NCBI GenBank assembly: GCA_042569985.1
Contig: JBHPHB010000001.1
Coordinates: 1,600-65,599 of the forward strand
DNA length: 64,000 bases
Reading direction: 5' to 3'
Source of the DNA: Spirochaetota bacterium
GTDB lineage: Bacteria; Spirochaetota; UBA4802; UBA5550
Shown here: in pieces, positions 1-64,000 of the stretch
Position numbering within the stretch: the stretch's first letter is position 1
Layout: every line of letters starts with the position of its first letter
Translations under genes and position numbers: made by a program
The notes under the pieces: generated by a model
Databases searched by the model: none
The model's input: the letters and a program-made list of their open reading frames with translations, nothing else
Told to the model about the DNA's origin: nothing

Positions 1-10
1 AATTCCTAAG

Positions 11-50
11 AAAACAACCACAACAGACACGGTTGTTTTCTTTCCCTTTT
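11..50 (+). terminator. Candidate intrinsic terminator of an upstream (off-window) gene
   Basis: Inverted repeat aaaacaacc...ggttgtttt (9 bp arms) followed by ctttccctttt T-rich tract. Confidence 0.4.
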
Positions 51-70
51 ATAATTATACCGGCTCGGGC

Positions 71-1549
71 TTGAAGTACCTCTCATCGTATATTCCCGAA
101 TTGATGAAGAAAAACCTTGAGATCGACGGGGCAATTAAGGTCCTTGATGCCAATGATGTGAAGAGTGAAATGGATAAGAGAAAGTTAACTGCCAAAGATC
201 TCTATGACAGCTCAAAGGCCCTGAAATTTTTATCTGATATTGATGCAAACATTGGTGTTTCCGGCAGGTATATTATCCAGGGTAAGAATATTGTTATCGA
301 TTTCTTTGCGGTAAACAGCAGGAACAAGGTAAAAACAGGCGGAAGCACATTTGAGGGAATAATAGATGACAGGTTTCTCACAACACTTGAAAGATTCGCA
401 GTATCAAGGTGCGATTGGCTCATAACCTTTGTTCTTGGAGATATGCTTACAAAGTATGAAGCAAGAAAAAAGAATGTTTTCCGGGATGTTGTCAATAGAG
501 TAAGGGATTCAAAAGCCGGCGTAATAATAAAAAACAGGTGGATCCTTTCCCTTTTAATTTTGGTTTTATTTTATGTACTGTCAAAATTGACTGGCCTGTT
601 TTTTGAAAAGGTATTGAAAAGGCTTACCCTGAAAACAGAAACAGATGTAGATGAGCAGATCATTGATAAATCAAAAAAACCGATAAGGCAGATAGTTATC
701 TTTATTGGTATTAAAATTGCCCTTATTACGCTTGGCCTAAAAACTACCTTTGGAATATTCCTGGATAACCTTACTGTTGGGATTATAGTTGCCATTATTG
801 TATATATTTTAATAAGCGCATCTGATATTATCATCCATTCATGGGGGAAAAAGCTTGCACGTAAAATTGATTCCAGGATTGACGATGACCTTGTTCCCCT
901 GTTTGTGAAGGTGGTAAAAATAGTATTAATATCTATTGGTGCTTTAATGATACTATCCAGGTTTAATATTGATATTGCACCCCTAATTGCTTCTCTGGGT
1001 ATTGCCGGTTTCGCCATTGGTTTTGCCGTAAAGGATTCACTGGCAAATATTATCGGGGGGGTAGTACTTATCCTTGATAAAGCATTTGCCGTTGGAGACA
1101 AGGTAACCATTGACGGGGATGTTGGTGTTATTAAGGAGATTGGCCTGCGCAATACAAAGATAGCAACATATGATAATGAAATAATTGTTATTCCCAATGG
1201 CGAGTTAATGAACAAGAAGTTTAAGAATTCAGTTCTTCCGGATCCAAAGATAAGGGTTATAGTTGAGTTTGGCGTAGCATATGGAACTGACGTTGATAAG
1301 GTGGAAAAAGTAATCATTGATGATCTAAAAACAATGGTAGATATTTGTGAAGATCCGTCACCGGCAGTTGTTTTTGTAAAAATGGATGATTTCTCCTTAA
1401 ATTTTCAGGCAAAAATATGGGTTCCCGATTATATTAATCAGTATAATAAATGGGTAGAGGTTACAAAGCGGGTATATAATACTTTAAACAGGGAGGGGAT
1501 ATCAATTCCCTATCCAACCCATACTGTTCATATTGAAAAAGATGGCTGA
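71..1549 (+). CDS. Mechanosensitive ion channel family protein (MscS-like)
   Basis: TTG start. C-terminal half has the MscS signature GIAGFAIGFAVKDSLANIIGGVVLILDKAFAVGDKVTIDGDVGVIKEIGLRNTKI preceded by TM segments. The N-terminal ~170 aa extension is of unknown function and the start codon is uncertain. Confidence 0.8.
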   Translation: MKYLSSYIPELMKKNLEIDGAIKVLDANDVKSEMDKRKLTAKDLYDSSKALKFLSDIDANIGVSGRYIIQGKNIVIDFFAVNSRNKVKTGGSTFEGIIDDRFLTTLERFAVSRCDWLITFVLGDMLTKYEARKKNVFRDVVNRVRDSKAGVIIKNRWILSLLILVLFYVLSKLTGLFFEKVLKRLTLKTETDVDEQIIDKSKKPIRQIVIFIGIKIALITLGLKTTFGIFLDNLTVGIIVAIIVYILISASDIIIHSWGKKLARKIDSRIDDDLVPLFVKVVKIVLISIGALMILSRFNIDIAPLIASLGIAGFAIGFAVKDSLANIIGGVVLILDKAFAVGDKVTIDGDVGVIKEIGLRNTKIATYDNEIIVIPNGELMNKKFKNSVLPDPKIRVIVEFGVAYGTDVDKVEKVIIDDLKTMVDICEDPSPAVVFVKMDDFSLNFQAKIWVPDYINQYNKWVEVTKRVYNTLNREGISIPYPTHTVHIEKDG

Positions 1550-1582
1550 GTAAGTAGTATGTTCAAAAAAGGTACTATATTC

Positions 1583-1660
1583 GCCGGGTGATTACCGGCA
1601 TTTCGATACGATCCCGGTTATTGAGTGATTGCGTAGCAATCGTATCGAAATACCGGGATC
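1583..1660. other. Structured inverted-repeat element (X-Y...X'-Y' arrangement) in the mscS/VWA intergenic region
   Basis: Hairpin gccgg-tgatta-ccggc; then 13-nt atttcgatacgat (1600-1612) with its exact reverse complement atcgtatcgaaat (1639-1651); cccggt (1613-1618) with accggg (1652-1657). Arm order gives pseudoknot-like or mutually exclusive pairings. Confidence 0.4.
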
Positions 1661-1862
1661 ACAGTTCGACCCTGCTCAGTGCAGGCTCAATGACGGGCAT
1701 TTTATCGAAGCGAAAAATATTAAAAAAAACACAAAAAAATTAGAACTTTTTTCCATCCACTTTTGTCTATTCACCAAATCCTAAAGTTACAATGGGAACA
1801 TGAATGCGTGTAAGGTTTTTACACATGTTCAAAAAAAAATAAACTTAATAAGGAGAGGTGAA

Positions 1863-3536
1863 ATGATGAAAGGAAAAGTTAATTATAAATATCTTTTTGT
1901 TGCTCCCGTTACGGCAATTTCATTCGTTTTAATTATGTATTTTTTTGGGTGTGGAGGAAAAGATAAAATTACCATGCCCTATAAGACAAAACATGTAACC
2001 CATAACAGGTTGAACGCAAAAAAGATGGACCATTATGCCATGGAGATGAGTAGATCTCCGGGTATTTCAGGTAAGGGGTATGTCGGTTCGGGTGTTGTCA
2101 ATGACGTCGCCAGGATCAGGTTTAATACTGAAGAGTATAACAGGATTTACGAAAATGAATTTAAAAAGGTAACACAAAATCCATTATCCACATTTTCAAT
2201 TGATGTAGATACGGCTTCATATTCAAATGTAAGGCGTTTCATTCGTTATAACCAGGTTCCCCCGAAGGATTCAGTGAGGATAGAGGAGATGGTTAATTAC
2301 TTTAAGTATGATTATCCAAAACCTCAGGGAAAGCATCCTTTTAGTATCACAACAGAAATATCAACATGTCCATGGAATAATGATAACAGGCTGGTTCATA
2401 TTGGATTGCAGGGCAAAACACTGGATTATAAAAATCTTAAGCCCAGTAACCTTGTATTCCTAATTGACTCTTCCGGATCTATGGGCTCTTCCAATAAGCT
2501 GCCCCTTTTGAAAAAGTCTTTAAAGATGCTGGTAAAAAAATTATCACCCCGGGACAGAATCGCAATAGTTGCCTATGCAGGGTCTGCGGGACTTGTACTT
2601 CCTTCAACATCTGCCGGGGACAGTGAAAGAATTTTCGATGCTCTGGACAGGTTAAATTCCGGAGGATCAACAGCCGGAGGCGCCGGTATTAAGCTCGCAT
2701 ACAAGGTAGCAAAAAAACACCTCATTGCGGATGGTAATAACAGGGTTATACTCTGTACCGACGGCGATTTTAATGTGGGTGCATCGTCAACGGGGCATCT
2801 TGTAAGGTTGATTGAGGAAAAAAGAAAGGATAATATTTTTCTTACAATTTGCGGATTTGGCATGGGTAACTATAAGGACGGAAGGATGGAGCAGATTAGC
2901 AATGCCGGAAACGGAAATTATTTCTATATAGATAATATAAGGGAAGCGGAAAAGGTATTTGTTAAGGAAATGCGCGCAAACATGTTTACCATCGCAAAGG
3001 ATGTTAAAATTCAAATCGAATTTAATCCGGCAAAAGTTAAGGCCTATCGACTGGTGGGTTACGAAAACAGGGTAATGAAGAATGAGGATTTTAACAATGA
3101 TAAAAAGGATGCCGGAGAGCTTGGCGCGGGGCACACTGTAACTGCCCTTTATGAAATCGTACCAACAGGATCAAAACAGAAGGTAAATGGAACAGATAAG
3201 CTTAAGTACCAGGATGTTGTCAAAACAGATGCATCGTCAAGTAATGAGATTATTACTGTTAAATTCAGGTATAAGCATCCAAAAGGGGGAAAGAGTAAGC
3301 TCATAGTAAAACCTGTTATTGATGAGAATAAGGTCCTGGGAAAGACATCATCCAATTACCGCTTCTCAGCAGCAGTGGCAGGTTTTGGGATGATTTTGAG
3401 GGATTCCAGGTTTAAAAACGGGCTTACTTTTAATAAGGTTTTAGCCCTTGCAAAAGGTTCAAAAAGTAAAGATGAAAATGGTTACAGGGCCGAATTCATC
3501 AGGCTGGTTGAAACCTGTTCTTTACTTAAGAAGTAA
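1863..3536 (+). CDS. von Willebrand factor type A (VWA) domain protein, YfbK-like, with N-terminal TM/signal
   Basis: MIDAS-type motif LIDSSGSMG, later CTDGDFNVG. ATG at 1863 preferred over ORF-track start 1800 because aggagaggtgaa RBS directly precedes it. ~580 aa architecture resembles YfbK-type VWA plus C-terminal DUF3520-like region. Confidence 0.75.
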   Translation: MMKGKVNYKYLFVAPVTAISFVLIMYFFGCGGKDKITMPYKTKHVTHNRLNAKKMDHYAMEMSRSPGISGKGYVGSGVVNDVARIRFNTEEYNRIYENEFKKVTQNPLSTFSIDVDTASYSNVRRFIRYNQVPPKDSVRIEEMVNYFKYDYPKPQGKHPFSITTEISTCPWNNDNRLVHIGLQGKTLDYKNLKPSNLVFLIDSSGSMGSSNKLPLLKKSLKMLVKKLSPRDRIAIVAYAGSAGLVLPSTSAGDSERIFDALDRLNSGGSTAGGAGIKLAYKVAKKHLIADGNNRVILCTDGDFNVGASSTGHLVRLIEEKRKDNIFLTICGFGMGNYKDGRMEQISNAGNGNYFYIDNIREAEKVFVKEMRANMFTIAKDVKIQIEFNPAKVKAYRLVGYENRVMKNEDFNNDKKDAGELGAGHTVTALYEIVPTGSKQKVNGTDKLKYQDVVKTDASSSNEIITVKFRYKHPKGGKSKLIVKPVIDENKVLGKTSSNYRFSAAVAGFGMILRDSRFKNGLTFNKVLALAKGSKSKDENGYRAEFIRLVETCSLLKK

Positions 3537-3558
3537 TGTTTTACCGGGAATATCACCA

Positions 3559-3590
3559 AAGGCGATATGATATCATATCGCCTTTTTTTA
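3559..3590 (+). terminator. Rho-independent terminator after the VWA gene
   Basis: Perfect palindrome ggcgatatgat|atcatatcgcc followed by ttttttt. Confidence 0.7.
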
Positions 3591-3803
3591 TCTATTTAAA
3601 GGCTCAAAACCCATCAGGAGTTATTGGGTTGACTGAAAAATATAGTATAAATAAAATAGTTCTTGAAAATCTTCTATAAATTCATAATATATATTTTTTT
3701 ATAAATCTATCTAAAAAAAATTGAACTTATTTTTATTTCTTTGATAATAGTATATAAGATCTGGAATGTTGAATTAAGAATAAATTTAAGGGTTTAAAGT
3801 TAA

Positions 3804-4874
3804 ATGGAAGAGAAAAACAACCTTTCAAAAAAAATTCAGAAAATTAATAATTTAAACGAATATGAAAATTTATTAATTATAACGGAAAAAATAATCAGGC
3901 AGACTTTGAGCAATGAAATAAATTTGCTCAATTTTAAAAGTATACTTAATAAATTTGTTGATAAAATTTTTAAGGATGTGAAGGGCAATGAAGAGCTCTT
4001 TGTTACCCTAATATCATATATCGAGGGTAATAATAAATTTTTTGCACATTCCCTTAATACCGCCATATTTACTACAATATTTTGTATTTCCCTTGATATT
4101 GACGAAGATGACAGGAATACATTGATATCAACGGCACTTCTCCATGATATTGGAAAGCTGAAATATCATGATAAAATTCAGAAAAAGTATATATTGGACA
4201 ATGAAAGTATTAAAGATGTGGAGAAGAGTCATCCTGCCTGGGGTAAGAGACTCATACTATATCATCTGAGACTATCAAAAGAGATGGGTGAGTTAATTGC
4301 TAACCACCATGAAAATTTAATGGGTACGGGATTCCCTAATGGCCTGAAAGGGAGTGATCTGAGCCTCAATGATAATATCCTTATAACTTCAAATCTTCTG
4401 GAAAGAATATTGCAGAATATAAACTATGCAGGCATTGACCAGTTTGAAAAGACAATCGGATTTATGATGTCAAAGTATAAAAATCTTTTCAAGCCCGTCA
4501 TATCCAAAGTCATCTTAAGTCTATTCCAAATTGAAAACGAGAATAGAAAATACAAAAGATTTTCCATACAAAAAAATGGATACCTGGAAAGTCAAATCTC
4601 GAAGATACAATATCCCTGTGAACTTATTGACCTTTCGGCAGGGGGTGCTAAGATTTCATTGGAAAGAAAACTTCCCTCAGAGCTGATTTATAAAATAAAT
4701 ACGAAGCTTGCCAAAACTTTGAGCATCAGGAATAAAAGCTGCCGGATAATTCGGGAAAATGAAAGTGTAAAGGACTACGAATACGGTTTAGAGTTTTATA
4801 ATCCCGATGAAACAATTATTAAAAGTATTGAGCCAATCCTTGATGATAAAGCAACGAACCAGAAAATGAATTAG
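3804..4874 (+). CDS. HD-GYP-like phosphohydrolase domain fused to a C-terminal PilZ domain
   Basis: HD motif ALLHDIGK. HD-GYP-like stretch ANHHENLMGTGFPNGL (variant of HHExxDGxGYP, with D to M and Y to F). C-terminal PilZ-like ELIDLSAGGAKISL (DxSxxG). Confidence 0.6.
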   Translation: MEEKNNLSKKIQKINNLNEYENLLIITEKIIRQTLSNEINLLNFKSILNKFVDKIFKDVKGNEELFVTLISYIEGNNKFFAHSLNTAIFTTIFCISLDIDEDDRNTLISTALLHDIGKLKYHDKIQKKYILDNESIKDVEKSHPAWGKRLILYHLRLSKEMGELIANHHENLMGTGFPNGLKGSDLSLNDNILITSNLLERILQNINYAGIDQFEKTIGFMMSKYKNLFKPVISKVILSLFQIENENRKYKRFSIQKNGYLESQISKIQYPCELIDLSAGGAKISLERKLPSELIYKINTKLAKTLSIRNKSCRIIRENESVKDYEYGLEFYNPDETIIKSIEPILDDKATNQKMN

Positions 4875-4876
4875 TA

Positions 4877-5161
4877 ATGGACGTAGTAAAATTTTCTTTT
4901 TTATGTTTTCTGCTGTTTTTTTTACAATCCTGCACAAGTCAAAAGGTTAACCCCCGTGAATACTGCAAAGAGCGCTGTTACTATGTAAGGGTGGATTGTT
5001 TAGATATATGCCCGAAGAACAGTATTAACTTTTCTTATCGCTGGGATGATAAAGGCAGGAGTAAATTTTATAGCTGTTCTGAAAGGTGCATTGATAATTA
5101 TAAAAAATGCAGCAGGGGTTGTTTGAAAGTTAAGAATCTTTCTTCTGTTAAAAAGAATTAA
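4877..5161 (+). CDS. Small cysteine-rich lipoprotein, hypothetical
   Basis: Lipobox FLQSC after hydrophobic signal. 10+ Cys in 94 aa. Immediately follows HD-GYP-PilZ gene (2-nt gap). Confidence 0.4.
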   Translation: MDVVKFSFLCFLLFFLQSCTSQKVNPREYCKERCYYVRVDCLDICPKNSINFSYRWDDKGRSKFYSCSERCIDNYKKCSRGCLKVKNLSSVKKN

Positions 5162-5173
5162 GCAAGGTCTATC

Positions 5174-5893
5174 TTATTTTGCAAATATTCCATTCCACCA
5201 GTTGCCCCTTCGCAATACTTTTCCTTTTTTATCATAGAGAATACCTTTGCCATTTCTTTTCCCGTTTTTCCATTGGCCTATAAAGGTGGAGCCATCGGAA
5301 AAATTGAAAATACCCTCTCCCGATCTTTTTCCATTTTTCCATTGGCCTATATATTTTGTTCCCCTCGGCCATGTATAAGTCCCCTTGCCGTTGAATTTAT
5401 CATCTTTCCATTGTCCCTTATATTTTGATCCGTCTGCAAAAGTACAGTTGCCCTTTCCATTCCTTTTGCCCTTTCTCCAGTCCCCCATATACAGTGTCCC
5501 TCCGGGAAAGGAAAAAGTGCCTTTGCCATGCCTTTTGTTGTATTTAAATTGGCCAGTATATTTTGAACCGTCCGGGAATATATATGTACCGCTACCGTGC
5601 ATTTTATCATTTTTCCATTGTCCCGTGTATTTTGTTCCGGTTGGCCCGGTGGCAACTCCACTGCCATGCCTTTTTCCCTTTTTAAACTGCCCCTTGTAAA
5701 TGAATCCACTGGGAAGCATTAGGGTTCCACGGCCGTGCCTTTTACCCTTTTTAAACTGGCCCACATATTTACTTCCGTTATTTTTAATTTCGGTGCCATT
5801 GCCATTTTTACAATTTCCCCTGGTGCATTTTGCATGGGCATCTGAAAAAATGGAAAGAGAAGTAATTATAAGTAAAAGGTACAGATATTTCAT
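5174..5893 (-). CDS. MORN-repeat protein with signal peptide
   Basis: Reiterated YxGQ(F/W)KxGKRHGxGT units (e.g. YVGQFKKGKRHGRGT, YKGQFKKGKRHGSGV, YTGQWKNDKMHGSGT). The DNA repeat explains the in-repeat shadow ORFs on both strands. Confidence 0.8.
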   Translation of the reverse strand: MKYLYLLLIITSLSIFSDAHAKCTRGNCKNGNGTEIKNNGSKYVGQFKKGKRHGRGTLMLPSGFIYKGQFKKGKRHGSGVATGPTGTKYTGQWKNDKMHGSGTYIFPDGSKYTGQFKYNKRHGKGTFSFPGGTLYMGDWRKGKRNGKGNCTFADGSKYKGQWKDDKFNGKGTYTWPRGTKYIGQWKNGKRSGEGIFNFSDGSTFIGQWKNGKRNGKGILYDKKGKVLRRGNWWNGIFAK

Positions 5894-5933
5894 AATTTCA
5901 CCTGTTTTTTGTACTGAAGTATTTCAAAAGGCT

Positions 5934-6887
5934 TTAAGTTTTGTTGCCTAACTCACCAGGTTCTTGAATTTTAATCTTATATTTCTTGAGAAATTCTTTA
6001 AACCCGTAGACCCTGTCGCCCATGAAGACCATGTCATGGGCATTTTCAGGACAGAGGTTGACACATCCAAAGCATACCTGGCATTTGCTGTTGCTCACTG
6101 AATATTTTGCCAGGTCTATTGCATTACCCGGGCATTTTCTTACACATAGTCCGCACTTGATGCATTTGTTTTTATCGATGGAATGTTTTTTGAGTAAAAC
6201 CTTTTTTGTCCACCAGGCAGTGCCAAGTACTTCTAATATATTAAATATACTGAATTCATGGTCAATTTTAATAACTCTTTCCTTTTTAATGTTTTCAAGC
6301 ATCTTAGAAGCAAAACTCCCGGCCTTATTAAATGTCTTCTTATTTGGAAGGTGCTTGTATTTTAAAATTCTTTCAATTCTACCGGTTGACCATGTGGGGG
6401 CAAAGGTTGACATGTTTCCGAATGTCTGGGACCCCACAGGCAGTCCTCCCTTATCCGACAGTAATTCTAAAATATCGCATGCCGTGTTGTGCTGGTTGTG
6501 GCCCGTTCCGCCAAAGGTGGTATATGAAAAAACGGGGACCCCTTCGATTTTAGATATTCCTTTTATCCAATCCTTAAGAAATACGGGCATCTCGTAATAG
6601 TAAACGGGGCTTCCCATGACAATGAGTTCATAGTTTTCAAGGGATTTTTTATCAATACCTCTGACATCACCACTGATAACCTTTATTCCGCTTTGCTCAA
6701 ATTTGTGGGCAATTATTTTACCGATTCTTTCCGTATGGCCCGTCTGGCTGAACCATGTTACAAGGGCAAGCTTTGGATCTTTGGATTTCATCTTTACCTT
6801 TTTCTTCACCGTGGAACATTTGTTTAACAGGAATAATGAGATTGCGGTCAGTAATGCTTTTTTTAAAAATGATCTTCTTGATTCCAT
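5934..6887 (-). CDS. Tat-signal flavodoxin-like domain fused to 2x[4Fe-4S] ferredoxin domain
   Basis: Twin-arginine motif SRRSFLKKALL at N-terminus. Flavodoxin-like LALVTWFSQTGHTE. Two CxxCxxCxxxCP motifs (CIKCGLCVRKCP, CQVCFGCVNLCP). Confidence 0.7.
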   Translation of the reverse strand: MESRRSFLKKALLTAISLFLLNKCSTVKKKVKMKSKDPKLALVTWFSQTGHTERIGKIIAHKFEQSGIKVISGDVRGIDKKSLENYELIVMGSPVYYYEMPVFLKDWIKGISKIEGVPVFSYTTFGGTGHNQHNTACDILELLSDKGGLPVGSQTFGNMSTFAPTWSTGRIERILKYKHLPNKKTFNKAGSFASKMLENIKKERVIKIDHEFSIFNILEVLGTAWWTKKVLLKKHSIDKNKCIKCGLCVRKCPGNAIDLAKYSVSNSKCQVCFGCVNLCPENAHDMVFMGDRVYGFKEFLKKYKIKIQEPGELGNKT

Positions 6888-7070
6888 TGTATTCTTTTCA
6901 ATTTTTTTATATTTGATTATTCCTCATGGAGCGGGGATGTCAAGCAGTTTTAAAAGTTAAATTAAATACTGGTTAAACAGCTCTTGTATTATTTATTATT
7001 TTTATTAAAAAATGCAAAAAAAAATCAATTTAATTCTCCCTTATTCGTTTATTCAGTAGGGGTATCTTAA

Positions 7071-9110
7071 ATGAAACAATTCAGGGAAATATGTGGAAAG
7101 ATTTTTGTTCCCTCTTTATTTATGCTTTTATTGCTTATTTCAGCAATATTAATATGCTACTCCATGCATACGGCAGACAGTTCCGGAATTATTTTGGGGG
7201 CATTTATTTTAATTGTCACCGGTCTGATTTCCCCTATCATTTTTAAAAATTCTATGGTAAAAAGAACTTTGGTTCCCCTGCTTTTGCTTTCAACATTGAT
7301 ATTGTCCCTTACGGTTTTAAGCATATTTTCAAAGATGAAGGCTAACCCCCTTAATATTGAGACTTACACGTTATGCGGATTTGTAAAAAGAGTTGTCCAT
7401 GGGAGATATAATAAGGAAATTATCTTGAAGCTGGCTGATAATAACTTACGGAATTGCATGGGGTATAATTATAAAAACAGGATTTATATAGGGGCTGATT
7501 TACCGGGTAATTTAAAATTGAAGCGGGGAGATATAATCGAATTTGATGCTGTCAATCTGAAAAAAATTGATGCCGTTAAAAGCAATTCGCCATTTACTTT
7601 GAATCTAATCAGAAGGGGTATCCATTACACTTTAAAACTTTATAAAGATGATTATAAGGTTTTAAAAAACTCAAATGGGAACATCAAAAGTAGTATAAGA
7701 TTGTGGATTGAAAAAAATACGAGGCTATTATTTTCTGATAAAACCTCCTCACTGCTGCTTGCCCTGTATTTTGGCAATAAAAACTATATCGATAAGGGTA
7801 CCATTATTAATTTTAAGAGGGCCGGTGTGCTTCATGTGCTTGCGGCAAGCGGCTTGCATGTTGGAATTATTGCAATCATACCTTTTTTTCTATTAAGGAT
7901 AATACGGGTTAAAAGAAAAATAATTCTCATAATTACAATTCCCATCCTTTTGTCCTATCTTTATATAACGGATATGCCTGTTTCACTTTTCAGGGCTTGT
8001 ATTATGTTTTCCGTCTACTATATGCAGGAGGTATTTGATTTTGATAGAAATATTTTTAATGCATTATTTTTAACCGCAATAATTATCCTATTAGTTCAGC
8101 CATATGAACTCTATTCAATGGGATTCCAGTTGAGCTTTGGAGCAACCCTGGGAATAATATTATTGTTTAAATTCTATAAAGAAGCCCTTGGCTATTTGCC
8201 GGGATTTATTTCAAATTCAATATCCCTCAGTTTATCTGCACAGATAATTGTTGTTCCCATAATTGTCATTAGGATTGGAGAACTCAATCTTACGGGCCTG
8301 CTCAGTAACCTGGTGGTTGTTCCTGTTACGGTTTTAATTATGATATTGTCAATATTAACAAACTTTATCTCTGTTGCTTCCACCGGGTTTGCAGGAATGT
8401 CGGCTATACTTACTGATTATATTTTTATGGCAGAAGAGGTCTTTGTAAATTGGATCTCCTCGCTTGGTGGCCACTTTTTGGTCAACAGTATAAATGTATT
8501 TCTTTTTGCGGCATATGTACTGGCCCTTGTACCGGTGGTGCTATATAAAAAAAGATTATTCTCAATGTCAATTGTAATGGCAATTGCAATTTGCTGGCTT
8601 TCGCTAAATTTTGAAAAGGGGAAATATGATAGTAGTTTAGTGGTATTCAGACATAAAAACAGAAGGGCAGTTCTTTTTAATGATGACAAACATGCATTTC
8701 TAATTGGGGAAGTACCGTCGTTAAATTCTGCAAAATATATAACATGTTATTTGAAAAAAATATATGTGGATAAACTGGATTGTTTTATTACAAAACCGGA
8801 CTTTGATAATATTCGTTCTTATTCATATATAACAAAGAGATTTATAGTGCCAAGGTGTTTTCTATCATCTGGTTTCGGGTTTTCAAAATATATGAATAGT
8901 TTTTTTTGGATTCTTGAGAGGGATAAAGTAAAATTATCAATTTTTAATTCCAGGGGAAAAGCTGAAAAAGTTAATTTTAGCAATATTGCAGGTTATAATG
9001 AAATACCCGGTGAAGTGATTTTTTCAGTATATAAACACATTATATCGGGAAAAATTGATATTAAAACCGATATTTCATTAAAAATTGTAATAAATAAAAT
9101 GCCTTTTTGA
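7071..9110 (+). CDS. comEC: ComEC/Rec2 family DNA internalisation channel protein (C-terminal metallo-beta-lactamase-like domain apparently degenerate)
   Basis: Multi-TM N-terminus. Competence-domain motif AGVLHVLAASGLHVGII. The C-terminal region aligns by eye to the MBL domain, but DVGQGD corresponds to RHKNRR and THPHADH to TKPDFDN. Confidence 0.7.
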   Translation: MKQFREICGKIFVPSLFMLLLLISAILICYSMHTADSSGIILGAFILIVTGLISPIIFKNSMVKRTLVPLLLLSTLILSLTVLSIFSKMKANPLNIETYTLCGFVKRVVHGRYNKEIILKLADNNLRNCMGYNYKNRIYIGADLPGNLKLKRGDIIEFDAVNLKKIDAVKSNSPFTLNLIRRGIHYTLKLYKDDYKVLKNSNGNIKSSIRLWIEKNTRLLFSDKTSSLLLALYFGNKNYIDKGTIINFKRAGVLHVLAASGLHVGIIAIIPFFLLRIIRVKRKIILIITIPILLSYLYITDMPVSLFRACIMFSVYYMQEVFDFDRNIFNALFLTAIIILLVQPYELYSMGFQLSFGATLGIILLFKFYKEALGYLPGFISNSISLSLSAQIIVVPIIVIRIGELNLTGLLSNLVVVPVTVLIMILSILTNFISVASTGFAGMSAILTDYIFMAEEVFVNWISSLGGHFLVNSINVFLFAAYVLALVPVVLYKKRLFSMSIVMAIAICWLSLNFEKGKYDSSLVVFRHKNRRAVLFNDDKHAFLIGEVPSLNSAKYITCYLKKIYVDKLDCFITKPDFDNIRSYSYITKRFIVPRCFLSSGFGFSKYMNSFFWILERDKVKLSIFNSRGKAEKVNFSNIAGYNEIPGEVIFSVYKHIISGKIDIKTDISLKIVINKMPF

Positions 9111-9199
9111 AAAAATAATTAACCCGGCTTAATTTTGTGTATACCTGAATCCGATAATTAAATCATATTCATAAATAATGGGGAAGATATTATATTTAT

Positions 9200-9448
9200 A
9201 TGAAATTTTATACGGACAGAAGGGCATTTAATCGAAGAATCGCCGATAGAAGAATCTCTGATGACAGGGATTATCATGGATATGACAGAAGGCTCAGGAT
9301 TGGTGATAGGCGAAAACTGGAGAGCAGAAGGTTATTTAACAGGGGATTTTCATATAGGGGTGTAAATAAAATTCACATTTCCCTGGGTTGCAATAAAGTG
9401 ACCGTAATGGCATTAGGGGACATGGCAGATAAGTTTTATTACAAGTAA
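9200..9448 (+). CDS. Hypothetical small arginine-rich protein (DRR/RR repeats)
   Basis: ORF only; DRR/DRRL reiterations. No clear RBS. May be non-coding. Confidence 0.25.
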   Translation: MKFYTDRRAFNRRIADRRISDDRDYHGYDRRLRIGDRRKLESRRLFNRGFSYRGVNKIHISLGCNKVTVMALGDMADKFYYK

Positions 9449-9475
9449 TCTTTTTTAAAAGCGCTTATAAATAAT

Positions 9476-10141
9476 TTATTCTTCACTTTTTATTCTATTT
9501 CTCAAAATCAAATTAATAATGGGTATGGCAATGATGGGTGCCAAAAGGCCCAGGATCAACTTCCATTTGAGCATTATAATTGATGGATCGTATATAATTG
9601 CAAAGGCCATTCCCGCCAAAGCACCGCCCAGGTGTGCATCATGTCCGATATGGTCGTCCTTATTTCTATTCAAAGCGAATGTTGTAACACAAAGAAAGAG
9701 GACAGCGTATAACCAGTCAGGTATTGGTATGGGTAAAGGGAAAATATAAATTGAACCTCCCTCTAAAAGAAAGATAGAGGCATATATAATACCGCAAACC
9801 CCGCCTGATGCACCAACTGCCCTGTAACGACTGTTGTTTCTGTTCCTTATTAAAGATAGCAGGCTACCCGATAGTGTGCTTACCGCGTATGCGGTAATGA
9901 TCACAATAAAGCCGTAACGCCGTTCAATGTGCATTGAAAAAGAATAAAGAGAGAACATGTTGAAGCCAAGGTGTACCAAGTCGGCGTGTACAAGTGCCGA
10001 TGTGAACATTCTGTAGATCTCTTTTTTTGCGAGTATGTGGATGATTGAAAAATCCAGTTTGTTAATAATATTTTTATCATAGAAGGCAAACAGTGATGTT
10101 AACGTAGTGACGGCTATGATTATTATTGTTGTTTTATGCAT
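9476..10141 (-). CDS. Rhomboid family intramembrane serine protease
   Basis: GxSG catalytic motif AVGASGGVCGIIYA. His motif DAHLGGALAGMAFA. 6 TM-like segments. Confidence 0.8.
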   Translation of the reverse strand: MHKTTIIIIAVTTLTSLFAFYDKNIINKLDFSIIHILAKKEIYRMFTSALVHADLVHLGFNMFSLYSFSMHIERRYGFIVIITAYAVSTLSGSLLSLIRNRNNSRYRAVGASGGVCGIIYASIFLLEGGSIYIFPLPIPIPDWLYAVLFLCVTTFALNRNKDDHIGHDAHLGGALAGMAFAIIYDPSIIMLKWKLILGLLAPIIAIPIINLILRNRIKSEE

Positions 10142-10320
10142 GTCGTATTGTTATATGAAATAAAAAAAACTAATTTTTTTATAAAACTTATTGACATATT
10201 AAAATAACTTTTTAATAATACAACTAATATAAAAAAAAATTATTATTAAACTTTTTTTTAAAATAAAGTCGATAATAATTATATCTTTTCAGTAAAAATT
10301 TAAAAGAGGTGTTATAGTCT

Positions 10321-10566
10321 ATGGCTACTCAATCATCAAAACAATTAACGAACAATTTAAAAAGAAAGCAGGCCAAGGTTAAAAAGTTGGATGCTGAAAT
10401 TAAGAAGGAGAAGGGCATCATTGCAAAACTTCAGACTTCAATTACAGCTGCTAAAAAGCGTGAGCAATTAGCTAAGGCAAAAAAGGCTAAGAAAAAGCCA
10501 GCAAAAAAAGCTAAAAAGAAAGTTAAAAAGAAAGCTAAATCTAAAGCGAAAAAGAGAAAAAGATAA
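10321..10566 (+). CDS. Histone H1-like lysine/alanine-rich nucleoid-associated protein
   Basis: C-terminal KKAKKKPAKKAKKKVKKKAKSKAKKRKR tail typical of bacterial histone H1-like (Hc1-type) proteins. AT-rich promoter region upstream. Confidence 0.6.
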   Translation: MATQSSKQLTNNLKRKQAKVKKLDAEIKKEKGIIAKLQTSITAAKKREQLAKAKKAKKKPAKKAKKKVKKKAKSKAKKRKR

Positions 10567-10606
10567 TAGCTTCGGCTTAACTTTTCAGACTTATTTTAAA
10601 AATTAC

Positions 10607-10634
10607 GGGCTGTCTTTATGTCAGCCCTTTTTTA
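10607..10634 (+). terminator. Rho-independent terminator after histone-like gene
   Basis: gggctg-tctttatgt-cagccc hairpin followed by ttttttatt. Confidence 0.6.
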
Positions 10635-10722
10635 TTGTAAAATTTAAATATATTACTATTATTATAAAACAAAATGTTTTACATTATTAAATCGAATTAA
10701 TTAAAGAGAATCATCATAAAAA

Positions 10723-12201
10723 ATGATAGATACATCAAAATTAGCCTCGACATTTACAAAAGACAGGGAAATATCAATTTCATTTGCATACCCCAGTGAT
10801 GAGGTATTCCTTTCGGTAAATTCCTTAATTGCAAAAATATTATCACAAGAAGATAAAATTTACCTTTTAGATTCTGTTTGCTCAATAATAAGAGAGACCA
10901 TACTAAACGCTGTTAAAGCTAATTTTAAAAGGGTGTTTTTTAAGAGCAGCGGCCTCGATATTCATACTCCCAAAGATTACGTTAAGGGAATGAGGGAATT
11001 CAAGAAATCAGTTATTATTGGCCAGGACAACTTCAGGGGTGAAATCACAGACAGTGAATATATAGTTGATATGAGGATAACCAAATCCCCTGATGGTATA
11101 ACCATTGCAATAGTAAATAACTTCAAAGTATTACCTGTAGAACTTGAGAGAATTAAATTCAGGATAATGACTGCAAAAAAAGCCCATAATTTTTCAGAAG
11201 CCTATGGTTCCGTGTCAGATAAAACTGAAGGTGCCGGCCTTGGTATTATCCTGTCAGTTTTTCTTTTAAAGAATGCCGGCATAGATTCTAATAGCTATAT
11301 AGTTACTGGCGACAATGAGTCTTTTAGTACGTCATTTCAAATACCGGCAAATATAAAGAAGATTGAAGCTACTTCATCCATTAAGGAAAAAATAATTAAT
11401 GATGTTAATGCTTTCCCCACGTTTCCCAAAAAAATAATGAAAATGCAATCATTGTGTAATGAACCCGAGGTTGAAATTGATGAAATAACATCGGAAATAA
11501 TACTTGATCCATCCCTTACTGCGGATGTTTTGAAACTGGCAAATTCAGCCGGTTTCATAACTGCAAAGAGAATTGAAAATATTAAAGATGCAATTATAAA
11601 AATTGGATTGAAAAACTTAAAATCAATACTTACCGCCACAACTGCCAGAAAAATACTGGACGACAGGTATAGTAAATTCGAGAAAATATGGGATCACTGC
11701 AATAAGGCAGCATTTTATGCCAGGGACATTTCATTAGAAATGGGTATGCCTTCTATAGCGGACAATGTATTTATATCCGGTCTGCTCCATGACATTGGGA
11801 AAATAGTTTTATTGTCTGCTGACATGAAACTTGTTGACGAGATTTCAGAAATTGCTTCGAGCAGACGGATTAGTGCAACATCAATAATTGAAGAGATATC
11901 AATTGGAATTAGCCATGTAACAATTGGAAAGCTCATTGCAGAGAAATGGAATTTCCCCGATTACCTTGTTGAAGCAATCAACGGGCACCACGCTCCGTTA
12001 AACGCACTGACCAGGCATAGAGATGTTGTTGATATAGTATACCTGGCGAATCTGCTTTGCGGGATAGAGGATGAAAAGTATAATTTCCATTTTATTGAAA
12101 CAGAAATTCTAGAAAAATTAAAAATCACTAAAAAAAATGATTTTAACGAGTTTAGAAAAAACCTGAAAAATAAATATGTTAAAAACTTATCATCGAAATA
12201 G
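10723..12201 (+). CDS. Two-domain signalling protein: N-terminal GHKL/anti-sigma-kinase-like ATPase-like region plus C-terminal HDOD domain
   Basis: N-box-like ETILNAVKAN and G2-box-like EGAGLGIILSV in the first 200 aa. C-terminal HDOD-type stretch SGLLHDIGKIVLL ... GISHVTIGKLIAEKWNFP. Confidence 0.55.
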   Translation: MIDTSKLASTFTKDREISISFAYPSDEVFLSVNSLIAKILSQEDKIYLLDSVCSIIRETILNAVKANFKRVFFKSSGLDIHTPKDYVKGMREFKKSVIIGQDNFRGEITDSEYIVDMRITKSPDGITIAIVNNFKVLPVELERIKFRIMTAKKAHNFSEAYGSVSDKTEGAGLGIILSVFLLKNAGIDSNSYIVTGDNESFSTSFQIPANIKKIEATSSIKEKIINDVNAFPTFPKKIMKMQSLCNEPEVEIDEITSEIILDPSLTADVLKLANSAGFITAKRIENIKDAIIKIGLKNLKSILTATTARKILDDRYSKFEKIWDHCNKAAFYARDISLEMGMPSIADNVFISGLLHDIGKIVLLSADMKLVDEISEIASSRRISATSIIEEISIGISHVTIGKLIAEKWNFPDYLVEAINGHHAPLNALTRHRDVVDIVYLANLLCGIEDEKYNFHFIETEILEKLKITKKNDFNEFRKNLKNKYVKNLSSK

Positions 12202-12212
12202 GAAATGCCGGT

Positions 12213-13916
12213 ATGGGCAAGTATACAGTTAAGGATACTCCATCCGGTGGGGCAACGCTTGTTTATAATGATTCCATAAGGCTTCATTCTGCCTATGATC
12301 CCGGAAAGGAAGCCCAGAGGGCGGTCTCTGCTTTTAAAGCCGGAAGGGCATCAATAATTCTTGTATCCGGGATGGGGCTGGCTTATCATGTTCAATCTTT
12401 GAAAAAAAAATACCCCCATGTAAATATTATTGTAATGGAACATGATGTTGAGGTTGTAGATATTGCAATGAAAATCTGTCCGGACCATTTAACAGATGTT
12501 GCAGTGGTTAACTCATCCTATGACCTTCCGAAAATATTTGAAGAACTTGATTTATCTGATTTTAAAGGAATATCCCTTTATACCCACAGGTCATCTTATC
12601 AAATTTATAAAGATTTTTATGATGGTATTATTAAGGATATATCACAATACATCTCTTCAAAGGTAAGTGACCTCCTCACAAGATTTGAGTTCGAAGAAAG
12701 ATGGGTTGAGAATATCTTCTCAAATATACCTTTGGTTTTTAAATCTTCCACTGTGATAAATTTATTCGGTAAATTTAAAGGCTACCCCGGTATAATTGTA
12801 TCCGCCGGCCCTTCATTGAGAAAAAATGTTGAGCTTTTGCACAAGATAAAGGACAAGGCACTCATAGTATGTGTTGATACCGCCATTAAAGTCTTAACCA
12901 GGAGGAATATTTACCCCCACATAGTAATGACCCTTGATGCCCAGGCATACAGCGTAAAGCATTTTCTCGGCCTTAGTAATTACTACCCCGTCCTTCTCGC
13001 GGATGTGGTGAGTAACCCCGGAGTGGCCAGACAATATAAAGGCAAAAAGGTTATCAGTACAACGGCAAAGTATTACACGGACAGCAGGGGTGAATCTAAA
13101 AGAGAAGCGACTCCCGTAATGGACTGGATTGAGAGATATATACCTCCAATTGGCGACATCCAATCGGGAGGTTCCGTAGCTACAAGCGTATTTGATCTCC
13201 TCCTGAATTTGGGATGTGACCCCATTGTCCTAATGGGCCAGGACCTTGCATATACTGGAAGGGAGATCCATTGCAGCGGCACCTACCATAATGATGACTG
13301 GCTGACGAAATATTCACGTGTACTTAATCTTGATACGATAAATCAAAGGGTAATTAGAAAAAGACAGATTAAATATGTTGATGCATATGGAAAATCGGGA
13401 AAGGTTATCTCCGATTTTGTTTTTGATTTATATAAGGGTTGGTTTGAGGATTCAGCCGGTAAAGTTAAAGCTGCAATTGTCAACTCCACAGAGGGGGGAG
13501 CTTTTATCAGGAATACGGTGGAGAAAAGCCTGGAGCAATTAATTAAGGAATCCCCTGACAGGAAACAAACACCCGGGGAGATTATTGACAGGTTTTTATC
13601 CGGTCATAATAAAACAGGGCACAATGAGTTTAATGAAGCACTAAAAAAAGCAGTGGCGGGAATAAATAAAATTTCCCAGATGTCACAGGATGCAATTGAA
13701 AATAATTTAGATACTGATTTGGCTGCATTAATTGATGATTATGATTTATCACTTTTATATAATCCCTACCTTAGAAAAACAAACACCTATCTTTCGCGGC
13801 ATGAAATTGAACCGGAAAAAGCTGTACTTATGATTAATAAAAATATTTTATCAGCTTCAAAAAAACTGGCCACCATTGTAAGCAACTGTGTTAAGAATCT
13901 CAATGCAACGCAGTGA
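12213..13916 (+). CDS. DUF115 (MptE-like / motility-accessory-factor Maf family) protein
   Basis: Central GIIVSAGPSL...CVDTAIKVL...LMGQDLAYT block characteristic of the DUF115/Maf family. Assignment from memory of the family consensus. Confidence 0.5.
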   Translation: MGKYTVKDTPSGGATLVYNDSIRLHSAYDPGKEAQRAVSAFKAGRASIILVSGMGLAYHVQSLKKKYPHVNIIVMEHDVEVVDIAMKICPDHLTDVAVVNSSYDLPKIFEELDLSDFKGISLYTHRSSYQIYKDFYDGIIKDISQYISSKVSDLLTRFEFEERWVENIFSNIPLVFKSSTVINLFGKFKGYPGIIVSAGPSLRKNVELLHKIKDKALIVCVDTAIKVLTRRNIYPHIVMTLDAQAYSVKHFLGLSNYYPVLLADVVSNPGVARQYKGKKVISTTAKYYTDSRGESKREATPVMDWIERYIPPIGDIQSGGSVATSVFDLLLNLGCDPIVLMGQDLAYTGREIHCSGTYHNDDWLTKYSRVLNLDTINQRVIRKRQIKYVDAYGKSGKVISDFVFDLYKGWFEDSAGKVKAAIVNSTEGGAFIRNTVEKSLEQLIKESPDRKQTPGEIIDRFLSGHNKTGHNEFNEALKKAVAGINKISQMSQDAIENNLDTDLAALIDDYDLSLLYNPYLRKTNTYLSRHEIEPEKAVLMINKNILSASKKLATIVSNCVKNLNATQ

Positions 13917-14136
13917 TGATATAATGATTATATCAATTTAGCCTTGTTTAAATCAAATTCATAAATAAATATTACAATTTTTGTAAATCTTTTGACCTTT
14001 TCTGTGACAATTTTGCGCAATAAGTATATATTTAAAGTGAAAATCTACCGATAAATATACAAATTAACGTGCTAATCGGTTTATAGACCAAAATATAAAT
14101 CTTGATACTTTAATATCCGTTTATAATAAAACTAAA

Positions 14137-15012
14137 ATGAAAAAAAAATTATTATTATTATTACTAGGCATCTTATCAATCGCTGTTTCAATTCCTCTAA
14201 ATGCATACATATCCTGGAGCCCAAAAAAATTCAATGCTGCGGGAATTAATATTGACTGGCAAAAAGGTAAAATTTCTTCCATTGGAATTTCCGAGATACC
14301 AACAGATGAGAAGGGGAGCCCGGTTGATTATGAAAATCGCAATGTCATATCCATAAACAAGGGCAGGCTGGATGCATATAAGAGGGCAAGGGAGAGTGCC
14401 GTTCAAAAAATAATAAATTCCATGCTTTCGTTAAGAATTGACTATGAAAACAGTTTATTAAACTTAATAAAAAGTCACAGGTTTACGCGTAACAGGTTGT
14501 CGCAATTAATTTCCCGCCGGATGAAGGTAAGCGAATATCCCGTTGATTTTTTTCAATCAGGATGTATTGCTGAATTGAAGATGGGTGATTTAATACACGT
14601 TTTGCCATATCATTATCCGTCTTCTGATTTTCCAAAAATACACAACATCGAAATTGAGACCAGGTATACGGGATTAATTGTTGACACAAGGGGCCTTGGG
14701 ATTATGCCCATGGTTTTGCCATCTATATATAATGAAGACGGCCTTGAGATTTACAGCCGTTATAATGTAGATATAAAATGGGCCAGTAAATACGGGATAG
14801 TTTCCTATGTACATACAGAAAGTATGGCATTGAAAAACAGGAAAGCCGGGAATCGTCCTTTTTACACGGTTGCTGTTAAGGAGAGCAGGGGCTGTCCGGT
14901 TTTGTCAACGAAGGATATAAGGAAAATATACAGCAGCAGGGATACTTTGAAAAGGCTAAAAAAATGCAATGTAATCTTTATTATAGACAGAGAAAAAAAA
15001 ATAAATAAATAA
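14137..15012 (+). CDS. Hypothetical secreted protein
   Basis: N-terminal signal peptide MKKKLLLLLLGILSIAVSIPLNA. No recognisable catalytic motif. First gene of a 3-gene overlapping operon. Confidence 0.5.
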   Translation: MKKKLLLLLLGILSIAVSIPLNAYISWSPKKFNAAGINIDWQKGKISSIGISEIPTDEKGSPVDYENRNVISINKGRLDAYKRARESAVQKIINSMLSLRIDYENSLLNLIKSHRFTRNRLSQLISRRMKVSEYPVDFFQSGCIAELKMGDLIHVLPYHYPSSDFPKIHNIEIETRYTGLIVDTRGLGIMPMVLPSIYNEDGLEIYSRYNVDIKWASKYGIVSYVHTESMALKNRKAGNRPFYTVAVKESRGCPVLSTKDIRKIYSSRDTLKRLKKCNVIFIIDREKKINK

Positions 15013-15653
15013 TGAATCCAATATCAAGAATATTATCCAAATTTTTTTCGACGCTAAACAGGCTTATAAATGACCTGGACTTGAGGTCGGTGAGAATCAT
15101 TCAGCAGACATTTATCTTTATTATCATAGTCCTCTGTATAGTGGGTATATTTGTGGGTTACAACATGGGGAGTAAGTCTGCCAAGGTTAAAAAAGGGCCG
15201 CCCCTTGCGCCTAATACCAGGGATATTTTTGAAATAATTATCAACCGTGAAAAGGAGAGCGGCAAATTTGCACCGATGCTTGAATCAAAATTGATAACAG
15301 AGTCAAGGTATTCAAAAGAAAAAAAGATAATGTTTAAATCACAGGAAAAGTTAACTCCCGATTTGGATGAAAGTATAGTTGATACGCATAAAAACAAAAA
15401 GTCAAAGACTTCAACTCAAATGAAAATGCAAAACGAAATATTTGAGGGTGAGTATATGCGGAGAATGAAGAGAAAAACAGATGTGAAGCCCTTGAAGAAA
15501 AAAGAGGATATGCCTGATTCTAAAAAAGAGAATAGGGTTATAAATGATAAGGGGAGTATTTTACCTCTAAAGAAAGGTACAGAAAAAGAAAGAAAAATTA
15601 AATTAAAGGACCCCGTGATAATAAAAAAGAATACAGGGATAATTGATAAATGA
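15012..15653 (+). CDS. Hypothetical membrane-anchored lysine-rich protein
   Basis: Single TM (IIQQTFIFIIIVLCIVGIFVGY) then K/E-rich tail. Start overlaps previous stop (taaATGa). Confidence 0.45.
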   Translation: MNPISRILSKFFSTLNRLINDLDLRSVRIIQQTFIFIIIVLCIVGIFVGYNMGSKSAKVKKGPPLAPNTRDIFEIIINREKESGKFAPMLESKLITESRYSKEKKIMFKSQEKLTPDLDESIVDTHKNKKSKTSTQMKMQNEIFEGEYMRRMKRKTDVKPLKKKEDMPDSKKENRVINDKGSILPLKKGTEKERKIKLKDPVIIKKNTGIIDK

Positions 15654-16510
15654 GAAATATATTTTTTGTGTTTTTAATGGTGACTTTTACGCTTCCTCTG
15701 TTTGCACAGAATTTTTCAAAAACAGAAAAGGTTATAAATACAATATTGGATGATTCAGTTAAAAGTGGACCTCAAAGTTTTCGCAAGGATAAAAACAGGA
15801 AAACCAGGGAACAAATATCAACTGATAAAAAAAAGAAAAAGAACCAAAAAGATACATTGAAAACTTCCTCGGAAGATGAGACCCTTTTAAAAACGGGAAT
15901 ACATTTTTTTAACGGCGGACTCAATGAACATGCATTGAAAGTTTTTTATAACCTCATTGCCAAGTTTCCCCAAAGCCCCAATTTGGATAATTCAAGGATA
16001 TGGATAGGTAAAATAAAAATTAAGCAGTATAAATATATAGATGCCATAAATGAATTATCAAAGATAAAAAAAGATTCAGGTGAATACCCCGGGGCAATAT
16101 TTTATATTGGCCAATGCTATTATCTCAATGGCAACAAAGTTAAATCTTTAGGGTTTTTTCAAAAGGTCTTTTCTGAATTTCCCAACCATGACCTTGCGGA
16201 CAATGCATTACTCAGGACTGCCAGGATCTATCTTCAACAGAGAAGCGGCGACCAGGCTGTTGAGTCCGCTGTTAAGCTGATAAAGTACTACAAGGATAGA
16301 GAGACAATTGATGATGCCTATTACCTCCTTGGAAAGATATTCGAAAAGGATCCCACACTTAAGGATATTGAAAGGGCCAGGAGAATTTATAAGCAGTTTT
16401 TAAAGAAGGAAAGGGATGGAATTGCTCATTTTAAAAATTCCCCTTTAAAGCATAAGATCAAAAGAGACCTCAGGTTTATCGAGAAGACCTATTTCATGAT
16501 GGAAAACTGA
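15650..16510 (+). CDS. TPR-repeat periplasmic protein (YbgF-like architecture)
   Basis: Signal peptide, then TPR-like repeats (ALKVFYNLIAKFPQSPN..., AIFYIGQCYYLNGN..., ALLRTARIYLQQ...). 4-nt overlap with upstream gene. Confidence 0.55.
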   Translation: MRNIFFVFLMVTFTLPLFAQNFSKTEKVINTILDDSVKSGPQSFRKDKNRKTREQISTDKKKKKNQKDTLKTSSEDETLLKTGIHFFNGGLNEHALKVFYNLIAKFPQSPNLDNSRIWIGKIKIKQYKYIDAINELSKIKKDSGEYPGAIFYIGQCYYLNGNKVKSLGFFQKVFSEFPNHDLADNALLRTARIYLQQRSGDQAVESAVKLIKYYKDRETIDDAYYLLGKIFEKDPTLKDIERARRIYKQFLKKERDGIAHFKNSPLKHKIKRDLRFIEKTYFMMEN

Positions 16511-16721
16511 TTTCGTATTTTCTATCTTTTTACCCTGTATAATTTTATCCACGTGAAATAATCATACAATTATTATCACTCACATTAATATGAAATAGAT
16601 AAAGAATACTTGACTTTTCCATCTGCAATATGATGTTTTATTATGAAAATTATATAATGCATGTTGAGGAGTAGTTTATTTTATCAATCTCTTCAACTGT
16701 TGATGAATTCCGGAGTCAGGG

Positions 16722-17882
16722 ATGATTATTGAAAACTTACTCGATACGGACCTTTATAAATTTACCATGCAGCAGGCTGTTTTGCACAGGTTTCCAGCAC
16801 TGGATGCGGAATTTGCATTCCGCTGCAGAAATACCGATGTTGATTTGACTGCACATATAGATGAAATTAAAGATGAAGTAGATCATCTTTGCTCAATCCA
16901 ATTTAAGGATGAAGAGCTCCAATTTCTGAAAAGCCTGAGGTTCATGAAGAGTGACTACATCGATTTTCTTAAAATTTTCAAGCTCAACAGAGAATTTATT
17001 CATATAAACTCAAAAGAGGGCCGGCTGGATATTCGAATTAAAGGCCCCTGGCTGCACACTATTTTATTTGAAGTCCCCGTTCTTGCAATAGTAAACGAGG
17101 TGTATTTTAGAAACACAGACCCGGAACCGGACTACAGTCTGGCAATGGGGCTGCTTTCAAAAAAGATTGATATTGTTAAGGAAAATAGTAAAATATTCAG
17201 ATTTGCCGATTTTGGGACTAGGAGAAGAAGGTCCAGGGAATGGCAGCGTGAAATTATTGAAACACTTGTGAAGAAAATCGGGAAGAATTTTATTGGAACC
17301 AGCAATGTGCTTTTTGCCATGGAGAATAGCATTTCCCCCATAGGTACGATGGCGCATGAGTTCCTTCAGGCATGCCAGGCAACGGAGGTGAGGCTTGTGG
17401 ATAGCCAGAAGTTTGCCCTGGAATGCTGGGTGCAGGAGTACAGGGGAGACCTGGGGATAGCTCTTTCCGATGTTGTGGGCATGGATGCATTCCTCAGGGA
17501 TTTTGACCTCTATTTCTGCAAGCTCTTTGACGGGGCCAGGCATGATTCGGGAGATCCCTATGTATGGTGTGATAAGCTCATTGACCATTATGGTAAGATG
17601 AAGGTTGACCCGGCAACCAAGACCGCAGTATTCAGTGACGGCCTTGATTTTAAAAAGGCCAGAGATATAGCATTAAAGTATGGCCATAAGATCAATGTTG
17701 TTTTTGGTATTGGAACAAATCTCACCAACGATTTTGGAGATGAGCCTCTTCAGATTGTAATTAAGATGACAAAATGCAATGGCCAGCATGTAGCAAAGAT
17801 AAGCGATACTCCGGGGAAGACTATTTGTGAGGATGATTCATTCATCAGTTATTTAAAGGGTGTATTTAAAATTAAGGACTGA
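16722..17882 (+). CDS. pncB: Nicotinate phosphoribosyltransferase
   Basis: N-terminus LLDTDLYKFTMQQAVLHRFP..AEFAFRCR closely matches the PncB family start. ~390 aa as expected. Confidence 0.9.
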   Translation: MIIENLLDTDLYKFTMQQAVLHRFPALDAEFAFRCRNTDVDLTAHIDEIKDEVDHLCSIQFKDEELQFLKSLRFMKSDYIDFLKIFKLNREFIHINSKEGRLDIRIKGPWLHTILFEVPVLAIVNEVYFRNTDPEPDYSLAMGLLSKKIDIVKENSKIFRFADFGTRRRRSREWQREIIETLVKKIGKNFIGTSNVLFAMENSISPIGTMAHEFLQACQATEVRLVDSQKFALECWVQEYRGDLGIALSDVVGMDAFLRDFDLYFCKLFDGARHDSGDPYVWCDKLIDHYGKMKVDPATKTAVFSDGLDFKKARDIALKYGHKINVVFGIGTNLTNDFGDEPLQIVIKMTKCNGQHVAKISDTPGKTICEDDSFISYLKGVFKIKD

Positions 17883-17889
17883 GGGGTTT

Positions 17890-18702
17890 ATGATGATAAC
17901 CGATTTTTCAAAACCTGTTGAAAATATCAGGAAAGAACTGGAAGAGTATATTGTCCGGTGCGGGATCAAATCTCTCGTTATTGGCATTTCCGGCGGTATA
18001 GACAGTGCAATTTGCTCTGTCCTGGCACTTCCGGTATGTGAAAAGCTGGGCATTCCTCTAATCGGGAGAAGCATCGCAATAGAGACCAATAAAGAGGATG
18101 AGATAGTTCGGGCAAAAAAAATTGGGGCATATTTCTGTACGGATTTTAAAGAAGTGGATTTAACCGATTTTCATAAGGGCTTCATAGGTATGCTGAAAGT
18201 TGAAGAAGGACAAAATGATGGGGATGATTATTCATTAAAAATAAGACATGGCAACATTAAGGCCAGGATAAGAATGATTTATCTCTATGACCTTGCAAAT
18301 AAAAACAGCGGCATGGTCCTTTCTACAGATAACAAAACAGAACTTCTCGTTGGTTTCTGGACACTCCACGGGGATGTTGGTGATTATGGAATGATTCAAA
18401 ATCTCTGGAAAACCGAGGTCTATGCTATGGCACGGTACCTGGCGGGAAGGTATGACGGGAAGATGGAGGAATCGATTACTGAGTGTATTGATGCTATACC
18501 CACGGACGGGCTGGGAATAACAAGTAGTGATTTTGACCAGCTCGGGGTCAAGTCCTATGATGAGTGTGATATGATTTTGAAAGACTATGCTGAAGAGGGG
18601 AATAACCGGTATAAAGATCATCCTGTAATTTCCAGGCACAGGAGAACCGGGTATAAAAGAATGAATCCCTTTAATATACCCAGGGATAAAATATTCAAAT
18701 AG
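17890..18702 (+). CDS. nadE: NH3-dependent NAD+ synthetase
   Basis: PP-loop SGGIDSA in LVIGISGGIDSAICS. ATG at 17890 preferred (gagggg RBS) over 17860, which would overlap pncB. Confidence 0.85.
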   Translation: MMITDFSKPVENIRKELEEYIVRCGIKSLVIGISGGIDSAICSVLALPVCEKLGIPLIGRSIAIETNKEDEIVRAKKIGAYFCTDFKEVDLTDFHKGFIGMLKVEEGQNDGDDYSLKIRHGNIKARIRMIYLYDLANKNSGMVLSTDNKTELLVGFWTLHGDVGDYGMIQNLWKTEVYAMARYLAGRYDGKMEESITECIDAIPTDGLGITSSDFDQLGVKSYDECDMILKDYAEEGNNRYKDHPVISRHRRTGYKRMNPFNIPRDKIFK

Positions 18703-18711
18703 GAGAATTTG

Positions 18712-19515
18712 ATGGCTAATAAAATTCACCTTCTTGTAATTGACGGTCAATTTGATTTTTGCGATCCCCGGGGAGCCCTTTATGTGCCCGGAGCAGATGA
18801 AGATATGAAAAGGCTTTCGGAAATGATAAAAAAGGCAGGCGATAAGATCGGCAATATCAGTGCAACTCTTGATACACACAGGAAGGTACACATTGCCCAT
18901 CCCATCTGGTGGGTTGATCCAGATGGGAATCATCCCGATCCTTTTACTCAAATTAGCCTGGAAGATGTTGTTGGCAGTAAACCCACCTGGTTTTCATTTA
19001 ATCCTGATTACCAGGAAAGGTCAATTGACTATGTAAAAAAACTGAAACAAAACGGGAGGTATACCCTGACCATCTGGCCCCCCCATTGCCTCCTTGGAAG
19101 CAACGGGCACAAGGTATTCACTGAACTTTATGATGCATTTGATACATGGGAGGACCATCTGAGGGGAGTTAGTTATACAATTAAGGGCTTCAACATGTTT
19201 ACTGAACACTATTCGGCGGTGAAAGCTGATGTTGAAGATCCCTCGGACATGACTACAGGCCTTAACAGTTTTTTTATCAGTTCAATTAATGCTTCCGATA
19301 CCGTTGTAATTGCAGGCGAGGCATTGTCCCACTGTGTCGCCAATACTATCAGGGACGTTGCTGATGAAATAGGTGAGGGCGGAATTAAAAAGCTTGTTCT
19401 TCTTGAAGACGCCAGTTCTTCGGTCCCCGGTTTTGAAGATGAGGGAAAAAAGTTTATCAAAGAATTAAAGGGCCTGGGGATGCAATTATCCAAAACAACG
19501 GAATTCCCGGGTTAG
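18712..19515 (+). CDS. pncA: Isochorismatase-family hydrolase, probable nicotinamidase
   Basis: Isochorismatase-like N-terminus LLVIDGQFDFCDP. Immediately downstream of pncB-nadE. aggag RBS 7 nt before ATG at 18712. Function inferred from operon context. Confidence 0.6.
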   Translation: MANKIHLLVIDGQFDFCDPRGALYVPGADEDMKRLSEMIKKAGDKIGNISATLDTHRKVHIAHPIWWVDPDGNHPDPFTQISLEDVVGSKPTWFSFNPDYQERSIDYVKKLKQNGRYTLTIWPPHCLLGSNGHKVFTELYDAFDTWEDHLRGVSYTIKGFNMFTEHYSAVKADVEDPSDMTTGLNSFFISSINASDTVVIAGEALSHCVANTIRDVADEIGEGGIKKLVLLEDASSSVPGFEDEGKKFIKELKGLGMQLSKTTEFPG

Positions 19516-19588
19516 ATTGGTGAACGTATCAATTTATTTTATTGATTGAGAACGTATAGTTTTCAGGTATTGAAGATGCGGCCTGGAT

Positions 19589-19939
19589 TTATCCGGAAGA
19601 ATGTATTTTTTCCAGGTTATTCCTTGCATCAGGATTGGGGAATGTTTTAAGAAAATCGTCAAGTTTCCCGCAAGAATAATTACTGCAAAGCCCGCAATTA
19701 TTTAAAGATTTTTCCATTCCGCAAATTCTTATCTCACAGGAAGAACAATGGATAAAATGGTTTCCTTCTTTTTTTAAGCATCCCACACAGTTTATATCCT
19801 CAGGTTTAAGCTCTTTCTGCATGGCCTGTGACCACTGTTTTGCTATTTTTTTTCTCTCGTCATCGTCATCACCTACAGTGGCAATATAGACAGGGCACTT
19901 CCCGCAGTCCAATCCGCATATTGAAATCATCTCTTTCAT
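19589..19939 (-). CDS. Cysteine-rich DUF3795-like protein
   Basis: CGLDCGKCPVY start and multiple CxxC pairs (CVGC, CSSC, CGLC). Family assignment from memory. Confidence 0.45.
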   Translation of the reverse strand: MKEMISICGLDCGKCPVYIATVGDDDDERKKIAKQWSQAMQKELKPEDINCVGCLKKEGNHFIHCSSCEIRICGMEKSLNNCGLCSNYSCGKLDDFLKTFPNPDARNNLEKIHSSG

Positions 19940-20191
19940 GTTAATTCCTCCTTACCAACGCATTTTTAGAAAATAATTATGGATAATTTATTTATGAAGA
20001 ATTATTGTCATATTGTAAAAATATATAAATAATACCGGGTTGTCAAGAATGATGGTATCTGAGGGAATAAATTTTCAAATCTTATTGTCTCCTTTTATGA
20101 AAAGTTCTTGAAAAAAACATAATATGTTTGTAATGCATAACTGTTTAATGAATAGTTGGTGAAGAATATGACTAAATAAGGAAGGTTTGCC

Positions 20192-20662
20192 ATGGGGTTA
20201 TTTGATAGAATTAAGGATATAACAGGCGATATTACAAGGAACATGGATTTAAGTGACAGCTTAACTGATGGCGTCACGGGCATTTTTAAAAATATGGGCA
20301 TGAGGGGCTTTATAGATTCCTTTAGAGATAACGGGTTGGAGAATGTTGTTAAATCGTGGATCAGAAAAGGGGATAACATACCCATTTCATCTGACCAGGT
20401 TAAAGATGTTTTTGGAGAGGATGAATTAGAAAAAATTTCCCAAAAAAGCGGACTTCCCGTTGATAATGTCACTGACTATTTAAGGGATATGCTTCCCGAT
20501 ATGATAAACAAGGTAACGCCAAACGGTAAGATTGAGGAAGATGACTTTGAATATGATAACCTCTATGATGAAGATGACGAATATTATATGGACGATGAAG
20601 ATGAGGATGAAGAATACCTTGATGAAGACGGATTTGACATGGAGGATGATGAGGAGTTTTAG
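20192..20662 (+). CDS. YidB-like (DUF937) protein with acidic C-terminal tail
   Basis: MGLFDRIKDITGDI... start typical of YidB family. aaggaagg RBS. D/E-rich C-terminus. Confidence 0.55.
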   Translation: MGLFDRIKDITGDITRNMDLSDSLTDGVTGIFKNMGMRGFIDSFRDNGLENVVKSWIRKGDNIPISSDQVKDVFGEDELEKISQKSGLPVDNVTDYLRDMLPDMINKVTPNGKIEEDDFEYDNLYDEDDEYYMDDEDEDEEYLDEDGFDMEDDEEF

Positions 20663-20893
20663 GTGAAAAAAAAGATTAGTTATGAAATTTCTTTCATGGG
20701 AAAACTTCTTGTTATGTTTCCTTTCCTTTTCTGTTTAATGATTTTTCTGTTAAGGATTACAAGGATCAATGGTGATAACAGAAATTATTCCTATATTTTT
20801 GGCGCAGTAATTGGATATTTAATTATATCATCATTAACAAGTTTTTCCATCTATATTTTAATTAAGAGAAGAGGAAGAGGGAAGAAGGTATAA
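20663..20893 (+). CDS. Small hydrophobic membrane protein, hypothetical
   Basis: GTG start abutting previous stop with gaggag upstream. Two TM-like segments. Confidence 0.3.
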   Translation: MKKKISYEISFMGKLLVMFPFLFCLMIFLLRITRINGDNRNYSYIFGAVIGYLIISSLTSFSIYILIKRRGRGKKV

Positions 20894-20898
20894 CTGTT

Positions 20899-21528
20899 TT
20901 ATATCCGGCCCACTTTGAAGATAAATCCTACTGATATACCATATGATACTTTTAGGGAGTTCTGGTCTTTTTCCCCAATGGATGCAATTCCAGATTTGTA
21001 GCCAAGGCCATAATAACCGAATTGACATATAAAATCGATAACCAGTTTTGTATCAAACGTGGTATCAACTACACAGCCCAGTGGCACATGGAGGCCGCCT
21101 GCAGAGTTAAAGTCCTTATTTGACGGCGGAGATTCAAAATAAAATCCCAGGCCTGCAGTTAGTGAAAAGATATCGTTAATTCTATAAAGATATTTACCCG
21201 CCATTGAAAATAAAAGATGATGAAGAGTGTGGTCATCGTTTGAGCTGTAGAGATATTGTATTCTGAAATCACCTACCAGGAAGTTTATGAAAATATTAAA
21301 CATTGCACCGGTTGATACATAATATCCGAATAATTTTTTTTCCTGCCTGGAGCTGCTTTCTGAAAACCAATCGGTGTACCATATGTTATTAAATCCGCCT
21401 CCAATTACCGGCCCCACGTATGTATAATATAATTGTTTTGATTCCTGTTCCTCCTGGCCGTAAAGGTTTGCTGAAAAAGTAATTCCCAAAACCAGGAGTA
21501 AAACTATTATTTTAATACATCTGTTCAA
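20899..21528 (-). CDS. Outer membrane beta-barrel protein (OmpW/OmpA-like fold, hypothetical)
   Basis: Signal peptide. Alternating amphipathic beta-strand pattern. Aromatic-rich C-terminal strand. Confidence 0.5.
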   Translation of the reverse strand: MNRCIKIIVLLLVLGITFSANLYGQEEQESKQLYYTYVGPVIGGGFNNIWYTDWFSESSSRQEKKLFGYYVSTGAMFNIFINFLVGDFRIQYLYSSNDDHTLHHLLFSMAGKYLYRINDIFSLTAGLGFYFESPPSNKDFNSAGGLHVPLGCVVDTTFDTKLVIDFICQFGYYGLGYKSGIASIGEKDQNSLKVSYGISVGFIFKVGRI

Positions 21529-21539
21529 ATATTTTTACC

Positions 21540-22148
21540 TTATCTTATGTTGAGAGGATTATTGACAACCTGTGCGCTGGATGGGACATTAAAGTTGAAC
21601 AGGCTTTTCATAACACTGGCTTTTCTGTCTACATTTGAAATGGTGAAGCTGACCCCCCCTCCTTTACCTGTCTTGAAGACAGCTTTCTTTAGAAAGAATG
21701 ATCTATCCAGAACTAAAACAATTTCATTATATCTTTTGTCATTACTTTTTAGTTTTATTGTATATCCCGATGAGCTTTGGGAGGATAAAATTGCAAAGTA
21801 ACCCTTTGTCATGCCTGCTATCCCTCCGGAAGAGCCCCTTGAGAGTTCCTGTATACCGCAAATATTACTGGAGGGATTATAAACCCAGAGTTTTTTCCCA
21901 TTGGATACCAGTATTTTACCCCTGGGTGTGCTGAATTTTATAAAAATTTTCCCCGGGCTTAAGTACTTGAAGCTGCCCGAATATGTCTGGCCGCTATTAT
22001 AGGTCCATGATATTATTCCCGTAAGTTTGCCTATACCGTACATTTTACCGCGAAACTTTGAAAGCGCTTCTTCACCTGTGAGTGAAAATACGGGTAAGCT
22101 ATATAGAATAACCGTGGAAGTAATAAATATCTTGATTATTAGGTTCAT
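21540..22148 (-). CDS. LolA-like outer-membrane lipoprotein carrier protein
   Basis: Signal peptide. ~200 aa. LWVYNP motif resembling LolA VWxYDP. Confidence 0.5.
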   Translation of the reverse strand: MNLIIKIFITSTVILYSLPVFSLTGEEALSKFRGKMYGIGKLTGIISWTYNSGQTYSGSFKYLSPGKIFIKFSTPRGKILVSNGKKLWVYNPSSNICGIQELSRGSSGGIAGMTKGYFAILSSQSSSGYTIKLKSNDKRYNEIVLVLDRSFFLKKAVFKTGKGGGVSFTISNVDRKASVMKSLFNFNVPSSAQVVNNPLNIR

Positions 22149-22324
22149 TTCATAAAATCCTTATTTGTATGTTAAATAGTATTAAAATATAAATGGTATG
22201 TATATAATTCAAGAAATAATTTAATAAAATACTTTTATTTCTTGAAAATTTACCGGTTATGGATTATTGAATTACTTTTAGCAGTAGTAAAGTATGGCAT
22301 ATTGAAAAAATACCTTTTCCGGAG

Positions 22325-23065
22325 ATGTGTATGAGCTTTAGAATGTTAAAAAGGATTATTATCCTGGTTTTGATAGGATTAACCGTTTATGCATCATTAA
22401 ATTACAGTAGCGACATTTATATCGGCTATATGAAGTTTTATTATAAACATGTCAAAAGAAAAAGCCTTAATGATATGATTTCTGATGCACGGAGAATGTA
22501 TAAAAATAAAAAGTATGTTAAACTGAATAAACATATTGAAACATTAATTATTGTTCATCCTGAAAACCGCCAACTAAAAAAGATCGCAGGATTTAATTAT
22601 ATCAAACTGGGACAGGAAGAAAGGGGTGTTAACCTTTTGCTTTCTTCTTTTGCAGGTGAGAAAATACCTGGTAATATCCTGCATAATATCATTCGAATTC
22701 TTTTTAAAAAAAAGGATTACATGCATGTGGTTGAAGTTCTGGATGATAATAATCACGGAAATGATCTTGATATGATGCATATGTACGGAATATCTTTGTA
22801 TAAAACCGGTGAATACAAAAAGGCTTTGGGCAAATTAATAAAAGTAGCCGGAAAAATGGAAAAGGATTATAAGCTTTTTTATTATATTGGACGGTCATTT
22901 GAAAATCTAAATGATTTGAAAAATGCAGCTAGATATCTTGACCATGCAAGAAAATTGAATTATCTTGATGCCGATGTGAATCAGTCTCTTGTGAGGGTTT
23001 ACAGGAAAAGGGGTAAATTGGAAATGGCAGAGATGATCCTCAGGGCACAAAAAAATATTCGGTAG
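22325..23065 (+). CDS. Membrane-anchored TPR-repeat protein
   Basis: N-terminal TM (IIILVLIGLTVYASL) followed by TPR-like helical repeats. Confidence 0.5.
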   Translation: MCMSFRMLKRIIILVLIGLTVYASLNYSSDIYIGYMKFYYKHVKRKSLNDMISDARRMYKNKKYVKLNKHIETLIIVHPENRQLKKIAGFNYIKLGQEERGVNLLLSSFAGEKIPGNILHNIIRILFKKKDYMHVVEVLDDNNHGNDLDMMHMYGISLYKTGEYKKALGKLIKVAGKMEKDYKLFYYIGRSFENLNDLKNAARYLDHARKLNYLDADVNQSLVRVYRKRGKLEMAEMILRAQKNIR

Positions 23066-23076
23066 GGAAGGTATTC

Positions 23077-24123
23077 CTAATTTTTCATGTAGGGAATTTT
23101 TATCTTTGTTGACATGCTATTTATTATTTTTTGAGATATTTCCTCAACTGAGCTGCCATTAATTCTGCCCTGAAGCAGGATGAGGTCTTTGTTTTTTAAG
23201 TCTATGCATCTCACCCATGCAGATGTTTTGTCTTTAAATCCAATTATAAGAAGATACCGCATCTTGTTTTTATATGCACTGGAGAGTTTTTCCAATATCT
23301 TGTTTTTTGTATCAAGGTATTTGTAATCGTACTTAATAAACATTTCTTTAAAACTTTTAACTTTATCCATGTATCTTTTGCTGCTCCACGTTCCATAGAG
23401 CAGTTTGGTTTTTCTTATATCAGTTATAATGTCATATGAATTGTTCTTTGTAAACATATATCTGTAAGCATTGATTATATCTTCTGTTACGACATTTTTG
23501 ATATAATTTCCGCCAACACCGTATACCCTGTACCCCTTTTTTAAAAAGGAATAATACATTTCATTTAAATATTCAGATTTCAGGTTAGTGATTATTCCCA
23601 GGCTGGCATTTTTTGGTATAAGTTTTGTCTGGTAGATGTTTTTCTTTTTATCCATAAAGCTGATAAGGATAAGGGTTATCCTGTCAACAAGCTTAAAGAT
23701 TTCCGTTTCCATTTTACCTACATTTGAAAAAGTTAAGACCCTGTTTGTCCCCCTGGCATATAATGTCATGACAATTTTTATCCTGTTATTGCTCAGTGGT
23801 GTAAAGTTGCCGTAAATAAACAGGTCGGAGTCAATTTTTTTTATTGCCTCGGGCAATTCAAAGAATTTATAATCCTTTTTTAACTTGATGTTGTATTTTT
23901 TCAGATTTTCATTGATCCGGTGGGGCTTTATTACATTGACATCAAAAATATTTTTTATTGAGTTTGCAAAGGAATTTGGGAAAATTGTTTGCAGGTAGTC
24001 ATAATTTTTGTTATCGGATTTATTTACAAGATATCCAAAAGCCATAAGAGGTTTTGAATAAACCTTTGATGCAGATGTGCCTACAATAAAAACCGAGAGC
24101 AGGATTATGACAATTGATTTCAT
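23077..24123 (-). CDS. Hypothetical secreted protein
   Basis: Signal peptide MKSIVIILLSVFIVGTSAS. No recognisable motif. Confidence 0.5.
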   Translation of the reverse strand: MKSIVIILLSVFIVGTSASKVYSKPLMAFGYLVNKSDNKNYDYLQTIFPNSFANSIKNIFDVNVIKPHRINENLKKYNIKLKKDYKFFELPEAIKKIDSDLFIYGNFTPLSNNRIKIVMTLYARGTNRVLTFSNVGKMETEIFKLVDRITLILISFMDKKKNIYQTKLIPKNASLGIITNLKSEYLNEMYYSFLKKGYRVYGVGGNYIKNVVTEDIINAYRYMFTKNNSYDIITDIRKTKLLYGTWSSKRYMDKVKSFKEMFIKYDYKYLDTKNKILEKLSSAYKNKMRYLLIIGFKDKTSAWVRCIDLKNKDLILLQGRINGSSVEEISQKIINSMSTKIKIPYMKN

Positions 24124-24699
24124 TTATCTTCTGGTCATGCTTTTGATAAAATGATCTACAATGGTTTCAATGTTATCACCATAACCTGTGGGATAATTTT
24201 CAAGCCATATTATTTCATTGTTTTCAAGGCTGATTACCCTGGCCCAGCTGACTTCTCCCCAGTCTCTTAGATCCAAAAGAATAAGGTAATTAACCTTCCA
24301 CTTGGTTTTAATCTCAGATAAGAGTTCAGCTTTGCTGATTTCGAAATTATACATGTGCAGTTTGAAAATATTATTATATGTTTTTTCCATGGAGAGCAGT
24401 GAGTTTGATGCATCACCGCTGAAGGATATTTTTTTAAGATCTGAAATGTCAAATATATCACCGAGCCTGTAAAAATCAGCGGCATTAATCGCTTTTACAT
24501 TAAAGCCCTTTGCAAGGAATTTAGCTAAAACAACATTCTTTATGTTATTTGGTGAATCAATAATTACTGCGACGCTTGATCTTGAAGGGATCGTCCTTTT
24601 GGTATATTTAACCGATTTTTTTGTACTGCAAGAAGACAAAATGAAAGTTAAAACAGTTAAAGATAATATTGTTATTCCCCATTTTTTATGTTTCAGCAT
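24124..24699 (-). CDS. Hypothetical lipoprotein
   Basis: Lipobox ILSSCSTKK. Abuts the upstream gene (stop/start adjacent). Confidence 0.5.
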   Translation of the reverse strand: MLKHKKWGITILSLTVLTFILSSCSTKKSVKYTKRTIPSRSSVAVIIDSPNNIKNVVLAKFLAKGFNVKAINAADFYRLGDIFDISDLKKISFSGDASNSLLSMEKTYNNIFKLHMYNFEISKAELLSEIKTKWKVNYLILLDLRDWGEVSWARVISLENNEIIWLENYPTGYGDNIETIVDHFIKSMTRR

Positions 24700-24785
24700 T
24701 TAACTACCTCTTACTATAATTATTTTAATAGAAGGAAACTCATATAATCTAACAAATGAATTTCCCTGTGTGAAAAATAATAGTT

Positions 24786-24822
24786 AAAACTGCTTTTGTT
24801 TTTTAATTACAAAAGCAGTTTT
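24786..24822 (-). terminator. Rho-independent terminator (14-bp perfect stem) after the SurA-like gene
   Basis: aaaactgcttttgt - 9 nt loop - acaaaagcagtttt. T-run on the minus strand follows. Confidence 0.6.
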
Positions 24823-24894
24823 AAAATATACACATAATATTATTATATAAAATTCTTTATAAAATGTCAAATAGAAAATGCAAAGCAAGTATTA

Positions 24895-25581
24895 TTATTT
24901 TTTCTTTTTGATGTCCTTTTTTTCTTTGGTTTTATTCTGTTCTTTGTTTTTATCCTTATTTTCTCTCATTTTTTTCAGGTAGTTCTTAAGGCCCTCTTTA
25001 TTTACCTTGCTTTCAGCAATTAAAGTCATCAGGTATTCATTGGATTTGAGCTTTGATTTTTGTAGAAAGATTTGCTGTTTTATTCTTCTGATTATATTTT
25101 CGTCAATGGGTACGCCTCTGAAAAGTTTTTTATTTCTTTTATAAAACTTTTCAACTTCCTCGTTTGTGACTTCAACTTTACCCTTTAATTTTTTGCCAAG
25201 ATAGTATGCCGAAACGGCCTGCATCTTTCCAATTTCCTCTGCAATTTTAAGTTCCTTTTGATCTACCGTATCATCTTGAAAAGCTTTTTTGTAAAGAAGT
25301 TTCTGTGCAATGAGTTGATCGAGGAAAGTCGTTTTAACTATATACTGTTGAACCTGGGGACTCAAAACTGACGTGTCTTCTGCAAGCTTATCAACTTCTT
25401 CATTTTTTTCAATGTTTAATAATAACTTGTTTTGGAGATAATAAAAACTCATGAACTCATCTATTGTTATTTTATCATCATCAATTTTTGCAGCCCAATC
25501 ATTACCGCTGAATTTACTGCATGAACTAAATGAAGTAATAAGAATAAAGAGAATTATTAGAAAAAGTCCTTTTGATTTCAT
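24895..25581 (-). CDS. SurA N-terminal-domain-like periplasmic chaperone lipoprotein
   Basis: Lipoprotein signal MKSKGLFLIILFILITSFSSCS if start is the internal ATG (25581). The longer ORF to 25635 is the alternative. Immediately downstream of mfd. Confidence 0.45.
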   Translation of the reverse strand: MKSKGLFLIILFILITSFSSCSKFSGNDWAAKIDDDKITIDEFMSFYYLQNKLLLNIEKNEEVDKLAEDTSVLSPQVQQYIVKTTFLDQLIAQKLLYKKAFQDDTVDQKELKIAEEIGKMQAVSAYYLGKKLKGKVEVTNEEVEKFYKRNKKLFRGVPIDENIIRRIKQQIFLQKSKLKSNEYLMTLIAESKVNKEGLKNYLKKMRENKDKNKEQNKTKEKKDIKKKK

Positions 25582-25664
25582 ACTAAGATATCCTTTTTTA
25601 TTATTTTTTGAAGTGCTAATTAAAAATAAATTCATATAATTTTAATTTTATAGAAGTAAAATAG

Positions 25665-28600
25665 TTATTGTGATATTTGTTGCAACCACTTTTTTAGCTC
25701 AACAAGCTTTTTTTCAACATTTTTCATATTTGGCCTGAATATGAGGATTTCATTATTTTCAGGATCAACCGAAAGCCTTGGATCAATTTTTATTTGTTCC
25801 ACCAGTTTTTTAAGATCAATTTTCGATTGTTTTGAAATTTTTATTTTTATAGATTTTGAATCCTCAACAATTTCTTCGATTAGTAAAGACGATGCCAGTG
25901 CCCTTAACCTTTCCAGTTCGATCAATATTTTTACTTCCTCCGGGGGTAACCCAAACCGGTCGATTAACTCTTCAGTTAGTTTGTCCACTTCGGCTATACT
26001 CATGCAGGATTCATATCTCTTGTAAAATTCAATTTTCTGTCTTTCATCATTTATGTAATTATCGGGAATATAAAAATCTGTATTTATAAACAGGGGAGTG
26101 CGGAAAACCGTTGAGACCTGTTCTCCCTTGAGTTTTTTAATTGAATCCTCAAGCATTTGGCTGTAAAGGTCAAAGCCCACATCCATTATGCTTCCCGATT
26201 GTTCTTTGCCCAGGATGTTTCCGGCACCTCGTATTTCGAGATCCTTCATGGCTATTTTAAAACCGCTTCCCAGCTCGGAGTACTCAGATATTACCTGCAG
26301 CCTTTTCTGTGCTTCTTCGGTGAGTGCAACGTGCTTTGGGTAAAACAGATATGCATATGCCTTAATGGTTGACCTTCCCACCCTTCCTTTAAGCTGGTAC
26401 AACTGGGAAAGCCCGAATGTGTCGGCCCTGTTGATAATTATTGTATTTACATTGGGAATGTCAAGGCCCGACTCGATTATTGTAGTAGACAGGAGGAGGT
26501 CATATTTTTTGTTCATAAAGTCTATCATGATATCCTCAAGTTCATGTTCATGCATCTGTCCATGGGCTACGGCAATTGAAATTTCGGGCATAAGTTTTTC
26601 CAGCATTGCAGCATGGGCATCAATCGTCTTAACCCTGTTATGCACAAAGAAGACCTGTCCGCCCCTTTCCACCTCGTTTAGGATTGCCATTCGAAGAATA
26701 TCGGGGTTGTCTTCCATTACGTAGGTTTCTATTGACTGGCGGTTCTCAGGAGGTGTGGCAATAATGGAAAGGTCACGTATTCCAGCAAGAGACATGTGGA
26801 GAGTCCTCGGTATGGGTGTGGCGGTAAGGGTTAATACATCAACCAGTGACCTGAATATTTTCAGCTTTTCCTTATGCCTCACGCCGAATTTCTGTTCCTC
26901 GTCAATTATGAGGAGCCCCAGGTTTTTAATTGATATGTCCTTGCCCAGCAGTGCGTGGGTGCCGATGATAATATCAATTTGTCCCAGGGAGAGTTTTTCC
27001 CTGGCTTCCCTGATTTGTTTTGGGCTCCTGAACCGTGATATCATGTCAATCTCAATGGGGTAATCTGAAAATCGTTTAACAAATGTTGAAAAATGCTGCA
27101 TTGCTAAAATTGTTGTTGGTACCAGTATTGCCACCTGCTTGCCCGCCATTACAGATTTAAATGCAGCCCTTATGGCAATCTCTGTTTTGCCAAAACCCAC
27201 ATCACCGCATATTAGCCTGTCCATGGGCTTGTTTTTTTCCATGTCATCCTTAACATCTTCAACGGCGGTAATCTGGTCCGGAGTTTCCTCGTACTCAAAG
27301 AGGGTTTCGAATTCCTCCTGCCATGAAGTGTCCGGGGGGTACTGAAATCCTTTTAGGGCGCTTCTCTTTGAATATATCTGGAGGAGTTCCTTTGCTATCT
27401 CTTCTGCAGCCTCCTGCGCTTTCTTCTTAATCCTGTTCCATGCTGATTTTTTGCCAAGACAGTCTATCCTTGGTTTTTTGCCTGTCATGCCGATATATTT
27501 CTGCACCATTGTTATCTGGTCCAGCGATACATAGAGCTTATCGCTTTCGGCATATTCGATCATGAGGAAGTCTCTTTCAATACCTCCGGCGGACATCCTT
27601 TCAATTTTTTTAAATATACCTATTCCATGGTTGATATGTACAACGAAATCATCGGGTTTAAGGTCGAGAAAGGAATCAATGGGCCTGGATGTTTTTTTCT
27701 TAAACTGTTTTTTCTTTCTGTAACTTTTACCAAAGATCTCATTGTCCGAAATTATCGTAATTTTGCTGTCCTTTAGTTCGAGACCCTCTTTGTAGGGGGA
27801 AATTATAATATTAAACGGGTTGTCTTTATTGATAACCTCGAAATTACTGTCCGGTTCAAAATCGCTTAAAAGATCATATAACCTTCTTGCCTGTCCTTCG
27901 AAACCGGTAGTAACAATTACCTTCCAGTTATTTTTAAGCCTCTGTGAAATTTCTTCTCTAACAAATTTCATTTTTCCCTGGTAATTGGGAATGCTCTTCA
28001 TGTTCCATTTCAGTGATTCCGCAGACGTGGTTATTGCCTGCAGCTGAATGGACCTGTTAAGGGTTTCGTCAAAAGTATTGGTGTCCAGAAGTTCATCGGG
28101 CTTAAGGCAAAGTGTTTTGTCCTTTTTCTTTTTGTAGAGGTCTCTGAATATTTTTTCCGTCAGGTTCTTTTTAGAGATAAGTTCCTGGGTTTCTAAAAAG
28201 ATTACTCTATGCTTTTCCGGAAAGTATGACGGCAGGTTAGTATCCTCAATTATCAATGGGAATATATCTTCAATGCCCCTTATTTTATCGATCTTTCCAT
28301 CATCAATTTGATTTTCAATCTCATCGGTGAGTTCCATACCCTTTTGGGATGCTTCTTTTAGTATTTTGTATATTTTTTCCTTCTCCTTTGAAAAGAGAAT
28401 GAGTTCGCGCCTGGGATAAATGGTTATCGATTTGAGCTTTTGAATTGACACCTGGCTTCCAATATCAAATTCCCTTATTGATTCCAGGGTGTCTCCGAAG
28501 AAATCCAGCCGCACGGGATTTTCCTGCGAGGGAAGAAAGATATCTATAATTCCCCCTTTAACCGAAAAGTGGCTGAATGCTTCAACCCTGAACTCCCTAG

Positions 28601-29105
28601 TGTAGCCGTATGTTACAAGCATTTCAACCAGGTCGTCAAAGGGATAGTCGTCTTTCACGTTAAGGGTAACGCCTTTTTGGATGAAGTAACTCTTGTGGGG
28701 CAGTTTCCTTATGAGCGATTCCACTGTAGTAATGATTATCATTGGAGAACCCTCAAGCATCCTGTAAAGGGAAGTGATCCTGTGGCGCTCAACAGATTCT
28801 ATGGGTGAAACGAATTCGTAGGGCAGGGTCTCCCATGGTGGAAGTTTGCAGACCCGGCTTTCGTCAACAAGACAGGTGAGGTCTACGTAGAGTTTCTGCA
28901 TCTTCTGGGAATTTTCGGTGACTATTATTATTTGCTCTGAGCAGTGGTTATAGATTGATGCAATTATTACGGGAAAGGAGGACGGCGCAATGCCTTCAAT
29001 GAGGAGCTCGCTACCGGGGGAGGTATTAAAATATTTTATAAATTGCTTAAATTCTTCGGATGAAGAGAATTCATCTATAACAGATTTCAGTATCATAGAT
29101 GACAA
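25665..29105 (-). CDS. mfd: Transcription-repair coupling factor
   Basis: 1146 aa. Superfamily-2 helicase motifs GDVGFGKTE, DEEQKFG, LTLTATPIPRTL. UvrB-homology N-terminal region. C-terminal TRCF domain. Confidence 0.95.
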   Translation of the reverse strand: MSSMILKSVIDEFSSSEEFKQFIKYFNTSPGSELLIEGIAPSSFPVIIASIYNHCSEQIIIVTENSQKMQKLYVDLTCLVDESRVCKLPPWETLPYEFVSPIESVERHRITSLYRMLEGSPMIIITTVESLIRKLPHKSYFIQKGVTLNVKDDYPFDDLVEMLVTYGYTREFRVEAFSHFSVKGGIIDIFLPSQENPVRLDFFGDTLESIREFDIGSQVSIQKLKSITIYPRRELILFSKEKEKIYKILKEASQKGMELTDEIENQIDDGKIDKIRGIEDIFPLIIEDTNLPSYFPEKHRVIFLETQELISKKNLTEKIFRDLYKKKKDKTLCLKPDELLDTNTFDETLNRSIQLQAITTSAESLKWNMKSIPNYQGKMKFVREEISQRLKNNWKVIVTTGFEGQARRLYDLLSDFEPDSNFEVINKDNPFNIIISPYKEGLELKDSKITIISDNEIFGKSYRKKKQFKKKTSRPIDSFLDLKPDDFVVHINHGIGIFKKIERMSAGGIERDFLMIEYAESDKLYVSLDQITMVQKYIGMTGKKPRIDCLGKKSAWNRIKKKAQEAAEEIAKELLQIYSKRSALKGFQYPPDTSWQEEFETLFEYEETPDQITAVEDVKDDMEKNKPMDRLICGDVGFGKTEIAIRAAFKSVMAGKQVAILVPTTILAMQHFSTFVKRFSDYPIEIDMISRFRSPKQIREAREKLSLGQIDIIIGTHALLGKDISIKNLGLLIIDEEQKFGVRHKEKLKIFRSLVDVLTLTATPIPRTLHMSLAGIRDLSIIATPPENRQSIETYVMEDNPDILRMAILNEVERGGQVFFVHNRVKTIDAHAAMLEKLMPEISIAVAHGQMHEHELEDIMIDFMNKKYDLLLSTTIIESGLDIPNVNTIIINRADTFGLSQLYQLKGRVGRSTIKAYAYLFYPKHVALTEEAQKRLQVISEYSELGSGFKIAMKDLEIRGAGNILGKEQSGSIMDVGFDLYSQMLEDSIKKLKGEQVSTVFRTPLFINTDFYIPDNYINDERQKIEFYKRYESCMSIAEVDKLTEELIDRFGLPPEEVKILIELERLRALASSLLIEEIVEDSKSIKIKISKQSKIDLKKLVEQIKIDPRLSVDPENNEILIFRPNMKNVEKKLVELKKWLQQISQ

Positions 29106-29173
29106 TTTTACAGGATGAGTTATTCTTGCAAGTAAAATATTGGAATTGAATATATCCGGTAAATTGTGAATTT

Positions 29174-29539
29174 CTAGTTTGGAAAGATTACATCGTCAAC
29201 ATAATCGACCGACTTTTTCAAACATTCTGCGCAGAATGGCACCTTCATCTTTTTTAATTCCTTGCAGCTCACTGAAGGGGCAAAAGAAAGGAAGTACCTG
29301 GTAAAATCATCAATCTTATGGTGATGATCTGTTTTTTCAAGAATATACTTGGCGGCAAAATACATGCCGCATTCTCCTTCAGGCGCCTTTCCAAATCCCT
29401 TCTTTTTAAACTGTTTAATTGTATCATCAGTAATAAAGGGAAGGGTATCCTTAAATGCCATGGCCACGGCCTGGGCACAGTTTAATCTTTTGTTTTTATT
29501 CTCACCAAGAAAGTGTTCCTTTGCCACAACTCCAGTCAT
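29174..29539 (-). CDS. Hypothetical cysteine-containing protein
   Basis: NCAQAV...EGECGMYFAAKY...FCAECL. Resembles but does not match the C_GCAxxG_C_C family. Confidence 0.4.
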   Translation of the reverse strand: MTGVVAKEHFLGENKNKRLNCAQAVAMAFKDTLPFITDDTIKQFKKKGFGKAPEGECGMYFAAKYILEKTDHHHKIDDFTRYFLSFAPSVSCKELKKMKVPFCAECLKKSVDYVDDVIFPN

Positions 29540-29543
29540 TATA

Positions 29544-29765
29544 CTACCTCTTTATAGTTATAATTTTTAATATTAATAGTATCCATGGTATTCCATGGAA
29601 GAAAAGGTCGAACCAGTCTATGGGACGGCTCAGGGTACCTTTAAGCAGCATGTTTATCTTTTCCCATATATGGGGCGGATTAAAGGGGGCCAGTCCCAGT
29701 GTAAGGCACAGGATGATAACCAGTGACCAGTCCATTTTTCGTATAAATTCAATTATTGTATCCAT
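29544..29765 (-). CDS. Small membrane protein, hypothetical
   Basis: 73 aa with two TM-like segments. 4-nt gap to downstream gene. First gene of the operon leading to mfd. Confidence 0.4.
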   Translation of the reverse strand: MDTIIEFIRKMDWSLVIILCLTLGLAPFNPPHIWEKINMLLKGTLSRPIDWFDLFFHGIPWILLILKIITIKR

Positions 29766-29874
29766 ATCTATTTCCTCTTTTTAGACAAGATAATAAATAC
29801 GGGCGATTTGTCAATAAATAATTAAAGTATTTTATAAAAAACTTAAATAACGAGGTGTTTTCGAAAAGATGAAG

Positions 29875-29992
29875 TTACTCTGAGCAATATAAATGCTGCT
29901 CAAAATTTTGCTCAGAGTAATTATTTTTTAAGATTTATGGCCATATTATTGACAGCAGAAATATAATAATTATTTTAGATTGCTCAGAGTAA
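29875..29992. promoter_or_regulatory. Candidate operator region: 13-mer TTGCTCAGAGTAA present three times in a divergent promoter region
   Basis: ttactctgagcaa (29875-29887, inverted), ttgctcagagtaa (29908-29920), ttgctcagagtaa (29980-29992). ttgaca at 29949-29954. Third copy 30 nt upstream of the aminotransferase start. Confidence 0.4.
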
Positions 29993-30021
29993 TAAAATAG
30001 TATCATTTACAGGTATATTTC

Positions 30022-30933
30022 ATGAAAGCATGGTTAAACGGTAAGTTTATCAAATGGGACAGGGTAAAGGTCAGCCTCCTTACGCACAGTTTTGGAAGGG
30101 GCTCAGCCCTCTTCGAGGTCCTTGATATAGTGTCCAACGAAAACGGTACAGCCCTTTTCGGTATTGATGAACATATAGACAGGCTCTTTAATTCTGCACG
30201 GCTCATGTATATGAAACTCCCCATGACAAAGGAAGAAATAATCCGTGCCTGCATAGACACTGTGAAAAAGAATAAAACCAGGGTGGGCATGTTAAAGCTA
30301 TATGCATATTATTCCGGTATTGAACTCACATCAATTCCCAACGATACCACCATTGATATTGCTATATTCACAATAGACTTTAATAAGATGCATCTGGACC
30401 TGGAGGAATTATCAAAACCCGTGGACGTGCTCATATCCTCCTATAGAAAATACCATCCCCAGAGCGTGCCTGTACAGGCCAAGGTATCGGGCAACTATGT
30501 TAATCCATACCTGTCACTTATGGAGGGAAAGGAAAAGGGGTTAGACAATGTTATAACACTGGACCTTTCGGGAAATATTGCAGAAGGCGCAACCTCCAGC
30601 GCTTTTTTTGTAAAGGATGGAAAGATTAAGGTCCCCGCCCTTGATAATGTACTGAGCGGTATTACAAGGATGGCCGTTATTGAGGCTGCAAAGGATATTG
30701 GAATTGAAGTTGAAATTACTGATATTCCCCATGAAGAGGTGGGTGAATTTGAAGAGGCCTTTTATTCCGGCAGCGTTCAGCATGTTCAGCCCATCAGGTC
30801 AATAGATGGTAAAACACTTTCAGACTGCTGCCCCGGCCCTGTTACCGAAAATGTCATGGGGGCAATGAAGGATGTTTATGAAGGTAAAAACAGCATGTTA
30901 AACAGATGGCTCACCTATATTAAGGGTGTTTAA
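30022..30933 (+). CDS. Fold-type IV PLP aminotransferase (branched-chain / D-amino-acid aminotransferase family)
   Basis: ~300 aa with class IV aminotransferase architecture (GIDEHIDRLFNSARLM...; EGATSSAFFVKDGKIKVPALDNVLSGITR). BCAT, DAAT or ADC lyase cannot be distinguished. Confidence 0.7.
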   Translation: MKAWLNGKFIKWDRVKVSLLTHSFGRGSALFEVLDIVSNENGTALFGIDEHIDRLFNSARLMYMKLPMTKEEIIRACIDTVKKNKTRVGMLKLYAYYSGIELTSIPNDTTIDIAIFTIDFNKMHLDLEELSKPVDVLISSYRKYHPQSVPVQAKVSGNYVNPYLSLMEGKEKGLDNVITLDLSGNIAEGATSSAFFVKDGKIKVPALDNVLSGITRMAVIEAAKDIGIEVEITDIPHEEVGEFEEAFYSGSVQHVQPIRSIDGKTLSDCCPGPVTENVMGAMKDVYEGKNSMLNRWLTYIKGV

Positions 30934-31445
30934 GAAAAGGCCTTTTCAATTTCAGGCACAAGCTTAACAGCCTCAGACGCTATTTCTTCAATGCTTTTTT
31001 TAACGCGTTTTCCCTTTACCCTTCTCATTGTCGTTATCTGTAAGCAAAGCCCGGGCCTCCCACCGGAATTTTTTATATTACCCAGTGCCCTATCGCTCCA
31101 GCGATCACTATCGTGTCCCAACACGGTAGTTAAAAATATTACATTTTTGCTATCAAATTGGTTGAGTGACAGAAAAGCACGGATAGCCATGCTTAAAGCA
31201 TTACCCCATATGGGTGAGGCTATGATAATATTGCCGTATGCTGACATGTCGGGGCGCTCGGGCTCTATGGATGTTTTAATGTTGAATAAACCTGCCAGGA
31301 CTGCACAGAAGAACCCCCATTTGCCTGCCCTGTTTTTGAGGTCCTTTATTTCAACTATATCAGCACCCAGCTTTTTCCCAAGTGCCTCACATGCGGCTTT
31401 TGTTTTGCCCGTGCGTGAATAATACAGTATTAGCGTCTTTGACAT
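30930..31445 (-). CDS. Flavodoxin-like protein
   Basis: MSKTLILYYSRTGKTKAACEALGKKLGADI typical flavodoxin FMN-binding N-terminus. 171 aa. Confidence 0.6.
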   Translation of the reverse strand: MSKTLILYYSRTGKTKAACEALGKKLGADIVEIKDLKNRAGKWGFFCAVLAGLFNIKTSIEPERPDMSAYGNIIIASPIWGNALSMAIRAFLSLNQFDSKNVIFLTTVLGHDSDRWSDRALGNIKNSGGRPGLCLQITTMRRVKGKRVKKSIEEIASEAVKLVPEIEKAFS

Positions 31446-31519
31446 TTTTATCTCCCTGCTAAAAGGTAAAATTAAAAGGTTTTCACGAAGCTCCGTGTGA
31501 AATTATTTGTTTTTTTGTT

Positions 31520-32899
31520 CTAATTAAAGTCCTTTCTTTTCTTCATATAGTCCCTGGTCATTTTTGTTACTATACCCGACAGGGCGATAACCCCTATGAG
31601 GTTGGGCAGGGCCATTAGCGCATTTGCGATATCACAGAGCCCCCAGACGGTCTTAAGTTCAAGAATTGCACCGATTGGAATAAGTACGACAAAAATAATT
31701 CTATAGTAAATCACTGCCTTTTGGCCAATTAAAAATTCTGTACTGCGGTCTCCATAGTATGACCATCCGATGAGCGTGGTAAAAGCAAATACGGCAAGGC
31801 CGATTGAAACGACATACCTGCCCGCATAGGGGAGGGTCGAGGTAAATGATGCCGAAGATAAAGTCGCTCCGTCCAGGCCGGTTTCCCACTTGCCCGATAT
31901 TATTATCACCAGTGCTGTCATTGTGCATATTACGATCGTATCTATAAAGGGGCCAAGCATTGCAACAAGGCCTTCCCTTACGGGTTCACTGGTCTTGGCC
32001 GGGGCGTGTGCAATGGCAGCGCTGCCCAGGCCGGACTCATTTGAAAATAGTCCCCGGGCAACGCCAAAGCGCATTACCGCCCAAACTGTGGCTCCTGCAA
32101 ATCCGCCGGAAGCGCTTTTTGGAACATTATTAAAGGCATAATAAAAAATCTTTTTAAATGCCGGTATGATGCCATCATAGTTTAAAAATAATACAATAAG
32201 GGCTGCAATAACATAGAGTATCGCCATGAGGGGGACAAGCCTTGATGTTACATTGGCAATTCTTCGTATTCCCCCGATAATAACAAGGCCCACAAGAAGG
32301 GCCACAAAAATCCCCGTGCCCAGTTTATTGATACTGAACACATCGTGGAGCGGATTAGCCATGGAATTTGCCTGTGCAAGGTTACCAATGCCAAAGGAAG
32401 CGATTACCGTGAAAATGGCAAAGAGGACACCGAGCCATTTTTTTTTCAGCCCCAGTGCCAGGTAATATGCCGGCCCTCCCGATACAACACCTTCGTCATT
32501 AATTTTCCTGAATTTTTGCGCCAGGAGGCAGCTGTGATATTTAATGGACATGCCCAAAAGGGCGGTAACCCACATCCAGAAAACAGCACCTGGACCACCG
32601 GCAGCTATTGCTGTTGCCACTCCTGCTATATTTCCCGTACCGATTGTGGCCGAAAGGGCAGTGCTGAGAGACTGGAAATGTGTTGTTTCTCCTTTTTCGC
32701 CGGGCTGGTCATATTTGCCCGTAATTAATCCCCATCCATGGGCAAAGCCCCTGAACTGAATGCCCCTGCTTCGGAGTGTCAGGAATACTCCCGTTCCCAG
32801 CAGTGGAATAATCAGGGGAAGCCCCCACATGAAGTTGCTTATTGCCTGTATGCCCTGGCTTATTTCGCTTAGAATTGGTTGTATTGATTGGTAGTTCAT
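31520..32899 (-). CDS. Sodium:alanine (alanine/glycine:cation) symporter, AGCS family
   Basis: AGCS signature region GTGNIAGVATAIAAGGPGAVFWMW. ~460 aa polytopic membrane protein. Confidence 0.85.
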   Translation of the reverse strand: MNYQSIQPILSEISQGIQAISNFMWGLPLIIPLLGTGVFLTLRSRGIQFRGFAHGWGLITGKYDQPGEKGETTHFQSLSTALSATIGTGNIAGVATAIAAGGPGAVFWMWVTALLGMSIKYHSCLLAQKFRKINDEGVVSGGPAYYLALGLKKKWLGVLFAIFTVIASFGIGNLAQANSMANPLHDVFSINKLGTGIFVALLVGLVIIGGIRRIANVTSRLVPLMAILYVIAALIVLFLNYDGIIPAFKKIFYYAFNNVPKSASGGFAGATVWAVMRFGVARGLFSNESGLGSAAIAHAPAKTSEPVREGLVAMLGPFIDTIVICTMTALVIIISGKWETGLDGATLSSASFTSTLPYAGRYVVSIGLAVFAFTTLIGWSYYGDRSTEFLIGQKAVIYYRIIFVVLIPIGAILELKTVWGLCDIANALMALPNLIGVIALSGIVTKMTRDYMKKRKDFN

Positions 32900-32982
32900 A
32901 ATATGTCCTTTCTATTTCAAATAATTTTTCAAGAAAATATGTCAAGCTTTTATCATTATTTTTAATACATGAATAAAAAAAC

Positions 32983-33185
32983 AAGCCCCCCATAACCCTG
33001 GCGCCATGGCCGCTCTCGGCCAACCACATGACAGGATGTCATGATTGTTGGTTGCCATTAAGACATCCATGCCTGTTAGATGATGTTGATGGCCCTTCGG
33101 GAAGCTTAGCCAGAGCGCCCTGAGCGAAGCGAAGAAGAGCCCTTGGGGTAGATGTGCCGAAAAGCGTTTATCCGGAGGGGGGCTT
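32983..33185. ncRNA. GC-rich ~200 nt structured element (candidate cis-regulatory RNA or small RNA) upstream of the AGCS symporter
   Basis: Strong local GC enrichment in an AT-rich genome. Termini aagcccccc (32983-32991) and ggggggctt (33177-33185) are complementary. Internal perfect hairpin catgaca-gga-tgtcatg nested in ccaac/gttgg. UUCG-type ccttcggg. A7 run at 32975-32981 (U-run if transcribed on the minus strand toward the symporter). Minus-strand ORFs here are probably spurious. Confidence 0.35.
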
Positions 33186-33319
33186 AAAATATTTTGATAT
33201 ATTGGATGCCAAACCTGCATTATCATATGCATTGATGAAGTTATTGGATAAAATTTGAGTTTTTTCTTAATTATTTTATTGACTATAATTTAAGCTGCAA
33301 ATAGCTTAAGGAGGATTCG

Positions 33320-34765
33320 GTGAAAAAAATGAAACTGCAAAACAAGAGTAAAATGAAAAAAACAGTTATAACATATGGAATGGTATTATTATTTATCCTG
33401 GTTTTCAGCTCCAATGCGTCTGCTGTTTTTGTAAAGGGATTCAGGGTAGTGGGTAAAACGGTTGATATTGACCTTAGCCATATTATTGCTACTGAGAAAC
33501 AGGAGATGTCCAGGGAAAAGATTAAATCCATAGGAAAATCAATTAAAAAGGAATACCACAAACTGGGGTATAAGGCCTGCTATATTAAAAAAATTATAAT
33601 AGGGAAGGACGGATTTATTGAAATCTACCTGCATGAATCTAAAATAATGGGGATTATGGTAAGTGGTGTGGAGGAGAGCAAGTGCAGGGAAATTGAAGCA
33701 TTTCTTTTACCTGTCTCCGGAGAGATATTTAATGTGAATACATTAAACAAGCGAACTGAAATGGCAAAGAGGATATTTAATTTAGGCAGGATCAGGCTAT
33801 CACCAAAAAGAATTGAGGGAGACCATATATTTATTGCAGTTACGGTGAAAAAAAAGGAGGGTGAGTTTTACGGGCAGGTGGCATGGGATATGGCTTACGG
33901 AATTTCTCCGCTCATTGGTTATTATCATCCCTTTGAGAAAACCGCACTTGACATATCAGTATTAGCGGGATTCACAAATGAGGATTTCAGAAGGATAGAG
34001 GGCAGTGTTAAGTTTTTTTTATTTTCTGAAAAGAACCAATCAGCTTTCTATTTTGGAGGCAGGTCGGGAATGATAGTAGACAGGTGGGAAGTTTTTCAGA
34101 TAGATTACGAAACTGTTTTTGGCACTCCCGTAACAGGCTTTTTATACAGGTATTGGCTGTTCAGTTTAGATTTCAATTTCTCCGAAAGAATCATGAAGAT
34201 AAAGGACTATCCGAATTTTGATGACCTAATCTACGATTCAAGGTTAAGTATAGATTTACTGTTAAGTAATAATGATATGGTCATTGATAAAAGAAGGGTA
34301 TGGAATGTTTTATTTAATATGTCCGGGGGGTGGGATAATCTTAATGATTTTCTTTATTTTATAACTTCCATAGAAGCAAAGAAGCCATTATTCCCCTTTC
34401 AGTGGTTACGGGCTATTCCAAAATTTAATCTTTTTTATACCACATCCAATAAAAGATTATTCTGGAGTTACGTATATGATTTTGACCTCATTGGCTTTTT
34501 TGATGATTTAACGGCAACGAGATTCAAAATTGTATTTGGATTGGATCTGGAGTTTGAGATACTTAATGATCAATTATATATTGGGCCTCTCATTAATTCA
34601 GGATATTTTATTGATGAAAGCGATAAATGGACTTTCAAAACAGGCACGGGTATAAGAGGCCTGGTTAAAATATCAAATTTAATGCTCATCATCTCTTATT
34701 CCTGGGACATAACAGGTCACCCGGAGAATGGCGGTGTTTTGTTTATGGTTGAAGGAAAGTTTTAG
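33320..34765 (+). CDS. Omp85/ShlB-like outer membrane protein (POTRA-like region plus beta-barrel), hypothetical
   Basis: GTG start with aaggagg RBS. Signal peptide. C-terminal aromatic-rich beta-strand pattern ending VEGKF. No two-partner secretion cargo nearby. Confidence 0.4.
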   Translation: MKKMKLQNKSKMKKTVITYGMVLLFILVFSSNASAVFVKGFRVVGKTVDIDLSHIIATEKQEMSREKIKSIGKSIKKEYHKLGYKACYIKKIIIGKDGFIEIYLHESKIMGIMVSGVEESKCREIEAFLLPVSGEIFNVNTLNKRTEMAKRIFNLGRIRLSPKRIEGDHIFIAVTVKKKEGEFYGQVAWDMAYGISPLIGYYHPFEKTALDISVLAGFTNEDFRRIEGSVKFFLFSEKNQSAFYFGGRSGMIVDRWEVFQIDYETVFGTPVTGFLYRYWLFSLDFNFSERIMKIKDYPNFDDLIYDSRLSIDLLLSNNDMVIDKRRVWNVLFNMSGGWDNLNDFLYFITSIEAKKPLFPFQWLRAIPKFNLFYTTSNKRLFWSYVYDFDLIGFFDDLTATRFKIVFGLDLEFEILNDQLYIGPLINSGYFIDESDKWTFKTGTGIRGLVKISNLMLIISYSWDITGHPENGGVLFMVEGKF

Positions 34766-35617
34766 CTAATAGCTCGAGATATCCATTATTTTTTCTTTAT
34801 GCTTTACAATGTATCCAATTAGTTTTTCAATTTCTTCTATTGTATTTGTCAAAGAAGTCTTTGCGTCATTTAAGAATTGATGTTCAGTTGTACCATAAGC
34901 TTTTTTTTCATCGGTTTTTTTATTATCAATAAATTGCTTGAGATTTATTAGAAGTTTATAGACATTTTGATAAACATCATCAATTGAGTTAATCATTTCA
35001 TAGTAATAAATAAATTTCATTACCTTTGATTGTTTGTCAAAGAGTTTTTCGATTATATCCCTGGCAGACTGGTCCATTTTTGCCTGGTAATAACTCACTG
35101 ATCGTGGATAGCTGGTTAGTTCCCTGTGATAATTTTCAAACTCATCAAATTTCTGGATAGCATCAATTTCAATGCTCCGGAAAATATCGTCCAGTGTAAC
35201 ACTTTCCGCTTTGTTCTCCTTGGGGAAGGCCTTTGAATTTTTAATGTTCATTATAATTCCTATGAGCCGTTCCTTATGGGTGGAGATGTTTGAAATGGTA
35301 CTTGATATAAAGTGATTTACATCTTTTGTGTATGTTGTATTCTCATCCCCCCTTTCTAAAAACTCATTATTATCTTCAATATCAAGTGCAACATTGTCTT
35401 CGCTTTTTCTCTGGATTATTTTCTGCTGCATAGAGGTAACATCGCTGTTATGTGTTCTCACTAATTTAATGATATCAATTTTTTTTTGAACTTTGTCGTA
35501 TTTTAAGCCATATATGTTTCCGTCATTGTCCAGGTATCTGTTGTTCATATCGTAAACAGATACTTTTGATGTATCAATATCGGAAATTTTATTTATTCTA
35601 ATAATTCTATTTTTCAT
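34766..35617 (-). CDS. Hypothetical protein, co-oriented directly downstream of PilZ gene
   Basis: ORF with no recognisable motif. 35-nt gap to upstream PilZ gene. Confidence 0.45.
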   Translation of the reverse strand: MKNRIIRINKISDIDTSKVSVYDMNNRYLDNDGNIYGLKYDKVQKKIDIIKLVRTHNSDVTSMQQKIIQRKSEDNVALDIEDNNEFLERGDENTTYTKDVNHFISSTISNISTHKERLIGIIMNIKNSKAFPKENKAESVTLDDIFRSIEIDAIQKFDEFENYHRELTSYPRSVSYYQAKMDQSARDIIEKLFDKQSKVMKFIYYYEMINSIDDVYQNVYKLLINLKQFIDNKKTDEKKAYGTTEHQFLNDAKTSLTNTIEEIEKLIGYIVKHKEKIMDISSY

Positions 35618-35652
35618 ATTTTTACTTAGCGTTGATGAGCGCGCAGGTTTCC

Positions 35653-36030
35653 TTATACTTCATCCTTTATAGATTCAGTGATGGTTTTCTCAAATTCAAC
35701 TGCAATATAGGAATCTCCCTTTGATATGAATTTAACAAATTTTTGCGCTATTTTAGAGGGGTTGTTTTCTAAAAGCCCCGTTCTTACAATTGATCCCAGC
35801 ACATTGTATTTATTTTTTTTTGTTGAGAATTTTACCCTTACCGGCATGCCGATGGCAACTCTCTTTTTAGAGATAATAAATACACCCCCACGGCTTATAT
35901 CAAGAATGAACCCCTTGCATTTTTCCGGAGTGTCTTTATCGGGATCAATAATTTCAGGATTTCCTTCATAATAGTCGAACTTTGTTTTAATATCACAGCT
36001 GTATCTGGAGTATTTACGTTTTTCCGTCAT
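35653..36030 (-). CDS. PilZ domain c-di-GMP-binding protein
   Basis: RxxxR motif RKYSR near the N-terminus. DxSxGG motif LDISRGGVFI. Confidence 0.7.
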   Translation of the reverse strand: MTEKRKYSRYSCDIKTKFDYYEGNPEIIDPDKDTPEKCKGFILDISRGGVFIISKKRVAIGMPVRVKFSTKKNKYNVLGSIVRTGLLENNPSKIAQKFVKFISKGDSYIAVEFEKTITESIKDEV

Positions 36031-36216
36031 ATTTATCCTCTTAAAAAAAATTTGTTCTTGAAATAAGATACCAAATTGGAAAAAAATGTCAAGTCTTGTT
36101 TTAGGATTTATATTATTATTGTTGACTAACTTTGTAAATTATTAATAATCTTGTTATTAACTGGATCGGCAAATGTGGGCTTTAATTTCAATTATTTGCA
36201 TGCTTAAGGGAAAACA

Positions 36217-37851
36217 ATGAAAAAAAAAGATACCAGAATAATTATAGTGACCGGTGGTGTTTGTTCCTCCCTGGGGAAGGGCATTTCAATTGCTTCGCTG
36301 GGACTCCTCCTTGAAGGCCACGGATATAAAATATCAATTATTAAAATGGATCCATATATTAATATTGATCCAGGGACCATGAGTCCCTACCAGCATGGTG
36401 AAGTATATGTTACTGAGGACGGGGCTGAGACTGACCTTGACCTTGGGTATTACGAAAGATTTACAAATTCAAACCTTACCAGCAGAAATTCAGTATCTAC
36501 TGGTCAAATATATTATTCTGTTATTCTCAGGGAAAGAAAGGGCGATTATCTCGGCAGGACTGTGCAGGTGATACCCCACATAACTAATGAGATAAAAAAA
36601 AGAATTTATGATGTGGCCAATGATGAGGACCTGGATTTTGTTCTTGTAGAGATTGGCGGAACAGTGGGCGATATTGAATCGGTTCCTTTCCTTGAGGCCG
36701 TGAGGCAGATACGTCATGAGCTTGGCAGGGAAAGGGTTATGAATGTACACCTTACGTTAATACCGGTTATAACAGTTGCCGGTGAACAAAAAACCAAACC
36801 CACACAGCACTCTGTAAAGGAATTAATGGAGATTGGTATAATCCCCGATGTTCTTTTATGTAGAACGAGCCTTCCCCTGGCTGATGAATTAAAGAGTAAG
36901 ATCGCACTTTTTTGTAATGTTTCCGAAAAGAACGTCATTTCCGCGGAGGACATTAGCGGTTCAATATATGAAATTCCATATATGTTTCATAAAAATAATT
37001 ATGATAAAATTGTTCTTGAGCACTTCGGGCTCAAAGTTTCAAAATTAAAGCTTCCTGCCTGGGATAAGTTTCTTAAGGCATATCATAATCCCCTTAGAAA
37101 AGTAACAATTGCTGTTGTGGGGAAATATATCTCTCTTCAGGACTCCTACAGGTCCATTTATGAGGCCCTTTTTCACGGGGCCGTGGCTAACAGGGCGGAA
37201 CTTGAGATTGTTAGAATCGATTCTGAGGATATTGAAGGGATGACCCTGGCTAAGTTAAAAAGAAAATTTTCAAATGTTGACGGTGTCCTGGTGCCGGGGG
37301 GATTTGGAGTGCGGGGTATTGAAGGGAAAATTATGGCAATATCCTGTTTAAGAAAAAGCAAAATACCCTTTTTTGGAATCTGTCTCGGTTTGCATTGTGC
37401 TGTCATTGAGTTTGGCCGGAATGTATGCGGCCTTGAAAATGCAAATTCCACTGAATTTGAACCTGAAAATGAAAATCCTGTAATATCCCTCCTTGAAGAA
37501 CAGGAAATAATTGTAGATAAGGGGGGTACAATGAGGCTCGGTGCATTCTTGTGCAAATTTCAGGAGGGTAGTAAAATAAAAAAGATATATAATGTGGCTT
37601 CCGTAAAGGAGAGGCACAGGCATAGATTTGAGTTTACAATGAGGTATAAAGAATTATATGAGAAGAAGGGTATGAACTTTGGGGGGATTTATCCCACAAG
37701 TAATCTAGTTGAGACAATAGAGATTAAGGACCATCCCTGGTTTATAGCAACCCAGTATCATCCGGAATTCAAATCGAAACCTCATAAACCGCATCCCCTG
37801 TTCAGGGATTTTATTAGGGCATCAATTGAATATAGAGAGAAAAAGAAATAA
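36217..37851 (+). CDS. pyrG: CTP synthase
   Basis: N-terminus IIVTGGVCSSLGKG. C-terminal glutamine amidotransferase GICLGLHCAVIE. 544 aa. Confidence 0.95.
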   Translation: MKKKDTRIIIVTGGVCSSLGKGISIASLGLLLEGHGYKISIIKMDPYINIDPGTMSPYQHGEVYVTEDGAETDLDLGYYERFTNSNLTSRNSVSTGQIYYSVILRERKGDYLGRTVQVIPHITNEIKKRIYDVANDEDLDFVLVEIGGTVGDIESVPFLEAVRQIRHELGRERVMNVHLTLIPVITVAGEQKTKPTQHSVKELMEIGIIPDVLLCRTSLPLADELKSKIALFCNVSEKNVISAEDISGSIYEIPYMFHKNNYDKIVLEHFGLKVSKLKLPAWDKFLKAYHNPLRKVTIAVVGKYISLQDSYRSIYEALFHGAVANRAELEIVRIDSEDIEGMTLAKLKRKFSNVDGVLVPGGFGVRGIEGKIMAISCLRKSKIPFFGICLGLHCAVIEFGRNVCGLENANSTEFEPENENPVISLLEEQEIIVDKGGTMRLGAFLCKFQEGSKIKKIYNVASVKERHRHRFEFTMRYKELYEKKGMNFGGIYPTSNLVETIEIKDHPWFIATQYHPEFKSKPHKPHPLFRDFIRASIEYREKKK

Positions 37852-39137
37852 TGGAAGAAAATAATAGTAAAGACTATAATCTTGCCTACTTAGAAAGGCA
37901 AATGCATAATCTTACAAAGCTTGTGGGAATTAATAATATCATTAATTCCACGCTGGATATTAAAAAACTTCTTTCACTGATCATGGAAATAATTAAAGAT
38001 ATTATGGATGCCGAAGCAAGTACCCTGCTTTTATATGATGAGGAATCTGAAGCACTGGTTTTCAAGGTTGCATTGGGAGAAGCCGGGGAGGAACTCCAGG
38101 AGAAATACAGGGTTTCCCTGGGCCAGGGAATTGCAGGCTGGGTTGCACAAAACAGAAAACCGCTCAATGTCCTTGACGCATATACCGATGAGAGGTTTGA
38201 TCCAAATTTTGATAAAAAGACGGGCTTTAAAACCAAATCAATTCTCTGCACGCCACTGCTGTTTAAAGGCAAACTCCTTGGAGTAATACAGGCTATCAAT
38301 TCCATAACAAAACCGCATTTTGATGATGAAGATGTAAATCTTTTTAAAATTTTCAGTAATCAGGCGGCCCTTGCTGTCCAGAATGCCATGTTTTTCCAGA
38401 ATGCCCTGGAAGAAGAGAGGATTAAAATTGAATTGCAGTCGGCAAAATCAATTCATGAATCACTTGTCCCCATTTATGTAAATAAAATAAATAAGATCAA
38501 TATTGCGGCAAAATCTGTTTCGGCAAGAGAAGTGGGAGGTGAGTTTCATGGGGTGTACAAGATCAGCGATGACCATGTTGGTGTAGCTTTAGTGGATATA
38601 CATCAGAAAGGGCTTCCCGGGGGGCTTCAGGCATCAATAATGAGCGGGGCGTTGAGATCATTGGTATGGACAAAAGGTAAAAATCCTTCACACCTTATAA
38701 AAATACTAAACAGGATTATCTCCGATGATCTAAGTTCCATCAGCAATGTGTCTATCTTTTACGGTTTGGTCGACTGCAGTGAAAATACATTGAATTACAT
38801 TAAAGCCGGTGTTGTTTATCCCATTCTTGTGAGAAATAAAGTTGCCAGGTATTTCAGGTTTGACAGCAAATCTTTTGGCACCGAAAGTTCTGGAATAAAA
38901 AAGGTTAAGGTGAAATTACAAGCGGGGGATATGTTTGTAATAATTACTGACGGAATGCTTAATATTAAAAATAGAAATGGTGTGAAGCTTGGTTTAAAAG
39001 ATGTCATGGCCTGCCTTGAAGGTGATTTCAATAAGCCCGAAGAGGTAATAGAAGGGGTGATTGATTATACCGATAATTTTTATAATGGCCTGGAGAAGAG
39101 GGAAGATATCTCAATTGTTGTTTTTAAGGTAGACTGA
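37851..39137 (+). CDS. GAF domain plus PP2C-type (SpoIIE/RsbU family) serine phosphatase
   Basis: GAF-like N-terminal half. PP2C-like C-terminal half with GGEFHGVY...VALVDIHQKGLPGG...FVIITDGML. Start overlaps pyrG stop (taATGg). Confidence 0.7.
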   Translation: MEENNSKDYNLAYLERQMHNLTKLVGINNIINSTLDIKKLLSLIMEIIKDIMDAEASTLLLYDEESEALVFKVALGEAGEELQEKYRVSLGQGIAGWVAQNRKPLNVLDAYTDERFDPNFDKKTGFKTKSILCTPLLFKGKLLGVIQAINSITKPHFDDEDVNLFKIFSNQAALAVQNAMFFQNALEEERIKIELQSAKSIHESLVPIYVNKINKINIAAKSVSAREVGGEFHGVYKISDDHVGVALVDIHQKGLPGGLQASIMSGALRSLVWTKGKNPSHLIKILNRIISDDLSSISNVSIFYGLVDCSENTLNYIKAGVVYPILVRNKVARYFRFDSKSFGTESSGIKKVKVKLQAGDMFVIITDGMLNIKNRNGVKLGLKDVMACLEGDFNKPEEVIEGVIDYTDNFYNGLEKREDISIVVFKVD

Positions 39138-39197
39138 AGAGTTTCTGATTTTTAGTTTTATCATAAACAAATTTTACCAAAAAAATTAGAGGTTGTC

Positions 39198-39416
39198 ATG
39201 AGTAACTATGTTTCAGTAATCTTTTGTAGGAATTGCAGCTCAAGATATGTTGAAGTATCTAAGTGGACTGCTGACGGGAAGGCGATTTTTCACTGTAGAA
39301 CCTGTGGGAATAGTATGGAAACATCAAAGTTTACTCTGGGCAGGGCCAGTGTCAATAATTCGGGTTTGCAGGAAGCACGTGATACAATTGCCAAAAAGGG
39401 TAAGTATGAGAAGTAA
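39198..39416 (+). CDS. Small zinc-ribbon protein, hypothetical
   Basis: CRNC...CRTC Cys pairs 24 aa apart. aggttg RBS-like sequence upstream. Confidence 0.4.
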   Translation: MSNYVSVIFCRNCSSRYVEVSKWTADGKAIFHCRTCGNSMETSKFTLGRASVNNSGLQEARDTIAKKGKYEK

Positions 39417-39418
39417 TG

Positions 39419-40240
39419 TTAATTATACTTCCTAAATATTCTTTTTGTAATTACCTGAATAAAGAAGAAAATCACTCTAATAAATCTTCCTATCCTCCAG
39501 GGTTTTGTAATAATTCTGTAAAACCAGTCCAGGTTGCGTTCCATAAAGTAGGGAGGCGCTTTTCTGATTTCACCTGAAATAATATCAATGCATCCGCCCA
39601 CACTTATAAATATGGTATTATTAAACTCTTTTTTAACTCTATTTATCCATAAAATGTCTTTTGGGAATCCAAGGCCCACAAGCACTATGTTTGCCTGGGA
39701 TTTTCTAATTGCCTCAACAACGGATACTTCTCTTTCACTATTGAAGTAGCCGCCATGCCTGCCCACTATCCTGATTTTTGGGAATGATTTTTTAATATTT
39801 GAAAAGGCCTTCTCAACTATTTCCGGTTTTGCGCCAACAAGAAATATTGTATATTCTTTAATTTCAGAAATTCTAACAAGGTCCATAATAAAGCTTATCA
39901 GGGAGATAGTCTCTTTTAAAGGATTTTTCAGCATTTTCGATGCCCATTTTATTCCGGCACCGCAGGCAATACGCATATCGGCCCTGTTAGAAATGAGCTT
40001 AATGTCGTTGTTTGCTTTTATTCTTTTTATTTTGTAGGGATTCAGAGGAATGATATGATGAACATTCCCCTCTGCTATCATATCCATTACTTTAACAACT
40101 GCCTGGGATCTGGTGAAATTATTAATTCCAACGCCAAGAATATTTACAATATTAGCATCATCAATACTAACCTGGTTGTATTCAAGTATGAGGTCTCTCT
40201 CTTCCTTGTAAGAGTCATAATATATGGAATCGTCTGCCAT
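39419..40240 (-). CDS. WecB/TagA/CpsF-family glycosyltransferase
   Basis: Size and conserved pattern (VLNNSHAV-like NVHHIIPLNPYKI...IFLVGAKPEIVEKA...DILWINRV) consistent with the family. From memory. Confidence 0.5.
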   Translation of the reverse strand: MADDSIYYDSYKEERDLILEYNQVSIDDANIVNILGVGINNFTRSQAVVKVMDMIAEGNVHHIIPLNPYKIKRIKANNDIKLISNRADMRIACGAGIKWASKMLKNPLKETISLISFIMDLVRISEIKEYTIFLVGAKPEIVEKAFSNIKKSFPKIRIVGRHGGYFNSEREVSVVEAIRKSQANIVLVGLGFPKDILWINRVKKEFNNTIFISVGGCIDIISGEIRKAPPYFMERNLDWFYRIITKPWRIGRFIRVIFFFIQVITKRIFRKYN

Positions 40241-40280
40241 TAAAATTCCACCTCCAAATTAATTTTGCATAAAGTAAAGT

Positions 40281-41546
40281 TTAGTATTCTCTTTTTATAG
40301 CACAAAAATCCCCGCACATAGAGCACTGGTCATCCTCTCCTGAGGGGCTTTCTTCCCGATAAGATTTTGTCTTTTCAATATCAATTGAAAGTTCAAACAT
40401 TTTTTTCCAATTTCTTTCCTTTCTGGCACGAGACATATCATTGTCCCATTTCATTGCTTTTTTGCCAAGCTTTACTAAATCTGCCGCATGGGCTGCAATT
40501 TTTGATGCTATAACACCCTCCCTGACATCTTCAACTGTGGGTAGCCGTAAATGCTCAGCAGGGGTAACATAACATAAGAAGTCAGCACCGCTTGATGCTG
40601 CAATTGCTCCTCCGATGGCAGACGTAATATGGTCATATCCGGGTGCAATATCAGTAACCAGTGGACCCAGAACATAATACGGGGCTCCATTGCAAAGGTC
40701 TTTCTCAAGTCTAACATTGTCTGCTATCATGTCAAGCTTAACATGCCCCGGGCCTTCAATTATTGCCTGCACATCCCTGTCCCTGGCCCTTTGCGCAAGG
40801 TCTCCCAGGATTATCATTTCATGTATTTGCCCACGGTCACTTGCATCATGAATAGCTCCGGGTCTTAAACCGTCTCCAAGGCTAATGACTATGTTATATT
40901 CTCTTAAAATATCTAAAATCTTATCATAGTGTTCATACAATGGATTTTCTTTATTATTTTTTTTCATCCACTCAGCTAATATTGATCCCCCTCTGCTGGT
41001 GATCCCCACAATCCTTTCCTGGGAATTTAATGATTCGATGGCCTTTACGGTGACTCCAGAATGAATTGTCATGAAATCCACTCCGTCTTCTGCCTGCCGG
41101 ATGATCACTTTAAGGAAATCATCAATTGTCATATCAATCAATGATTTCTTTTTATTCATCATGTCCAACGCCACTTCGTACAGGGGAACCGTGCCAAGGG
41201 GGACACTTGAATTCTCAAGAATTTCTTTTCTGAAATGGGATACATTGCCCCCAATGCTGAGGTCCATAATGGTATCTGCACCCGCTTTTATTGCAACATT
41301 CAGCTTTTCGAGCTCAACATCCAGGTCAAAGAGGTCGGGAGATGATCCGATATTAGCATTAATCTTGGTGCGAAGCCCTCTGCCAATGGCGACAGGATTG
41401 ATATCTCTCCTATTGTTCCTAAATACTGCAATTTCACCCTTAGCGAAATACTCAAGAAGTTCTTCCATGGGTATCTCTTCAACTTTCGAAATATATTCAA
41501 GTTCGGTAGTAACAGTATTGTCTTTTGCTTTTTTGAAAATATTCAT
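40281..41546 (-). CDS. thiC: Phosphomethylpyrimidine synthase
   Basis: C-terminal radical-SAM-type CSMCGDFCAIK motif and conserved ThiC core. Confidence 0.9.
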   Translation of the reverse strand: MNIFKKAKDNTVTTELEYISKVEEIPMEELLEYFAKGEIAVFRNNRRDINPVAIGRGLRTKINANIGSSPDLFDLDVELEKLNVAIKAGADTIMDLSIGGNVSHFRKEILENSSVPLGTVPLYEVALDMMNKKKSLIDMTIDDFLKVIIRQAEDGVDFMTIHSGVTVKAIESLNSQERIVGITSRGGSILAEWMKKNNKENPLYEHYDKILDILREYNIVISLGDGLRPGAIHDASDRGQIHEMIILGDLAQRARDRDVQAIIEGPGHVKLDMIADNVRLEKDLCNGAPYYVLGPLVTDIAPGYDHITSAIGGAIAASSGADFLCYVTPAEHLRLPTVEDVREGVIASKIAAHAADLVKLGKKAMKWDNDMSRARKERNWKKMFELSIDIEKTKSYREESPSGEDDQCSMCGDFCAIKREY

Positions 41547-41987
41547 AATTATATTTTTACACTTATTCTCATTAGATTAATTGTGTAAACCTGGGGATTA
41601 GGAGATACTTAGGGATTGGTGGTTCATTTCTGAAAGTTGTCTATTCCTAAGACTTATTTTCCCGGGAAACTCCTTTTTTTACACAAAGTACTGGTTTCAT
41701 ATATTTTTAGTAATCAAAATAATGGAGGAAAATTATTTGGCTGTTTGATAAGTGTCAATGATAATTCATGAGATTTATTAATTTATTGAAAGAATTTAAA
41801 TAATTATCAAATTGATGCTATAATAGTATTTATTAGAAAATTGTGGAATATTTTTTTTACAAAATTCACCGGTAAGGGTGAAAATGCCACAGGAGCAGTT
41901 GATTTTTCATTGACACTGGAGATAAATTCACATTAATAATCATTATAGAAACGATGTTATAATGGAATTTCGAAAATGAAGGTGGAT

Positions 41988-42773
41988 ATGAATAGGTTTA
42001 GCGAAATTAAGAAATTTGTTGAATTTGATTTTAGTAAAAACATTATAATTGAGCCGAAATCAAGATATTTAAAATTAAAGGAAATGCTCTTTGAAGTAAT
42101 AGATACTTATAATCCCCAGGTCATTGTTAAAGCAGGTTTGGGAAATGGAAAATTGCTCTTTGAAATAGCGGAGAATTATGATTCCCTAGTTGTTGTAGTA
42201 GAACCTTCCTATGATAATGTTAAAAATTTTTTGGAACTCCATAAGGGTTCCGGGGCTCTTGAACAGATTAAGTTCATTGTGGGTAACTTTGAAGAGTTTC
42301 CCGTTGATTATTATGCTGCGAACCTGTTAATTAATATTGATATGTTCGATTTCATTGAATCGAATAAGGTCCTCGATGAATTTAGAAGGGCTATAGAATT
42401 TGAGTCAATCCTCTTTATTGCTTCTGTGGTTTTACATGAGGATGATATTGAAGGAGTTTATGACGATTTTATGAAGGTTGCCTTCCCAATTCACAATGAC
42501 TATTATCTTGAAGTGGATTTAAAAACATTTATGGACCTCAATGAATTTAAATTTATTAAAGGCAAATTGGAATACTTTGAAGAGAATATCCCGGGCCAGC
42601 TTGATTATTTTGATGAATTGTATAATAGCAAAAAGGATGCACTGGACTTTATTAAAAAGAACAGGGAAGATTTTAACACACTTTATGGATTTAATGAAAA
42701 TATAGTCAATCTTCCGTATTTTTCCGGGATATTTATGAGAAATAAAATACAGCCAAAGGATTCAAAGCTATAA
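41988..42773 (+). CDS. Class I methyltransferase-like protein, hypothetical, co-transcribed with aroA
   Basis: Motif-I-like VIVKAGLGNGKLLFEIA followed by acidic beta-2 end LVVVVEPS. ATG at 41988 preferred (aaggtgg RBS). Stop overlaps aroA start (ATGA). Confidence 0.4.
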   Translation: MNRFSEIKKFVEFDFSKNIIIEPKSRYLKLKEMLFEVIDTYNPQVIVKAGLGNGKLLFEIAENYDSLVVVVEPSYDNVKNFLELHKGSGALEQIKFIVGNFEEFPVDYYAANLLINIDMFDFIESNKVLDEFRRAIEFESILFIASVVLHEDDIEGVYDDFMKVAFPIHNDYYLEVDLKTFMDLNEFKFIKGKLEYFEENIPGQLDYFDELYNSKKDALDFIKKNREDFNTLYGFNENIVNLPYFSGIFMRNKIQPKDSKL

Positions 42774-44044
42774 TGAAATTTATTTCAAAAAAATCGGAGA
42801 TATCCGGTGAAGTTCATATCCCCGGGTCAAAATCGCATACAATCAGGGCTTTAGTTTTTGGTTTATTGAGCCAGGGGGAGTCGGTTATCGAATATCCCCT
42901 GGATTCCTCTGATACAAGGTCATGTCTTGATATGATAGAAAAATTCGGGGCAAAAGTGGAAATCCTGAAGAACCTGTGGAAAGTATCCGGAGTTGGCTCC
43001 AACATTCCCATTCCAGATAATATTATTGATATTGGGAATTCAGGCACATCATTATATATCGGCCTTGGGATTTCGTCACTGGTGGATGGGCACACGGTTT
43101 TTACCGGTGACAGCCAGATTAGAAATCGCCCGGCAGACGGGCTTATTGGTTCAATAAAAGATCTTGGCGGGGATGCATATTCCACCAGGTCGAACGGTAA
43201 ACCTCCACTTGTTGTAAAGGGGCCTGTAAAAGGCGGGGAAACCTCAATTGAGTCTGTAACTTCACAGTATTTAACATCTTTGCTCATATCAACACCGCTG
43301 GCAAAAAGCGACTCACTAATCAGGGTCCCCCTGTTATACGAAGCTCCCTATGTGACAATGACCCTGGGATGGCTGGACAGGCTTGGAATTGAATATGAAA
43401 ACAGGGATTATAAAGAATTTTATGTGAAGGGAAACCAGCAATACAGGAAGTTTAAAGAATTTATTCCCGCTGATTTTTCATCGGCAACCTTTTTTCTCGT
43501 GGCAGCTGCCATTACGGGGGGAGAATTGAATTTAATGGGCCTTGATTTTACCGATACCCAGGGTGACAGGGAGGTTGTAAATATACTGAAAGAAATGGGT
43601 GCGGAAATAGATATTGGCGAAAGGAATATTAGAATCAGGGGGGGCAGGCTAGAGGGCGGAGTGTTCGATTTAAATGCAATACCCGATTCATTGCCTGCAC
43701 TTTCTGTGGCTGCATGCTTTGCAGAAGGAGAAACAAGGCTGGTAAATGTTCCCCAGGCAAGGTTAAAGGAGACCGACAGAATTTCAGTGATGCACAGGGA
43801 ATTGAAAAAGTTGGGAGCTGATATTGAAGAATTGGATGACGGGTTGATTATAAGGAAGAGCAATCTAGAAGGTGGCGAAGTTGAAGGTTATGGTGACCAC
43901 CGCATTGTCATGGCCTTTTCCGTTTGCGGGCTTGCACTTAAGGGCGGTGTCTCCATAACAACGGCCGAGTCCGTTGATGTGACATTCCCCAACTTTTTAG
44001 AGCTCATGCACAGCATTGGTTCAAAAATTGAGGTGGTTGATTAA
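42773..44044 (+). CDS. aroA: 3-phosphoshikimate 1-carboxyvinyltransferase (EPSP synthase)
   Basis: IGNSGTSLYIG. Conserved R/D residues. 423 aa. Confidence 0.9.
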   Translation: MKFISKKSEISGEVHIPGSKSHTIRALVFGLLSQGESVIEYPLDSSDTRSCLDMIEKFGAKVEILKNLWKVSGVGSNIPIPDNIIDIGNSGTSLYIGLGISSLVDGHTVFTGDSQIRNRPADGLIGSIKDLGGDAYSTRSNGKPPLVVKGPVKGGETSIESVTSQYLTSLLISTPLAKSDSLIRVPLLYEAPYVTMTLGWLDRLGIEYENRDYKEFYVKGNQQYRKFKEFIPADFSSATFFLVAAAITGGELNLMGLDFTDTQGDREVVNILKEMGAEIDIGERNIRIRGGRLEGGVFDLNAIPDSLPALSVAACFAEGETRLVNVPQARLKETDRISVMHRELKKLGADIEELDDGLIIRKSNLEGGEVEGYGDHRIVMAFSVCGLALKGGVSITTAESVDVTFPNFLELMHSIGSKIEVVD

Positions 44045-44122
44045 CAAAAGAGTTGAATTTTAACTCCTGTTTTACAATCTTGTTAATATTATGGATTTTA
44101 ATTATTTCGGAGGTTAAGTCTT

Positions 44123-44512
44123 ATGGCTGTCAGGGGAGTGAGGGGAGCTATTACTGCTGAATCAAACACTAAAGAGGAGATTGTTTCAAAGACCCGGGAA
44201 TTGCTGGATAATCTTGTTAAAAGAAATAATATCGATATAGATGATATTTCTGCTGTCATATTTTCCGCAACCGATGATATTGATGCTGAGTTTCCTGCGG
44301 TGGCAGCAAGAAAACTTGGATGGATTTATACACCTCTTTTTTGTGCCAGGGAAATTCCTGTCCAGGGTAGCCTCAGCGGCGTGGTAAGGGTTTTGATGCT
44401 GGTAAATTCTGATAAAAAACAGAGTGAAATAGTCCAGGTTTACATGCATGGGGCAGAAAAATTGAGGCCCGATCTTAATCATGAGAATCATGACAAATAC
44501 TATTCATCATAG
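44123..44512 (+). CDS. aroH: Chorismate mutase, AroH type
   Basis: MAVRGVRGAITAE start characteristic of AroH-class chorismate mutases. ~125 aa. ggagg RBS. Confidence 0.8.
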   Translation: MAVRGVRGAITAESNTKEEIVSKTRELLDNLVKRNNIDIDDISAVIFSATDDIDAEFPAVAARKLGWIYTPLFCAREIPVQGSLSGVVRVLMLVNSDKKQSEIVQVYMHGAEKLRPDLNHENHDKYYSS

Positions 44513-44570
44513 GCAGATTTTTGAAAGACAATAAATTATTCCTTACCCGGGACTGACATATAGGTTTTCA

Positions 44571-45344
44571 ATGAAAGAAAAATATAAGAAAATTGTTTTA
44601 TTATTATCCATCTTTTTTGTTGTAATTTACAGTGAGCTTAAATCTCAGGAGAGCAGAAAAGTTGAAATTACTGCGCAGGGGATTTTGGCAAGAGTTGACC
44701 GGGTAATGGAGTATCCCCGTGGTGAAATTAAGGGTATTATTAAACATATAATGCCCGACGGGAAATCCTTTTCCATATATTTTAAAGGATGCATCACAAA
44801 GGAAGATTTTTTATTTATATTCAGAAGTAAGACGAGGGGGATGCAGCTTAAAGTCCTCTATAATTTAAGCGGTGAAGAAATATGGGTATTTAATATTCTA
44901 TCCATTAAGCTGTATAATAAAAAGGGAATTGATAAATACGATTCGATTTTAGGGACTAACTTTTTCTACATTGATCTTTCAAATGCCGATTTGCAAAGCA
45001 ACTATACAGCTTCAATTGTTGGTTCTGCCATTGTAAAGGGGTTTGACGCTTACAAACTAAAGCTGAAACCAATTTTTAAAGCAGGGCTGTATGGCTCTCT
45101 CACCCTTTATGTAAAAAAAGATAATTATATTCCACTGCAGATCGATTTTCACGATCGGGATAATGCTTTATTTAAATTTATGACAATTGCCAAGGTTAGA
45201 AAGCGCGGGAAAAGGGTAATTCCCATAAGGTACGACATGATGCATCTTAGAAGGGGAACCGTTACCATCCTCAACTTTTTCAGTTTCGATGAAGACGTAA
45301 AATTCGAAAAAGAAATATTTCGATCTGAAAAACTTGGCGGTTAA
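44571..45344 (+). CDS. Secreted LolA-like / outer-membrane lipoprotein-sorting-family protein, hypothetical
   Basis: Signal peptide. ~250 aa size/pattern. Low-confidence fold guess. Confidence 0.35.
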   Translation: MKEKYKKIVLLLSIFFVVIYSELKSQESRKVEITAQGILARVDRVMEYPRGEIKGIIKHIMPDGKSFSIYFKGCITKEDFLFIFRSKTRGMQLKVLYNLSGEEIWVFNILSIKLYNKKGIDKYDSILGTNFFYIDLSNADLQSNYTASIVGSAIVKGFDAYKLKLKPIFKAGLYGSLTLYVKKDNYIPLQIDFHDRDNALFKFMTIAKVRKRGKRVIPIRYDMMHLRRGTVTILNFFSFDEDVKFEKEIFRSEKLGG

Positions 45345-46125
45345 TCAAATGCCTCAATACTTTATTAATTCTTCCGGTATAAAAGATAACAAGTGCGTGA
45401 TTGAGGGCGATGATTATCACCATCTGGCCAGGGTAAGGCGTATAAAAAAAAATGATTCCATTCAGCTTAGAGATGAAAGGGGCATTTTGATTAATGCCAG
45501 GATCAGTAATATCACCCCCGCGGCTATTGAGCTTGAGATTCTTGATAAAGTATCAAATACTCAAATGCCAATTGATTTAAATCTATGCACCTGTTTAATA
45601 AAGGGAAAGAAATTTGATATAGTTGTGCAGAAGGCCGTTGAAATTGGCGTAAATTGCCTTATGCCGATTATTTCTGAAAGAACCATTCGCATACCGGAGA
45701 AGAATATAGCCACTAAGGTTAACAGGTGGAGGCGTATTGCCGCAGATGCCGCAAAACAGTGCCTTCGGGAAAATCTTCCTGTTGTTAAAGATATTCATTC
45801 TTTTGAGAATTTAATTGATTCAGATTATCCCGGTTTAAAGTTAATTGCCCATCCCGGAGGTGAAGATGAAAATAGTGATTTTCCCGGTGAATCTATGCGT
45901 AATTATATAATGAATAATAGCAGAAATGCCGGCGAAATCGACAGTGTCTATCTTCTTACGGGCCCCGAAGGGGGTTTTAGTGATGTGGAGCTTGAAAAAG
46001 CATGCAAAAAGGGGTGGTTAAAGTTCAGCTTTGGCTTTACCCAGTTAAGGGCTGAAACAGCTGCAATTGCTTTCTCGTCAATAATTATCTATGAGTGGAT
46101 GAAAATCAAGGGGGAGGTTAAATGA
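45334..46125 (+). CDS. rsmE: 16S rRNA (uracil1498-N3)-methyltransferase
   Basis: N-terminal PUA-like start MPQYFINSSGI...GDDYHHLARVRRIKKNDSIQL. C-terminal SPOUT knot. Confidence 0.8.
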   Translation: MAVNQMPQYFINSSGIKDNKCVIEGDDYHHLARVRRIKKNDSIQLRDERGILINARISNITPAAIELEILDKVSNTQMPIDLNLCTCLIKGKKFDIVVQKAVEIGVNCLMPIISERTIRIPEKNIATKVNRWRRIAADAAKQCLRENLPVVKDIHSFENLIDSDYPGLKLIAHPGGEDENSDFPGESMRNYIMNNSRNAGEIDSVYLLTGPEGGFSDVELEKACKKGWLKFSFGFTQLRAETAAIAFSSIIIYEWMKIKGEVK

Positions 46126-46319
46126 ATATAAGGCTAAATGGGGAGGATGTTGATTTTAACGGATCAAATGTTCATGATGTCATAATTTTTTATAAGCTGA
46201 AACCTGAAAGTGTTGTTGTTGAAAAGAACGGGGAAATAGTCCACCGGGAAAAATATGCCGAAGAAAATATAAAAGACGGGGATGTTATCGAAATTGTGAG
46301 GTTTGTTGGCGGCGGATAA
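46122..46319 (+). CDS. thiS: ThiS/MoaD-family sulfur carrier protein
   Basis: 65 aa ending GGG. Overlaps rsmE stop by 4 nt. Confidence 0.6.
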   Translation: MNIRLNGEDVDFNGSNVHDVIIFYKLKPESVVVEKNGEIVHREKYAEENIKDGDVIEIVRFVGGG

Positions 46320-46332
46320 TTTAGACCGGGGA

Positions 46333-46719
46333 TTATTCAATTAAAAAGCTGAAGAAGTTTAATACTTCCGTTTCGGAGTGAAGAATCTTGATAAAGTTCT
46401 GCAGTTTGACAATTTTAAAAATATCTTTAATTTGAGACGGAACATCGAGAAAGGCAATTTCACCTTTATTGGCCCTTATTATTTTTGCTGTTTTTATAAA
46501 TGCGCCAATACCGGAACTGTCAATGTATTCCATTTCTTTCATGTCCACAATGATTTTTAATGCGCCTCCATTGATGAGAGTGTTTATGAAATGTATAATG
46601 TAATTTATATTACTCCCATCAACACCCTTTTTAAGGCATATTCTAAAAATAATATGATTGAAATTCAATGAGTCATCGGCAAGGGGATTGATTTTGATTA
46701 TATCACAGTGGACATCCAT
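46333..46719 (-). CDS. STAS-domain anti-sigma-factor antagonist (SpoIIAA/RsbV-like), paralog 4 of 4
   Basis: DMKEMEYIDSSGIGAFIKTAK. Conserved phosphorylatable Ser context DSSG. Confidence 0.75.
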   Translation of the reverse strand: MDVHCDIIKINPLADDSLNFNHIIFRICLKKGVDGSNINYIIHFINTLINGGALKIIVDMKEMEYIDSSGIGAFIKTAKIIRANKGEIAFLDVPSQIKDIFKIVKLQNFIKILHSETEVLNFFSFLIE

Positions 46720-46762
46720 TTATTAATCCTGTTGAAAATTATAAAATATATTTGGAACATTA

Positions 46763-47137
46763 TCATACATTAAGTTTAAGAAATTTTATCGCCTCTTCCT
46801 CTGATTCAAAGATTTGGATAAACCTTTGAAGGTTTACTGGCCTGAATATATTAAGAATGTTTTCGGGAACCCTGATTAATCCGATATCTCCTTTTTTTGT
46901 CCTTAACAATTTTGCGGAATTTATCAGCATGCCTATGCCCTGGCTGTCGATAAAATCTAAATTATTCATATCTATGATTATTTTATTGAGCCCGCCGTCT
47001 ATTAATGTTTTCAGGATTTTCCAGAGGTTATTTGTTTCATCTCTATCAATAACATCGGCTGCTTTTACTTTTAAGATGACGGAGTCATGTTCGATCTTTT
47101 CCTCATTCCTTGATGTTTGCAATATCGTGAAGTTCAT
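46763..47137 (-). CDS. STAS-domain anti-sigma-factor antagonist, paralog 3 of 4
   Basis: DMNNLDFIDSQGIGMLINSAK. RVPENILNIFRPVNLQRF. Confidence 0.75.
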   Translation of the reverse strand: MNFTILQTSRNEEKIEHDSVILKVKAADVIDRDETNNLWKILKTLIDGGLNKIIIDMNNLDFIDSQGIGMLINSAKLLRTKKGDIGLIRVPENILNIFRPVNLQRFIQIFESEEEAIKFLKLNV

Positions 47138-47179
47138 ATTAATTTATTATAAAATGAGAATATATAATCTCCCTTGTAT

Positions 47180-47560
47180 TTAATAATTATATAAAAATTC
47201 CAATGCTTCATTTTCTTTATCAAATATTTTTATAAAATTTTGAAGGTTAATAATCTTAAGTACATGTTTTATTTCATGGGGTACATTCATTATAACCAGC
47301 GTGCCGGAATTATCATTTAACTGCTTTGCTGTGTTTATTAGAATCCCAATGCCGGAACTGCTAATGTATTCTAAGTTTTCCATGTCTACAAGTATTTTTT
47401 TTGCCCCACCGCTAATTAATATATCCATGAACAATGACAGGTTATGGGAATTATCAATATTAATTTCATCGTACAACAGGGCCTTGAATATTATTTTGCT
47501 ATAATCAAAAATATCACTTTTTACCGTGGCCTCACATATTGTGTCAAAAGCTATTTTCAT
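47180..47560 (-). CDS. STAS-domain anti-sigma-factor antagonist, paralog 2 of 4
   Basis: DMENLEYISSSGIGILINTAK. NVPHEIKHVLKIINLQNF. Confidence 0.75.
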   Translation of the reverse strand: MKIAFDTICEATVKSDIFDYSKIIFKALLYDEINIDNSHNLSLFMDILISGGAKKILVDMENLEYISSSGIGILINTAKQLNDNSGTLVIMNVPHEIKHVLKIINLQNFIKIFDKENEALEFLYNY

Positions 47561-47594
47561 TAAAACCTCGTAATATTAGTATAAGTTATAATGG

Positions 47595-47966
47595 CTAAAA
47601 GTATAACGGTATATCCTCTTCCGATTTCAAAATCTTAACCAATTTCTGGAGATTAACTGTTTTAAAAATATTTTCAATATCTTCGGGAAGGTTAATTATG
47701 GCTGTATTCCCGCCTTCCTGATTCAGGGATTTTGCCGTATTGAATAGTACTGCTATTCCCGAACTGTCAATATATTCAAGGTCCATCATATCATATACAA
47801 TATATTTTATACCCCCTTTTATGGTGGTTGATAAGAAAATCCAGAGGTCCTTTGATGTATCAAAATCTAATACGCCTTTCAATTCGATTTTCATTACTAT
47901 TGTATCAAAATCAATCTCGTGGGTTAACCTGGGAGAGAGTTTTATGATCTTGCATATACTTTCCAT
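47595..47966 (-). CDS. STAS-domain anti-sigma-factor antagonist, paralog 1 of 4
   Basis: DMMDLEYIDSSGIAVLFNTAK. NLPEDIENIFKTVNLQKL. Confidence 0.75.
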   Translation of the reverse strand: MESICKIIKLSPRLTHEIDFDTIVMKIELKGVLDFDTSKDLWIFLSTTIKGGIKYIVYDMMDLEYIDSSGIAVLFNTAKSLNQEGGNTAIINLPEDIENIFKTVNLQKLVKILKSEEDIPLYF

Positions 47967-48076
47967 TATAATCCCTTTTTGAAAATATTAAGTAACATCC
48001 TGTTGATATACCACTTATAGTAATAGTAATTTAAATTCAATATAGATTTATCATTGAGCCAAAAAAAATATCATTT

Positions 48077-50836
48077 TTAAAAATTAAAATCCACAACGAC
48101 CATTGTAATGTCATCCTCCAATCCTTTTTTATTGTTAATTCCAGACCATTCTTTCACTGTATCTATGGATTTTTCCGTAAATTTTTCACAACTTAGATCG
48201 TGACTATTTAGAATTAAATTTTTAAAATTTTTATTACCGAACATTTCCCCCTTTTCATCCTTCGTTTCAAGTATCCCGTCTGTATACATTACAAAACGGT
48301 CCCCTTCTTCCAGGTCAAATTCATTAGTAGGAAAATTCTCTTCAGCCATCCAGCCAAAGGGCATGCCGTTATTTTCATTAAAAATTATTTCATTGTTCTT
48401 TTTTTTGTATAGAAGTGACGGCCAGTGTCCCGCGTTTGCCTGGTATAATTTTTTTTCTTCCAGGTCTATATATGCATAACATGCGGTGATAAATTGCCCT
48501 GATGTATGATTGAACATTGTCGCATTAATTTTAGACATGAGAACATCGGGCTTATCAGCATCTTCAAGAAAAAATGTGAATGTAACTCTCAACATGGCAC
48601 AAATAATTGCCGCCGGTATGCCGTGCCCGGATACATCGGCAATGAGAATGCCAACCTTTTTGTCGTCAATAACCTGGATGTCATAATAATCACCGCCAAG
48701 TTCAAACATTGGCTCATACTGAACTGATATTGCAAAATTTTTCCCCTGGGGAATATCCTTTAGTATTATACTGTCCTGGATCTCATGGGCTATATGAAGG
48801 TCCCTTTTCAGTGATGATAATTCATCGTGAATCTTAACTGAGTCTTTTAGCGATATTAAGTTGTTAACCCTGGCGATTAGCTCCATTTTGCTAACAGGTT
48901 TTGTAACATAATCATTAGCTCCGGCATCAATACCCGCGGCAATATCAGCGGGTTTGTTTTTCGCTGTGAGCATCAGTATGGGTAATTCATACTGAGAATA
49001 GGTTTTCCTCAATGTTGAACAGAGTTCATAACCTGACATTCTCGGGAGCATTACATCAAGGATGAGCAGGTTGGGCAATGCGTTTTCTTCAAATATTTGT
49101 AAAACCTCTGAGCCAGTTGTTGCCGTTATCACCTCATATCCCTCCAATGTGAGGTGATTCAATATAACCTTTATGTTGATGGGTTCGTCATCCACAACAA
49201 CGATCCTTTTCCCATTGAAGTTTTTAGGAGTATTGGCAACTTCAAAAATGGTTGAAGTATCCCTGTCTATTTTGTCAAGGTAATCTGTATTTATTTCAAG
49301 TGTGTTTTTAATATTTAAAACCAGTTGTTTTTCCTTTGATTCATTCAGGGAAAATGAAAAGCAGCTGCCCCTGCCGGGTGATGATTCAACCCATATTTCC
49401 CCTCCATGGAGCTCTACCAGTTTTTTTGCAATTGTAAGGCCCAGTCCTGTGCCTCCAAACTTTCTGGTTGCTGACCCGTCTACCTGCTCAAAGAGGTTGA
49501 ATACGCTTTTGATCTTTTCGGGGTGTATTCCCATTCCTGTATCTTTAACATTTATTATGATTTTATCATTAACGTGATCCTTTTGGGATGATATTTCAAT
49601 GCTGCCAGTTTCGGTAAATTTAACGGCATTGCTTAAAAGGTTCAGCATTATCTGCTGCAGCCTTATCTCATCTCCAAGAATGAATACTGATTCCGGATTT
49701 ATTTTATTCTTGATTTCGATGTTTTTGTTTTTCAGCAGGGGACTTATGATGGACATGATGTATTGTGTTATTGAATACATATCCACGGTTGACATGTTTA
49801 ATTTTATGTCATAATGCTTTAACTTAGAAAAATCCAGTATATCATTAATCAGTCCCGTTAGCTGTTTGCCGCTTTTTTTGATAAGTGATAAATTAAGTAT
49901 TGTCTCCACGTTAAGGCTTCCCGAAACACCCTCCAGGAGAGATTCGGTGAGCCCTATCATGCCGTATAGGGGAGTCCTGAATTCATGTGAAATGGTGGCA
50001 AGAAATTCATCCTTGAGGTTGTCAATCCTTCTGAGTTCCCTGTTGTTGTCCTGGAGCGCGCCAATTTCAAGTTTTATTACTTCCGCCAGGTGGTTAAATG
50101 TTCTGGCAAGCTTACCAAGTTCATCCTTTGAGCTGACGGGAATCCTGTAATTCAAGTCCCCGCTTCCGATTTCTTCCGCCCCGATTATTAACCTGTCAAT
50201 GGGTTTTGATATGAAACGGCTGAATACAAGGCCAATTATGATTGCAATAAGAATTGCTGAGAAAATTGATATGTATATAATATTCCTCAGTTTATTAATT
50301 GGTGAAAGTAGAATTGACTTGGAAAATATCAGCCTGCCCATGCAGTATGTTTTCCGCTGCAGGATTGCCCCCCGGGATATTATTTCATAGTAGGTATCAT
50401 CTATTTCGGGGACTTTAATTTCTCTAACCATATCGTTTTTAAAATTGCTGTCATATTTATGAGAAAGAATTAACTTCAGGGTGTCCGGGTTACTCTCAAT
50501 TATTTTATTTGTATAACTGGAAATTATTATACCATTGTACTTCTCATTAGGTGATATAAGGGTTGTATCAGCATAAAGCAGGCCCGTTTCTTTAAGAGGT
50601 TTAAGGATCGATAACATCTCTTTTGAGTCAATGCGTGTTGCCGTAATGCTTCCTCCGTTCATTATAAGAAGGTTTAAGGTGGACATTGCAAGAATTTTAC
50701 TGTTGATAATCCCCTGGTTTGTAAGAAGATCAATTTTTTCACTCTCCTGAATTTTGAGGATAAAAAACGAAATGGGCAGAGAGGCAATTAGTATTATTGA
50801 TATTAGCAGTAATATTAGTTTATATTTTATCTTCAT
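48077..50836 (-). CDS. Hybrid sensor histidine kinase - receiver - PP2C (SpoIIE/RsbU-type) phosphatase
   Basis: TM and periplasmic region, second TM, HAMP-like linker. H-box ATISHEFRTPL. HATPase GGTGLGLTIAKKLVELHGG. Receiver KRIVVVDDEP...LDVMLP...LMLTAK. PP2C GGDYYDI...ADVSGHGIPAA...MYTDGILE. Confidence 0.8.
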   Translation of the reverse strand: MKIKYKLILLLISIILIASLPISFFILKIQESEKIDLLTNQGIINSKILAMSTLNLLIMNGGSITATRIDSKEMLSILKPLKETGLLYADTTLISPNEKYNGIIISSYTNKIIESNPDTLKLILSHKYDSNFKNDMVREIKVPEIDDTYYEIISRGAILQRKTYCMGRLIFSKSILLSPINKLRNIIYISIFSAILIAIIIGLVFSRFISKPIDRLIIGAEEIGSGDLNYRIPVSSKDELGKLARTFNHLAEVIKLEIGALQDNNRELRRIDNLKDEFLATISHEFRTPLYGMIGLTESLLEGVSGSLNVETILNLSLIKKSGKQLTGLINDILDFSKLKHYDIKLNMSTVDMYSITQYIMSIISPLLKNKNIEIKNKINPESVFILGDEIRLQQIMLNLLSNAVKFTETGSIEISSQKDHVNDKIIINVKDTGMGIHPEKIKSVFNLFEQVDGSATRKFGGTGLGLTIAKKLVELHGGEIWVESSPGRGSCFSFSLNESKEKQLVLNIKNTLEINTDYLDKIDRDTSTIFEVANTPKNFNGKRIVVVDDEPINIKVILNHLTLEGYEVITATTGSEVLQIFEENALPNLLILDVMLPRMSGYELCSTLRKTYSQYELPILMLTAKNKPADIAAGIDAGANDYVTKPVSKMELIARVNNLISLKDSVKIHDELSSLKRDLHIAHEIQDSIILKDIPQGKNFAISVQYEPMFELGGDYYDIQVIDDKKVGILIADVSGHGIPAAIICAMLRVTFTFFLEDADKPDVLMSKINATMFNHTSGQFITACYAYIDLEEKKLYQANAGHWPSLLYKKKNNEIIFNENNGMPFGWMAEENFPTNEFDLEEGDRFVMYTDGILETKDEKGEMFGNKNFKNLILNSHDLSCEKFTEKSIDTVKEWSGINNKKGLEDDITMVVVDFNF

Positions 50837-50845
50837 AGAAGATAC

Positions 50846-51958
50846 CTATTCCAATTCACGCAGGGCGGTGAGCCGTTTTTTTGCCCGTGGTAAATATGCC
50901 CTGGCAATTTTATTTGCCGGGTCGATTATAAGAATACGTTTCATAATATTAATGCACTGTTCATATTTCTTTTTTTCGTAGGCCGAAATACCCTCTTTTT
51001 TTAAACCGGTGATTAATGATGTGAGTTTCTTTCTTAATTTTCTAAGCTTTTCTCTTGATGAGGCCATGTATTTGCCCGATTTTTCAAGAAGTACCATTGC
51101 AGAGAAATATCTTTTCTTTTTTATCTCCAGTAGAGCGCTATTATGGATTTTTTCATTCTTTTGTATAACGAGAAGATTCTTTTTTGCGTCAACATGGTTA
51201 TTGTCGATTGAGATCACTTTTTTGAAGTGTTGTTTCGCCAATTTTGTATTTCCTTCTTTAAATTCACCCATGCCAAGTTCATAGTATTTTTTTGATTCAT
51301 CTATTTTTTTTAACCTGGCTGAATCATCGAGTTTTTTCATTTTGATAAAACCCAGCTTTCTGCCCCTCCTGACATAGGCCCGGTAATTAAATGAAACGCC
51401 AATAAGAATATTTAAAGTATGGAATGGTTTGTCCGACATCCAGACTGCCGAATAGGAAAGGCCGATCCTTGTCCTCACACCACTGGCAATGGGTATAAAA
51501 AATCCACCATCAGCGCCGAGTCCCACTTTGAAGGAATGATCCTGCCTGTCGGTCTTCTCTGCATCTGCATACAGGTAATTACCTTTAAATGATATTCCAA
51601 TGTAGGGTTCTAAAAAGGGCAGCAGGGGATAGTAGGCTAAAATACCTATGCTGAATAATAATGAATGAAAGTAGGAATCATCACTAACACTGAATTTGTA
51701 TGGAGAATAGAATATATCGGCTTCAACCATGAGAAAATTATGAATGTATGGAATGCAATATATTCCCACATTTGTTGTTCCCATCAGTTCAGAATCATAA
51801 TGGCCGAATATTTTGGAGTATCCGCCTTTTAACCCGAGAATGTAATCGCTTTTCCTGGTGTTTTCATACTGGGAGAAACCGGGCACAGAGGAGAATAGGA
51901 GGATTATAATAATTGCAAAGGATAGTGCTGGCCAGTTTAATGTTTTTTTAGAATACAT
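50846..51958 (-). CDS. Secreted beta-rich N-domain plus TPR-like C-domain protein, hypothetical
   Basis: Signal peptide. N-terminal half has amphipathic beta pattern. C-terminal half helical repeats (AKQHFKKVISIDNNHVDAKKNL...). Confidence 0.4.
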   Translation of the reverse strand: MYSKKTLNWPALSFAIIIILLFSSVPGFSQYENTRKSDYILGLKGGYSKIFGHYDSELMGTTNVGIYCIPYIHNFLMVEADIFYSPYKFSVSDDSYFHSLLFSIGILAYYPLLPFLEPYIGISFKGNYLYADAEKTDRQDHSFKVGLGADGGFFIPIASGVRTRIGLSYSAVWMSDKPFHTLNILIGVSFNYRAYVRRGRKLGFIKMKKLDDSARLKKIDESKKYYELGMGEFKEGNTKLAKQHFKKVISIDNNHVDAKKNLLVIQKNEKIHNSALLEIKKKRYFSAMVLLEKSGKYMASSREKLRKLRKKLTSLITGLKKEGISAYEKKKYEQCINIMKRILIIDPANKIARAYLPRAKKRLTALRELE

Positions 51959-52434
51959 ATCTCATATCTTCTGAATTATATATTTCATAAAATTTAAGTT
52001 AAATTCATTTTATGTCAAATTCCCCATTGTACACCCATGAAGGGGAATGAAAAATAATCATTTCATCACTTTCGTAACATTACTTTTTGCATTTTAAATC
52101 GGAATTATTATTTGAAGTTTTTCTTAGAGTATACTTAAACACAATGTACTGACAATTATGATAAATTTCAATTGTTTTTTAAATTTGACTAAAAAAATAT
52201 GTATACTCAAGTTGAACCAGATGGGTGATTTAATTTTTATTCGGTATCATTACTTCAAGTGAAAAATCCATCTTTTTCGAAGAGCATTTAAATTCATAAT
52301 TTAAAATAATTGCATAAAATATTTTTTACACAGAAAATTATGTTTTTCAGTTGAAATATTTTATACGAAGGATATAAATGTAAAAGTTATATTTCCAAAA
52401 AATGGGAATATTTCATTTATTAAGGAGTAAATTT

Positions 52435-53400
52435 ATGAAAAAAATTCGTTTCTTTTCCATTATCTCCTGCATTTTGATTATGAGCCCTGTCATTGCCAAT
52501 GCAAAGATGAGAATAGCAATTATCGACCTGAAGCCGGACGGGGTTTCACAGAGAACAGCACGGACGACAACAAACATGATAAGAACTGAACTTATTAATA
52601 TGGGTAGGTTCACAGTTGTTGAAAGGTCACGCATGGATGCAATTCTAAAGGAGCAGGGATTCCAGAAAACCGGTTGTACAGATGCATCATGCGCCGTTGA
52701 AGTGGGTAAACTTATTTCGGCAAGGAAGATGCTTGTCGGTGATATAAGTAAGATGGGCAAGGCCATAATTATTTCTGTGAGGATTGTTGATGTTGAAAAA
52801 GGTGTTTCCGAATATGCTGCTACCCAGAAGGCTATTTCTCTGGATGTCGTTGATGAGGCAGTAAGAAAAATTACAAAGAAGCTTGCATACAGGATCAGTA
52901 AGAGCGGAAAGATTAAAGAAATAAAAGAAGTAGAAGATGAAAAAGACGAGCCCGTAGTTGTTTCAAAAACAGGTTACTATCTCAGGGGCATTGTCCCCGG
53001 GTGGGGGCAAATCTATTCGGGACATACCCTTAAAGGCTCCCTGGTGCTTGGAGGCTTTGTTGTCTCTGGAGGATTGATGGGATGGACAATGTATAATTAT
53101 TTCGATAAAAAGAAAAAATACGACGATGCATGGAACCTGTCAGAGAATGAATTCGACAGCCTTTATGATGATTACAAAACCGCTGAGATAATAAATTTGA
53201 CAATGTTGTCTTTAACTGTTGCAATCTATATTTACAACTGGATCGACCTTATCTTCTTTAACAATGTGGAATACGGCAAAACAATTGCCAATGAGGCACA
53301 GAAGAAAGACAGGTTTTTCTATTCACTCAATATATATGATGTTCAGAATGAGGACAGTATAGAGATGAGGATAGATTTAAATTTCGGTATGCGCTTTTAG
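52435..53400 (+). CDS. CsgG-like periplasmic domain protein with C-terminal TM region
   Basis: ATG at 52435 preferred (aaggag RBS). Signal peptide. CsgG-family-like block MRIAIIDLKP...IRTELINMGRFTVVERSRMDAILKEQ...VGKLISARKMLVGDI. C-terminal TM LVLGGFVVSGGLMGWTMY. Confidence 0.45.
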   Translation: MKKIRFFSIISCILIMSPVIANAKMRIAIIDLKPDGVSQRTARTTTNMIRTELINMGRFTVVERSRMDAILKEQGFQKTGCTDASCAVEVGKLISARKMLVGDISKMGKAIIISVRIVDVEKGVSEYAATQKAISLDVVDEAVRKITKKLAYRISKSGKIKEIKEVEDEKDEPVVVSKTGYYLRGIVPGWGQIYSGHTLKGSLVLGGFVVSGGLMGWTMYNYFDKKKKYDDAWNLSENEFDSLYDDYKTAEIINLTMLSLTVAIYIYNWIDLIFFNNVEYGKTIANEAQKKDRFFYSLNIYDVQNEDSIEMRIDLNFGMRF

Positions 53401-53444
53401 TGGATGAAGATTATTAAATGCATGCAGAAAAAAAGGAGGCAAAT

Positions 53445-54833
53445 ATGAAAAGCAATAATAAATATATAATATTTACAGTAATAATTTTATCGGTTGTTTT
53501 CCTTAGTACATTGGGATGCGGCCTAATAGCAGACAGGAATAATTATTCCGATCCCGGCAGCAGTAATTACTCATTTCAAAATCCACAGGAAATTGAATAT
53601 AATAATGACGGCAATGCAACGAATCCCAATGTGGCAATGGATTCAAACGGTAATGCAATCGCTTCATGGTGCCAGGAAGATATTGACGGCGATGCATATT
53701 TCTATGTCAACAGGTACACGCCTGCAAACGAATGGGAAGGCGTAACGGAAATTTCCTGGATTCACCCGTCATTGAGCCTTTACCCGCCATACATTGCATT
53801 TGATCCAATAGGAAATGCCGTCGTGGTGTGGAACCAGAACGAAAGTCCCACTGGGAATGCTCATGATGTATACTCTGTGAGGTATAATTATAATCTTGAT
53901 GATTGGGAAGGTTTGTTTATGCACGATACTCAAACCAACAATGCATACCCCGCGAAGGCAGAGTTTCTGCCTGACGGTGATATCTTTTTGATCTGGACAC
54001 AGTCAGACGATGCCTGTGCAACAAGTAGTGTCTGGTCCACCACATATAGTTCAACCGGTCAAAACTGGGGTCCTGTATATTTAAATGAAGTTGATAATAC
54101 CAGTTTGTACTCGTCCAGATCTAATATGGATATAAATCCAGCCGGAGACATAGCTGTGGTATGGCGCCAGGGGCTTCCGGACAGGGAAATTTACGGCAGG
54201 ATAAGAGATAGTAATACTACCTGGGGGGCTCCTGTAAAACTTTCGGTGGATTCAAATGTTACTCACTGGCCCCAGGTGGCAATGGACAATAACGGCTATG
54301 CAATTGCCGTATGGATTCAGTCCGATTCTCTTCCAAGTGATGGTTTGTGGTCATCATTATATCATGCCTTGGATGAGGAATGGAAACCCCCTGTTAAAAT
54401 TTCCAATCCATCAGCTATTGTTCCTTCTGGTGACCCGCCCAGGATTGCAATGAATCCGGACGGCATGGCAATAGTGGTATGGCTTGAAGAAGAGGCAACC
54501 TATGACCATGTATGGGCAAATTATTACAATGCGGGGTGGTCAGGCCCGGTTAGGGTTGAGCAGCCTTCAAATTATTATTCTGAAACTCCCGAAGTGGCAA
54601 TTAATAACACCGGTGTTGCTGCCGTTGTATGGTCTAAATGGGATGATACAAGCAGGAATATATGGATGAACTGGTATGTTTCTTCCGTTTTTGTAGGGGC
54701 TTATACTATTGATGATTCTGGGGAGTTTGATGCAGTTAAACCAAAGATTGCAATGGATCCAAGCGGTTTTACTATTACCGTGTGGCAGCAATGGGACGGC
54801 TTTGTAAACAGTACCTGGGCATACAAGGAGTAA
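53445..54833 (+). CDS. Lipoprotein with eight ~45-aa G-x-A-[IV]-[AV]-V-W-x-Q repeats (predicted beta-propeller-like)
   Basis: aaggagg RBS before ATG 53445. Lipobox LSTLGCG. Repeats GNAIASWCQ, GNAVVVWNQ, GDIFLIWTQ, GDIAVVWRQ, GYAIAVWIQ, GMAIVVWLE, GVAAVVWSK, GFTITVWQQ, each followed ~20 aa later by a W-x-x-P-V motif. Confidence 0.55.
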   Translation: MKSNNKYIIFTVIILSVVFLSTLGCGLIADRNNYSDPGSSNYSFQNPQEIEYNNDGNATNPNVAMDSNGNAIASWCQEDIDGDAYFYVNRYTPANEWEGVTEISWIHPSLSLYPPYIAFDPIGNAVVVWNQNESPTGNAHDVYSVRYNYNLDDWEGLFMHDTQTNNAYPAKAEFLPDGDIFLIWTQSDDACATSSVWSTTYSSTGQNWGPVYLNEVDNTSLYSSRSNMDINPAGDIAVVWRQGLPDREIYGRIRDSNTTWGAPVKLSVDSNVTHWPQVAMDNNGYAIAVWIQSDSLPSDGLWSSLYHALDEEWKPPVKISNPSAIVPSGDPPRIAMNPDGMAIVVWLEEEATYDHVWANYYNAGWSGPVRVEQPSNYYSETPEVAINNTGVAAVVWSKWDDTSRNIWMNWYVSSVFVGAYTIDDSGEFDAVKPKIAMDPSGFTITVWQQWDGFVNSTWAYKE

Positions 54834-54862
54834 AAAAATAGAATATTGTTTATGAAAATTTA

Positions 54863-54890
54863 GAAGGCTACCAAACGTTTGGCCGCCTTC
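54863..54890. terminator. Bidirectional terminator hairpin between convergent genes
   Basis: gaaggc-taccaaacgtttggcc-gccttc with nested 12-bp palindrome ccaaacgtttgg. Confidence 0.5.
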
Positions 54891-54897
54891 GTATATA

Positions 54898-55995
54898 TTA
54901 ATATACCATTCTTAAAATATAATTCTCTTCATCTGCCAGGACGGCTGCGGAATTTTTTGCGATGGTTAATGCAAATATAAAATCGGGGTTCCCCGAACCG
55001 AAGTCCAGTATGCTGGCGGGCAGCCTGGATAAATTTGTGACGAGACAGCCCTTTTCGGGGTCATACACTTCGAGCTCATTAAATCTTCCTGCCTCAATAA
55101 TACCTTCCAGGCTTTCCAGAAAGTCATAATAGCTTTTAGATGTAACTTCGGGCATGAACTTGCGAATTTTCACGGCAATTTCGTTGATATGCATCCCCTC
55201 AATTTCTTCAGTTTTAAATTCGGTCACATGCTTCATGATGCCGTTGCCGAAAAAAACAGGCCCGTATTCGCTGACTTTATTTCTTACATCAATGGGAATG
55301 GTGAGAAAAAAGTCTTCGCCCAGGGTTGCCTTTTCAACTTCAACTGATTTTTTCATCATCATGGCGGTGAGGATGTCATTGGTGGAAACGGTCTCTCCAA
55401 AATCTGCCTTGATTTTACGTATGTTGACATGCACCTCCTCTCTGGGTACATTTATATTCTCAATTAACAGGTTGCTGTTTCCCGGAATTGGCACAGTGTT
55501 ATTGTGATTATACTTAAAATCCTTTAACACTGTACGCTCATGTTTAGGTCTAAAGGTGATCTCTGAGCCCTGCATTTTTGAAGCAAGAGCGGACAGAAAA
55601 AAGAAATAACTATAGCCGTCCCCGGCCAGGTGGCTCAATTTCGGAATTATGGCAGTTCCGTTTTTAAACTGGATAACTGTTAAAAAAGAGAGCCTATTCA
55701 TATTGGCTGGATTTACATTATGATACTTTTTATAAATATCTAAATGCGCTTCATCATTATTAAAATCTTCATGAAGTATTATTTCGTTAAAACTTTCACT
55801 TTCGCTGTATTCATCAAAACTGATGATCCCCCCATCATATTTTCCGAACATGGGCCAGAAGAGGGAGGCCAGTTCTTTTAAGGCACCACGAATTTTTTCC
55901 GTATCCAGTTTTTCCCGGTAAAAAAGAATAAATTCGATGGGATAAATTCCGTTTGCAAAGAGTGTGTCGGCCTGTGAAATGTGTACTTTTTTCAT
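54898..55995 (-). CDS. HxxxDG acyltransferase / condensation-domain-superfamily protein, hypothetical
   Basis: SHLAGDGYSYFFFLSAL contains an HxxxDG motif as in CAT / NRPS condensation / WS-DGAT acyltransferases. Size 365 aa. Confidence 0.4.
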   Translation of the reverse strand: MKKVHISQADTLFANGIYPIEFILFYREKLDTEKIRGALKELASLFWPMFGKYDGGIISFDEYSESESFNEIILHEDFNNDEAHLDIYKKYHNVNPANMNRLSFLTVIQFKNGTAIIPKLSHLAGDGYSYFFFLSALASKMQGSEITFRPKHERTVLKDFKYNHNNTVPIPGNSNLLIENINVPREEVHVNIRKIKADFGETVSTNDILTAMMMKKSVEVEKATLGEDFFLTIPIDVRNKVSEYGPVFFGNGIMKHVTEFKTEEIEGMHINEIAVKIRKFMPEVTSKSYYDFLESLEGIIEAGRFNELEVYDPEKGCLVTNLSRLPASILDFGSGNPDFIFALTIAKNSAAVLADEENYILRMVY

Positions 55996-56127
55996 TTGTA
56001 TGTATTATAATAGGGAGACAGCCAAATGCTTGGCCGCCTCCTGACTTTCCTTCTTCCATATTTAATGTGTAGCCATATTTTTGAATGAAAATTAAAATGC
56101 AAGTTAAAAAAGGGTCAATTTAAAAGT

Positions 56128-56152
56128 GGAGGCGGATTGATTTGCCGCCTCC
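56128..56152 (-). terminator. Rho-independent terminator of FG-GAP gene
   Basis: ggaggcgg-attgatttg-ccgcctcc. 8-bp perfect stem immediately after the stop on the minus strand, followed by cttttaaatt. Confidence 0.5.
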
Positions 56153-56163
56153 ATATAATGGTT

Positions 56164-57609
56164 TTATTTTGATACTTCCAGTACCGGTACATCGTTATAC
56201 CTGTAGATTGCAACGGTTTTACCGTCGTATGATGAAACTACAATTTCATCAACACCATCATTATCAAAATCTTCTACAACAATAGCTGCCTGGCCAACAT
56301 CTTCATTGGCATCAAGAACTTTCGTTATAAAGCCGCCCGTTGAATTTTGTTCAAGAACAAAAATCCGTTTGTCCCCGTCACCTGATACAACAATGTCAAT
56401 GTCTCCGTCACCGTCAACATCTCCCCAGTGGAAAACGCCCGGTGCACCATGTTCTCCGCAAATCGCGGATGGCCCCGGGCTTTCTATGTCTTCTGATAGA
56501 ACCCGTTCGTTAATCCAGTGTGTTGTTTTGTCACCGGCGGGGATTTCAAATAGAATTACTGCTTCATGAGCTACACCCACACACTTCGATGAATCAGTAT
56601 GGTTTGTTCCGATGGCATATGTTTTGTTGTCTCCGTTAATGAGATTGGGGACTGCTGAAATCTGAATTGAGGGCCCATAGTCATTATCATTAATTGGATA
56701 TTTTGACCAGAGGGAGGTTAATGCATCTTGAGTTCCTGGATTTTCAAACCATACAAATGAAGCATTGACGTCAGTATCGTTATGATCCCAGACAAAGAAT
56801 TGAGGGCTAATGATATCAAGATCATTGTCGTTATCAACATCAAATAATTCAGTCAGCACACCACCGCCTATACCAATAACTATGGGTGTTTTGACAAAAC
56901 GGTCAGGAGAGTTATCTCCTTTGTATACGAGGACGTTGCTGTAGCCAAAGATTCTGCCGGAATTATCCTGATTTTCCGTAAAGTCATATGCTGTGTCAAA
57001 TCCAGTAACAAGTGCGCCAACAGTAACGATATCTGTAATATTGTCACCGTCAACATCTGACATGCTTAAGCTTTTGTAAAATAATGGGTTACTGTCATCA
57101 ATTGCTTTCATTGAAATATCATGTGCTATCCAGTTTCCTCCATCCTGCTCGTACCAGCTGATCCCCCATTTACCCTGTGATCCGAAAAGGACATCCTGGC
57201 AGAGGAAAAAACCTGATGGTACAATAATATCATTGTCACCGTCATTATCCACGTCATGGACTGCAACTCTATTTCCAATACAGATGTTTTCCTCAGTGCC
57301 GAATACTTTTTCCTTTCTCCAGTTTGAAATATCTTCAATATCAGTTCCCTTATTATAGTATATTATTACTTCACCTATAAATCCCTCATCGAAATCACCA
57401 TAAGTACCAACGACTAAATCCTTATTGCCGTCCTTATCAACATCATTTGAAATAACAAAAGAAGAGCCTGTTACTCCACAATCTATTAGGGTTCTTCCGG
57501 GAAGGCTTCTTTCGGAAGAGCATTTTCTGCTGTTGCCGCATGACGAAAATACTAAAATATTAACAAACATTAGTATTATTGGAAAAATCATTAATCTTGA
57601 AATCTTCAT
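56164..57609 (-). CDS. FG-GAP repeat (integrin-alpha-like beta-propeller) lipoprotein
   Basis: Lipobox VFSSCGNS. Reiterated FG-GAP calcium-binding-like motifs DVDKDGNKDLVV, DVDNDGDNDIIV, DVDGDNITDIV, DVDNDNDLDII, DVDGDGDIDIVV, DFDNDGVDEIVV. Confidence 0.65.
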   Translation of the reverse strand: MKISRLMIFPIILMFVNILVFSSCGNSRKCSSERSLPGRTLIDCGVTGSSFVISNDVDKDGNKDLVVGTYGDFDEGFIGEVIIYYNKGTDIEDISNWRKEKVFGTEENICIGNRVAVHDVDNDGDNDIIVPSGFFLCQDVLFGSQGKWGISWYEQDGGNWIAHDISMKAIDDSNPLFYKSLSMSDVDGDNITDIVTVGALVTGFDTAYDFTENQDNSGRIFGYSNVLVYKGDNSPDRFVKTPIVIGIGGGVLTELFDVDNDNDLDIISPQFFVWDHNDTDVNASFVWFENPGTQDALTSLWSKYPINDNDYGPSIQISAVPNLINGDNKTYAIGTNHTDSSKCVGVAHEAVILFEIPAGDKTTHWINERVLSEDIESPGPSAICGEHGAPGVFHWGDVDGDGDIDIVVSGDGDKRIFVLEQNSTGGFITKVLDANEDVGQAAIVVEDFDNDGVDEIVVSSYDGKTVAIYRYNDVPVLEVSK

Positions 57610-57972
57610 ATTACCCTCTTCATATTAAAATAGTATTATTCTTATTTTTTTATTTTTGGAAATTATTGCATAGTTGTGTTACGGATTTTATTTATATAGC
57701 GTTTGAAAATATTATTAAACATTAAAATTCTTAAATAAGATGCTATTCTGACAATAGTAAATCTGTCAAGTTTTATTGCCTTTTTTTCGTGATTTTCAAT
57801 ATAAAAAAGTGAATGTGATATGTTAAAGGTTTACAAACCTGTTTACTTATATGCTGAAAGGAAAATACATATTTTTGCATTTTGAGATACAGATTTATTA
57901 AAATATTCCGATTAAATAGAAAAGATATGAATTTTATAATTCAAAGAAAAAATTTACATTGGAGTTAATAAT

Positions 57973-58119
57973 ATGGAAAATAAAGAAGCCGCAATAAATG
58001 CAATTTTAAGTGCTGCCCGGTTTGATATGAACAAGGGTATGAATAAAAAAGATATTCTTAAATCTCTTTCCAGGTTAATTGACGGTGACATGTTTAATGA
58101 AGTAGTGAAAAGGTTCTAG
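57973..58119 (+). CDS. Small 48-aa ORF, hypothetical
   Basis: ATG preceded by ggag RBS (9 nt). Below the ORF-track size cutoff. Stop codon overlaps the stop of the convergent AraC-fusion gene. Confidence 0.25.
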   Translation: MENKEAAINAILSAARFDMNKGMNKKDILKSLSRLIDGDMFNEVVKRF

Positions 58120-59663
58120 GACTTTAGTTCCTTCCTGTAATCGGTGGGAGATTTTTTCATTACAATCTTAAAGAGCCTGTTGAATGTTGACAGGCAGTCA
58201 AAACCGGATGAAAGTGCAACATCGATAATTCTAATTTCACTGTCCCTGAGTTTTTCCACGGCATTGTTTATTCTAAGTTCATTGATGTAATCATTTATTT
58301 TTTTACCCGTATATTCCTTGAATTGACTGCTAAAATAGTTAGGATTCATTCCCACTGCTGATGCAAGGCCCTCCCGTGAGATATCAGACTTGTAGTTTTT
58401 CTGAATGAAATCTAAGATGACTTTGATTTTTTCTTCAGTTGAGTTGGTTATTGTTTTCTTAGAAACACCCTTTGCCTTTCTTAAGTTTTCATATAGGAGG
58501 CGTAGTTCAAAAATCCTGTTCTGAGAGTCCCTCATACCGAGTAAAGTTAATCCAATGATGAGTAGAGGGGAAAAGAAGGGAGTAATTATATAAGGGAATA
58601 TATCTCCCATTATTAAGAATGCAGTCTCAAGAGTCCCGCCAAAGGACATTAAATTTACCAGTATCAAAGTTGCATAAAATTTAAACCTGTCCGGTTTTAA
58701 TTTATTGAGGCTGTATATCATATAAGTCGCATAAAGCATAAAGAGTATTGTTACAACAAAGCCGATTATGGGGTTGATATAAAAAGTTTCCATGTATAAT
58801 TCTGCGAAAATAGTACTTCCCGTGCCAAAAATTAAAATTGGGAAAAGTATTCTGTTCTGTTCGTTGAGTTTAACATGGTAAAGGGATTGGATAATTAGAA
58901 CAAAAATAATACCCAGCAGGGGCCCTGAAATTGCCAGGAGCGACGGGACATAGTAAAATTTAACCAGTTTGTATGGTGAAAATATTAAAAAAATATAGTT
59001 GCAGTAGAATATCATCATGAGCATTGCATAAAGGAAAAATATCTGCTTTCTATCCATTAGAAATGCAATAAAGGTCCGTACTATCCCCAATAATAAGAGA
59101 AGTATAACGCTGAGGGGGATTATATTATAGATGAGGTTATGCCAGTTCGTGAGCCTGCGATGGTTTTCCCTTGTTTGAATTTTAACTCCATCAGGCAGGC
59201 CGCCGTTAAATCCCACCCTGAATACTCCAAGGTAAATATATATTTCATTTATTCCCTTCTTTAATGCACCCTGGGGTATCGTTAAATTCGCAGGGAGGTG
59301 AATATTTTCAGTTTCTCCCGGGCTCCTGTAACCAAGGAGTTTATCATTTAAATATACCCTGTATGTGTTGTATACCCTGCCAAATGATATGCCGTAATAT
59401 TTTTCGGGTTTATCAATTTCAATAGTTGCCTTTAACCAGGCATACTGGAACTCTCTTTTGGAGGGGTAGGGCAGTTTTATTTTTGACGTAATGTCAATTT
59501 GCTTCCAGTTGCTTTTTTTTTTGATTAACCCTAGGGACTTACTTTGTTTATATAGAATTTTCCACTCTTTAATGTGAAGAGTATCCATGTTATTATTAAA
59601 TGAATATGCCAGTGATGGAATTATCAGGAATATAATATATAATATGTGTTTCATTGAATTCAT
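58116..59663 (-). CDS. 7TMR-DISM (extracellular sensor domain plus 7TM) fused to AraC-type HTH DNA-binding domain
   Basis: Signal and ~170 aa extracellular domain. 7 hydrophobic helices. C-terminal AraC signature GLASAVGMNPNYFSSQFKEYTGKKINDYINELRINNAVEKL...LSSGFDCLSTFNRLFK. Confidence 0.6.
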   Translation of the reverse strand: MNSMKHILYIIFLIIPSLAYSFNNNMDTLHIKEWKILYKQSKSLGLIKKKSNWKQIDITSKIKLPYPSKREFQYAWLKATIEIDKPEKYYGISFGRVYNTYRVYLNDKLLGYRSPGETENIHLPANLTIPQGALKKGINEIYIYLGVFRVGFNGGLPDGVKIQTRENHRRLTNWHNLIYNIIPLSVILLLLLGIVRTFIAFLMDRKQIFFLYAMLMMIFYCNYIFLIFSPYKLVKFYYVPSLLAISGPLLGIIFVLIIQSLYHVKLNEQNRILFPILIFGTGSTIFAELYMETFYINPIIGFVVTILFMLYATYMIYSLNKLKPDRFKFYATLILVNLMSFGGTLETAFLIMGDIFPYIITPFFSPLLIIGLTLLGMRDSQNRIFELRLLYENLRKAKGVSKKTITNSTEEKIKVILDFIQKNYKSDISREGLASAVGMNPNYFSSQFKEYTGKKINDYINELRINNAVEKLRDSEIRIIDVALSSGFDCLSTFNRLFKIVMKKSPTDYRKELKS

Positions 59664-59860
59664 ATTGAAAGGGATGATATTTTTCTGGAATATTGTGTCA
59701 AGTGTGATTTACGAATTTTAATGCACTATTGATGGGTATCCCGGGCATAACTTTTTATTTTATTTTTTTAAAAAAATTGCTTTGAAAAACATCCGCCATG
59801 TGTTATATTGAAATCATAATATTTATGTAATGATTATAATATTATTTATAGAGGTCAAAT

Positions 59861-60373
59861 ATGTCAAGGGTAGTACTGGTTGATGAAAATGATAACGAAC
59901 TTGGAACAGAGGATAAAATAACGGCACATGTAGAGGGAAAACTTCACCGTGCCTTTTCTGTTTTTGTTTTTAATGATGAAGGGAAATTAATGCTGCAAAG
60001 GCGGGCAGAAGATAAATATCATTCCGGAGGCTTATGGTCCAATACTGTATGCAGTCACCCCGGGCCGGGTGAGGAAATAATTGAGGCTGCTCACAAACGT
60101 CTGAAAAATGAAATGGGATTTGACTGCCCCATTAATGAGATATTCAGTTTTGTATACCAGGCTGATTTTGAAAATAACCTCAGTGAATATGAATTGGACC
60201 ATGTATTTTTTGGCGCTTTTAACGGCATTCCCCATGTAAATGAAAAAGAGGTCTATGACTGGAAATGGGTAGATGTTAGTGAATTGAAAAATAATATTGA
60301 GGAAGAACCGGAACTTTATACCTACTGGCTAAAAGAGGCCCTTGATAAAGTCATGTTATTTCTTGAAAATTAA
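59861..60373 (+). CDS. idi: Isopentenyl-diphosphate delta-isomerase, type 1 (Nudix)
   Basis: LHRAFSVFVFNDEGKLMLQRRA...WSNTVCSHP...E(x)ELDHV motif pattern of type 1 IDI. Confidence 0.8.
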   Translation: MSRVVLVDENDNELGTEDKITAHVEGKLHRAFSVFVFNDEGKLMLQRRAEDKYHSGGLWSNTVCSHPGPGEEIIEAAHKRLKNEMGFDCPINEIFSFVYQADFENNLSEYELDHVFFGAFNGIPHVNEKEVYDWKWVDVSELKNNIEEEPELYTYWLKEALDKVMLFLEN

Positions 60374-60517
60374 TTAACTTTTTAAAACTCCCGAAGAAAA
60401 TAGTTTTTTTATCCCACCCGATCTGTGAAGCTAATGGATTATTTGTTATTGACAAATTCAATTATTCTAAAATTATAATATGTTCGGGGAAATAATTTAA
60501 AAGTTCACTGAAATTGG

Positions 60518-61576
60518 ATGCAGGTTTTTCATATGAATAACAAGATCTATGCTGCCATTGATGCAAATATTAACAGGGCCATGGAGGGGCTTCGTGTGTG
60601 CGAGGATGTTCTAAGGTTTATTTTGCTTTCTCCATATTCCCATGAAATAAAAGAGGTGAGGCATGAAGTCAGGAAAAGCTGCCGGGTTTTTCCTGCTGAA
60701 ATGCTTCTGCGGGCGAGGGATGTTAATGGAGATTCTCAAAAATTCTTTGACCTGGATGATGAACTCAGGCGAACTTCTGTTTCTCATATTTTCAGTGCCA
60801 ACCTTCACCGTTCCATAGAGGCAGTTCGGGCCCTGGAAGAATTTGCCAAGAACATTAATGAAACTTCAAGCCAGGATTTGCAAAAGATAAGGTTTTTATT
60901 ATATGATATTGAGAAGAAAGTGCAGCTTAATCTAAATAAATCGGAATGGCTTGATAAGTTTAGCAACTCCCTCTATGCAATATTGGATTCTTCTTTCGTT
61001 GAAAAGGATGATTATTCCGGTGCCGCAAAGAAAATGATAGAGGGCGGAGCGTTAATCATACAATTGAGGATGAAAGGGGAACCGCGTAAGAAGGTTTTGC
61101 AAACTGCAAAAGAGATTTCATTACTCTGCATGGAACATAAAAGGATATTCATTGTGAATGATCATCCCGACATTGCACTCCTTTCCGGTGCCCGGGGGCT
61201 TCACCTGGGGCAGGATGATATTTCTGTTGATGAGGCAAAGAAAATAATGCCCCAGGATATGATTATTGGCAAATCAACACATTCATACGAAGAGGCAATT
61301 GATGCGGTAAAGGAAGGGCCTGATTATATAGCCATTGGTCCGGTATACAGCACAAAGAGTAAAAATGGAAAAGAGATAGGCGGAATTGGAACTGAAGTCC
61401 TGGGGAAAATAATGGAAACTGTTGAAGTCCCCACGGTGGCAATTGGAGGAATTACTTTAAAGGGAACCGGTGATATTAAGAAAAGGGGATGCACCTGTAT
61501 TGCTGTTATCTCAGAACTTTATATAAATGGAAAAATTAAAGAGAACTGCTGTGAATTGGTTAAGGCAATAGGATAG
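60518..61576 (+). CDS. thiE: Thiamine-phosphate synthase with ~140-aa N-terminal extension of unknown function
   Basis: C-terminal ~210 aa: YAILDSS...IIQLRMKG...FIVNDHPDIALLSGARGLHLGQDD...IIGKSTHS...IAIGPVYSTKSK...VAIGGI (ThiE TIM-barrel motifs). N-terminal 140 aa unassigned. Confidence 0.7.
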   Translation: MQVFHMNNKIYAAIDANINRAMEGLRVCEDVLRFILLSPYSHEIKEVRHEVRKSCRVFPAEMLLRARDVNGDSQKFFDLDDELRRTSVSHIFSANLHRSIEAVRALEEFAKNINETSSQDLQKIRFLLYDIEKKVQLNLNKSEWLDKFSNSLYAILDSSFVEKDDYSGAAKKMIEGGALIIQLRMKGEPRKKVLQTAKEISLLCMEHKRIFIVNDHPDIALLSGARGLHLGQDDISVDEAKKIMPQDMIIGKSTHSYEEAIDAVKEGPDYIAIGPVYSTKSKNGKEIGGIGTEVLGKIMETVEVPTVAIGGITLKGTGDIKKRGCTCIAVISELYINGKIKENCCELVKAIG

Positions 61577-61578
61577 TT

Positions 61579-61818
61579 TTGGAAAAGCTTAAAGAGTTAC
61601 AGGTAAGTAGAGATGATTTAAGGAGCGAGTGGAAAGAAGTCCGCCAATTGAAGCTTAATAGAAAAGAAGAACTGCTTTTCCGGGGGTTAACCTTAAAAGA
61701 GATTAGAAAGGACAGGTTATACAGAGAATTGAAAAAGAAACAGCGCCACCATTCAAAAGTTATCGGGCATATTGAGAAGAAAATCAGCAGGATCATTTCG
61801 AAAAGCAGTGAAGCCTGA
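61579..61818 (+). CDS. Small highly charged coiled-coil-like ORF, hypothetical
   Basis: TTG start only. K/R/E-rich. Could be spurious. Confidence 0.25.
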   Translation: MEKLKELQVSRDDLRSEWKEVRQLKLNRKEELLFRGLTLKEIRKDRLYRELKKKQRHHSKVIGHIEKKISRIISKSSEA

Positions 61819-61834
61819 AAAAGAAAATATATAT

Positions 61835-63091
61835 ATGGCATATTCTGATGAGGATGGCAACGTTTTTGACTATCCCGGAATTACGCCTGCCTTTAGATCG
61901 GGGAACAGGTTTGTAAGGGTAGATGAAAAAGATCTCATAAGCCTTCCTTATGGGAGCTACCTTTTTTCTCTCCCCCAAAGATACCCCGTTTTTTTTAATA
62001 AAGATGATGAAAACTTTAATCACATTGAGATGTCTCCGGAAAAAAAAGAAATATGTGCTGTTTCTTCATTTCTAGCATCTGCCTATTTAAGGACATACCT
62101 TCCAGCTTATATAAATAAGGATAAAAGCCCCATGCTGCCGCTGTGGGCTTATGCTGGTTTGGTAATCAGGGATGGTAATTTTTTTGTTCCTGCCGTTAGA
62201 ATTGACGATGACCCAAGGTCGGATCCTGAAATTCATGAAAATGATGATGAGCTGAAATCAGCAATTAAAAACACAAGGGGCCTCCATAAGGATAACAGGC
62301 TTGTGGGACAGCTTGAGAAATGCTCAACAGAATATAACTGTCTCTGCGCAAGAAATTTTTTTCTCAGCCGATATGAGGCTCCAATACCCACGACCCCATC
62401 CTGTAATGCCGGGTGCATCGGATGTCTTTCAAGACAGGATGATGGTTCTCCCGTGGAGCCTTCTCAAATGAGGCTTGATTTTAAGCCTACCCCGGAAGAG
62501 ATATCCCGGGTAATTTTACATCATATTGAAAGCACAGACAATGCCGTTGTCAGTTTTGGCCAGGGATGTGAGGGTGAACCCCTTTTGAGGGCCCGGGACC
62601 TGGCGGAGTCTATCAATATTGTTAGAAAAAAGACCAGTAAGGGTACAATTAATCTTAACACAAATGCCTCCCTTCCCGATTCGGTTAAGCTCATGATTGA
62701 TGCGGGCCTTGACTCAATAAGGGTGAGTATGAATTCACCAACAGAGCAGTATTATAACAGGTTCTATAACCCCGGCAATTACAGCTTGAATGATGTGAAA
62801 AAATCCCTGGAAAGAGCATTGAAATCGGGGATCTTCGTTTCTCTTAACCTTTTCTTTTTTCCCGGATTTACTGATATGGAATCTGAAGTTGATGCCCTTT
62901 TTAAACTGTTAAATGATTTTCCCGTGGACATGATACAAACAAGAAATCTCAATATCGATCCCGATTATTATTTGAGGATGATGGAATTTCAGGATAGTTC
63001 AACAATAGGTATAGTTAATCTTCTTGAGTTGATAAGAGAAAAACACGGGGAAATTAGATTGGGCTATTATAACCCGTCTGTAAAGAAATAA
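61835..63091 (+). CDS. Radical SAM domain protein
   Basis: CxxxCxxC motif PSCNAGCIGCLS. Start set at first ATG (61835) rather than TTG at 61772. Glycine-rich GQGCEGEPLL downstream. Confidence 0.6.
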   Translation: MAYSDEDGNVFDYPGITPAFRSGNRFVRVDEKDLISLPYGSYLFSLPQRYPVFFNKDDENFNHIEMSPEKKEICAVSSFLASAYLRTYLPAYINKDKSPMLPLWAYAGLVIRDGNFFVPAVRIDDDPRSDPEIHENDDELKSAIKNTRGLHKDNRLVGQLEKCSTEYNCLCARNFFLSRYEAPIPTTPSCNAGCIGCLSRQDDGSPVEPSQMRLDFKPTPEEISRVILHHIESTDNAVVSFGQGCEGEPLLRARDLAESINIVRKKTSKGTINLNTNASLPDSVKLMIDAGLDSIRVSMNSPTEQYYNRFYNPGNYSLNDVKKSLERALKSGIFVSLNLFFFPGFTDMESEVDALFKLLNDFPVDMIQTRNLNIDPDYYLRMMEFQDSSTIGIVNLLELIREKHGEIRLGYYNPSVKK

Positions 63092-63341
63092 TCTTGACTT
63101 TTAAATAATCTACAATATTGATGTCTAGTGTGAAACCTCTGTAAAACTGAGTGGTTATAAATAAAAAATTATTATTGCCTGGTTATGTATAGATTTTTAC
63201 AATAGTTACAGCAGTATGTTTTTATATAATAATGGGGTGTGGGGTGAAGCCCCAAGAAATACCCCCTCCGCGTGCGTCGCGGTATGCTATACAGAACAAA
63301 TTAGTTAAAATAATTGACAAATATATTTTAAGCAGGTTGTT

Positions 63342-63749
63342 ATGAAAAGAGTTTATGTAGTATTTTGTATTGCCGTATTTTTTTTAAGCTATTGTTCTAC
63401 CTTTGTAGATAAAGAATTCAAGCCGGAAATAAAAAAACTTGAAAATGATTCATATATAGTAAAGAAACATGTCAGTATTGGCGGCTTAAGGCTTAGTAAA
63501 AACCAGAAGATTAAAATAATTGTCGTGGGCGGCGATGAATGGGTTAAGGTTTATGGATATGGTTATGATGAAAATGTACTTAAGGCGAAGAGAGTACTGA
63601 TTTTATACCTTTTTGAGAGTGACTTTAAGGATGATATTTTTAATTTAGTTACTTTTAAAGAAAAGCTTTTTCAGATTATTTCTAAAGAAGATGAAATAAA
63701 AAAATCTGGAAAGAAAAACAAAAAACGCAGGAAAAGACGAAAAAGATAA
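63342..63749 (+). CDS. Hypothetical lipoprotein with lysine-rich C-terminal tail
   Basis: Lipobox [10 protein letters not shown]-terminal [16 protein letters not shown]. Confidence 0.45.
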
Positions 63750-63768
63750 AAATAGATGGGGTATTACT

Positions 63769-64000
63769 ATGTTTACCGGTGTATATACAGCCCTTATTAC
63801 GCCGTTTAAGGACAATAAAATCGATTATGATGCATTAGGTGTCATAATCGAAATGCAGGTTAAGGGTGGAGTTGACGGTATCGTCCCTATGGGGACTACC
63901 GGTGAATCTCCAACGGTTTCCTTTGAGGAGCATAAGGTTTTAATTAAAGAAGTAGTCAAAATGGCTGCTAATAGGATAAAAGTCGTTGCCGGTGCCGGAG
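63769..64000 (+). CDS. dapA: 4-hydroxy-tetrahydrodipicolinate synthase (N-terminal part; gene continues beyond window)
   Basis: [51 protein letters not shown] matches the DapA N-terminus (TPF...G.V..GTTGE). Confidence 0.8.

Follow-up and report, generated by a model that had tools for sequence, protein, structure and literature searches.

Does a protein in which an altered HD-GYP-type domain is joined to a PilZ domain hydrolyse a nucleotide under the control of c-di-GMP, or does it receive c-di-GMP and only pass the signal on? This question is raised by a gene in a 64,000-nucleotide stretch of spirochaete DNA (called the window below), the product of which is a soluble protein of an uncultured spirochaete. 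The first-pass annotation, made from the letters of the window, had proposed the fusion, regarded it as an uncommon architecture, and offered a ligand-gated phosphodiesterase (PDE) and a pure receptor as its possible functions; these two are still the leading hypotheses. The features of the gene on which the argument turns are the following.

3804..4874, plus strand: open reading frame of the HD-GYP-variant and PilZ protein, complete, with ATG start and TAG stop, 356 aa
3804..4028, plus strand: N-terminal helical region, aa 1-75, with AF2 helices at 3-33, 41-59 and 63-72
4029..4523, plus strand: non-canonical HD-GYP domain, aa 76-240, from the Pfam models HD and HD_5, alignment to PmGH, V-cGAP3 and Bd1817, and Foldseek
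4143..4148, plus strand: HD dyad H114 and D115, from motif position and alignment
4305..4343, plus strand: HHENLMGTGFPNG, aa 168-180, variant of HHExxDGxGYP, read from the sequence
4392..4394, plus strand: N197, replacing the terminal metal-ligand Asp (D305 of PmGH; equivalent to N265 of Bd1817), from alignment and PMC3188283
4419..4430, plus strand: I206-N-Y-A209, replacing the RxY[K/R] guanine-recognition motif, from alignment and 10.1101/2021.11.05.467447
4539..4829, plus strand: PilZ domain, aa 246-342, from Pfam PF07238, AF2 and Foldseek
4545..4559, plus strand: PilZ RxxxR motif R248-K-Y-K-R252, in the interdomain linker, read from the sequence
4629..4646, plus strand: PilZ [D/N]xSxxG motif D276-L-S-A-G-G281, read from the sequence

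The 356-aa product is identical to the NCBI protein P0001, 'HD domain-containing protein [Spirochaetota bacterium]', and its start codon is backed by relatives whose N-termini align from residue 1 (the L004 homologue begins MEEK...). In the translation, LLHDIGK occupies aa 112-118, the HD-GYP-like loop aa 168-180 and DLSAGG aa 276-281, each where it had been placed in the first-pass annotation. The AF2 model, which was built on an alignment of 6 sequences (mean pLDDT 75.8, pTM 0.67), is helical up to residue 240 and then takes on a PilZ-type layout. A Pfam scan recognised no domain in aa 1-75, and this region is probably a stalk or lid preceding the HD-GYP domain.

The proposed fusion is borne out, as HD, HD_5 and PilZ all score above their Pfam cut-offs. 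In the N-terminal part, HD (PF01966) covers aa 80-193 with an E-value of 5.2e-15 and HD_5 (PF13487) covers aa 90-203 with 3.3e-13, both above the gathering score. The best sequence matches in the PDB are all HD-GYP proteins, namely V-cGAP3 (5Z7C, 4.9e-16), PmGH (4MCW, 8.8e-12), Bd1817 (3TM8, 8.3e-06), DvhD (9RBZ) and PA4781 (4R8Z), and the top HD-GYP match of the AF2 model in a Foldseek search against the PDB is Bd1817. A generic HD domain, which had been named as a finding that would undo the proposal, can be rejected because of the HD_5 match, the HHE..G.G.P loop and best matches that are exclusively HD-GYP; by its sequence, the N-terminal domain is of the catalytic HD-GYP type.

Which residues of a working HD-GYP pocket have been kept was assessed by a HMMER alignment to PmGH, in which the SEQRES numbering of 4MCW equals the PmGH numbering plus 6, with residue roles taken from 10.1101/2021.11.05.467447 and PMC4159591. 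The alignment to known metal-ligand residues, which the earlier reading had called for, shows that the six His/Asp ligands are complete (PmGH H189, H221/D222, H250 and H276/H277 correspond to H82, H114/D115, H143 and H168/H169) and that the seventh, terminal ligand D305, also the proposed general base, is N197, so that the ligand set of the protein is H82, H114, D115, H143, H168, H169 and N197. Other retained residues are K118 (K225), E170 (E278) and G174, G176 and P178 (G282, G284 and P286), and E200 at the position of D308 is counted as a kept equivalent.

The changes are more extensive than had been recognised. The signature HHExxDGxGYP has become HHENLMGTGFP, in which HHE, both Gly and the Pro are retained, and the two substitutions already noticed, of the Asp (D281 to M173) and of the Tyr (Y285 to F177), are confirmed; these are two of about eight deviations, the rest of which had been missed. 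Both base contacts of RxYK are replaced (R314 and K317 by I206 and A209), and the KPG motif, K235-P-G237, which contacts the second guanine, reads K128-Y-I, although this is a loop region where the alignment is less certain. The third-metal ligand E185 is K78, a position that is variable across the family, and thus the protein would be of the binuclear type at most. PmGH D183 is N76, and this position also varies within the family. Set against the HD-GYP model of Galperin & Chou, then, the fold, the domain models and the His/Asp ligands agree, and D305, the signature, RxYK, KPG and E185 do not; judged by its residues, the protein is best described as a Bd1817-like non-canonical HD-GYP rather than a bona fide class II PDE. 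It would be unsafe to read inactivity from the motifs alone, given the results with the D305A, Y285A, R314A and K317A variants of PmGH (PMC4159591).

At the C-terminus stands a canonical PilZ domain, in which both motifs for c-di-GMP are present. PF07238 matches with 3.9e-09 and 37.2 bits against a cut-off of 22.5, over positions 1-96 of the 102 in the model. As in a canonical PilZ, AF2 places a barrel of six strands (aa 253 to 331) ahead of a helix (334-346), albeit from a shallow alignment, and the Foldseek matches of the predicted structure include the c-di-GMP-bound structures of BcsA, YcgR, MrkH, VCA0042, PP4397 and Alg44. The DxSxGG segment had been read correctly in the first-pass annotation, in which no RxxxR was seen and its absence had been named as the other finding against the proposal; this motif is present as R248-KYK-R252, 23 residues upstream of D276 and before strand 1, and the [D/N]xSxxG motif stands at the end of strand 2 with D276, S278 and G281. 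Residues 246-254, the RxxxR region, have a pLDDT below 50, which fits a flexible loop of the ligand-free state as far as the model can be taken. We infer from these motifs that the PilZ domain and the linker arginines bind c-di-GMP.

The protein belongs to a small family, all named members of which come from metagenome-assembled genomes of uncultured Spirochaetota. A word-indexed search of 5.8 billion proteins returned only five other full-length relatives, all with HD-GYP and PilZ and, by BLASTP, 37-45% identical to the window protein. When 1.84 billion cluster representatives were searched exhaustively with a profile, about 20 full-length representatives plus fragments were obtained, together with a sister group that has no PilZ (P0124, P0126-P0131) and, at a greater distance, three HD-GYP-PilZ fusions in which the HD-GYP is near-canonical (P0195, P0208, P0250). 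One further full-length member, L004, was retrieved from 185,579 species-representative genomes. Among the best 120 relatives of P0195, a PilZ domain is found in 6; canonical fusions therefore exist but are rare, and with about 20 representatives for the present family, the description of the architecture as uncommon was apt.

Conservation was measured by column scoring and an alignment of 19 full-length members, with a mean pairwise identity of 31% (range 21-53%). At this depth, all seven metal-ligand positions, N197 included, are invariant (19/19), and so are R248, R252, S278 and G281, with D276 being Asp or Asn throughout. Positions conserved in at least 90% of members comprise the seven ligands, E170, D173, G174, G176, P178, R248, R252, S278 and G281, plus a handful of others that are for the most part Gly or hydrophobic. 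Identity is highest in the HD-GYP region, at 38%, compared with 25% in the linker plus PilZ and 23% in the N-terminus. Within the signature, M173 is private to the window protein, the other 18 members having Asp, and Tyr and Phe alternate at the 'GYP' position, with Phe being common. Arg or Lys occurs at the two RxYK positions in no member, as scored by column. The Asn at N197 is found in every member and also outside the family: of 225 other HD-GYPs, 84% have Asp at the D305 position and about 10% have Asn, the latter including DUF3391-HD-GYP proteins of Shewanella. The Asn state is therefore a recurring non-canonical subtype that is shared beyond the family of the window protein.

This pattern bears on one further reading, that of an ordinary, constitutive c-di-GMP PDE to which PilZ is a tether or a vestige, or, at the extreme, of a generic HD hydrolase with a non-binding PilZ-like barrel. 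The generic labels given to the relatives by NCBI and JGI, HD, HD-GYP or RpfG-family PDEs, are in keeping with it, as is the tolerance of PmGH to losses of single residues (PMC4159591). It is nevertheless very improbable: the PilZ domain is not vestigial because its motifs are invariant, the residues of base recognition are absent altogether, HD_5 scores 50 bits compared with about 140 bits in canonical HD-GYP-PilZ fusions, and the best matches are to HD-GYP and not to generic HD proteins.

The reading we prefer, tentatively and with a rough probability of 0.45, is that of a c-di-GMP-gated, non-canonical metallo-phosphohydrolase that recognises its substrate weakly or in an altered way, rather than that of a dead scaffold. 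It builds on the identity of the domains, the status of their motifs, their conservation across the family and the rarity of the architecture, all of which are direct results of the analysis. The gene product would work in the cytoplasm as a soluble effector of c-di-GMP made of two functional parts. The first of these, the PilZ barrel together with the RxxxR arginines of the linker before it, has intact and invariant motifs and would bind c-di-GMP. In VCA0042/PlzD and YcgR, the RxxxR linker wraps the ligand and draws the neighbouring domain onto the PilZ barrel. By analogy, binding may reposition the preceding HD-GYP-type domain against the barrel, which would be pulled against it because RxxxR lies in the interdomain linker, and this re-orientation would change the output of the HD-GYP domain. 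The second part, the HD-GYP domain, would hold a binuclear Fe/Mn-type site, in which Asn197 takes the place of Asp as in Bd1817, and appears to have lost all the side chains by which canonical HD-GYPs read the guanine bases of c-di-GMP; its substrate might be c-di-GMP itself, pGpG or another nucleotide.

A phosphohydrolase is favoured mainly because HD-GYPs that have been proven dead have lost metal ligands, and the family of the window protein has lost none across deep divergence. It is also favoured because canonical residues can be dispensed with in PmGH, in which activity was not substantially reduced by Y285A, R314A or K317A and could still be detected with D305A (PMC4159591); HdgA likewise hydrolyses c-di-GMP despite a change of Lys to Ser in RxxK (10.1101/2021.11.05.467447). 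Further points on the same side are that the equivalents of K225 and D308, both essential in PmGH (PMC4159591), are kept as K118 and E200, that the Asn of Bd1817, N265, still ligates metal M1 (PMC3188283), and that the linker between the two domains, predicted to be flexible, is exactly where RxxxR sits. On the other side, D183, also essential in PmGH (PMC4159591), is unconserved; many deviations are combined (N197, F177, no RxYK, KPG or E185, and the private D173M), a combination that the single-mutant data do not cover; and neither a partner gene nor a conserved neighbourhood at the family loci hints at a substrate or pathway.

A point against hydrolysis is Bd1817 itself, which has the same Asn and a broken GYP and which, when purified, neither bound c-di-GMP nor acted as a PDE to a detectable extent in vitro; the consensus Asp that is Asn in this protein is the proposed acid-base catalyst (PMC3188283). 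Bd1817 also supports the second leading hypothesis, in which c-di-GMP is bound by PilZ and the HD-GYP-like domain is inert, metal-bound as in Bd1817, and serves as a protein-interaction surface. That output surface is modelled on proposals for ECA3548 and on the contacts of RpfG with GGDEF domains through the GYP loop. ECA3548, also an HD-GYP-PilZ protein, does not hydrolyse c-di-GMP and yet alters c-di-GMP phenotypes (10.1101/2021.11.05.467447; PMC4212101). A pure receptor or adaptor of this kind is a tentative but serious possibility, placed close behind the phosphohydrolase because of the Bd1817 precedent, the unconserved D183 and the stacked deviations, D173M among them, with all canonical c-di-GMP contacts (RxYK, KPG and the Tyr) gone. 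An inert domain, however, would hardly be expected to keep seven metal ligands strictly at 21-53% identity and to be the most conserved half of the protein. Moreover, the proven non-catalytic proteins DvhD, ECA3548, HnoD, VC1087 and VCA0895 have all lost ligands (PMC13090378; PMC4212101; for all but DvhD also 10.1101/2021.11.05.467447), and no conserved partner gene for an adaptor is present at the family loci.

Two other readings start from the same contrast, that the metal ligands are conserved and the substrate contacts are not. In one, the protein is still a c-di-GMP-gated phosphohydrolase, the pocket of which has been retargeted to a substrate other than c-di-GMP (e.g. pGpG, 3'3'-cGAMP or another signalling nucleotide), with PilZ now reading c-di-GMP; this is rather unlikely. 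In the other, which is less probable again, the di-metal (Fe) site would sense redox state, O2, NO or a metal, and this signal, integrated with the occupancy of PilZ by c-di-GMP, would control a partner. Such a coincidence detector could draw on the finding that HD-GYP activity is governed by the oxidation state of Fe (10.1101/2021.11.05.467447), but it is entirely inferential: a purely redox-sensing HD-GYP is without precedent, and the gene context lends it no support.

The surroundings of the gene were searched for clues to its function. Two features lie upstream of the gene, which is preceded by an AT-rich spacer of 267 bp.

3558..3585, plus strand: terminator-like hairpin ending the upstream vWA/YfbK-like gene, with a 12-bp stem, 5 G-C pairs and a T-run
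3629..3657, plus strand: best sigma-70-like promoter match, TTGACT-17-TAAAAT, 10 of 12 positions, by consensus match alone

The hairpin, a strong one, separates the vWA/YfbK-like gene from the HD-GYP-PilZ gene, and the spacer contains the promoter-like match. On the other side, a Cys-rich ORF of 94 codons with a possible lipoprotein signal begins 3 nt past the stop codon; no family match was found for it, and it is absent beside the relatives of the HD-GYP-PilZ gene. Six family loci (including L001/L002, L003, L004, L084/L085 and L086/L087) share no neighbours, their flanks being different. An MptE/PseD-like gene, found near the L084 member and 7 kb away in the window, was set aside as a pathway clue since the two are only 25% identical, and so was the presence of rhomboid genes both close to P0117 and in the window, as these are unrelated to each other. 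A role in anti-phage defence was also dismissed, as PADLOC reported no signal for the neighbouring genes and, for the protein itself, only a weak, generic similarity to Cas3-HD. The window is otherwise ordinary chromosome, with genes for MscS, ComEC, rhomboid, an HDOD protein, Mfd, CTP synthase and ThiC as well as for NAD and thiamine biosynthesis and partner-switching regulators. No GGDEF or EAL domain was found among the 39 larger ORFs of the window that were scanned. Neither Rfam families at the gathering score nor tRNAs were detected in the 64 kb, and therefore there is no c-di-GMP riboswitch upstream of the gene.

The biochemical question is interesting but will not surprise a specialist. 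Should PilZ control an active HD-GYP half, hydrolysis gated by a second messenger would be contained in a compact single protein, providing c-di-GMP feedback or cross-talk to another nucleotide; with a substrate other than c-di-GMP, the protein would form a hard-wired node of cross-talk linking second-messenger pathways of uncultured Spirochaetota. An active HD-GYP half would also test, as a natural experiment, which residues an HD-GYP really needs: its metal site has been retained without the base contacts, the reverse of what is seen in the receptor DvhD. If it is inactive, the protein would join ECA3548 as an independent second example in which an HD-GYP scaffold has been reused as the output of a PilZ receptor. 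Either way, the counts of c-di-GMP turnover enzymes in spirochaete genomes are affected, because relatives are labelled 'c-di-GMP phosphodiesterase' from domain matches alone.

Among known proteins, the reference active HD-GYP is PmGH of Persephonella marina (4MCW/4MDZ), with which the window protein has in common the fold and the residues H189, H221, D222, K225, H250, H276, H277, E278, G282, G284 and P286. It differs from PmGH in having no E185, D183, KPG, D281, Y285, D305, R314 or K317, in the absence of GAF, and in the addition of PilZ. The best structural match to its N-terminal two-thirds is Bd1817 of Bdellovibrio bacteriovorus (3TM8), the only characterised HD-GYP that combines this Asn ligand with a broken GYP. 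Both have Asn as the terminal ligand (N265 and N197; the metal site of Bd1817 is binuclear), a degenerate GYP loop without the Tyr, a replaced Asp in HHExxDG, and no RxYK. Unlike the window protein, Bd1817 has an N-terminal DUF3391, no PilZ, and HE instead of HH. A Pfam scan found no match to DUF3391 (PF11871) in the window protein, the N-terminal 75 aa of which are predicted to be all-helical, and it thus stands outside the DUF3391-HD-GYP family of Bd1817.

Fusions of HD-GYP with PilZ are not new, as they were listed by Amikam & Galperin 2006 in the original description of PilZ, as cited in 10.1101/814665. [quoted passage not shown] Compared by description, ECA3548 has HD changed to HT, HHE to ANE, and a YcgR-type PilZN, whereas the window protein keeps its ligands and has no match to PilZN (PF07317) even at E<=10. 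With HD and HHE intact and no PilZN, it is not of the ECA3548 type.

The same domain order, HD-GYP and then PilZ, recurs in the distant fusions of the P0195 clade, P0208 (GAF-HD-GYP-PilZ) and P0250 (with a sub-threshold HAMP), some of which thus carry GAF or possibly HAMP sensor domains. In these proteins, the two PilZ motifs are complete or almost complete, with Gly replacing the motif Ser in P0195. Unlike the window protein, they retain D305, the motif Lys and the GYP Tyr; where the window protein has KYI, P0250 has KSG and both P0195 and P0208 have an intact KPG, and the Arg of RxYK is found only in P0195, with Asp in P0208 and P0250 and I206 here. Their HD_5 matches, with E-values of about 1e-40, are far stronger than that of the window protein. 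No pairwise or BLAST similarity was detected between the PilZ half of the window protein and those of the canonical fusions (P0195 clade), and for this reason the sequences suggest separate fusion events or a very deep divergence. A single origin for all HD-GYP-PilZ fusions is left without support by this comparison, but PilZ domains diverge fast.

DvhD of Desulfovibrio vulgaris (9RBZ) resembles the window protein in being a diverged HD-GYP that serves c-di-GMP signalling rather than simple turnover, with Asn at D305, but is otherwise its inverse, since the ligands are lost (HD to SQ, HH to MN) and the GYP and Arg-rich base contacts are kept; it binds c-di-GMP in the HD-GYP pocket, as a receptor (PMC13090378). 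The window protein keeps the ligands, has lost the base contacts, and would delegate the binding of c-di-GMP to PilZ. It is, all in all, a lineage-restricted variant of a known architecture, for which a generic annotation is already public.

The gene encoding the HD-GYP-PilZ protein is followed by two ORFs that are convergent with each other:

4877-5161, forward strand, 94-codon ORF starting 3 nt past the HD-GYP-PilZ stop codon
5174-5893, reverse strand, 239-aa MORN-repeat protein (8 MORN repeats; Pfam, 1.5e-57)

The product of the 94-codon ORF has a hydrophobic N-terminus with a possible lipobox, FLQSC, and approximately 9 Cys residues in its predicted mature part. Pfam, NCBIfam and PADLOC returned no match for it, and no counterpart lies next to family members at other loci; the ORF may be co-transcribed with the upstream HD-GYP-PilZ gene, or else may not be a real gene. 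The MORN-repeat protein, encoded convergently with it, carries a signal-like segment at its N-terminus.

Further downstream are two small ORFs, followed by two larger genes:

9200-9448, forward strand, 82-codon ORF rich in repeated (D/N)RR units, DRRAFNRRIADRRISDDRDYHGYDRRLRIGDRRKLESRR
10321-10566, forward strand, 81-codon ORF for a very Lys/Ala-rich basic protein with the tail KKAKKKPAKKAKKKVKKKAKSKAKKRKR
10723-12201, forward strand, HDOD-domain protein whose N-terminal region of ~230 aa has no assigned domain
12213-13916, forward strand, MptE/PseD-like protein of the flagellin-modification type, next after the HDOD gene

The 82-codon ORF has no Pfam match, and the product of the 81-codon ORF is histone-H1-like. 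A distant homologue of the MptE/PseD-like protein (25% identity) is encoded at another locus, L084 (3373-4857, reverse strand), immediately upstream of the family member P0112, which gives a weak hint of a motility link.

The window (1-64000, 64 kb) has a GC content of 36.9%, and neither a tRNA gene nor an Rfam match that reaches the gathering score occurs in it. Signalling genes are also present elsewhere along it:

37851-39137, forward strand, GAF-SpoIIE (PP2C-type) phosphatase
46333-47966, reverse strand, four tandem paralogous ORFs of ~125 aa, all STAS/anti-sigma-factor-antagonist proteins
48077-50836, reverse strand, 919-aa HAMP-HisKA-HATPase-REC-SpoIIE hybrid kinase/phosphatase

The STAS ORFs directly adjoin the hybrid kinase/phosphatase gene, and together they form an expanded partner-switching module. 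The GAF-SpoIIE gene, whose start overlaps the CTP synthase gene by a single base, the last of its stop codon, is another sign of a signalling-rich genome.

The HD-GYP signature of the HD-GYP-PilZ family recurs in a PilZ-less sister clade (P0124 and P0126-P0131), whose members bear an unrecognised N-terminal extension of ~100-140 aa. These proteins likewise have Asn in place of the usual terminal metal-ligand Asp, and, of the c-di-GMP contact motifs of canonical HD-GYP domains, RxYK is without Arg or Lys and KPG is absent; the variant HD-GYP domain thus exists both with and without the PilZ fusion.

Follow-up and report, generated by a model that had tools for sequence, protein, structure and literature searches.

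A protein family of Spirochaetota combining a predicted, divergent GHKL-type domain with an HDOD domain

The gene located at positions 10723..12201 on the forward strand of the 64-kb window (the whole stretch of DNA that was analysed) starts with ATG and encodes a protein of 492 amino acids, predicted to consist of a divergent GHKL/Bergerat domain, a linker, and an HDOD domain. This arrangement raises the question of what such an N-terminal domain does when it is joined to an HDOD module and, in particular, whether it represents the missing kinase of the partner-switching network encoded in the same window, as had been suggested in a preliminary description of the sequence. GHKL kinases of partner-switching systems normally occur on their own, and HDOD ranks, to our knowledge, among the most widespread signalling domains of bacteria for which no function has been accepted; the GHKL-HDOD fusion offers a tractable entry to it.

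Homologues of the 492-aa ORF align from residue 1 onward. The picture of a tiny family, as obtained from a word-indexed homologue search that returned four relatives, was overturned by an exhaustive HMM search, which yielded at least 818 clusters at 50% identity. Members were seen only in Spirochaetota in the searches of this analysis, the genus Leptospira being included, and their identity to the query was only 21–48%. In 80 Spirochaetota loci, gathered with a five-sequence alignment as the query, the orthologues measured between 475 and 550 aa. These proteins are currently annotated merely as “HDOD domain-containing protein”, because their N-terminal domain is missed by Pfam and NCBIfam. Matches obtained with tblastn against plasmids were confined to the HDOD part. 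The literature search returned no paper on the Leptospira orthologue and none in which HDOD and HATPase were treated together, and an HDOD protein with a GHKL-type N-terminal domain was not found in the searchable literature. The large Spirochaetota family defined here thus comprises proteins with a GHKL-type domain linked covalently to an HDOD domain. The gene product is probably a cytoplasmic two-domain signalling protein, orthologous to the members of a conserved Spirochaetota family of the Leptospirales type.

The N-terminal domain (aa 1–212; positions 10723..11358, forward strand) was assigned to the GHKL class by three independent tests, namely AF2 models compared with Foldseek, hhalign, and Pfam HATPase_c matches in relatives. 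Two models were obtained (pLDDT 84.9 and 92.1; pTM 0.84 and 0.88), in which a helix, a strand, and a second helix are followed by the N-box helix, a two-helix insertion, two strands, a helix, and the lid helix, and finally by the G2 helix and two strands. All Foldseek matches with a probability of at least 0.98 were GHKL proteins, namely SiaB (6kko), SpoIIAB (1tid, 1til, 1l0o, and 1th8), LvrC (9qih), UsfX (8ih8), and RsbW (6m36 and 6m37), so that the resemblance to RsbW and SpoIIAB noted earlier was borne out at the level of the structural class. The top matches reached probabilities of 0.98–1.0 and target TM values of 0.57–0.72 at modest E-values (2e-3 to 1e-1), the query-normalised TM of only 0.36–0.45 being due to insertions in the domain.

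Whether searched by itself or as a profile of 5 or 36 sequences, the N-terminal domain of the query gave no relevant match in Pfam, NCBIfam, or the PDB sequences; weak matches to HemAT and leucyl-aminopeptidase were dismissed as noise. An hhalign comparison with the histidine-kinase CA profile covered 104 columns (P=1.3e-4) and placed the N-box, G1, F-box region, and G2 in register, and the alignment with the SpoIIAB profile was collinear across the full domain (P=0.03), although it is not decisive, because this profile is too shallow (Neff 1.9). Moreover, Pfam HATPase_c (PF02518) was matched by 17 of 93 family members (E<=1; best E=4.8e-5) and was the sole recurrent non-HD Pfam family among them. 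A local CA HMM mapped collinearly on residues ~50–75 and ~117–207 in 127 of 154 members, compared to 39 of 154 reversed-sequence controls, which scored more weakly. HATPase_c_2 (PF13581), the family expected for an RsbW-like kinase in the preliminary description, did not match the query even at E<=10 and was absent from the 25 Pfam families with the most frequent matches among the 93 members. Together, models and profile alignments indicate that the first ~212 residues adopt a divergent GHKL/Bergerat fold with the topology shared by SiaB, SpoIIAB, RsbW, and LvrC, which are Ser/Thr kinases and anti-sigma factors of partner switching. Among ATP-binding folds of anti-sigma-factor kinases, this version is unusual and had gone unrecognised.

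Two short motifs that had first drawn attention to this region, the N-box-like ETILNAVKAN (residues 58–67) and the G2-box-like GAGLGIILSV (residues 170–179), proved to be real and near-invariant across 154 family representatives. The N-box-like motif (positions 10891..10932, forward strand) reads R57-E58-x3-N62-A-x-K65-A-N67-x-K69-R70 and was aligned by hhalign with the corresponding box of SpoIIAB and of histidine kinases; by homology, E58 is predicted to act as the general base, N62 to bind Mg2+, and K65 to contact phosphate. Within the 154 representatives, E58 was found in 152, N62 in 152, K65 in 138, A66 in 150, and N67 in 146, and beyond the N-box proper, two additional basic residues, K69 and R70, are invariant. 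The motif is followed by a family-specific two-helix insertion (aa 71–112; positions 10933..11058, forward strand) with conserved F73, L78, D79, I80, Y86, G89, F93, and K94 and with helices modelled at residues 83–99 and 101–109. It forms a gap in both hhalign alignments and has no counterpart in SpoIIAB or the histidine-kinase CA domain. The G2-box-like motif (positions 11218..11247, forward strand), D166-x-x-E169-G-A-G172-L-G174-I, lies at the start of helix 173–184 and was aligned by hhalign with E-R-S-G-M-G of SpoIIAB and G-T-G-L-G-L of histidine kinases, with E169 retained in 151, G170 in 139, G172 in 151, and G174 in 151 of the 154 representatives.

The G1 box (motif II) has the form D-x-G-x-G in GHKL proteins, its Asp contacting the adenine N6. 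Described earlier as not obvious in this protein, it is replaced by Asn132-Asn133 (positions 11116..11121, forward strand), which, in the hhalign register, occupy the position of the Asp at the end of strand 125–132. N132 was found in 150 and N133 in 133 of 154 representatives, and the glycines of D-x-G-x-G are missing. Hence, the Bergerat fold, the N-box, and the G2 box of GHKL proteins are recognisable in this family, but the G1 box is not. Since the G1 Asp is missing and a D-to-N exchange at the same position abolishes ATP binding in Hsp82 (PMC2132952), canonical ATP binding is doubtful. E58, N62, N132, E169, G172, and G174 were all kept in 165 of 169 full-length members. The geometry of the resulting pocket is inferred from these alignments, and its invariant Asn-Asn pair offers a clean way to probe how the Bergerat fold recognises nucleotides.

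The C-terminal part was confirmed as a bona fide HDOD domain (aa 232–425; positions 11416..11997, forward strand), followed by further helices up to the C-terminus. It matched PF08668 with E=1.2e-51 (175.5 bits versus a cutoff of 22.9; profile positions 2–196 of 196), and this family was matched by all 93 members examined. Matches to other HD models (PF01966, E=1.9e-7; TIGR00277 (HDIG), 28.8 bits versus a cutoff of 27.6) and to the PDB sequences 3hc1 (E=1e-22) and 3m1t (E=7e-21) were also obtained. Alignment to 3hc1 revealed six putative di-metal ligands, H325, H356, D357, H398, H422, and H423 (span 11695..11991, forward strand), H356 and D357 belonging to the HDIGK motif noticed before. The di-iron site of Geobacter 3HC1, the closest relative with a solved structure, consists of five His and one Asp (PMC12075610), and this full set is retained in the query, metal binding being putative. 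An HD-type metal site is an optional feature within the HDOD family. Here, the ligands were conserved in 69–87 of 93 members, and all six were present in 44 of 44 orthologues with a Maf-like neighbour (see below), as was the N-terminal site. Furthermore, the six N-terminal residues listed above were retained even in 22 members that had lost at least three HDOD ligands. As judged from these conservation values, both putative active sites are under strong purifying selection. The inter-domain linker (aa 213–231; positions 11359..11415, forward strand) is modelled with low confidence (pLDDT 57–71 in the last model blocks), and none of its residues reaches 90% conservation.

In structure, the N-terminal domain is closest to SiaB of P. 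aeruginosa, with which the improved model gave its best match (6kko; Foldseek E=2.4e-3, probability 1.0, target TM 0.57). Within the SiaABCD c-di-GMP module, SiaB is the Thr kinase of partner switching; it is a small dimeric Bergerat-fold protein providing input to signalling by nucleotide second messengers (PMC7278518). Unlike the query, it is stand-alone, and its gene lies together with those of its substrate, SiaC, and of the phosphatase SiaA, whereas the HDOD-fused query domain has neither a substrate nor a phosphatase gene nearby, its G1 Asp is missing, and an insertion of ~40 aa is present. The order of strands and helices is likewise common to SpoIIAB, RsbW, and UsfX (1tid, 1l0o, 6m36, and 8ih8), and the N-box and E-R-S-G-M-G of SpoIIAB align with E-x3-N-A and E-G-A-G-L-G of the query. 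However, there is no significant sequence match to these proteins (none with HATPase_c_2; hhalign P=0.03), the D-E-G of the SpoIIAB G1 box is opposed by N-N, the query possesses an extra N-terminal helix besides the two-helix insertion, and its neighbourhood contains no sigma-factor or STAS partner as would be expected for anti-sigma Ser kinases. In the spirochaete Leptospira, LvrC (9qih; Foldseek probability 0.98–1.0) also contains a Bergerat domain fused to a signalling domain. There, a receiver domain precedes a C-terminal Bergerat anti-sigma domain, crystallised with ADP and Mg2+ (PMC13269768), whereas in the query, the domain is N-terminal, HDOD-fused, and of the Asn-Asn G1 variant.

The best sequence-profile relation is that to the CA domain of histidine kinases (PF02518), whose N-A-x-K N-box and G-x-G-L-G G2 motif align with the query. 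In contrast to histidine kinases, the query contains no DHp/HisKA domain (no HisKA match in Pfam), no conserved phospho-acceptor His (no His conserved at 90% or more in residues 1–231), and no G1 DxGxG, and its lid is short. A conserved Ser, Thr, or His acceptor was not identified in the family. On the HDOD side, the metal-ligand set equals that of the Geobacter GSU protein 3HC1; further relatives are SadB (9QZK and 3MEM) and Cj0248 (1VQR). SadB combines its HDOD with a YbaK-like N-terminal domain and has lost most His ligands, whereas the query combines a GHKL-type domain with an HDOD that keeps them.

Upstream of the gene, a terminator-like hairpin read from the sequence (positions 10607..10633, forward strand; GGGCTG, 9-nt loop, CAGCCC, T6) follows a Lys-rich ORF and would cut the gene off from upstream transcription. 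It was missed by the automated hairpin scan, which was limited to loops of 8 nt. Downstream, a gene for an MptE-like/DUF115, PseD/Maf-like protein of the flagellin-modification type (12213..13916, forward strand; PF01973, E=4e-43; NF050051 PseD, E=1.7e-29, below the family cutoff) starts 11 bp past the stop codon; in 43 of 77 related loci, such a gene directly follows the family gene. It is followed on the same strand by genes for a signal-peptide protein (14137–15012), a single-pass membrane protein whose tail is rich in Lys (15012–15653), both assigned from translation and synteny, and a TPR YbgF/BamD-like protein (15650–16510; Pfam, NCBIfam, and synteny). This co-directional cluster (14137..16510) was syntenic in about 28–30 loci. 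The fixed order across loci comprises ComEC, the GHKL-HDOD gene, the PseD/Maf-like gene, the genes for the two envelope proteins, and the TPR gene, and the GHKL-HDOD gene heads a conserved operon with the PseD/Maf-like and envelope proteins. Neither an Rfam family (riboswitch or other) nor a tRNA was detected near the operon. The possibility that a STAS- or SiaC-like substrate is hidden among the unannotated operon partners was rejected, these being exported or membrane proteins, and ORF cluster 7 of the related loci was discarded as spurious antisense ORFs. Paralogues of the gene, at about five loci each, adjoin a cNMP-binding protein with a class III cyclase, a DHH/DHHA1 phosphoesterase, or REC-PAS-HD-GYP proteins, and the window itself also contains genes for an HD-PilZ fusion and for a PilZ protein on its own.

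The inventory underlying the proposed kinase role was found to be correct among the window ORFs scanned: four STAS genes (46333–47966, reverse strand) and two PP2C/SpoIIE proteins (48077–50836, reverse strand, and 37851–39137, forward strand) are present, and no HATPase_c_2/RsbW-type protein and no sigma factor were detected. According to this proposal, the protein would be the Ser kinase that phosphorylates the four tandem STAS paralogues and is opposed by the two PP2C phosphatases. Its fold class is indeed exactly that of STAS/SiaC kinases, SpoIIAB has a general-base arrangement similar to E-x3-N and a loop similar to E-G-x-G-L-G, and a kinase is needed somewhere, because all four STAS proteins carry the canonical phospho-site motif I-D-S-S-G-I-G. 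However, the STAS array lies 35 kb away and adjoins its own HK-REC-PP2C gene, the Asp of G1 is replaced by Asn, and the absence of RsbW carries little weight, because the 64-kb window covers a small part of the genome. Within 10 kb of the family gene, STAS genes occurred in 4 of 80 loci and PP2C genes in 6 of 80, never adjacent, and none of these nor sigma-factor genes were found in the conserved neighbourhood of at least 44 orthologous loci. A search of the related loci with the SpoIIAB profile for RsbW-type kinases recovered histidine kinases only. The GHKL-HDOD gene thus has no genomic linkage to STAS, PP2C, or sigma-factor genes. Because STAS and PP2C genes are near so few of the related loci, the attractive assignment to the partner-switching module of the window is unsupported and is corrected here. 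We regard it as quite improbable, and the partner of the protein is probably not specifically the STAS array of the window; no partner gene was identified in the neighbourhoods of the related loci.

As a whole, the data are probably best explained by a divergent GHKL nucleotide switch fused to a di-metal HDOD domain and encoded in a conserved operon without STAS/PP2C linkage. The N-terminal domain would bind a Mg-nucleotide and act as a nucleotide-dependent switch, either phosphorylating a hydroxyl of a partner or binding the partner in a nucleotide-gated manner, as in SiaB, RsbW, and SpoIIAB. The metal-containing HDOD, fused in cis, could gate this activity by sensing metal, redox state, or a small ligand; otherwise, it could itself be the regulated module. 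One alternative is that the N-terminal domain is a nucleotide-free pseudokinase serving as a scaffold for protein binding or dimerisation, in anti-sigma-like sequestration or as a SadB-like adaptor, its motifs being kept for structural reasons. The loss of the G1 Asp and the Hsp82 precedent (PMC2132952) are in line with this idea, as is SadB, a two-domain HDOD protein whose HDOD works as a ligand-free adaptor in proteolysis (PMC12075610). It is nevertheless very unlikely, considering the near-total conservation of the catalytic-type Glu, of the Asn and Lys that bind Mg and phosphate, respectively, and of the G2 loop at the low identities observed; a bound phosphate ligand is favoured, because such conservation in so divergent a family would otherwise be hard to explain.

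In a further alternative, the GHKL-like domain would be no kinase but a ligand sensor whose base pocket has been re-tooled (Asn-Asn and an additional Lys/Arg) and which controls a catalytically competent di-metal HDOD phosphohydrolase, with GTP, (p)ppGpp, c-di-GMP, or a linear dinucleotide as proposed non-adenine ligands. The invariant Asn-Asn at the base contact, combined with retained phosphate and Mg2+ residues and the extra K69 and R70, is compatible with this model, as are the complete HD-type metal site with PF01966 and TIGR00277 above cutoff, the gene contexts of the paralogues, and the PilZ proteins of the window. However, the paralogue contexts represent small samples, and we know of no GHKL domain with non-adenine specificity. 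HDOD domains are, moreover, generally regarded as non-catalytic (PMC6543031). This alternative is considered unlikely. Similarly doubtful is the broader idea that the remodelled Bergerat domain represents a ligand-switched GHKL lineage responding to a guanine-based or polyphosphate/dinucleotide messenger instead of ATP and coupled in cis to a di-iron HDOD. If it were true, HDOD would gain its first defined input-output logic, and GHKL domains would be able to serve as second-messenger receptors.

Finally, proteins of ~200–250 aa in the representative library that resemble a stand-alone N-terminal domain are probably fragments, because every family gene in the genome loci encodes 350–550 aa, 74 of 81 falling between 475 and 525 aa.

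The open reading frame at 10723-12201 (+ strand) starts with ATG and encodes a protein of 492 amino acids, of which residues 232-425 were assigned to the HDOD family (PF08668, 175.5 bits, E = 1.2e-51), in agreement with the C-terminal domain named in the preliminary description. A Pfam HD-domain match was nested within this region (E = 1.9e-7), the NCBIfam HDIG model was barely over its cutoff (28.8 vs. 27.6 bits), and the nearest solved structures in the PDB sequence search were HDOD proteins throughout (3hc1 with E = 1e-22, 3m1t, 3i7a, 3mem, 1vqr, and 9qzk). The motif strings that had been quoted for a GHKL-type nucleotide-binding site were located at residues 58-67 (ETILNAVKAN) and 170-179 (GAGLGIILSV). 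The N-terminal 226 amino acids alone matched no entry in Pfam, NCBIfam, or the PDB sequences; hence, the Pfam comparison suggested previously did not recognize this region in the query itself, and the GHKL idea needed other tests.

Three independent lines, namely structure modeling, profile-profile comparison, and Pfam searches of family members, agreed that the N-domain (residues 1-212) is predicted to adopt the GHKL fold, as the anti-sigma-kinase-like assignment had anticipated. AF2 models built from 5 sequences (pLDDT 84.9, pTM 0.84) and 36 sequences (pLDDT 92.1, pTM 0.88) showed identical secondary structure, comprising a helix (4-12), a strand (17-21), a further helix (26-42), the N-box-bearing helix (46-75), a helix pair (83-99 and 101-109), strands (115-122 and 125-132), three helices (138-153, 157-164, and 173-184), and C-terminal strands (193-196 and 201-208). 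All Foldseek matches in the PDB with a probability ≥0.98 were partner-switching kinases or anti-sigma factors: SiaB (6kko, E = 2.4e-3), SpoIIAB (1tid, 1til, 1l0o, and 1th8; E = 1.5e-3 to 1e-2, target TM 0.61-0.68), RsbW (6m36 and 6m37; target TM 0.67-0.72), LvrC from Leptospira (9qih), and UsfX (8ih8). CheA P4, GanS, and PDK followed at far lower probability. The E-values were modest, and some 70 additional residues in the query kept the query-normalized TM at only approximately 0.4.

The 151-sequence N-domain alignment was compared by hhalign with a profile of the histidine-kinase ATP-binding (HK CA) domain, consisting of 10 sequences from the window and related loci (P = 1.3e-4, probability 54%, 104 columns). 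In the resulting register, NLisNAVKft of the HK CA N-box was placed over rEli-NA-KAN, V-DTG-Gi-e----iF--F of the G1 region over V-NN---i---E--RI--Ri, and GtGLGL of G2 over GAGLGI. The alignment with SpoIIAB was collinear across the whole domain in the same register and was weak (P = 0.03; shallow profile, Neff 1.9). Furthermore, PF02518 (HATPase_c) was matched at E ≤ 1 by 17 of the 93 full-length members (best 4.8e-5) and was the sole recurrent non-HD family, the next families occurring in at most three members. For 127 of the 154 members, a local CA HMM gave collinear matches to residues ~50-75 and ~117-207; among the 154 reversed control sequences, 39 were matched, with weaker scores.

The nucleotide site of this domain is atypical. 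Alignments to SpoIIAB and HK CA placed Asn132, followed by Asn133 and lacking glycines, at the position of the G1 Asp, and the pair recurs family-wide (N132 in 150 and N133 in 133 of 154 sequences). The same substitution in yeast Hsp82, D79N, abolished specific ATP binding and ATPase activity, while the N-box Glu mutant E33A retained ATP binding and lost hydrolysis (PMC2132952). Whole-protein conservation peaked in the N-domain (n = 154), the Glu, the Mg-binding Asn, and the Lys of the N-box together with the G2 loop being near-invariant: E58 (152), N62 (152), K65 (138), A66 (150), N67 (146), K69 (152), and R70 (148) in the N-box region, E140 (151), and D166 (139), E169 (151), G172 (151), and G174 (151) in the G2 region. 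All six of E58, N62, N132, E169, G172, and G174 were kept in 165 of 169 full-length proteins, among them the 22 in which three or more metal ligands of the HDOD domain are gone. This pattern, with phosphate- and Mg-binding residues kept and Asn replacing the G1 Asp, speaks against a decayed pseudo-enzyme and in favor of a site with retained binding of a phosphate-bearing ligand and a different mode of base recognition. The N-domain belongs to the partner-switching-kinase class of the Bergerat fold; its Mg and phosphate motifs are intact, whereas its base position is remodeled. Two further elements are specific to the family and absent from SpoIIAB, RsbW, and HK CA domains: the invariant K69-R70, located two turns beyond N62 along the N-box helix, and an inserted, conserved helix pair (residues 71-112). 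No His, Ser, or Thr reached ≥90% conservation within residues 1-231 of the family alignment, indicating the lack of a DHp-type acceptor and of any obvious acceptor in cis.

The HDOD half retains an intact metal-ligand set. In 3HC1, two iron ions are held by five His and one Asp, as stated in the SadB structure paper, whereas SadB itself has lost most metal ligands and acts as a ligand-independent adaptor delivering AmrZ to Lon (PMC12075610). Residues H325, H356, D357, H398, H422, and H423 of the query aligned with the 3HC1 ligands; these positions were kept in 69-87 of 93 family members, and all six were present in each of the 44 orthologues sharing the gene order of the window. The domain therefore probably binds metal. 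Both sites, in the N-domain and in HDOD, are under strong purifying selection in the orthologous group.

A word-indexed search with the N-domain recovered only four relatives (38-44% identity; metagenomes and one Spirochaetota MAG), while an HMM run exhaustively against 1.84 billion cluster representatives yielded 818 at E ≤ 1e-3 (633 at E ≤ 1e-10 and 225 at E ≤ 1e-30). Lengths of 480-505 amino acids predominated, consistent with the same two-domain architecture. Scanning one genome per GTDB species revealed 146 relatives; the best 80 of these were from Spirochaetota throughout, labeled Leptospirales, Leptospiraceae, or Leptospira, with two copies in several genomes. The only source-given protein names found were "hypothetical protein" and "HDOD domain-containing protein, partial". 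Among species representatives, identity to the protein of the window peaked at 45% (N-domain) and 50% (full length), so the lineage has no close relative among them. Syntenic genes shared only ~35-63% identity with the nearest GTDB species representatives, so the window originates from a deep-branching Leptospirales-like lineage lacking a close reference genome.

The gene occupies the first position of an operon that also contains a PseD/Maf-like gene and genes for envelope proteins. Only 11 bp separate its stop codon from the following MptE-like/DUF115 gene, whose product is similar to flagellin-modification proteins of the PseD/Maf type (NF050051, E = 1.7e-29, well short of the family cutoff). 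The scan for terminator-like sites (loops up to 8 nt) found none on the + strand between 10100 and 16800; a terminator-like hairpin with a 9-nt loop followed by T6 was read directly at 10607-10633 (+), between the studied gene and a small upstream ORF. The co-directional order in related genomes is LolA-like, 197-aa unknown, ComEC, family gene, MptE-like/DUF115, 291-aa, 213-aa, and TPR protein, and the downstream order in the window is the same. This four-gene downstream cluster (12213-16510, + strand) is kept in ~28-43 Spirochaetota loci: the MptE-like gene directly follows the family gene in 43 of 77, and the three genes after it stay in place in 28-30. A signal peptide is present in the 291-aa protein, and the 213-aa protein spans the membrane once and bears a Lys-rich tail; neither matched a Pfam or NCBIfam family. 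The TPR protein is YbgF/BamD-like. Beyond it lie opposite-strand genes, with CheX- and SurA-like genes in some loci, or, in others, a same-strand DtxR-family regulator and EF-G. The upstream ORF (10321-10566, +) encodes 81 amino acids of Lys/Ala-rich, histone-H1-like composition without a Pfam or NCBIfam match, and is followed by the clean hairpin and T6. As ComEC directly precedes the family gene in most related loci, this ORF and a rhomboid gene look like insertions specific to the lineage of the window.

Paralogues of the family have conserved contexts of their own and adjoin a cNMP-binding protein together with a class III cyclase, a DHH/DHHA1 phosphoesterase, REC-PAS-HD-GYP proteins, or histidine kinases (~5 loci each). 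In five related loci (L020, L034, L037, L047, and L052), a cNMP-binding protein lies immediately upstream and an ERG4/ERG24-like reductase immediately downstream (positions -1 to +4), with a dCache-HAMP class III cyclase further downstream; L020, L037, and L052 also carry a second, oppositely oriented family member three genes upstream, and in L047 it lies at a distance of four genes. DHH/DHHA1 phosphoesterase and HSP20 genes characterize a second context (L074, L078, L079, and L080), and REC-PAS-HD-GYP regulators a third (L005 and L039).

The preliminary description had also proposed the protein as the missing STAS kinase of the partner-switching network of the window. Its inventory of four STAS and two PP2C genes was reproduced: four tandem STAS paralogues (46333-47966, - strand; 34-40% identical to the first), each with the canonical phospho-site motif I-D-S-S-G-I-G or a closely similar version of it, directly adjoin one 919-aa HAMP-HisKA-HATPase_c-REC-SpoIIE(PP2C) protein (48077-50836, -), in which a two-component system is fused to a phosphatase of the partner-switching type. 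A GAF-SpoIIE (PP2C) protein is encoded at 37851-39137 (+), and its start codon overlaps with the CTP synthase stop codon (36217-37851). No kinase or sigma-factor gene was found near the array and the 919-aa protein (46333-50836), and neither an RsbW-type protein nor a sigma factor occurred among the scanned ORFs. These 64 kb thus do lack a STAS kinase, and the N-domain is of the right fold class; however, a 64-kb window cannot establish genome-wide absence of a kinase, the array lies 35 kb from the studied gene, the G1 Asp is absent, and the conserved synteny points elsewhere. Among the best 80 of the 146 relatives, STAS genes were found within 10 kb in 4 loci and PP2C genes in 6, never adjacent. 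With no positive link, the proposed role is quite unlikely.

The N-domain most likely binds a Mg-nucleotide and serves as a nucleotide-dependent switch, either a hydroxyl-directed kinase or a nucleotide-gated binder, as in SiaB (PMC7278518), SpoIIAB, RsbW, and LvrC (PMC13269768). It would be linked in cis to the HDOD domain with its probable metal site, and the HDOD domain would be either the sensor or the regulated module. In the searchable literature, no paper combined HDOD and HATPase, and none addressed the Leptospira orthologue. This G1-variant GHKL family fused to HDOD, unrecognized by Pfam, NCBIfam, and PDB-sequence searches of the query N-domain, offers a useful entry point to the function of HDOD and to the way in which the Bergerat fold recognizes the base.

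Across the window (1-64000), neither a tRNA gene nor any Rfam family reaching the gathering threshold was detected. An HD/HD_5 domain fused to PilZ (3804-4874, +) and a stand-alone PilZ protein (35653-36030, -), both c-di-GMP-effector-type proteins, share the window with the HDOD gene. An 82-aa Arg-rich candidate ORF (9200-9448, +) contains repeated DRR/NRR-type units (…RRAFNRRIADRRISDDRDYHGYDRRLRIGDRRKLESRR…), and in a 239-aa protein (5174-5893, -), MORN repeats make up nearly the whole sequence (8 repeats, E = 1e-57).

Follow-up and report, generated by a model that had tools for sequence, protein, structure and literature searches.

The question raised by this locus is whether a GC-rich block in AT-rich intergenic DNA, situated upstream of a gene of the sodium:alanine symporter family (AGCS), is a riboswitch of that gene, some other structured RNA, or DNA with no function. 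The locus is part of a 64-kb stretch of DNA from a Spirochaetota bacterium, referred to here as the window. In other bacteria, glycine riboswitches are validated regulators of AGCS genes (PMC5829553), and a sequence-only reading of the window had proposed a candidate riboswitch or small RNA at this position, with the glycine class as the family to look for. The block is found to be a real, statistically unusual sequence feature. Judged from its sequence, it belongs to no known riboswitch class. The explanation that we favor, tentatively and with less than even confidence, is an independent gene for a structured small RNA restricted to this lineage, with a terminal helix and a U7 run that end the transcript upstream of AGCS.

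Structure of the element

The element occupies the 420-nt gap that separates the divergently transcribed AGCS and 481-aa genes, both of which are transcribed away from it (Table 1). The GC fraction is 0.53–0.56 within the block vs 0.25–0.30 in both flanks. The first and last nine bases form a perfect 9-bp inverted repeat, and the predicted ensemble gives this closing helix a pair probability of at least 0.81 on both strands. Thus the sequence-only reading was correct in describing a GC-rich block of about 200 nt with complementary ends able to close it. It was also correct in describing a 7-bp hairpin nested within ccaac/gttgg. The hairpin unit as a whole shows plus-strand pair probabilities of at least 0.86–0.99, and the triloop of the 7-bp hairpin reads GGA on the plus strand and UCC on the minus strand. 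The plus-strand long-range helices (33000–33119) enclose both hairpins, resulting in a three-way junction. A UUCG-type tetraloop had been described as well. The CTTCGG sequence is present, but on the plus strand only and with a stem of just 2–3 bp. A riboswitch reading needs the minus strand.

Table 1. Features of the GC-rich block and of its surroundings (positions in the window)
Feature	Position	Strand	Remarks
GC-rich structured block	32983–33185		203 nt, 56% GC
Closing helix, left arm AAGCCCCCC	32983–32991		pairs with 33177–33185
Closing helix, right arm GGGGGGCTT	33177–33185		pairs with 32983–32991
Perfect 7-bp hairpin CATGACA-GGA-TGTCATG	33027–33043		inside GCCAAC/GTTGGT
GCCAAC/GTTGGT helix around the 7-bp hairpin	33019–33024 / 33047–33052		whole unit 33019–33052
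Second hairpin arm GCCATTA/TGATGGC	33054–33093	+	G-U pair possible on plus strand only
Long-range helix GGCGC/GCGCC	33000–33004 / 33115–33119	+	
Long-range helix TGGC/GCCA	33007–33010 / 33109–33112	+	
Long-range helix CTCG/CGGG	33015–33018 / 33098–33101	+	
10-bp hairpin GGGTAGATGT/GCGTTTATCC	33146–33173	+ only	4 G-U pairs, pair probability at least 0.99
CTTCGG	~33096–33101	+	
U7 run (A7 on plus strand)	32975–32981	-	1 nt past closing helix
AGCS (sodium:alanine symporter family), left neighbor	31520–32899	-	PF01235, E = 8e-140
481-aa hypothetical secreted protein ACFL20_00170, right neighbor	33320–34765	+	no Pfam family
96-aa open reading frame spanning the element	32942–33232	-	judged spurious
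TTGACA box (context CTTGACA)	32940–32945	-	46 nt upstream of AGCS ATG

The plus strand of the element folds with −85.7 kcal/mol (z = −4.2), and none of 200 shuffled sequences folds as well. The minus strand gives −78.8 kcal/mol (z = −2.55). When the minimum free energy (MFE) is regressed on GC content over ~3,200 window-strands of the 64 kb, the plus-strand element shows a residual z of −3.72 and is the joint most extreme in the window. The parts taken one by one are less striking. GC-rich 9-bp inverted repeats spaced 100–300 nt apart occur 3 times in the 64 kb vs 1.5 expected, and perfect 7-bp hairpins occur 55 times vs 40 expected. The single features of the element are ordinary; the whole fold is more than chance. 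Two further intergenic stretches of the window, 1575–1712 (plus strand) and 24690–24900 (minus strand), fold as unusually, thus a z of about −4 is notable here yet not unique.

The first of these two stretches is a second GC-rich intergenic fold (1583–1710; −52.7 kcal/mol, z = −4.44). It carries a perfect 13-bp inverted repeat, ATTTCGATACGAT / ATCGTATCGAAAT, around a CCCGGT/ACCGGG helix, and lowering the Rfam threshold to E ≤ 10 still gives it no family match. The second is an AT-rich intergenic region (20% GC, z = −4.25) in which a perfect hairpin of 16 bp, AAAACTGCTTTTGT...ACAAAAGCAGTTTT, is accompanied by another long hairpin; the region is terminator-like and possibly bidirectional. A small GC-rich patch, GGGGTGTGGGGTGAAGCCCCAAGAAATACCCCCTCCGCGTGCGTCGCGG, is also found in AT-rich intergenic DNA near the window end (63230–63290).

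Known RNA families

A search of the whole window with the 4,227 models of Rfam 15 shows no glycine riboswitch (RF00504) and no other family at gathering score. At E ≤ 10 and with lax filters, both strands of a 501-nt and of a 231-nt stretch yield only noise, consisting of snoRNA/miRNA-type matches with E > 0.19. The glycine-riboswitch proposal therefore finds no covariance-model match on either strand, nor does it find one in related loci: a glycine riboswitch is present in 0 of the 14 related AGCS loci scanned, and their leaders show no riboswitch of any kind. One riboswitch, of the c-di-GMP-I class (72 bits), was seen in a Desulfatiglandales MAG (locus L001, positions 1571–1662, minus strand) ~2.4 kb from the AGCS homologue; it has no bearing on the element.

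That the element is a divergent member of RF00504 is vanishingly improbable. The downstream gene family is the same, and the minus-strand strings CUCUGG, CCGAAGG and CAGGCA recall the core of the glycine aptamer, but the covariance model gives these strings no backing even under the lax settings. On inspection the element lacks an AGAG junction, a P2/P3 arrangement and any tandem or ghost aptamer. No conserved architecture is seen, and the element is missing from AGCS orthologues.

Several other RNAs were considered and rejected. The element resembles 6S, 4.5S/SRP, RNase P and Y-like RNAs in its length of ~200 nt, its GC-rich composition, its ends paired by a G/C helix and its independent intergenic site, but none of their covariance models matches it. 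For 6S RNA, the best rod-like fold is −65.3/−65.0 kcal/mol vs an MFE of −84.9/−77.2, and no match to RF00013 or related models is found; forcing the rod costs 12–20 kcal/mol and yields no central bubble. Readings as SRP domain IV or as an RNase P core fail on inspection, and the domain IV consensus is absent from the element. The high-affinity CsrA/RsmA hairpin is ACA-GGA-UGU, and the SELEX consensus is RUACARGGAUGU. The plus-strand 7-bp hairpin of the element likewise has a GGA loop closed by ACA/UGU. Unlike the CsrB/RsmZ-type sponges with their many GGA motifs, only this one hairpin shows GGA in the loop on inspection, and the three GGA present in the 203 nt of the plus strand are about the chance number by our own estimate. 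Retron, bridge-RNA and omega-RNA readings are rejected since no reverse transcriptase, IS110 recombinase or IscB/TnpB is encoded within ~13 kb, where the neighbors are housekeeping or hypothetical genes.

Orthologous loci and synteny

An nhmmer search with the element over 80 GTDB loci of AGCS relatives (40–58% identity) shows nothing alignable. The seven closest AGCS orthologues (70–75% identity), obtained from a large protein collection and taken with their flanks, have no element, no GC island and no nhmmer match upstream. Their upstream intergenic regions are AT-rich, with lengths of 13, 122, 280, 470, 53, 159 and 39 nt, and synteny around these orthologues is not conserved. The proposal of a cis-regulatory element in the AGCS leader is thus unsupported, because orthologous upstream regions contain no such element, an outcome that the sequence-only reading had itself named as refuting.

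The 481-aa protein has a single homologue, with 38% identity, among 5.8 billion protein clusters. The 21-kb locus of this homologue (GCA_009885955.1; here L088) encodes a 465-aa counterpart and is syntenic with the window to the right, where 289-aa, PilZ, PyrG, GAF-SpoIIE, WecG and ThiC genes are shared. The segment from mfd to the 481/465-aa gene (window 25665–33319 vs L088 1–10000) has an entirely different gene content. It consists of C_GCAxxG, class-IV aminotransferase, flavodoxin and AGCS genes here, and of HEPN, MFS, PMT_2, LPG synthase and LolA-like genes in the relative. The element lies at the right-hand end of this variable stretch, a position held by the LolA-like gene in the relative. 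A remnant of that gene was considered as a source of the block, but tblastn was negative. Neither a homologue of the element nor a similar GC island is present in the relative's locus. Public data contain hardly any members of this lineage, so that covariation analysis is impossible with the data now available.

Two side observations concern genes of these segments. Three copies of TTGCTCAGAGTAAT are found in window 29868–30019, just upstream of the class-IV aminotransferase gene (30022–30933). Two are direct (29908, 29980) and one is inverted (~29869–29886), and the set resembles the operators of a regulator. The thiC gene (40281–41546, minus strand), a classic TPP-riboswitch target, has an upstream intergenic region of 429 nt (41547–41975) in which no TPP riboswitch is found at gathering score or at E ≤ 10. 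The thiC of the syntenic relative (L088 17092–18518) also shows none at gathering score.

Coding potential

The sequence-only reading had regarded the minus-strand open reading frames of the region as likely spurious, and the present data agree. The 96-aa open reading frame that spans the element shows no Shine-Dalgarno sequence on inspection and no Pfam match. Only two marginal matches (E ~6e-4; P0123 and P0124) were obtained for it in 1.84 billion representatives, and P0124, the one of the two that was inspected, is a translated tandem repeat. A Pfam scan of five of the six reading frames of the element gave no match; the sixth frame has eight stops in 83 codons. With no Pfam domain and only these two marginal matches, a protein-coding gene or gene remnant was rejected. 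Elsewhere in the window, at 5234–5762, repeats with a period of 69 nt are present in up to 7 copies with 62–89% identity; they probably lie in coding DNA and encode a protein motif of 23 residues that is repeated.

Search for further copies

There is no second copy of the element within the 64-kb window. A blastn search of plasmid and phage collections gave only chance matches of 23–44 nt. A search with the bare ends and a gap gave 12 viral-contig matches, all with unrelated interiors and near the chance number by our own rough estimate. In JGI metagenome contigs the two 14-nt ends together gave no matches. The 17-nt hairpin is found at 114 JGI metagenome loci, none of which aligns beyond the seed (best E = 0.16).

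The element resembles MITEs, Correia/NEMIS and ERIC elements in its size, its AT-rich intergenic site, its terminal inverted repeat and its strong fold. The inverted repeat is perfect and situated at the exact ends, but with 9 bp it is short for a MITE. The flanking sequences, AAAAAAAC on the left and AAAATATT on the right, contain no direct repeat and thus no target-site duplication. In contrast to these repeat families, a single copy was found, that of the 64-kb window, with none in JGI metagenomes, plasmids or phages. The interior is non-palindromic (best rod-like fold −65 vs MFE −85 kcal/mol), and no transposase, reverse transcriptase or integrase is encoded within ~13 kb.

Strand and transcription signals

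The predicted plus-strand ensemble is the better defined, with 54 pairs of p > 0.7 vs 33 on the minus strand and an ensemble diversity of 25.6 vs 61.9. Several plus-strand helices use G-U pairs that turn into A-C mismatches on the minus strand. The sole transcription signal above chance is found on the minus strand, where the closing helix is followed by one base and then by the U7 run, also seen in the sequence-only reading. Based on the density of such runs in the intergenic DNA of the window, the chance of a T run of at least 7 within 0–2 nt of the closing helix is ~0.011. This arrangement suggests termination there. As an intrinsic terminator it is non-canonical because the stem encloses 185 nt, and a terminator scan with a loop rule of 3–8 does not call it. 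Nothing resembling a terminator follows the element on the plus strand. Consensus promoter matches number 2 vs 2.9 expected, and neither strand stands out. The strand evidence thus conflicts: the U7 run favors the minus strand and fold quality favors the plus strand.

The CTTGACA box is situated between the U7 run of the element and the AGCS start codon. A CTTGACA(G) box is also found upstream of AGCS in several orthologue loci, at −43, −93, −222 and −67, in differing genomic contexts. Positions of the box in these loci include L001 ~3934, L083 ~3958, L085 ~3908 and L217 ~1279. No consensus −10 accompanies the box, and a sigma-70 scan of the window and of the orthologues calls none of these boxes a full promoter. 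The box may represent the −35 of an AGCS promoter, shared among these loci, or a site for a regulator. Since it recurs and lies downstream of the element, AGCS may start its own transcript after the element, although the box is suggestive only of such a separate start.

On the other side of the element, inspection shows a perfect TATAAT at 33285–33290, and the 481-aa gene may therefore have its own promoter. A perfect palindrome, TTAAGCT-N6-AGCTTAA (33290–33309), overlaps this TATAAT and abuts the AAGGAGG ribosome-binding site of the 481-aa gene. The palindrome may act as an operator or, folded into a hairpin, mask translation.

Discussion

The small RNA gene that we tentatively favor would be situated between the divergent AGCS and 481-aa genes and would give an RNA of ~205–290 nt. 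The 9–10-bp G/C helix would clamp its 5′ and 3′ ends together, a design shared by many stable bacterial RNAs. Read on the minus strand, this closing helix and the U7 run would stop the transcript and so insulate the promoter region of AGCS, which lies just downstream. The interior would form a multi-branched core of local hairpins, one of which offers the GGA/UCC triloop, and this core may carry out the function of the RNA or bind a protein. That 56% GC persists in intergenic DNA of 25% GC may be read as selection for structure. Transcription, strand and function of such an RNA are what we infer here.

Several observations argue for this small RNA. The sharp edges of the GC island coincide exactly with the inverted repeat, the plus-strand fold is exceptionally stable, tied for most extreme after GC correction, with a well-defined ensemble, and the U7 run on the minus strand is placed as chance would rarely place it. 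The open reading frame and Pfam searches give no coding signal, no mobile-element or partner genes are found within ~13 kb, and there is neither a terminal-repeat family in metagenomes nor a second copy in the window. The CTTGACA box suggests that the AGCS transcript is a separate one. In surveys of GC-rich intergenic regions (GC-IGRs), structured ncRNAs cluster in the same sector of length and GC content (Stav et al. 2019, PMC6429828). Against the small RNA stands the lack of a homologue in any collection searched, so that neither covariation nor selection is in evidence. The better fold is on the strand opposite to that of the U7 run, promoter matches are at the chance level, a helix around a 185-nt insert is an unusual terminator, and two other intergenic stretches of the window fold as unusually.

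On the main rival reading, the block may instead be non-functional DNA, i.e. a recently acquired fragment or a decayed MITE-like element with 9-bp terminal inverted repeats, situated at a synteny breakpoint and not yet eroded by AT-biased mutation. We regard this as rather unlikely. The terminal repeat, the size of ~200 bp, the AT-rich target and a GC content unlike that of the surrounding intergenic DNA all agree with it. The element is situated exactly where gene content differs from that of the only syntenic relative (mfd to the 481-aa gene), the absence of homologues is expected of junk, and GC-rich 9-bp inverted repeats are not rare in the window. Such an origin fits poorly with a repeat of just 9 bp without a visible target-site duplication, a non-palindromic interior, a single copy in 64 kb, no metagenome match to both ends, viral-contig matches that are unrelated, no transposase or integrase nearby, no protein similarity for the frames of the element, and a U7 run improbably placed by chance. 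A plus-strand RNA, either a long structured 5′-UTR element of the 481-aa gene or an sRNA divergent from the AGCS promoter region, is decidedly unlikely. It would account for the stronger and much better defined fold of that strand and for helices that rely on G-U pairs, including the 10-bp hairpin with four of them. Inspection also shows TTCAAG-17-TATCAT at ~32929–32957, roughly 18 nt upstream of the element, but this promoter match is 8/12 and under the scan threshold. The plus strand has no terminator-like signal past the element, the TATAAT at 33285–33290 suggests a separate promoter for the 481-aa gene, and upstream of the orthologous gene the relative has the LolA-like gene and an AT-rich intergenic region that lacks the element.

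A new orphan riboswitch or attenuator class in the AGCS leader is quite improbable. Transcription of the minus strand would end at the closing helix and U7 run unless a ligand made the RNA refold and so let the polymerase read through. Orientation, the place upstream of a gene family regulated by glycine riboswitches elsewhere and the U7 run directly past the closing helix are consistent with this, as is the diffuse minus-strand ensemble. On inspection, GGCGCTCTGGC has two mutually exclusive pairing partners downstream, GCCGAGAGCG and GCCATGGCGCC. The points on the other side are the lack of an Rfam family, the absence of the element from the seven nearest AGCS orthologues and from the 80 further AGCS loci, the lack of any leader riboswitch in the 14 related loci, and the recurring CTTGACA box between the U7 run and the ATG. 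Also counting against it, riboswitches are not known to be built with the aptamer's own P1 as terminator stem. That the element is the only sampled member of a new class for an alanine/glycine transporter, with its own closing helix and U7 run as the terminator stem and the alternative partners of GGCGCTCTGGC as the switch, is very improbable.

Among the closest known counterparts of the element are the GC-IGRs filed as "Unnamed: insufficient evidence", which are likewise long, GC-rich in an AT-rich genome and strongly folded, with no annotated gene (PMC6429828). This is a category of ignorance and not a functional family, and membership says nothing about mechanism. According to the same surveys, such homologue-less regions are filed as unnamed, ~40% of the GC-rich unknown regions are missed known genes, about a quarter resisted classification and a further class makes up roughly 20%; Thermovirga lienii alone has 31 GC-rich intergenic regions without any homologue (PMC6429828). 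Both the filing of homologue-less regions and the share of missed known genes weaken the small RNA reading. At best, the element is at present a low-confidence candidate small RNA, an unnamed candidate.

The practical value of the finding is for now a negative one, as going from an AGCS transporter to a glycine riboswitch is wrong at this locus. If the element is transcribed and functional, it would add a new structured RNA to those known, from a very poorly sampled Spirochaetota lineage, and would show once more that unknown RNAs can still be recognized as GC-rich islands in AT-rich intergenic DNA.

Follow-up and report, generated by a model that had tools for sequence, protein, structure and literature searches.

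A spirochaete gene cluster joining a hybrid histidine kinase-PP2C phosphatase to four STAS genes: the probable input half of a partner-switching system

A gene cluster of an uncultured spirochaete, intact in the 64-kb stretch of DNA that was analysed (the window), probably encodes one half of a partner-switching system, the input and the antagonists, built directly onto a two-component sensor. Five ORFs were confirmed on the minus strand at 46333-50836, with the lengths and common orientation given in the initial annotation. That five-ORF description was correct, but a conserved gene directly upstream, encoding an outer-membrane barrel/TPR protein, had been overlooked. The features and the evidence used to assign them are as follows.

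50846-51958, minus strand: gene for the 370-aa barrel/TPR protein (Pfam, AF2 model, Foldseek, synteny)
48077-50836, minus strand: 919-aa hybrid sensor kinase-PP2C phosphatase (Pfam, hydropathy, orthologue alignment, AF2, Foldseek)
50282-50755, minus strand: periplasmic sensor domain of the 919-aa protein, residues ~28-185 (AF2 secondary structure)
48086-48667, minus strand: SpoIIE/RsbU-type PP2C (PPM) domain of the 919-aa protein, residues 724-917 (PF07228)
47595-47966, minus strand: STAS 1, 123 aa, B-type-like, motif IDSSGIA (PF01740, TIGR00377)
47180-47560, minus strand: STAS 2, 126 aa, B-type, motif ISSSGIG (PF01740, TIGR00377)
46763-47137, minus strand: STAS 3, 124 aa, A-type, motif IDSQGIG (PF01740, TIGR00377)
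46333-46719, minus strand: STAS 4, 128 aa, B-type, motif IDSSGIG (PF01740, TIGR00377)

Gaps between these same-strand genes, from barrel/TPR to STAS 4, are 9, 110, 34, 42 and 43 nt. The run lies between a divergent gene and, on the other side, a thiS-like gene that converges on STAS 4, the final gene. Given the short gaps and the orientation of the flanking genes, the arrangement is consistent with a single operon of barrel/TPR, kinase-phosphatase and STAS genes.

Pfam searches of the 919-aa protein bore out the domains assigned to it earlier, in the order TM, periplasmic domain, TM, HAMP (2.6e-16), HisKA (3.8e-16), HATPase_c (1.7e-31), REC (Response_reg, 9.2e-28) and SpoIIE/PP2C (6.1e-47, spanning the full profile of PF07228). 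Hydropathy placed TM1 at ~5-27 and TM2 at ~186-208, followed by HAMP at 205-253, HisKA at 275-340 (His284), HATPase_c at 388-499, REC at 545-657 (Asp549/550, Asp594, Thr624, Lys646) and PP2C at 724-917 (site residues Asp716, Asp734, Gly-His-Gly 737-739, Asp853 and Asp908/909). Catalytic and phospho-acceptor residues are intact. Among 94 orthologues His284 is kept in 90, and there is little or no variation in the N/G1 boxes, Asp549/550 of the receiver's acidic pocket, Asp716, Gly737-His738 and Asp908; the same holds for receiver Asp594, Thr624 and Lys646 and PP2C Asp734, Asp853 and Asp909 in a 59-sequence alignment. No HPt protein was found by Pfam among the 57 ORFs of at least 90 aa in the window. 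The protein is thus a hybrid kinase with a single His-to-Asp step, and the 'built-in phosphorelay' proposed earlier stands in that form, not as a multi-step relay.

An AF2 model of the 919-aa protein (pLDDT 81) contains an unbroken helix, 650-690, that links REC to PP2C. Foldseek matched the model to P. aeruginosa RssB (REC-PP2C), HK853, WalK and ShkA. RssB is the nearest solved structure both in sequence (phmmer against the PDB, 3eq2/3es2, E about 1e-13 to 3e-14) and in fold, with the REC-PP2C part superposing over ~395 columns and a TMt of 0.79 for the RssB PP2C domain (3f79). In P. aeruginosa the REC-helical linker-PP2C protein RssB (PA2798) likewise lies beside a STAS gene, rssC, shares an operon with it and needs RssC for its adaptor function (PMC12143880). 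By analogy, the REC-PP2C part here might serve mainly in proteolysis or sequestration of a regulator, with the STAS proteins as obligatory co-factors and not as phosphatase substrates. However, RssB, a soluble response regulator and RpoS adaptor, is phosphorylated by a separate kinase and has one STAS partner, whereas the 919-aa protein is membrane-anchored and has no known candidate client. The PP2C metal-binding residues, invariant or nearly so in the orthologues examined, argue for catalysis, and an adaptor of this kind is very improbable.

The periplasmic domain (residues ~28-185) gave no Pfam match. It was modelled as a long helix followed by five β-strands, with pLDDT mostly 77-91 and 66-73 around residues 111-130, and from this topology it looks PDC/Cache-like. 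Residues 1-205 matched only 70 of 1.84 billion cluster representatives. Full-length proteins among these are about 880-930 aa, and the shorter ones look like contig fragments. As judged from these matches, the sensor domain occurs almost only in this kinase-phosphatase family.

The 370-aa protein, whose gene stops 9 nt short of the kinase start codon, has a signal peptide, an 8-stranded β-barrel (~39-192) and a C-terminal TPR-like helical domain (~211-369). Pfam returned TPR_2 only. The AF2 model (pLDDT 71.8, 3-sequence alignment) shows eight strands and then helices, and its Foldseek matches were the OmpA TM domain, NspA (TMt 0.82), OmpX, Ail and the OprF N-domain. The protein is therefore predicted to sit in the outer membrane as an 8-stranded β-barrel. 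Its gene is syntenic in 10 of 16 loci. Homologues found by phmmer lie directly upstream of the orthologous kinase in six (L082, L086, L088, L089, L090 and L094), and a gene of similar size occupies the position in L117 (no Pfam match), L118 (weak OMP_b-brl match) and L119 (faint TPR_2 only). The 370-aa protein is likely to be an envelope-side partner of the sensor.

Each of the four small proteins matched STAS PF01740 (STAS 1, 3.5e-15; STAS 2, 1.1e-14; STAS 3, 1.7e-13; STAS 4, 8.2e-13), and four neighbouring matches of such strength are not due to chance. All four also matched NCBIfam TIGR00377, 'anti-sigma factor antagonist', with 61.2, 64.8, 53.8 and 51.8 bits for STAS 1 to 4; three exceed the curated cut-off of 53.45 and STAS 4 falls just under it. 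The motifs reported earlier (DSSGIA, SSSGIG, DSQGIG, DSSGIG) are all present, and the serine equivalent to SpoIIAA Ser58 (Ser68 in STAS 1, codon at 47763-47765) is invariant in the four proteins.

The paralogues are 35-40% identical among themselves. The closest relative of STAS 1 occupies the second STAS position in related loci (43% identity to L083_2), and 178 of 200 bootstrap replicates placed STAS 1 closer to the B group. STAS 2 and STAS 4 share 52% and 50% identity with L083_2 and fell closer to B in 197 and 195 of 200 replicates. STAS 3 is the orthologue of the first-position STAS (46-49% identity to L118_1, L117_1, L083_1, L119_1 and L088_1) and was closer to A in 176 of 200. By sequence comparison the set comprises one A-type and three B-type old paralogues, an expansion of a conserved two-type pair of which relatives have two or three copies, rather than the 'four-fold tandem duplication' first described. 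None of the four genes has a frameshift or internal stop, and their orthologues in other genomes are distant (43-52% identity); they are not pseudogenised recent copies.

Several STAS paralogues side by side resemble the RsbR paralogues, and weak, sub-threshold MlaB matches were obtained (no more than 30 bits, where the cut-off is 90). The proteins could accordingly be parts of a stressosome-like complex of RsbR/RsbS type, or MlaB-type accessory subunits, acting independently of serine phosphorylation. Against this, no RsbT-like kinase, RsbR-type N-terminal domain or MlaFED genes were found in the window, and the proteins are matched best by anti-sigma antagonist families and by the structures of TM1081, TM1442 and SpoIIAA (the best PDB matches of STAS 2). 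With the phospho-serine invariant and the linkage to PP2C conserved, this explanation is extremely improbable.

The kinase-phosphatase family has about 94 full-length orthologues, in uncultured Spirochaetota. STAS copies beside the kinase-phosphatase range from 0 to 4 and are usually 2. Among the 15 family loci whose flanks could be used, 12 have between one and four STAS genes within 3 kb of it; the orthologous loci L082, L089 and L094 have none nearby, so the pairing is not obligatory. Relatives share the cluster, which is expanded in the window, and members of the family already carry the automatic annotations 'SpoIIE family protein phosphatase' and 'STAS domain-containing protein'. The initial annotation recognised the parts of the module but not that the whole belongs to a conserved, already annotated family. 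The cluster is an uncharacterised variant of a well-known signalling scheme, not a new kind of system.

No sigma factor or HATPase_c_2 kinase was found by Pfam among the 57 window ORFs. In agreement with the earlier reading, the window holds neither a sigma factor nor an RsbW-type kinase, and the same is true of 15 related loci. With no STAS serine kinase in these loci, phosphorylation of the window STAS proteins is assumed. The GHKL fold is common to RsbW-type kinases and histidine-kinase catalytic domains, which would allow a self-contained switch in the style of SypE or HsbR: the protein's own ATPase, in addition to or in place of its histidine kinase function, would phosphorylate the STAS serine, PP2C would reverse this, the receiver would determine which of these two activities prevails, and an RsbW-type kinase would be dispensed with. 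The lack of a separate STAS kinase in all these loci speaks for this, as does the ATPase-REC-PP2C order, which resembles the RsbW-like kinase-REC-PP2C of SypE (PMC8256260, PMC10120452). However, the ATPase is preceded by a canonical HisKA with the H-box histidine conserved as above, scores strongly as HATPase_c and matches WalK, BarA and TorS-type models. We know of no canonical HisKA-type kinase that phosphorylates a STAS serine. Unlinked STAS kinases also have precedent (PMC13555669), and the self-contained switch is quite improbable.

We favour instead a partner-switching input completed in trans. A cell-envelope signal would be sensed by the family-specific periplasmic domain, probably with the co-encoded outer-membrane barrel/TPR protein joining in its perception, and would set autophosphorylation of His284. 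Asp594 in the receiver of the same protein would take up the phosphoryl group inside the dimer, and this receiver is the likely end point of phosphotransfer because no HPt was found. Through the 40-residue helical linker the phosphorylated receiver may switch on the C-terminal PP2C, if RsbY, HsbR, SypE and P. aeruginosa RssB are a guide; coiled-coil linkers are reported to work in this way in RsbU, RssB and receiver-PP2C proteins (PMC12143880). PP2C would then dephosphorylate the four STAS proteins at their conserved serine, and in the unphosphorylated form these would bind one or more RsbW-type serine kinases/anti-sigma factors, or different targets, whose genes lie elsewhere in the genome, releasing or activating the outputs. 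Two old STAS types, one at three copies, probably mean several targets per sensor or graded thresholds. The initial proposal that a PP2C under two-component control acts on several STAS proteins fits the evidence, and a 'branched network' of one phosphatase and four antagonists is plausible.

In B. cereus the hybrid kinase RsbK controls the receiver-PP2C protein RsbY, which dephosphorylates the STAS antagonist RsbV in SigB activation (PMC4574943, PMC9912610). The spirochaete, a diderm, differs in having kinase, receiver and PP2C in one membrane polypeptide, four STAS genes instead of one, an added outer-membrane barrel/TPR gene, and no rsbW or sigB in cis. HptB-HsbR-HsbA of Pseudomonas, CrsR-CrsA of Shewanella and SypE-SypA of V. 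fischeri similarly set the STAS state by receiver phosphorylation through a fused PP2C, and their outputs, among them FlgM binding and biofilm control, may be non-canonical (PMC6482189, PMC8256260). Unlike the 919-aa protein, with its canonical HisKA/HATPase_c and no recognisable serine kinase domain, HsbR, CrsR and SypE lack HisKA and have an RsbW-like serine kinase domain. Switches fed by several STAS antagonists also occur in Chlamydia RsbU-RsbV1/RsbV2-RsbW and M. smegmatis RsfA/RsfB/RsbW3, but there the antagonists form no tandem array beside the phosphatase, the kinase/anti-sigma partner is known, and Chlamydia RsbU is a sensor phosphatase without histidine kinase or receiver domains (PMC11619594, PMC10950880).

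The outputs might instead be non-sigma throughout, with the STAS proteins as direct effectors, one target per paralogue, in a one-sensor, many-outputs hub; candidates are a diguanylate cyclase, a glycosyltransferase, polysaccharide/biofilm genes or motility. This fits the favoured explanation upstream of the STAS proteins and differs in output only. A sigma factor is present in 0 of 16 loci and the two STAS types are old and conserved, both of which favour direct effectors. Partner-switching genes are often dispersed, however, so it counts for little that no sigma gene lies in cis; the lack of a kinase or sigma factor there is not enough to infer a non-canonical output, and the initial annotation overstated that case. 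[quoted passage not shown] Unlinked kinases and non-sigma outputs thus both have precedents, the latter including SypA, BtrV, RbaV and HmpV (PMC8256260), HsbA, which also binds FlgM (PMC6482189), and SiaC-SiaD, as cited in PMC9239204. The targets here are putative, and direct effectors are a possible but rather unlikely reading. Genes related to c-di-GMP (PilZ, HD+PilZ, HDOD), which would suit such outputs, occur in the window, none adjoining the cluster.

Six co-oriented minus-strand ORFs fill positions 46333-51958 of the window and form a signalling module that is real, intact and conserved. The best description is of a partner-switching variant, so far uncharacterised, in which a membrane hybrid kinase fused to a PP2C phosphatase is accompanied by a two-type, expanded STAS array and a candidate outer-membrane partner. 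The ORFs, from upstream to downstream, are as follows.

ORFs of the six-gene run (coordinates in the window, strand, product, basis)
50846-51958, minus strand: 370-aa barrel/TPR protein (ORF call)
48077-50836, minus strand: 919-aa kinase-phosphatase (ORF call)
47595-47966, minus strand: STAS 1, 123 aa (PF01740, TIGR00377)
47180-47560, minus strand: STAS 2, 126 aa (PF01740, TIGR00377)
46763-47137, minus strand: STAS 3, 124 aa (PF01740, TIGR00377)
46333-46719, minus strand: STAS 4, 128 aa (PF01740, TIGR00377)

The successive intergenic gaps are 9 (from the end of the 370-aa gene to the kinase start codon), 110, 34, 42 and 43 nt. A divergent gene (start 52402) bounds the run upstream and a convergent 65-aa thiS-like ORF (46122-46319) bounds it downstream. 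The gaps, the shared strand and these bounding genes are consistent with a single transcription unit. In scans for promoter and terminator consensus sequences, the counts in this AT-rich DNA (~36% G+C) showed no meaningful excess over shuffled sequence, and Rfam and tRNA scans of the whole window returned no matches. One flank of the module holds housekeeping and envelope genes (thiC, EPSP synthase, chorismate mutase, a LolA-like protein and rsmE); the other holds genes for a CsgG/LpoB-like lipoprotein and a protein of unknown function.

The 919-aa protein (P0001 in the homologue listing) is annotated at NCBI as 'SpoIIE family protein phosphatase [Spirochaetota bacterium]'. Pfam assigned HAMP, HisKA (3.8e-16), HATPase_c (1.7e-31), Response_reg (9.2e-28) and SpoIIE (6.1e-47) domains, all at 1e-16 to 1e-47, and the PF07228 match of the PP2C domain spans the full profile. 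Hydropathy placed two membrane segments, at residues ~5-27 and ~186-208, with ~155 periplasmic residues between them. Invariant or nearly so among orthologues are His284, Asn403 and DxGxG 432-436 (N and G boxes) in the kinase; Asp549/550, Asp594, Thr624 and Lys646 in the receiver; and Asp716, Asp734, Gly-His-Gly 737-739, Asp853 and Asp908/909 in the PP2C domain. The protein carries the DHp histidine, N and G boxes and C-terminal receiver (acidic pocket, Asp, Thr, Lys) of a HisKA-class hybrid sensor kinase, together with the intact metal-binding aspartates of a SpoIIE/RsbU-family PPM/PP2C phosphatase. The initial annotation had also proposed a built-in phosphorelay. This was not upheld: the HPt domain (PF01627) of a His-Asp-His-Asp phosphorelay was absent from the protein and from the whole window, so phosphotransfer to Asp594 would be a terminal step and not a relay.

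A full-length AF2 model of the 919-aa protein was obtained at pLDDT 81 from an alignment of 59 sequences. In the predicted periplasmic domain, five strands come after a long helix, a topology that looks PDC/Cache-like. The HAMP, DHp and catalytic domains follow, then a disordered linker (507-540), the receiver, and one unbroken helix (650-690) that runs from the receiver into the PP2C domain. The model thereby has the long helical linker between domains that marks receiver-PP2C response regulators. In Foldseek, the REC-linker-PP2C part aligned with P. aeruginosa RssB (3eq2/3f7a) over ~395 columns, the PP2C domain matched that of RssB with a TMt of 0.79, and the kinase core matched HK853, WalK, ShkA and RetS. 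A sequence search of the PDB ranked RssB best (E ~1e-13), with Rv1364c, SiaA and SpoIIE next. A crossing helical linker that passes the state of the N-terminal domain to the PPM dimer has been proposed for RsbU, RssB and receiver-PP2C proteins (PMC12143880). The linker layout is that of RsbY/RssB/HenR-type receiver-PP2C proteins, except that the unit is fused here to its own kinase.

The closest known system in logic is that of B. cereus, in which the hybrid kinase RsbK acts through RsbY (REC-PP2C) on RsbV (PMC4574943, PMC9912610); here, the RsbK and RsbY equivalents form one protein and there are several antagonists instead of one. HsbR/CrsR and SypE likewise couple a receiver to a PP2C domain acting on a STAS protein, but carry an RsbW-like serine kinase domain in place of a HisKA kinase (PMC6482189, PMC8256260). 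The 919-aa protein is not of the SypE/HsbR/CrsR type (HATPase_c_2 without HisKA), since its ATPase was called as HATPase_c and is preceded by a HisKA domain with the conserved histidine.

Approximately 94 full-length relatives with the same five-domain architecture (38-51% identity) were found, all from uncultured Spirochaetota in metagenomes. A contig search of genomes with the 919-aa protein returned only generic hybrid kinases at no more than 46% identity. A metagenome search with a short N-terminal pattern gave, among the matches listed, five usable orthologous loci (L089, L090, L092, L094 and a truncated L091/L093). The HisKA-HATPase-REC-SpoIIE arrangement also occurs fused to 7TMR-DISM, dCache and Reg_prop sensors (proteins P0096-P0107 of the homologue listing), so the fused output architecture is not unique to this family. 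Residues 1-205 (window 50222-50836, minus strand) had 70 matches among 1.84 billion cluster representatives. Full-length proteins among these are ~880-930 aa, and the shorter matches look like contig fragments. Because the matches are so few and the full-length ones are alike in length, the sensor region appears to belong to this kinase-phosphatase family alone.

The 370-aa protein, which the initial annotation did not mention, is modelled by AF2 as eight β-strands between a signal peptide and a domain of helical repeats (pLDDT 72); the alignment comprised 3 sequences because the word-index search gave only 3 homologues. Foldseek matched the barrel to the OmpA transmembrane domain, NspA, OmpX, Ail and OprF, and Pfam identified TPR in the C-terminal part. 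In six related loci (L082, L086, L088, L089, L090 and L094), the gene just upstream of the kinase-phosphatase was identified as a homologue by phmmer. A gene of similar size occupies the same position in three others, on weaker support (a weak OMP_b-brl match in L118, a faint TPR_2 match in L119 and no Pfam match in L117). With these three counted, the barrel/TPR gene is syntenic in 10 of 16 loci, window included. Synteny and predicted fold together suggest an input on envelope state, supplied by an outer-membrane anchor that carries a TPR arm in the periplasm and is tightly linked to a kinase with a private sensor.

Each of the four STAS proteins matched PF01740 (8e-13 to 3.5e-15) and NCBIfam TIGR00377 'anti-sigma factor antagonist', the latter with scores exceeding the curated cut-off in three cases. 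Their mutual identity is 35-40%. All share the motif D/S-S-x-G-I-G/A with an invariant serine, which we take to be the equivalent of SpoIIAA Ser58 from a residue count on the B. subtilis sequence. They have the features of single-domain STAS antagonists with a conserved serine of the phosphorylatable type (D-S-x-G), and their nearest solved structures are Thermotoga TM1081, TM1442 and SpoIIAA. The five ORFs, domains, motifs and conserved serines of the initial annotation were thus confirmed in every detail by Pfam, NCBIfam and alignment: the HMM searches recognised the STAS and PP2C domains, and alignment of the paralogues showed the serine retained and no pseudogenised recent copies. A word-index homologue search with one STAS protein gave 6 matches. 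Assignment of the STAS proteins as MlaB-type subunits was rejected. A stressosome was rejected as well: the proteins are single-domain (123-128 aa) and the window is without an RsbT-like protein or RsbRD_N domain.

The STAS proteins were typed by pairwise identity and by a distance analysis with 200 bootstrap replicates. Two old types were distinguished, A being the gene that comes first where relatives carry a pair, and B the one that comes second. STAS 3 falls in type A, with 46-49% identity to A-type orthologues, and lay nearer A in 176 replicates. The others were nearer type B: STAS 1 in 178 replicates (up to 43% identity to L083_2, the second STAS of locus L083), STAS 2 in 197 (up to 52%) and STAS 4 in 195 (up to 50%). 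These identities and bootstrap values indicate that the array is an old A/B pair in which the B type has expanded to three copies. Gene order in the window differs from that in relatives. The fourfold tandem duplication noted initially therefore stands as to the number of genes and not as to recent duplication; mutual identities of 35-40% and existing orthologues rule out recent duplicates or pseudogenes.

Neighbourhoods were compared across the window and 15 relatives, with L090 left out of the STAS count as its flank was too short.

STAS genes beside the kinase-phosphatase gene
4 genes: the window only
3 genes: L086
2 genes: L081, L083, L084, L088, L117, L118 (upstream) and L119
1 gene (shorter, 107 aa, upstream): L085, L087 and L092, a paralogous sub-clade
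0 genes: L082, L089 and L094

The four-gene array is the largest in this sample and continues a theme of two to three copies. In L119, a second 919-aa HisKA-HATPase-REC-SpoIIE protein without HAMP (11821-14580, minus strand) converges on the two STAS genes, and both kinase-phosphatases may share the same STAS clients. In L118, the STAS pair (4925-5769, plus strand) precedes the barrel/TPR and kinase-phosphatase genes, with an fn3-like gene between, and another SpoIIE protein is encoded 5 kb downstream (16218-17711, plus strand). A gene of ~320-350 aa precedes the barrel/TPR gene in L086, L088, L118 and L119 and is absent there in the window; weak or faint matches make it fn3-like in L088 and L118, and Pfam gave no match for it in L086 and L119. 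Beside the paralogous kinase-phosphatase locus of a 4.8-Mb relative, L085 has an ORF-poor stretch without called genes (~2000-7500), which is probably an rRNA operon.

The Pfam scan of the window covered 57 ORFs of at least 90 aa. None matched an RsbW/SpoIIAB-type HATPase_c_2 serine kinase or a sigma factor (Sigma70 or Sigma54 families), in agreement with the initial annotation. The 15 related loci, taken with flanks of 8-10 kb, yielded no RsbW-like kinase, and their gene tables no sigma factor. A local search with B. subtilis SpoIIAB and RsbW seeds gave weak matches, all to ordinary histidine kinases; the Pfam result on window ORFs is the firmer negative. Two hallmarks of partner switching, the PP2C phosphatase and STAS proteins with the serine, are present at the locus, and two, the kinase and the target, are lacking in cis. 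This lack is weak evidence for an unusual output, because non-sigma outputs are documented for the STAS proteins SypA, BtrV, RbaV and HmpV (PMC8256260) and unlinked STAS kinases for the HenR system (PMC13555669). Systems with several antagonists are described in Chlamydia and M. smegmatis (PMC11619594, PMC10950880). No published account of a HisKA-HATPase-REC-SpoIIE fusion or of tandem STAS arrays was found in the open-access papers searched, which is not proof of absence.

We infer that an envelope signal would set autophosphorylation of His284 and that the phosphoryl group would pass to Asp594 of its own receiver. Analogy with RsbY, HsbR and SypE suggests that receiver phosphorylation would switch the PP2C domain on. 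The PP2C domain would strip phosphate from the STAS serines, with the opposing kinase presumably acting in trans, and the free STAS proteins would bind partners encoded elsewhere. A bolder reading, which we consider improbable, is of a dedicated and complete envelope-to-cytoplasm device of an uncharacterised kind. The outer-membrane barrel and periplasmic TPR arm would report the state of the outer membrane or periplasm to the private sensor. The kinase-receiver-PP2C chain would turn this report into the phosphorylation state of the two ancient STAS types, one triplicated, which would be direct, sigma-independent effectors on different targets. At its most extreme, this reading would make the ATPase domain of the 919-aa protein the STAS kinase as well. 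The module overturns no concept: every part comes from known families, and unlinked kinases and non-sigma outputs have precedents.

Partner-switching modules are abundant and are among the least understood signalling devices outside Firmicutes. To our knowledge, the targets of spirochaete anti-sigma factors and antagonists are largely unknown. Spirochaetes such as Leptospira encode many of both (PMC3953431). The present family offers a compact, linked set: a candidate outer-membrane partner, a one-chain sensor-kinase-receiver-phosphatase and two to four candidate client STAS proteins. It could help to answer three questions, namely how two-component phosphorylation gates a PPM phosphatase via a helical linker, how one phosphatase tells paralogous STAS substrates apart, and what STAS proteins do where no anti-sigma kinase is nearby. 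The module is well suited as a model of how a PPM phosphatase distinguishes paralogues and of how an envelope input reaches partner switching.

Further genes in the window were recorded. A second PP2C phosphatase (37851-39137, plus strand; 428 aa, GAF and SpoIIE) is encoded 9 kb from the module, its start overlapping the stop of the CTP synthase gene (36217-37851); its substrates could be the same four STAS proteins or others. The 65-aa ORF converging on STAS 4 (plus strand) ends in VGGG, has the look of a ThiS-type sulfur carrier and overlaps the end of rsmE (45334-46125) by 4 nt. Thiamine genes are dispersed (thiC, 40281-41546; ThiD2/TMP-TENI, 60518-61576), and no TPP riboswitch was found in the window by Rfam at the gathering score. 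The divergent pair (52402-54833, plus strand) encodes the 332-aa CsgG/LpoB-like lipoprotein and a 471-aa protein without a Pfam match; no homologues of either were found in the 15 related loci. The 444-nt intergenic region between module and divergent pair may contain both promoters. Families usually tied to c-di-GMP are present as HD with PilZ (3804-4874, plus strand), HDOD (10723-12201, plus strand) and stand-alone PilZ (35653-36030, minus strand); none of these PilZ/HDOD proteins is adjacent to the module, and they are possible downstream players.
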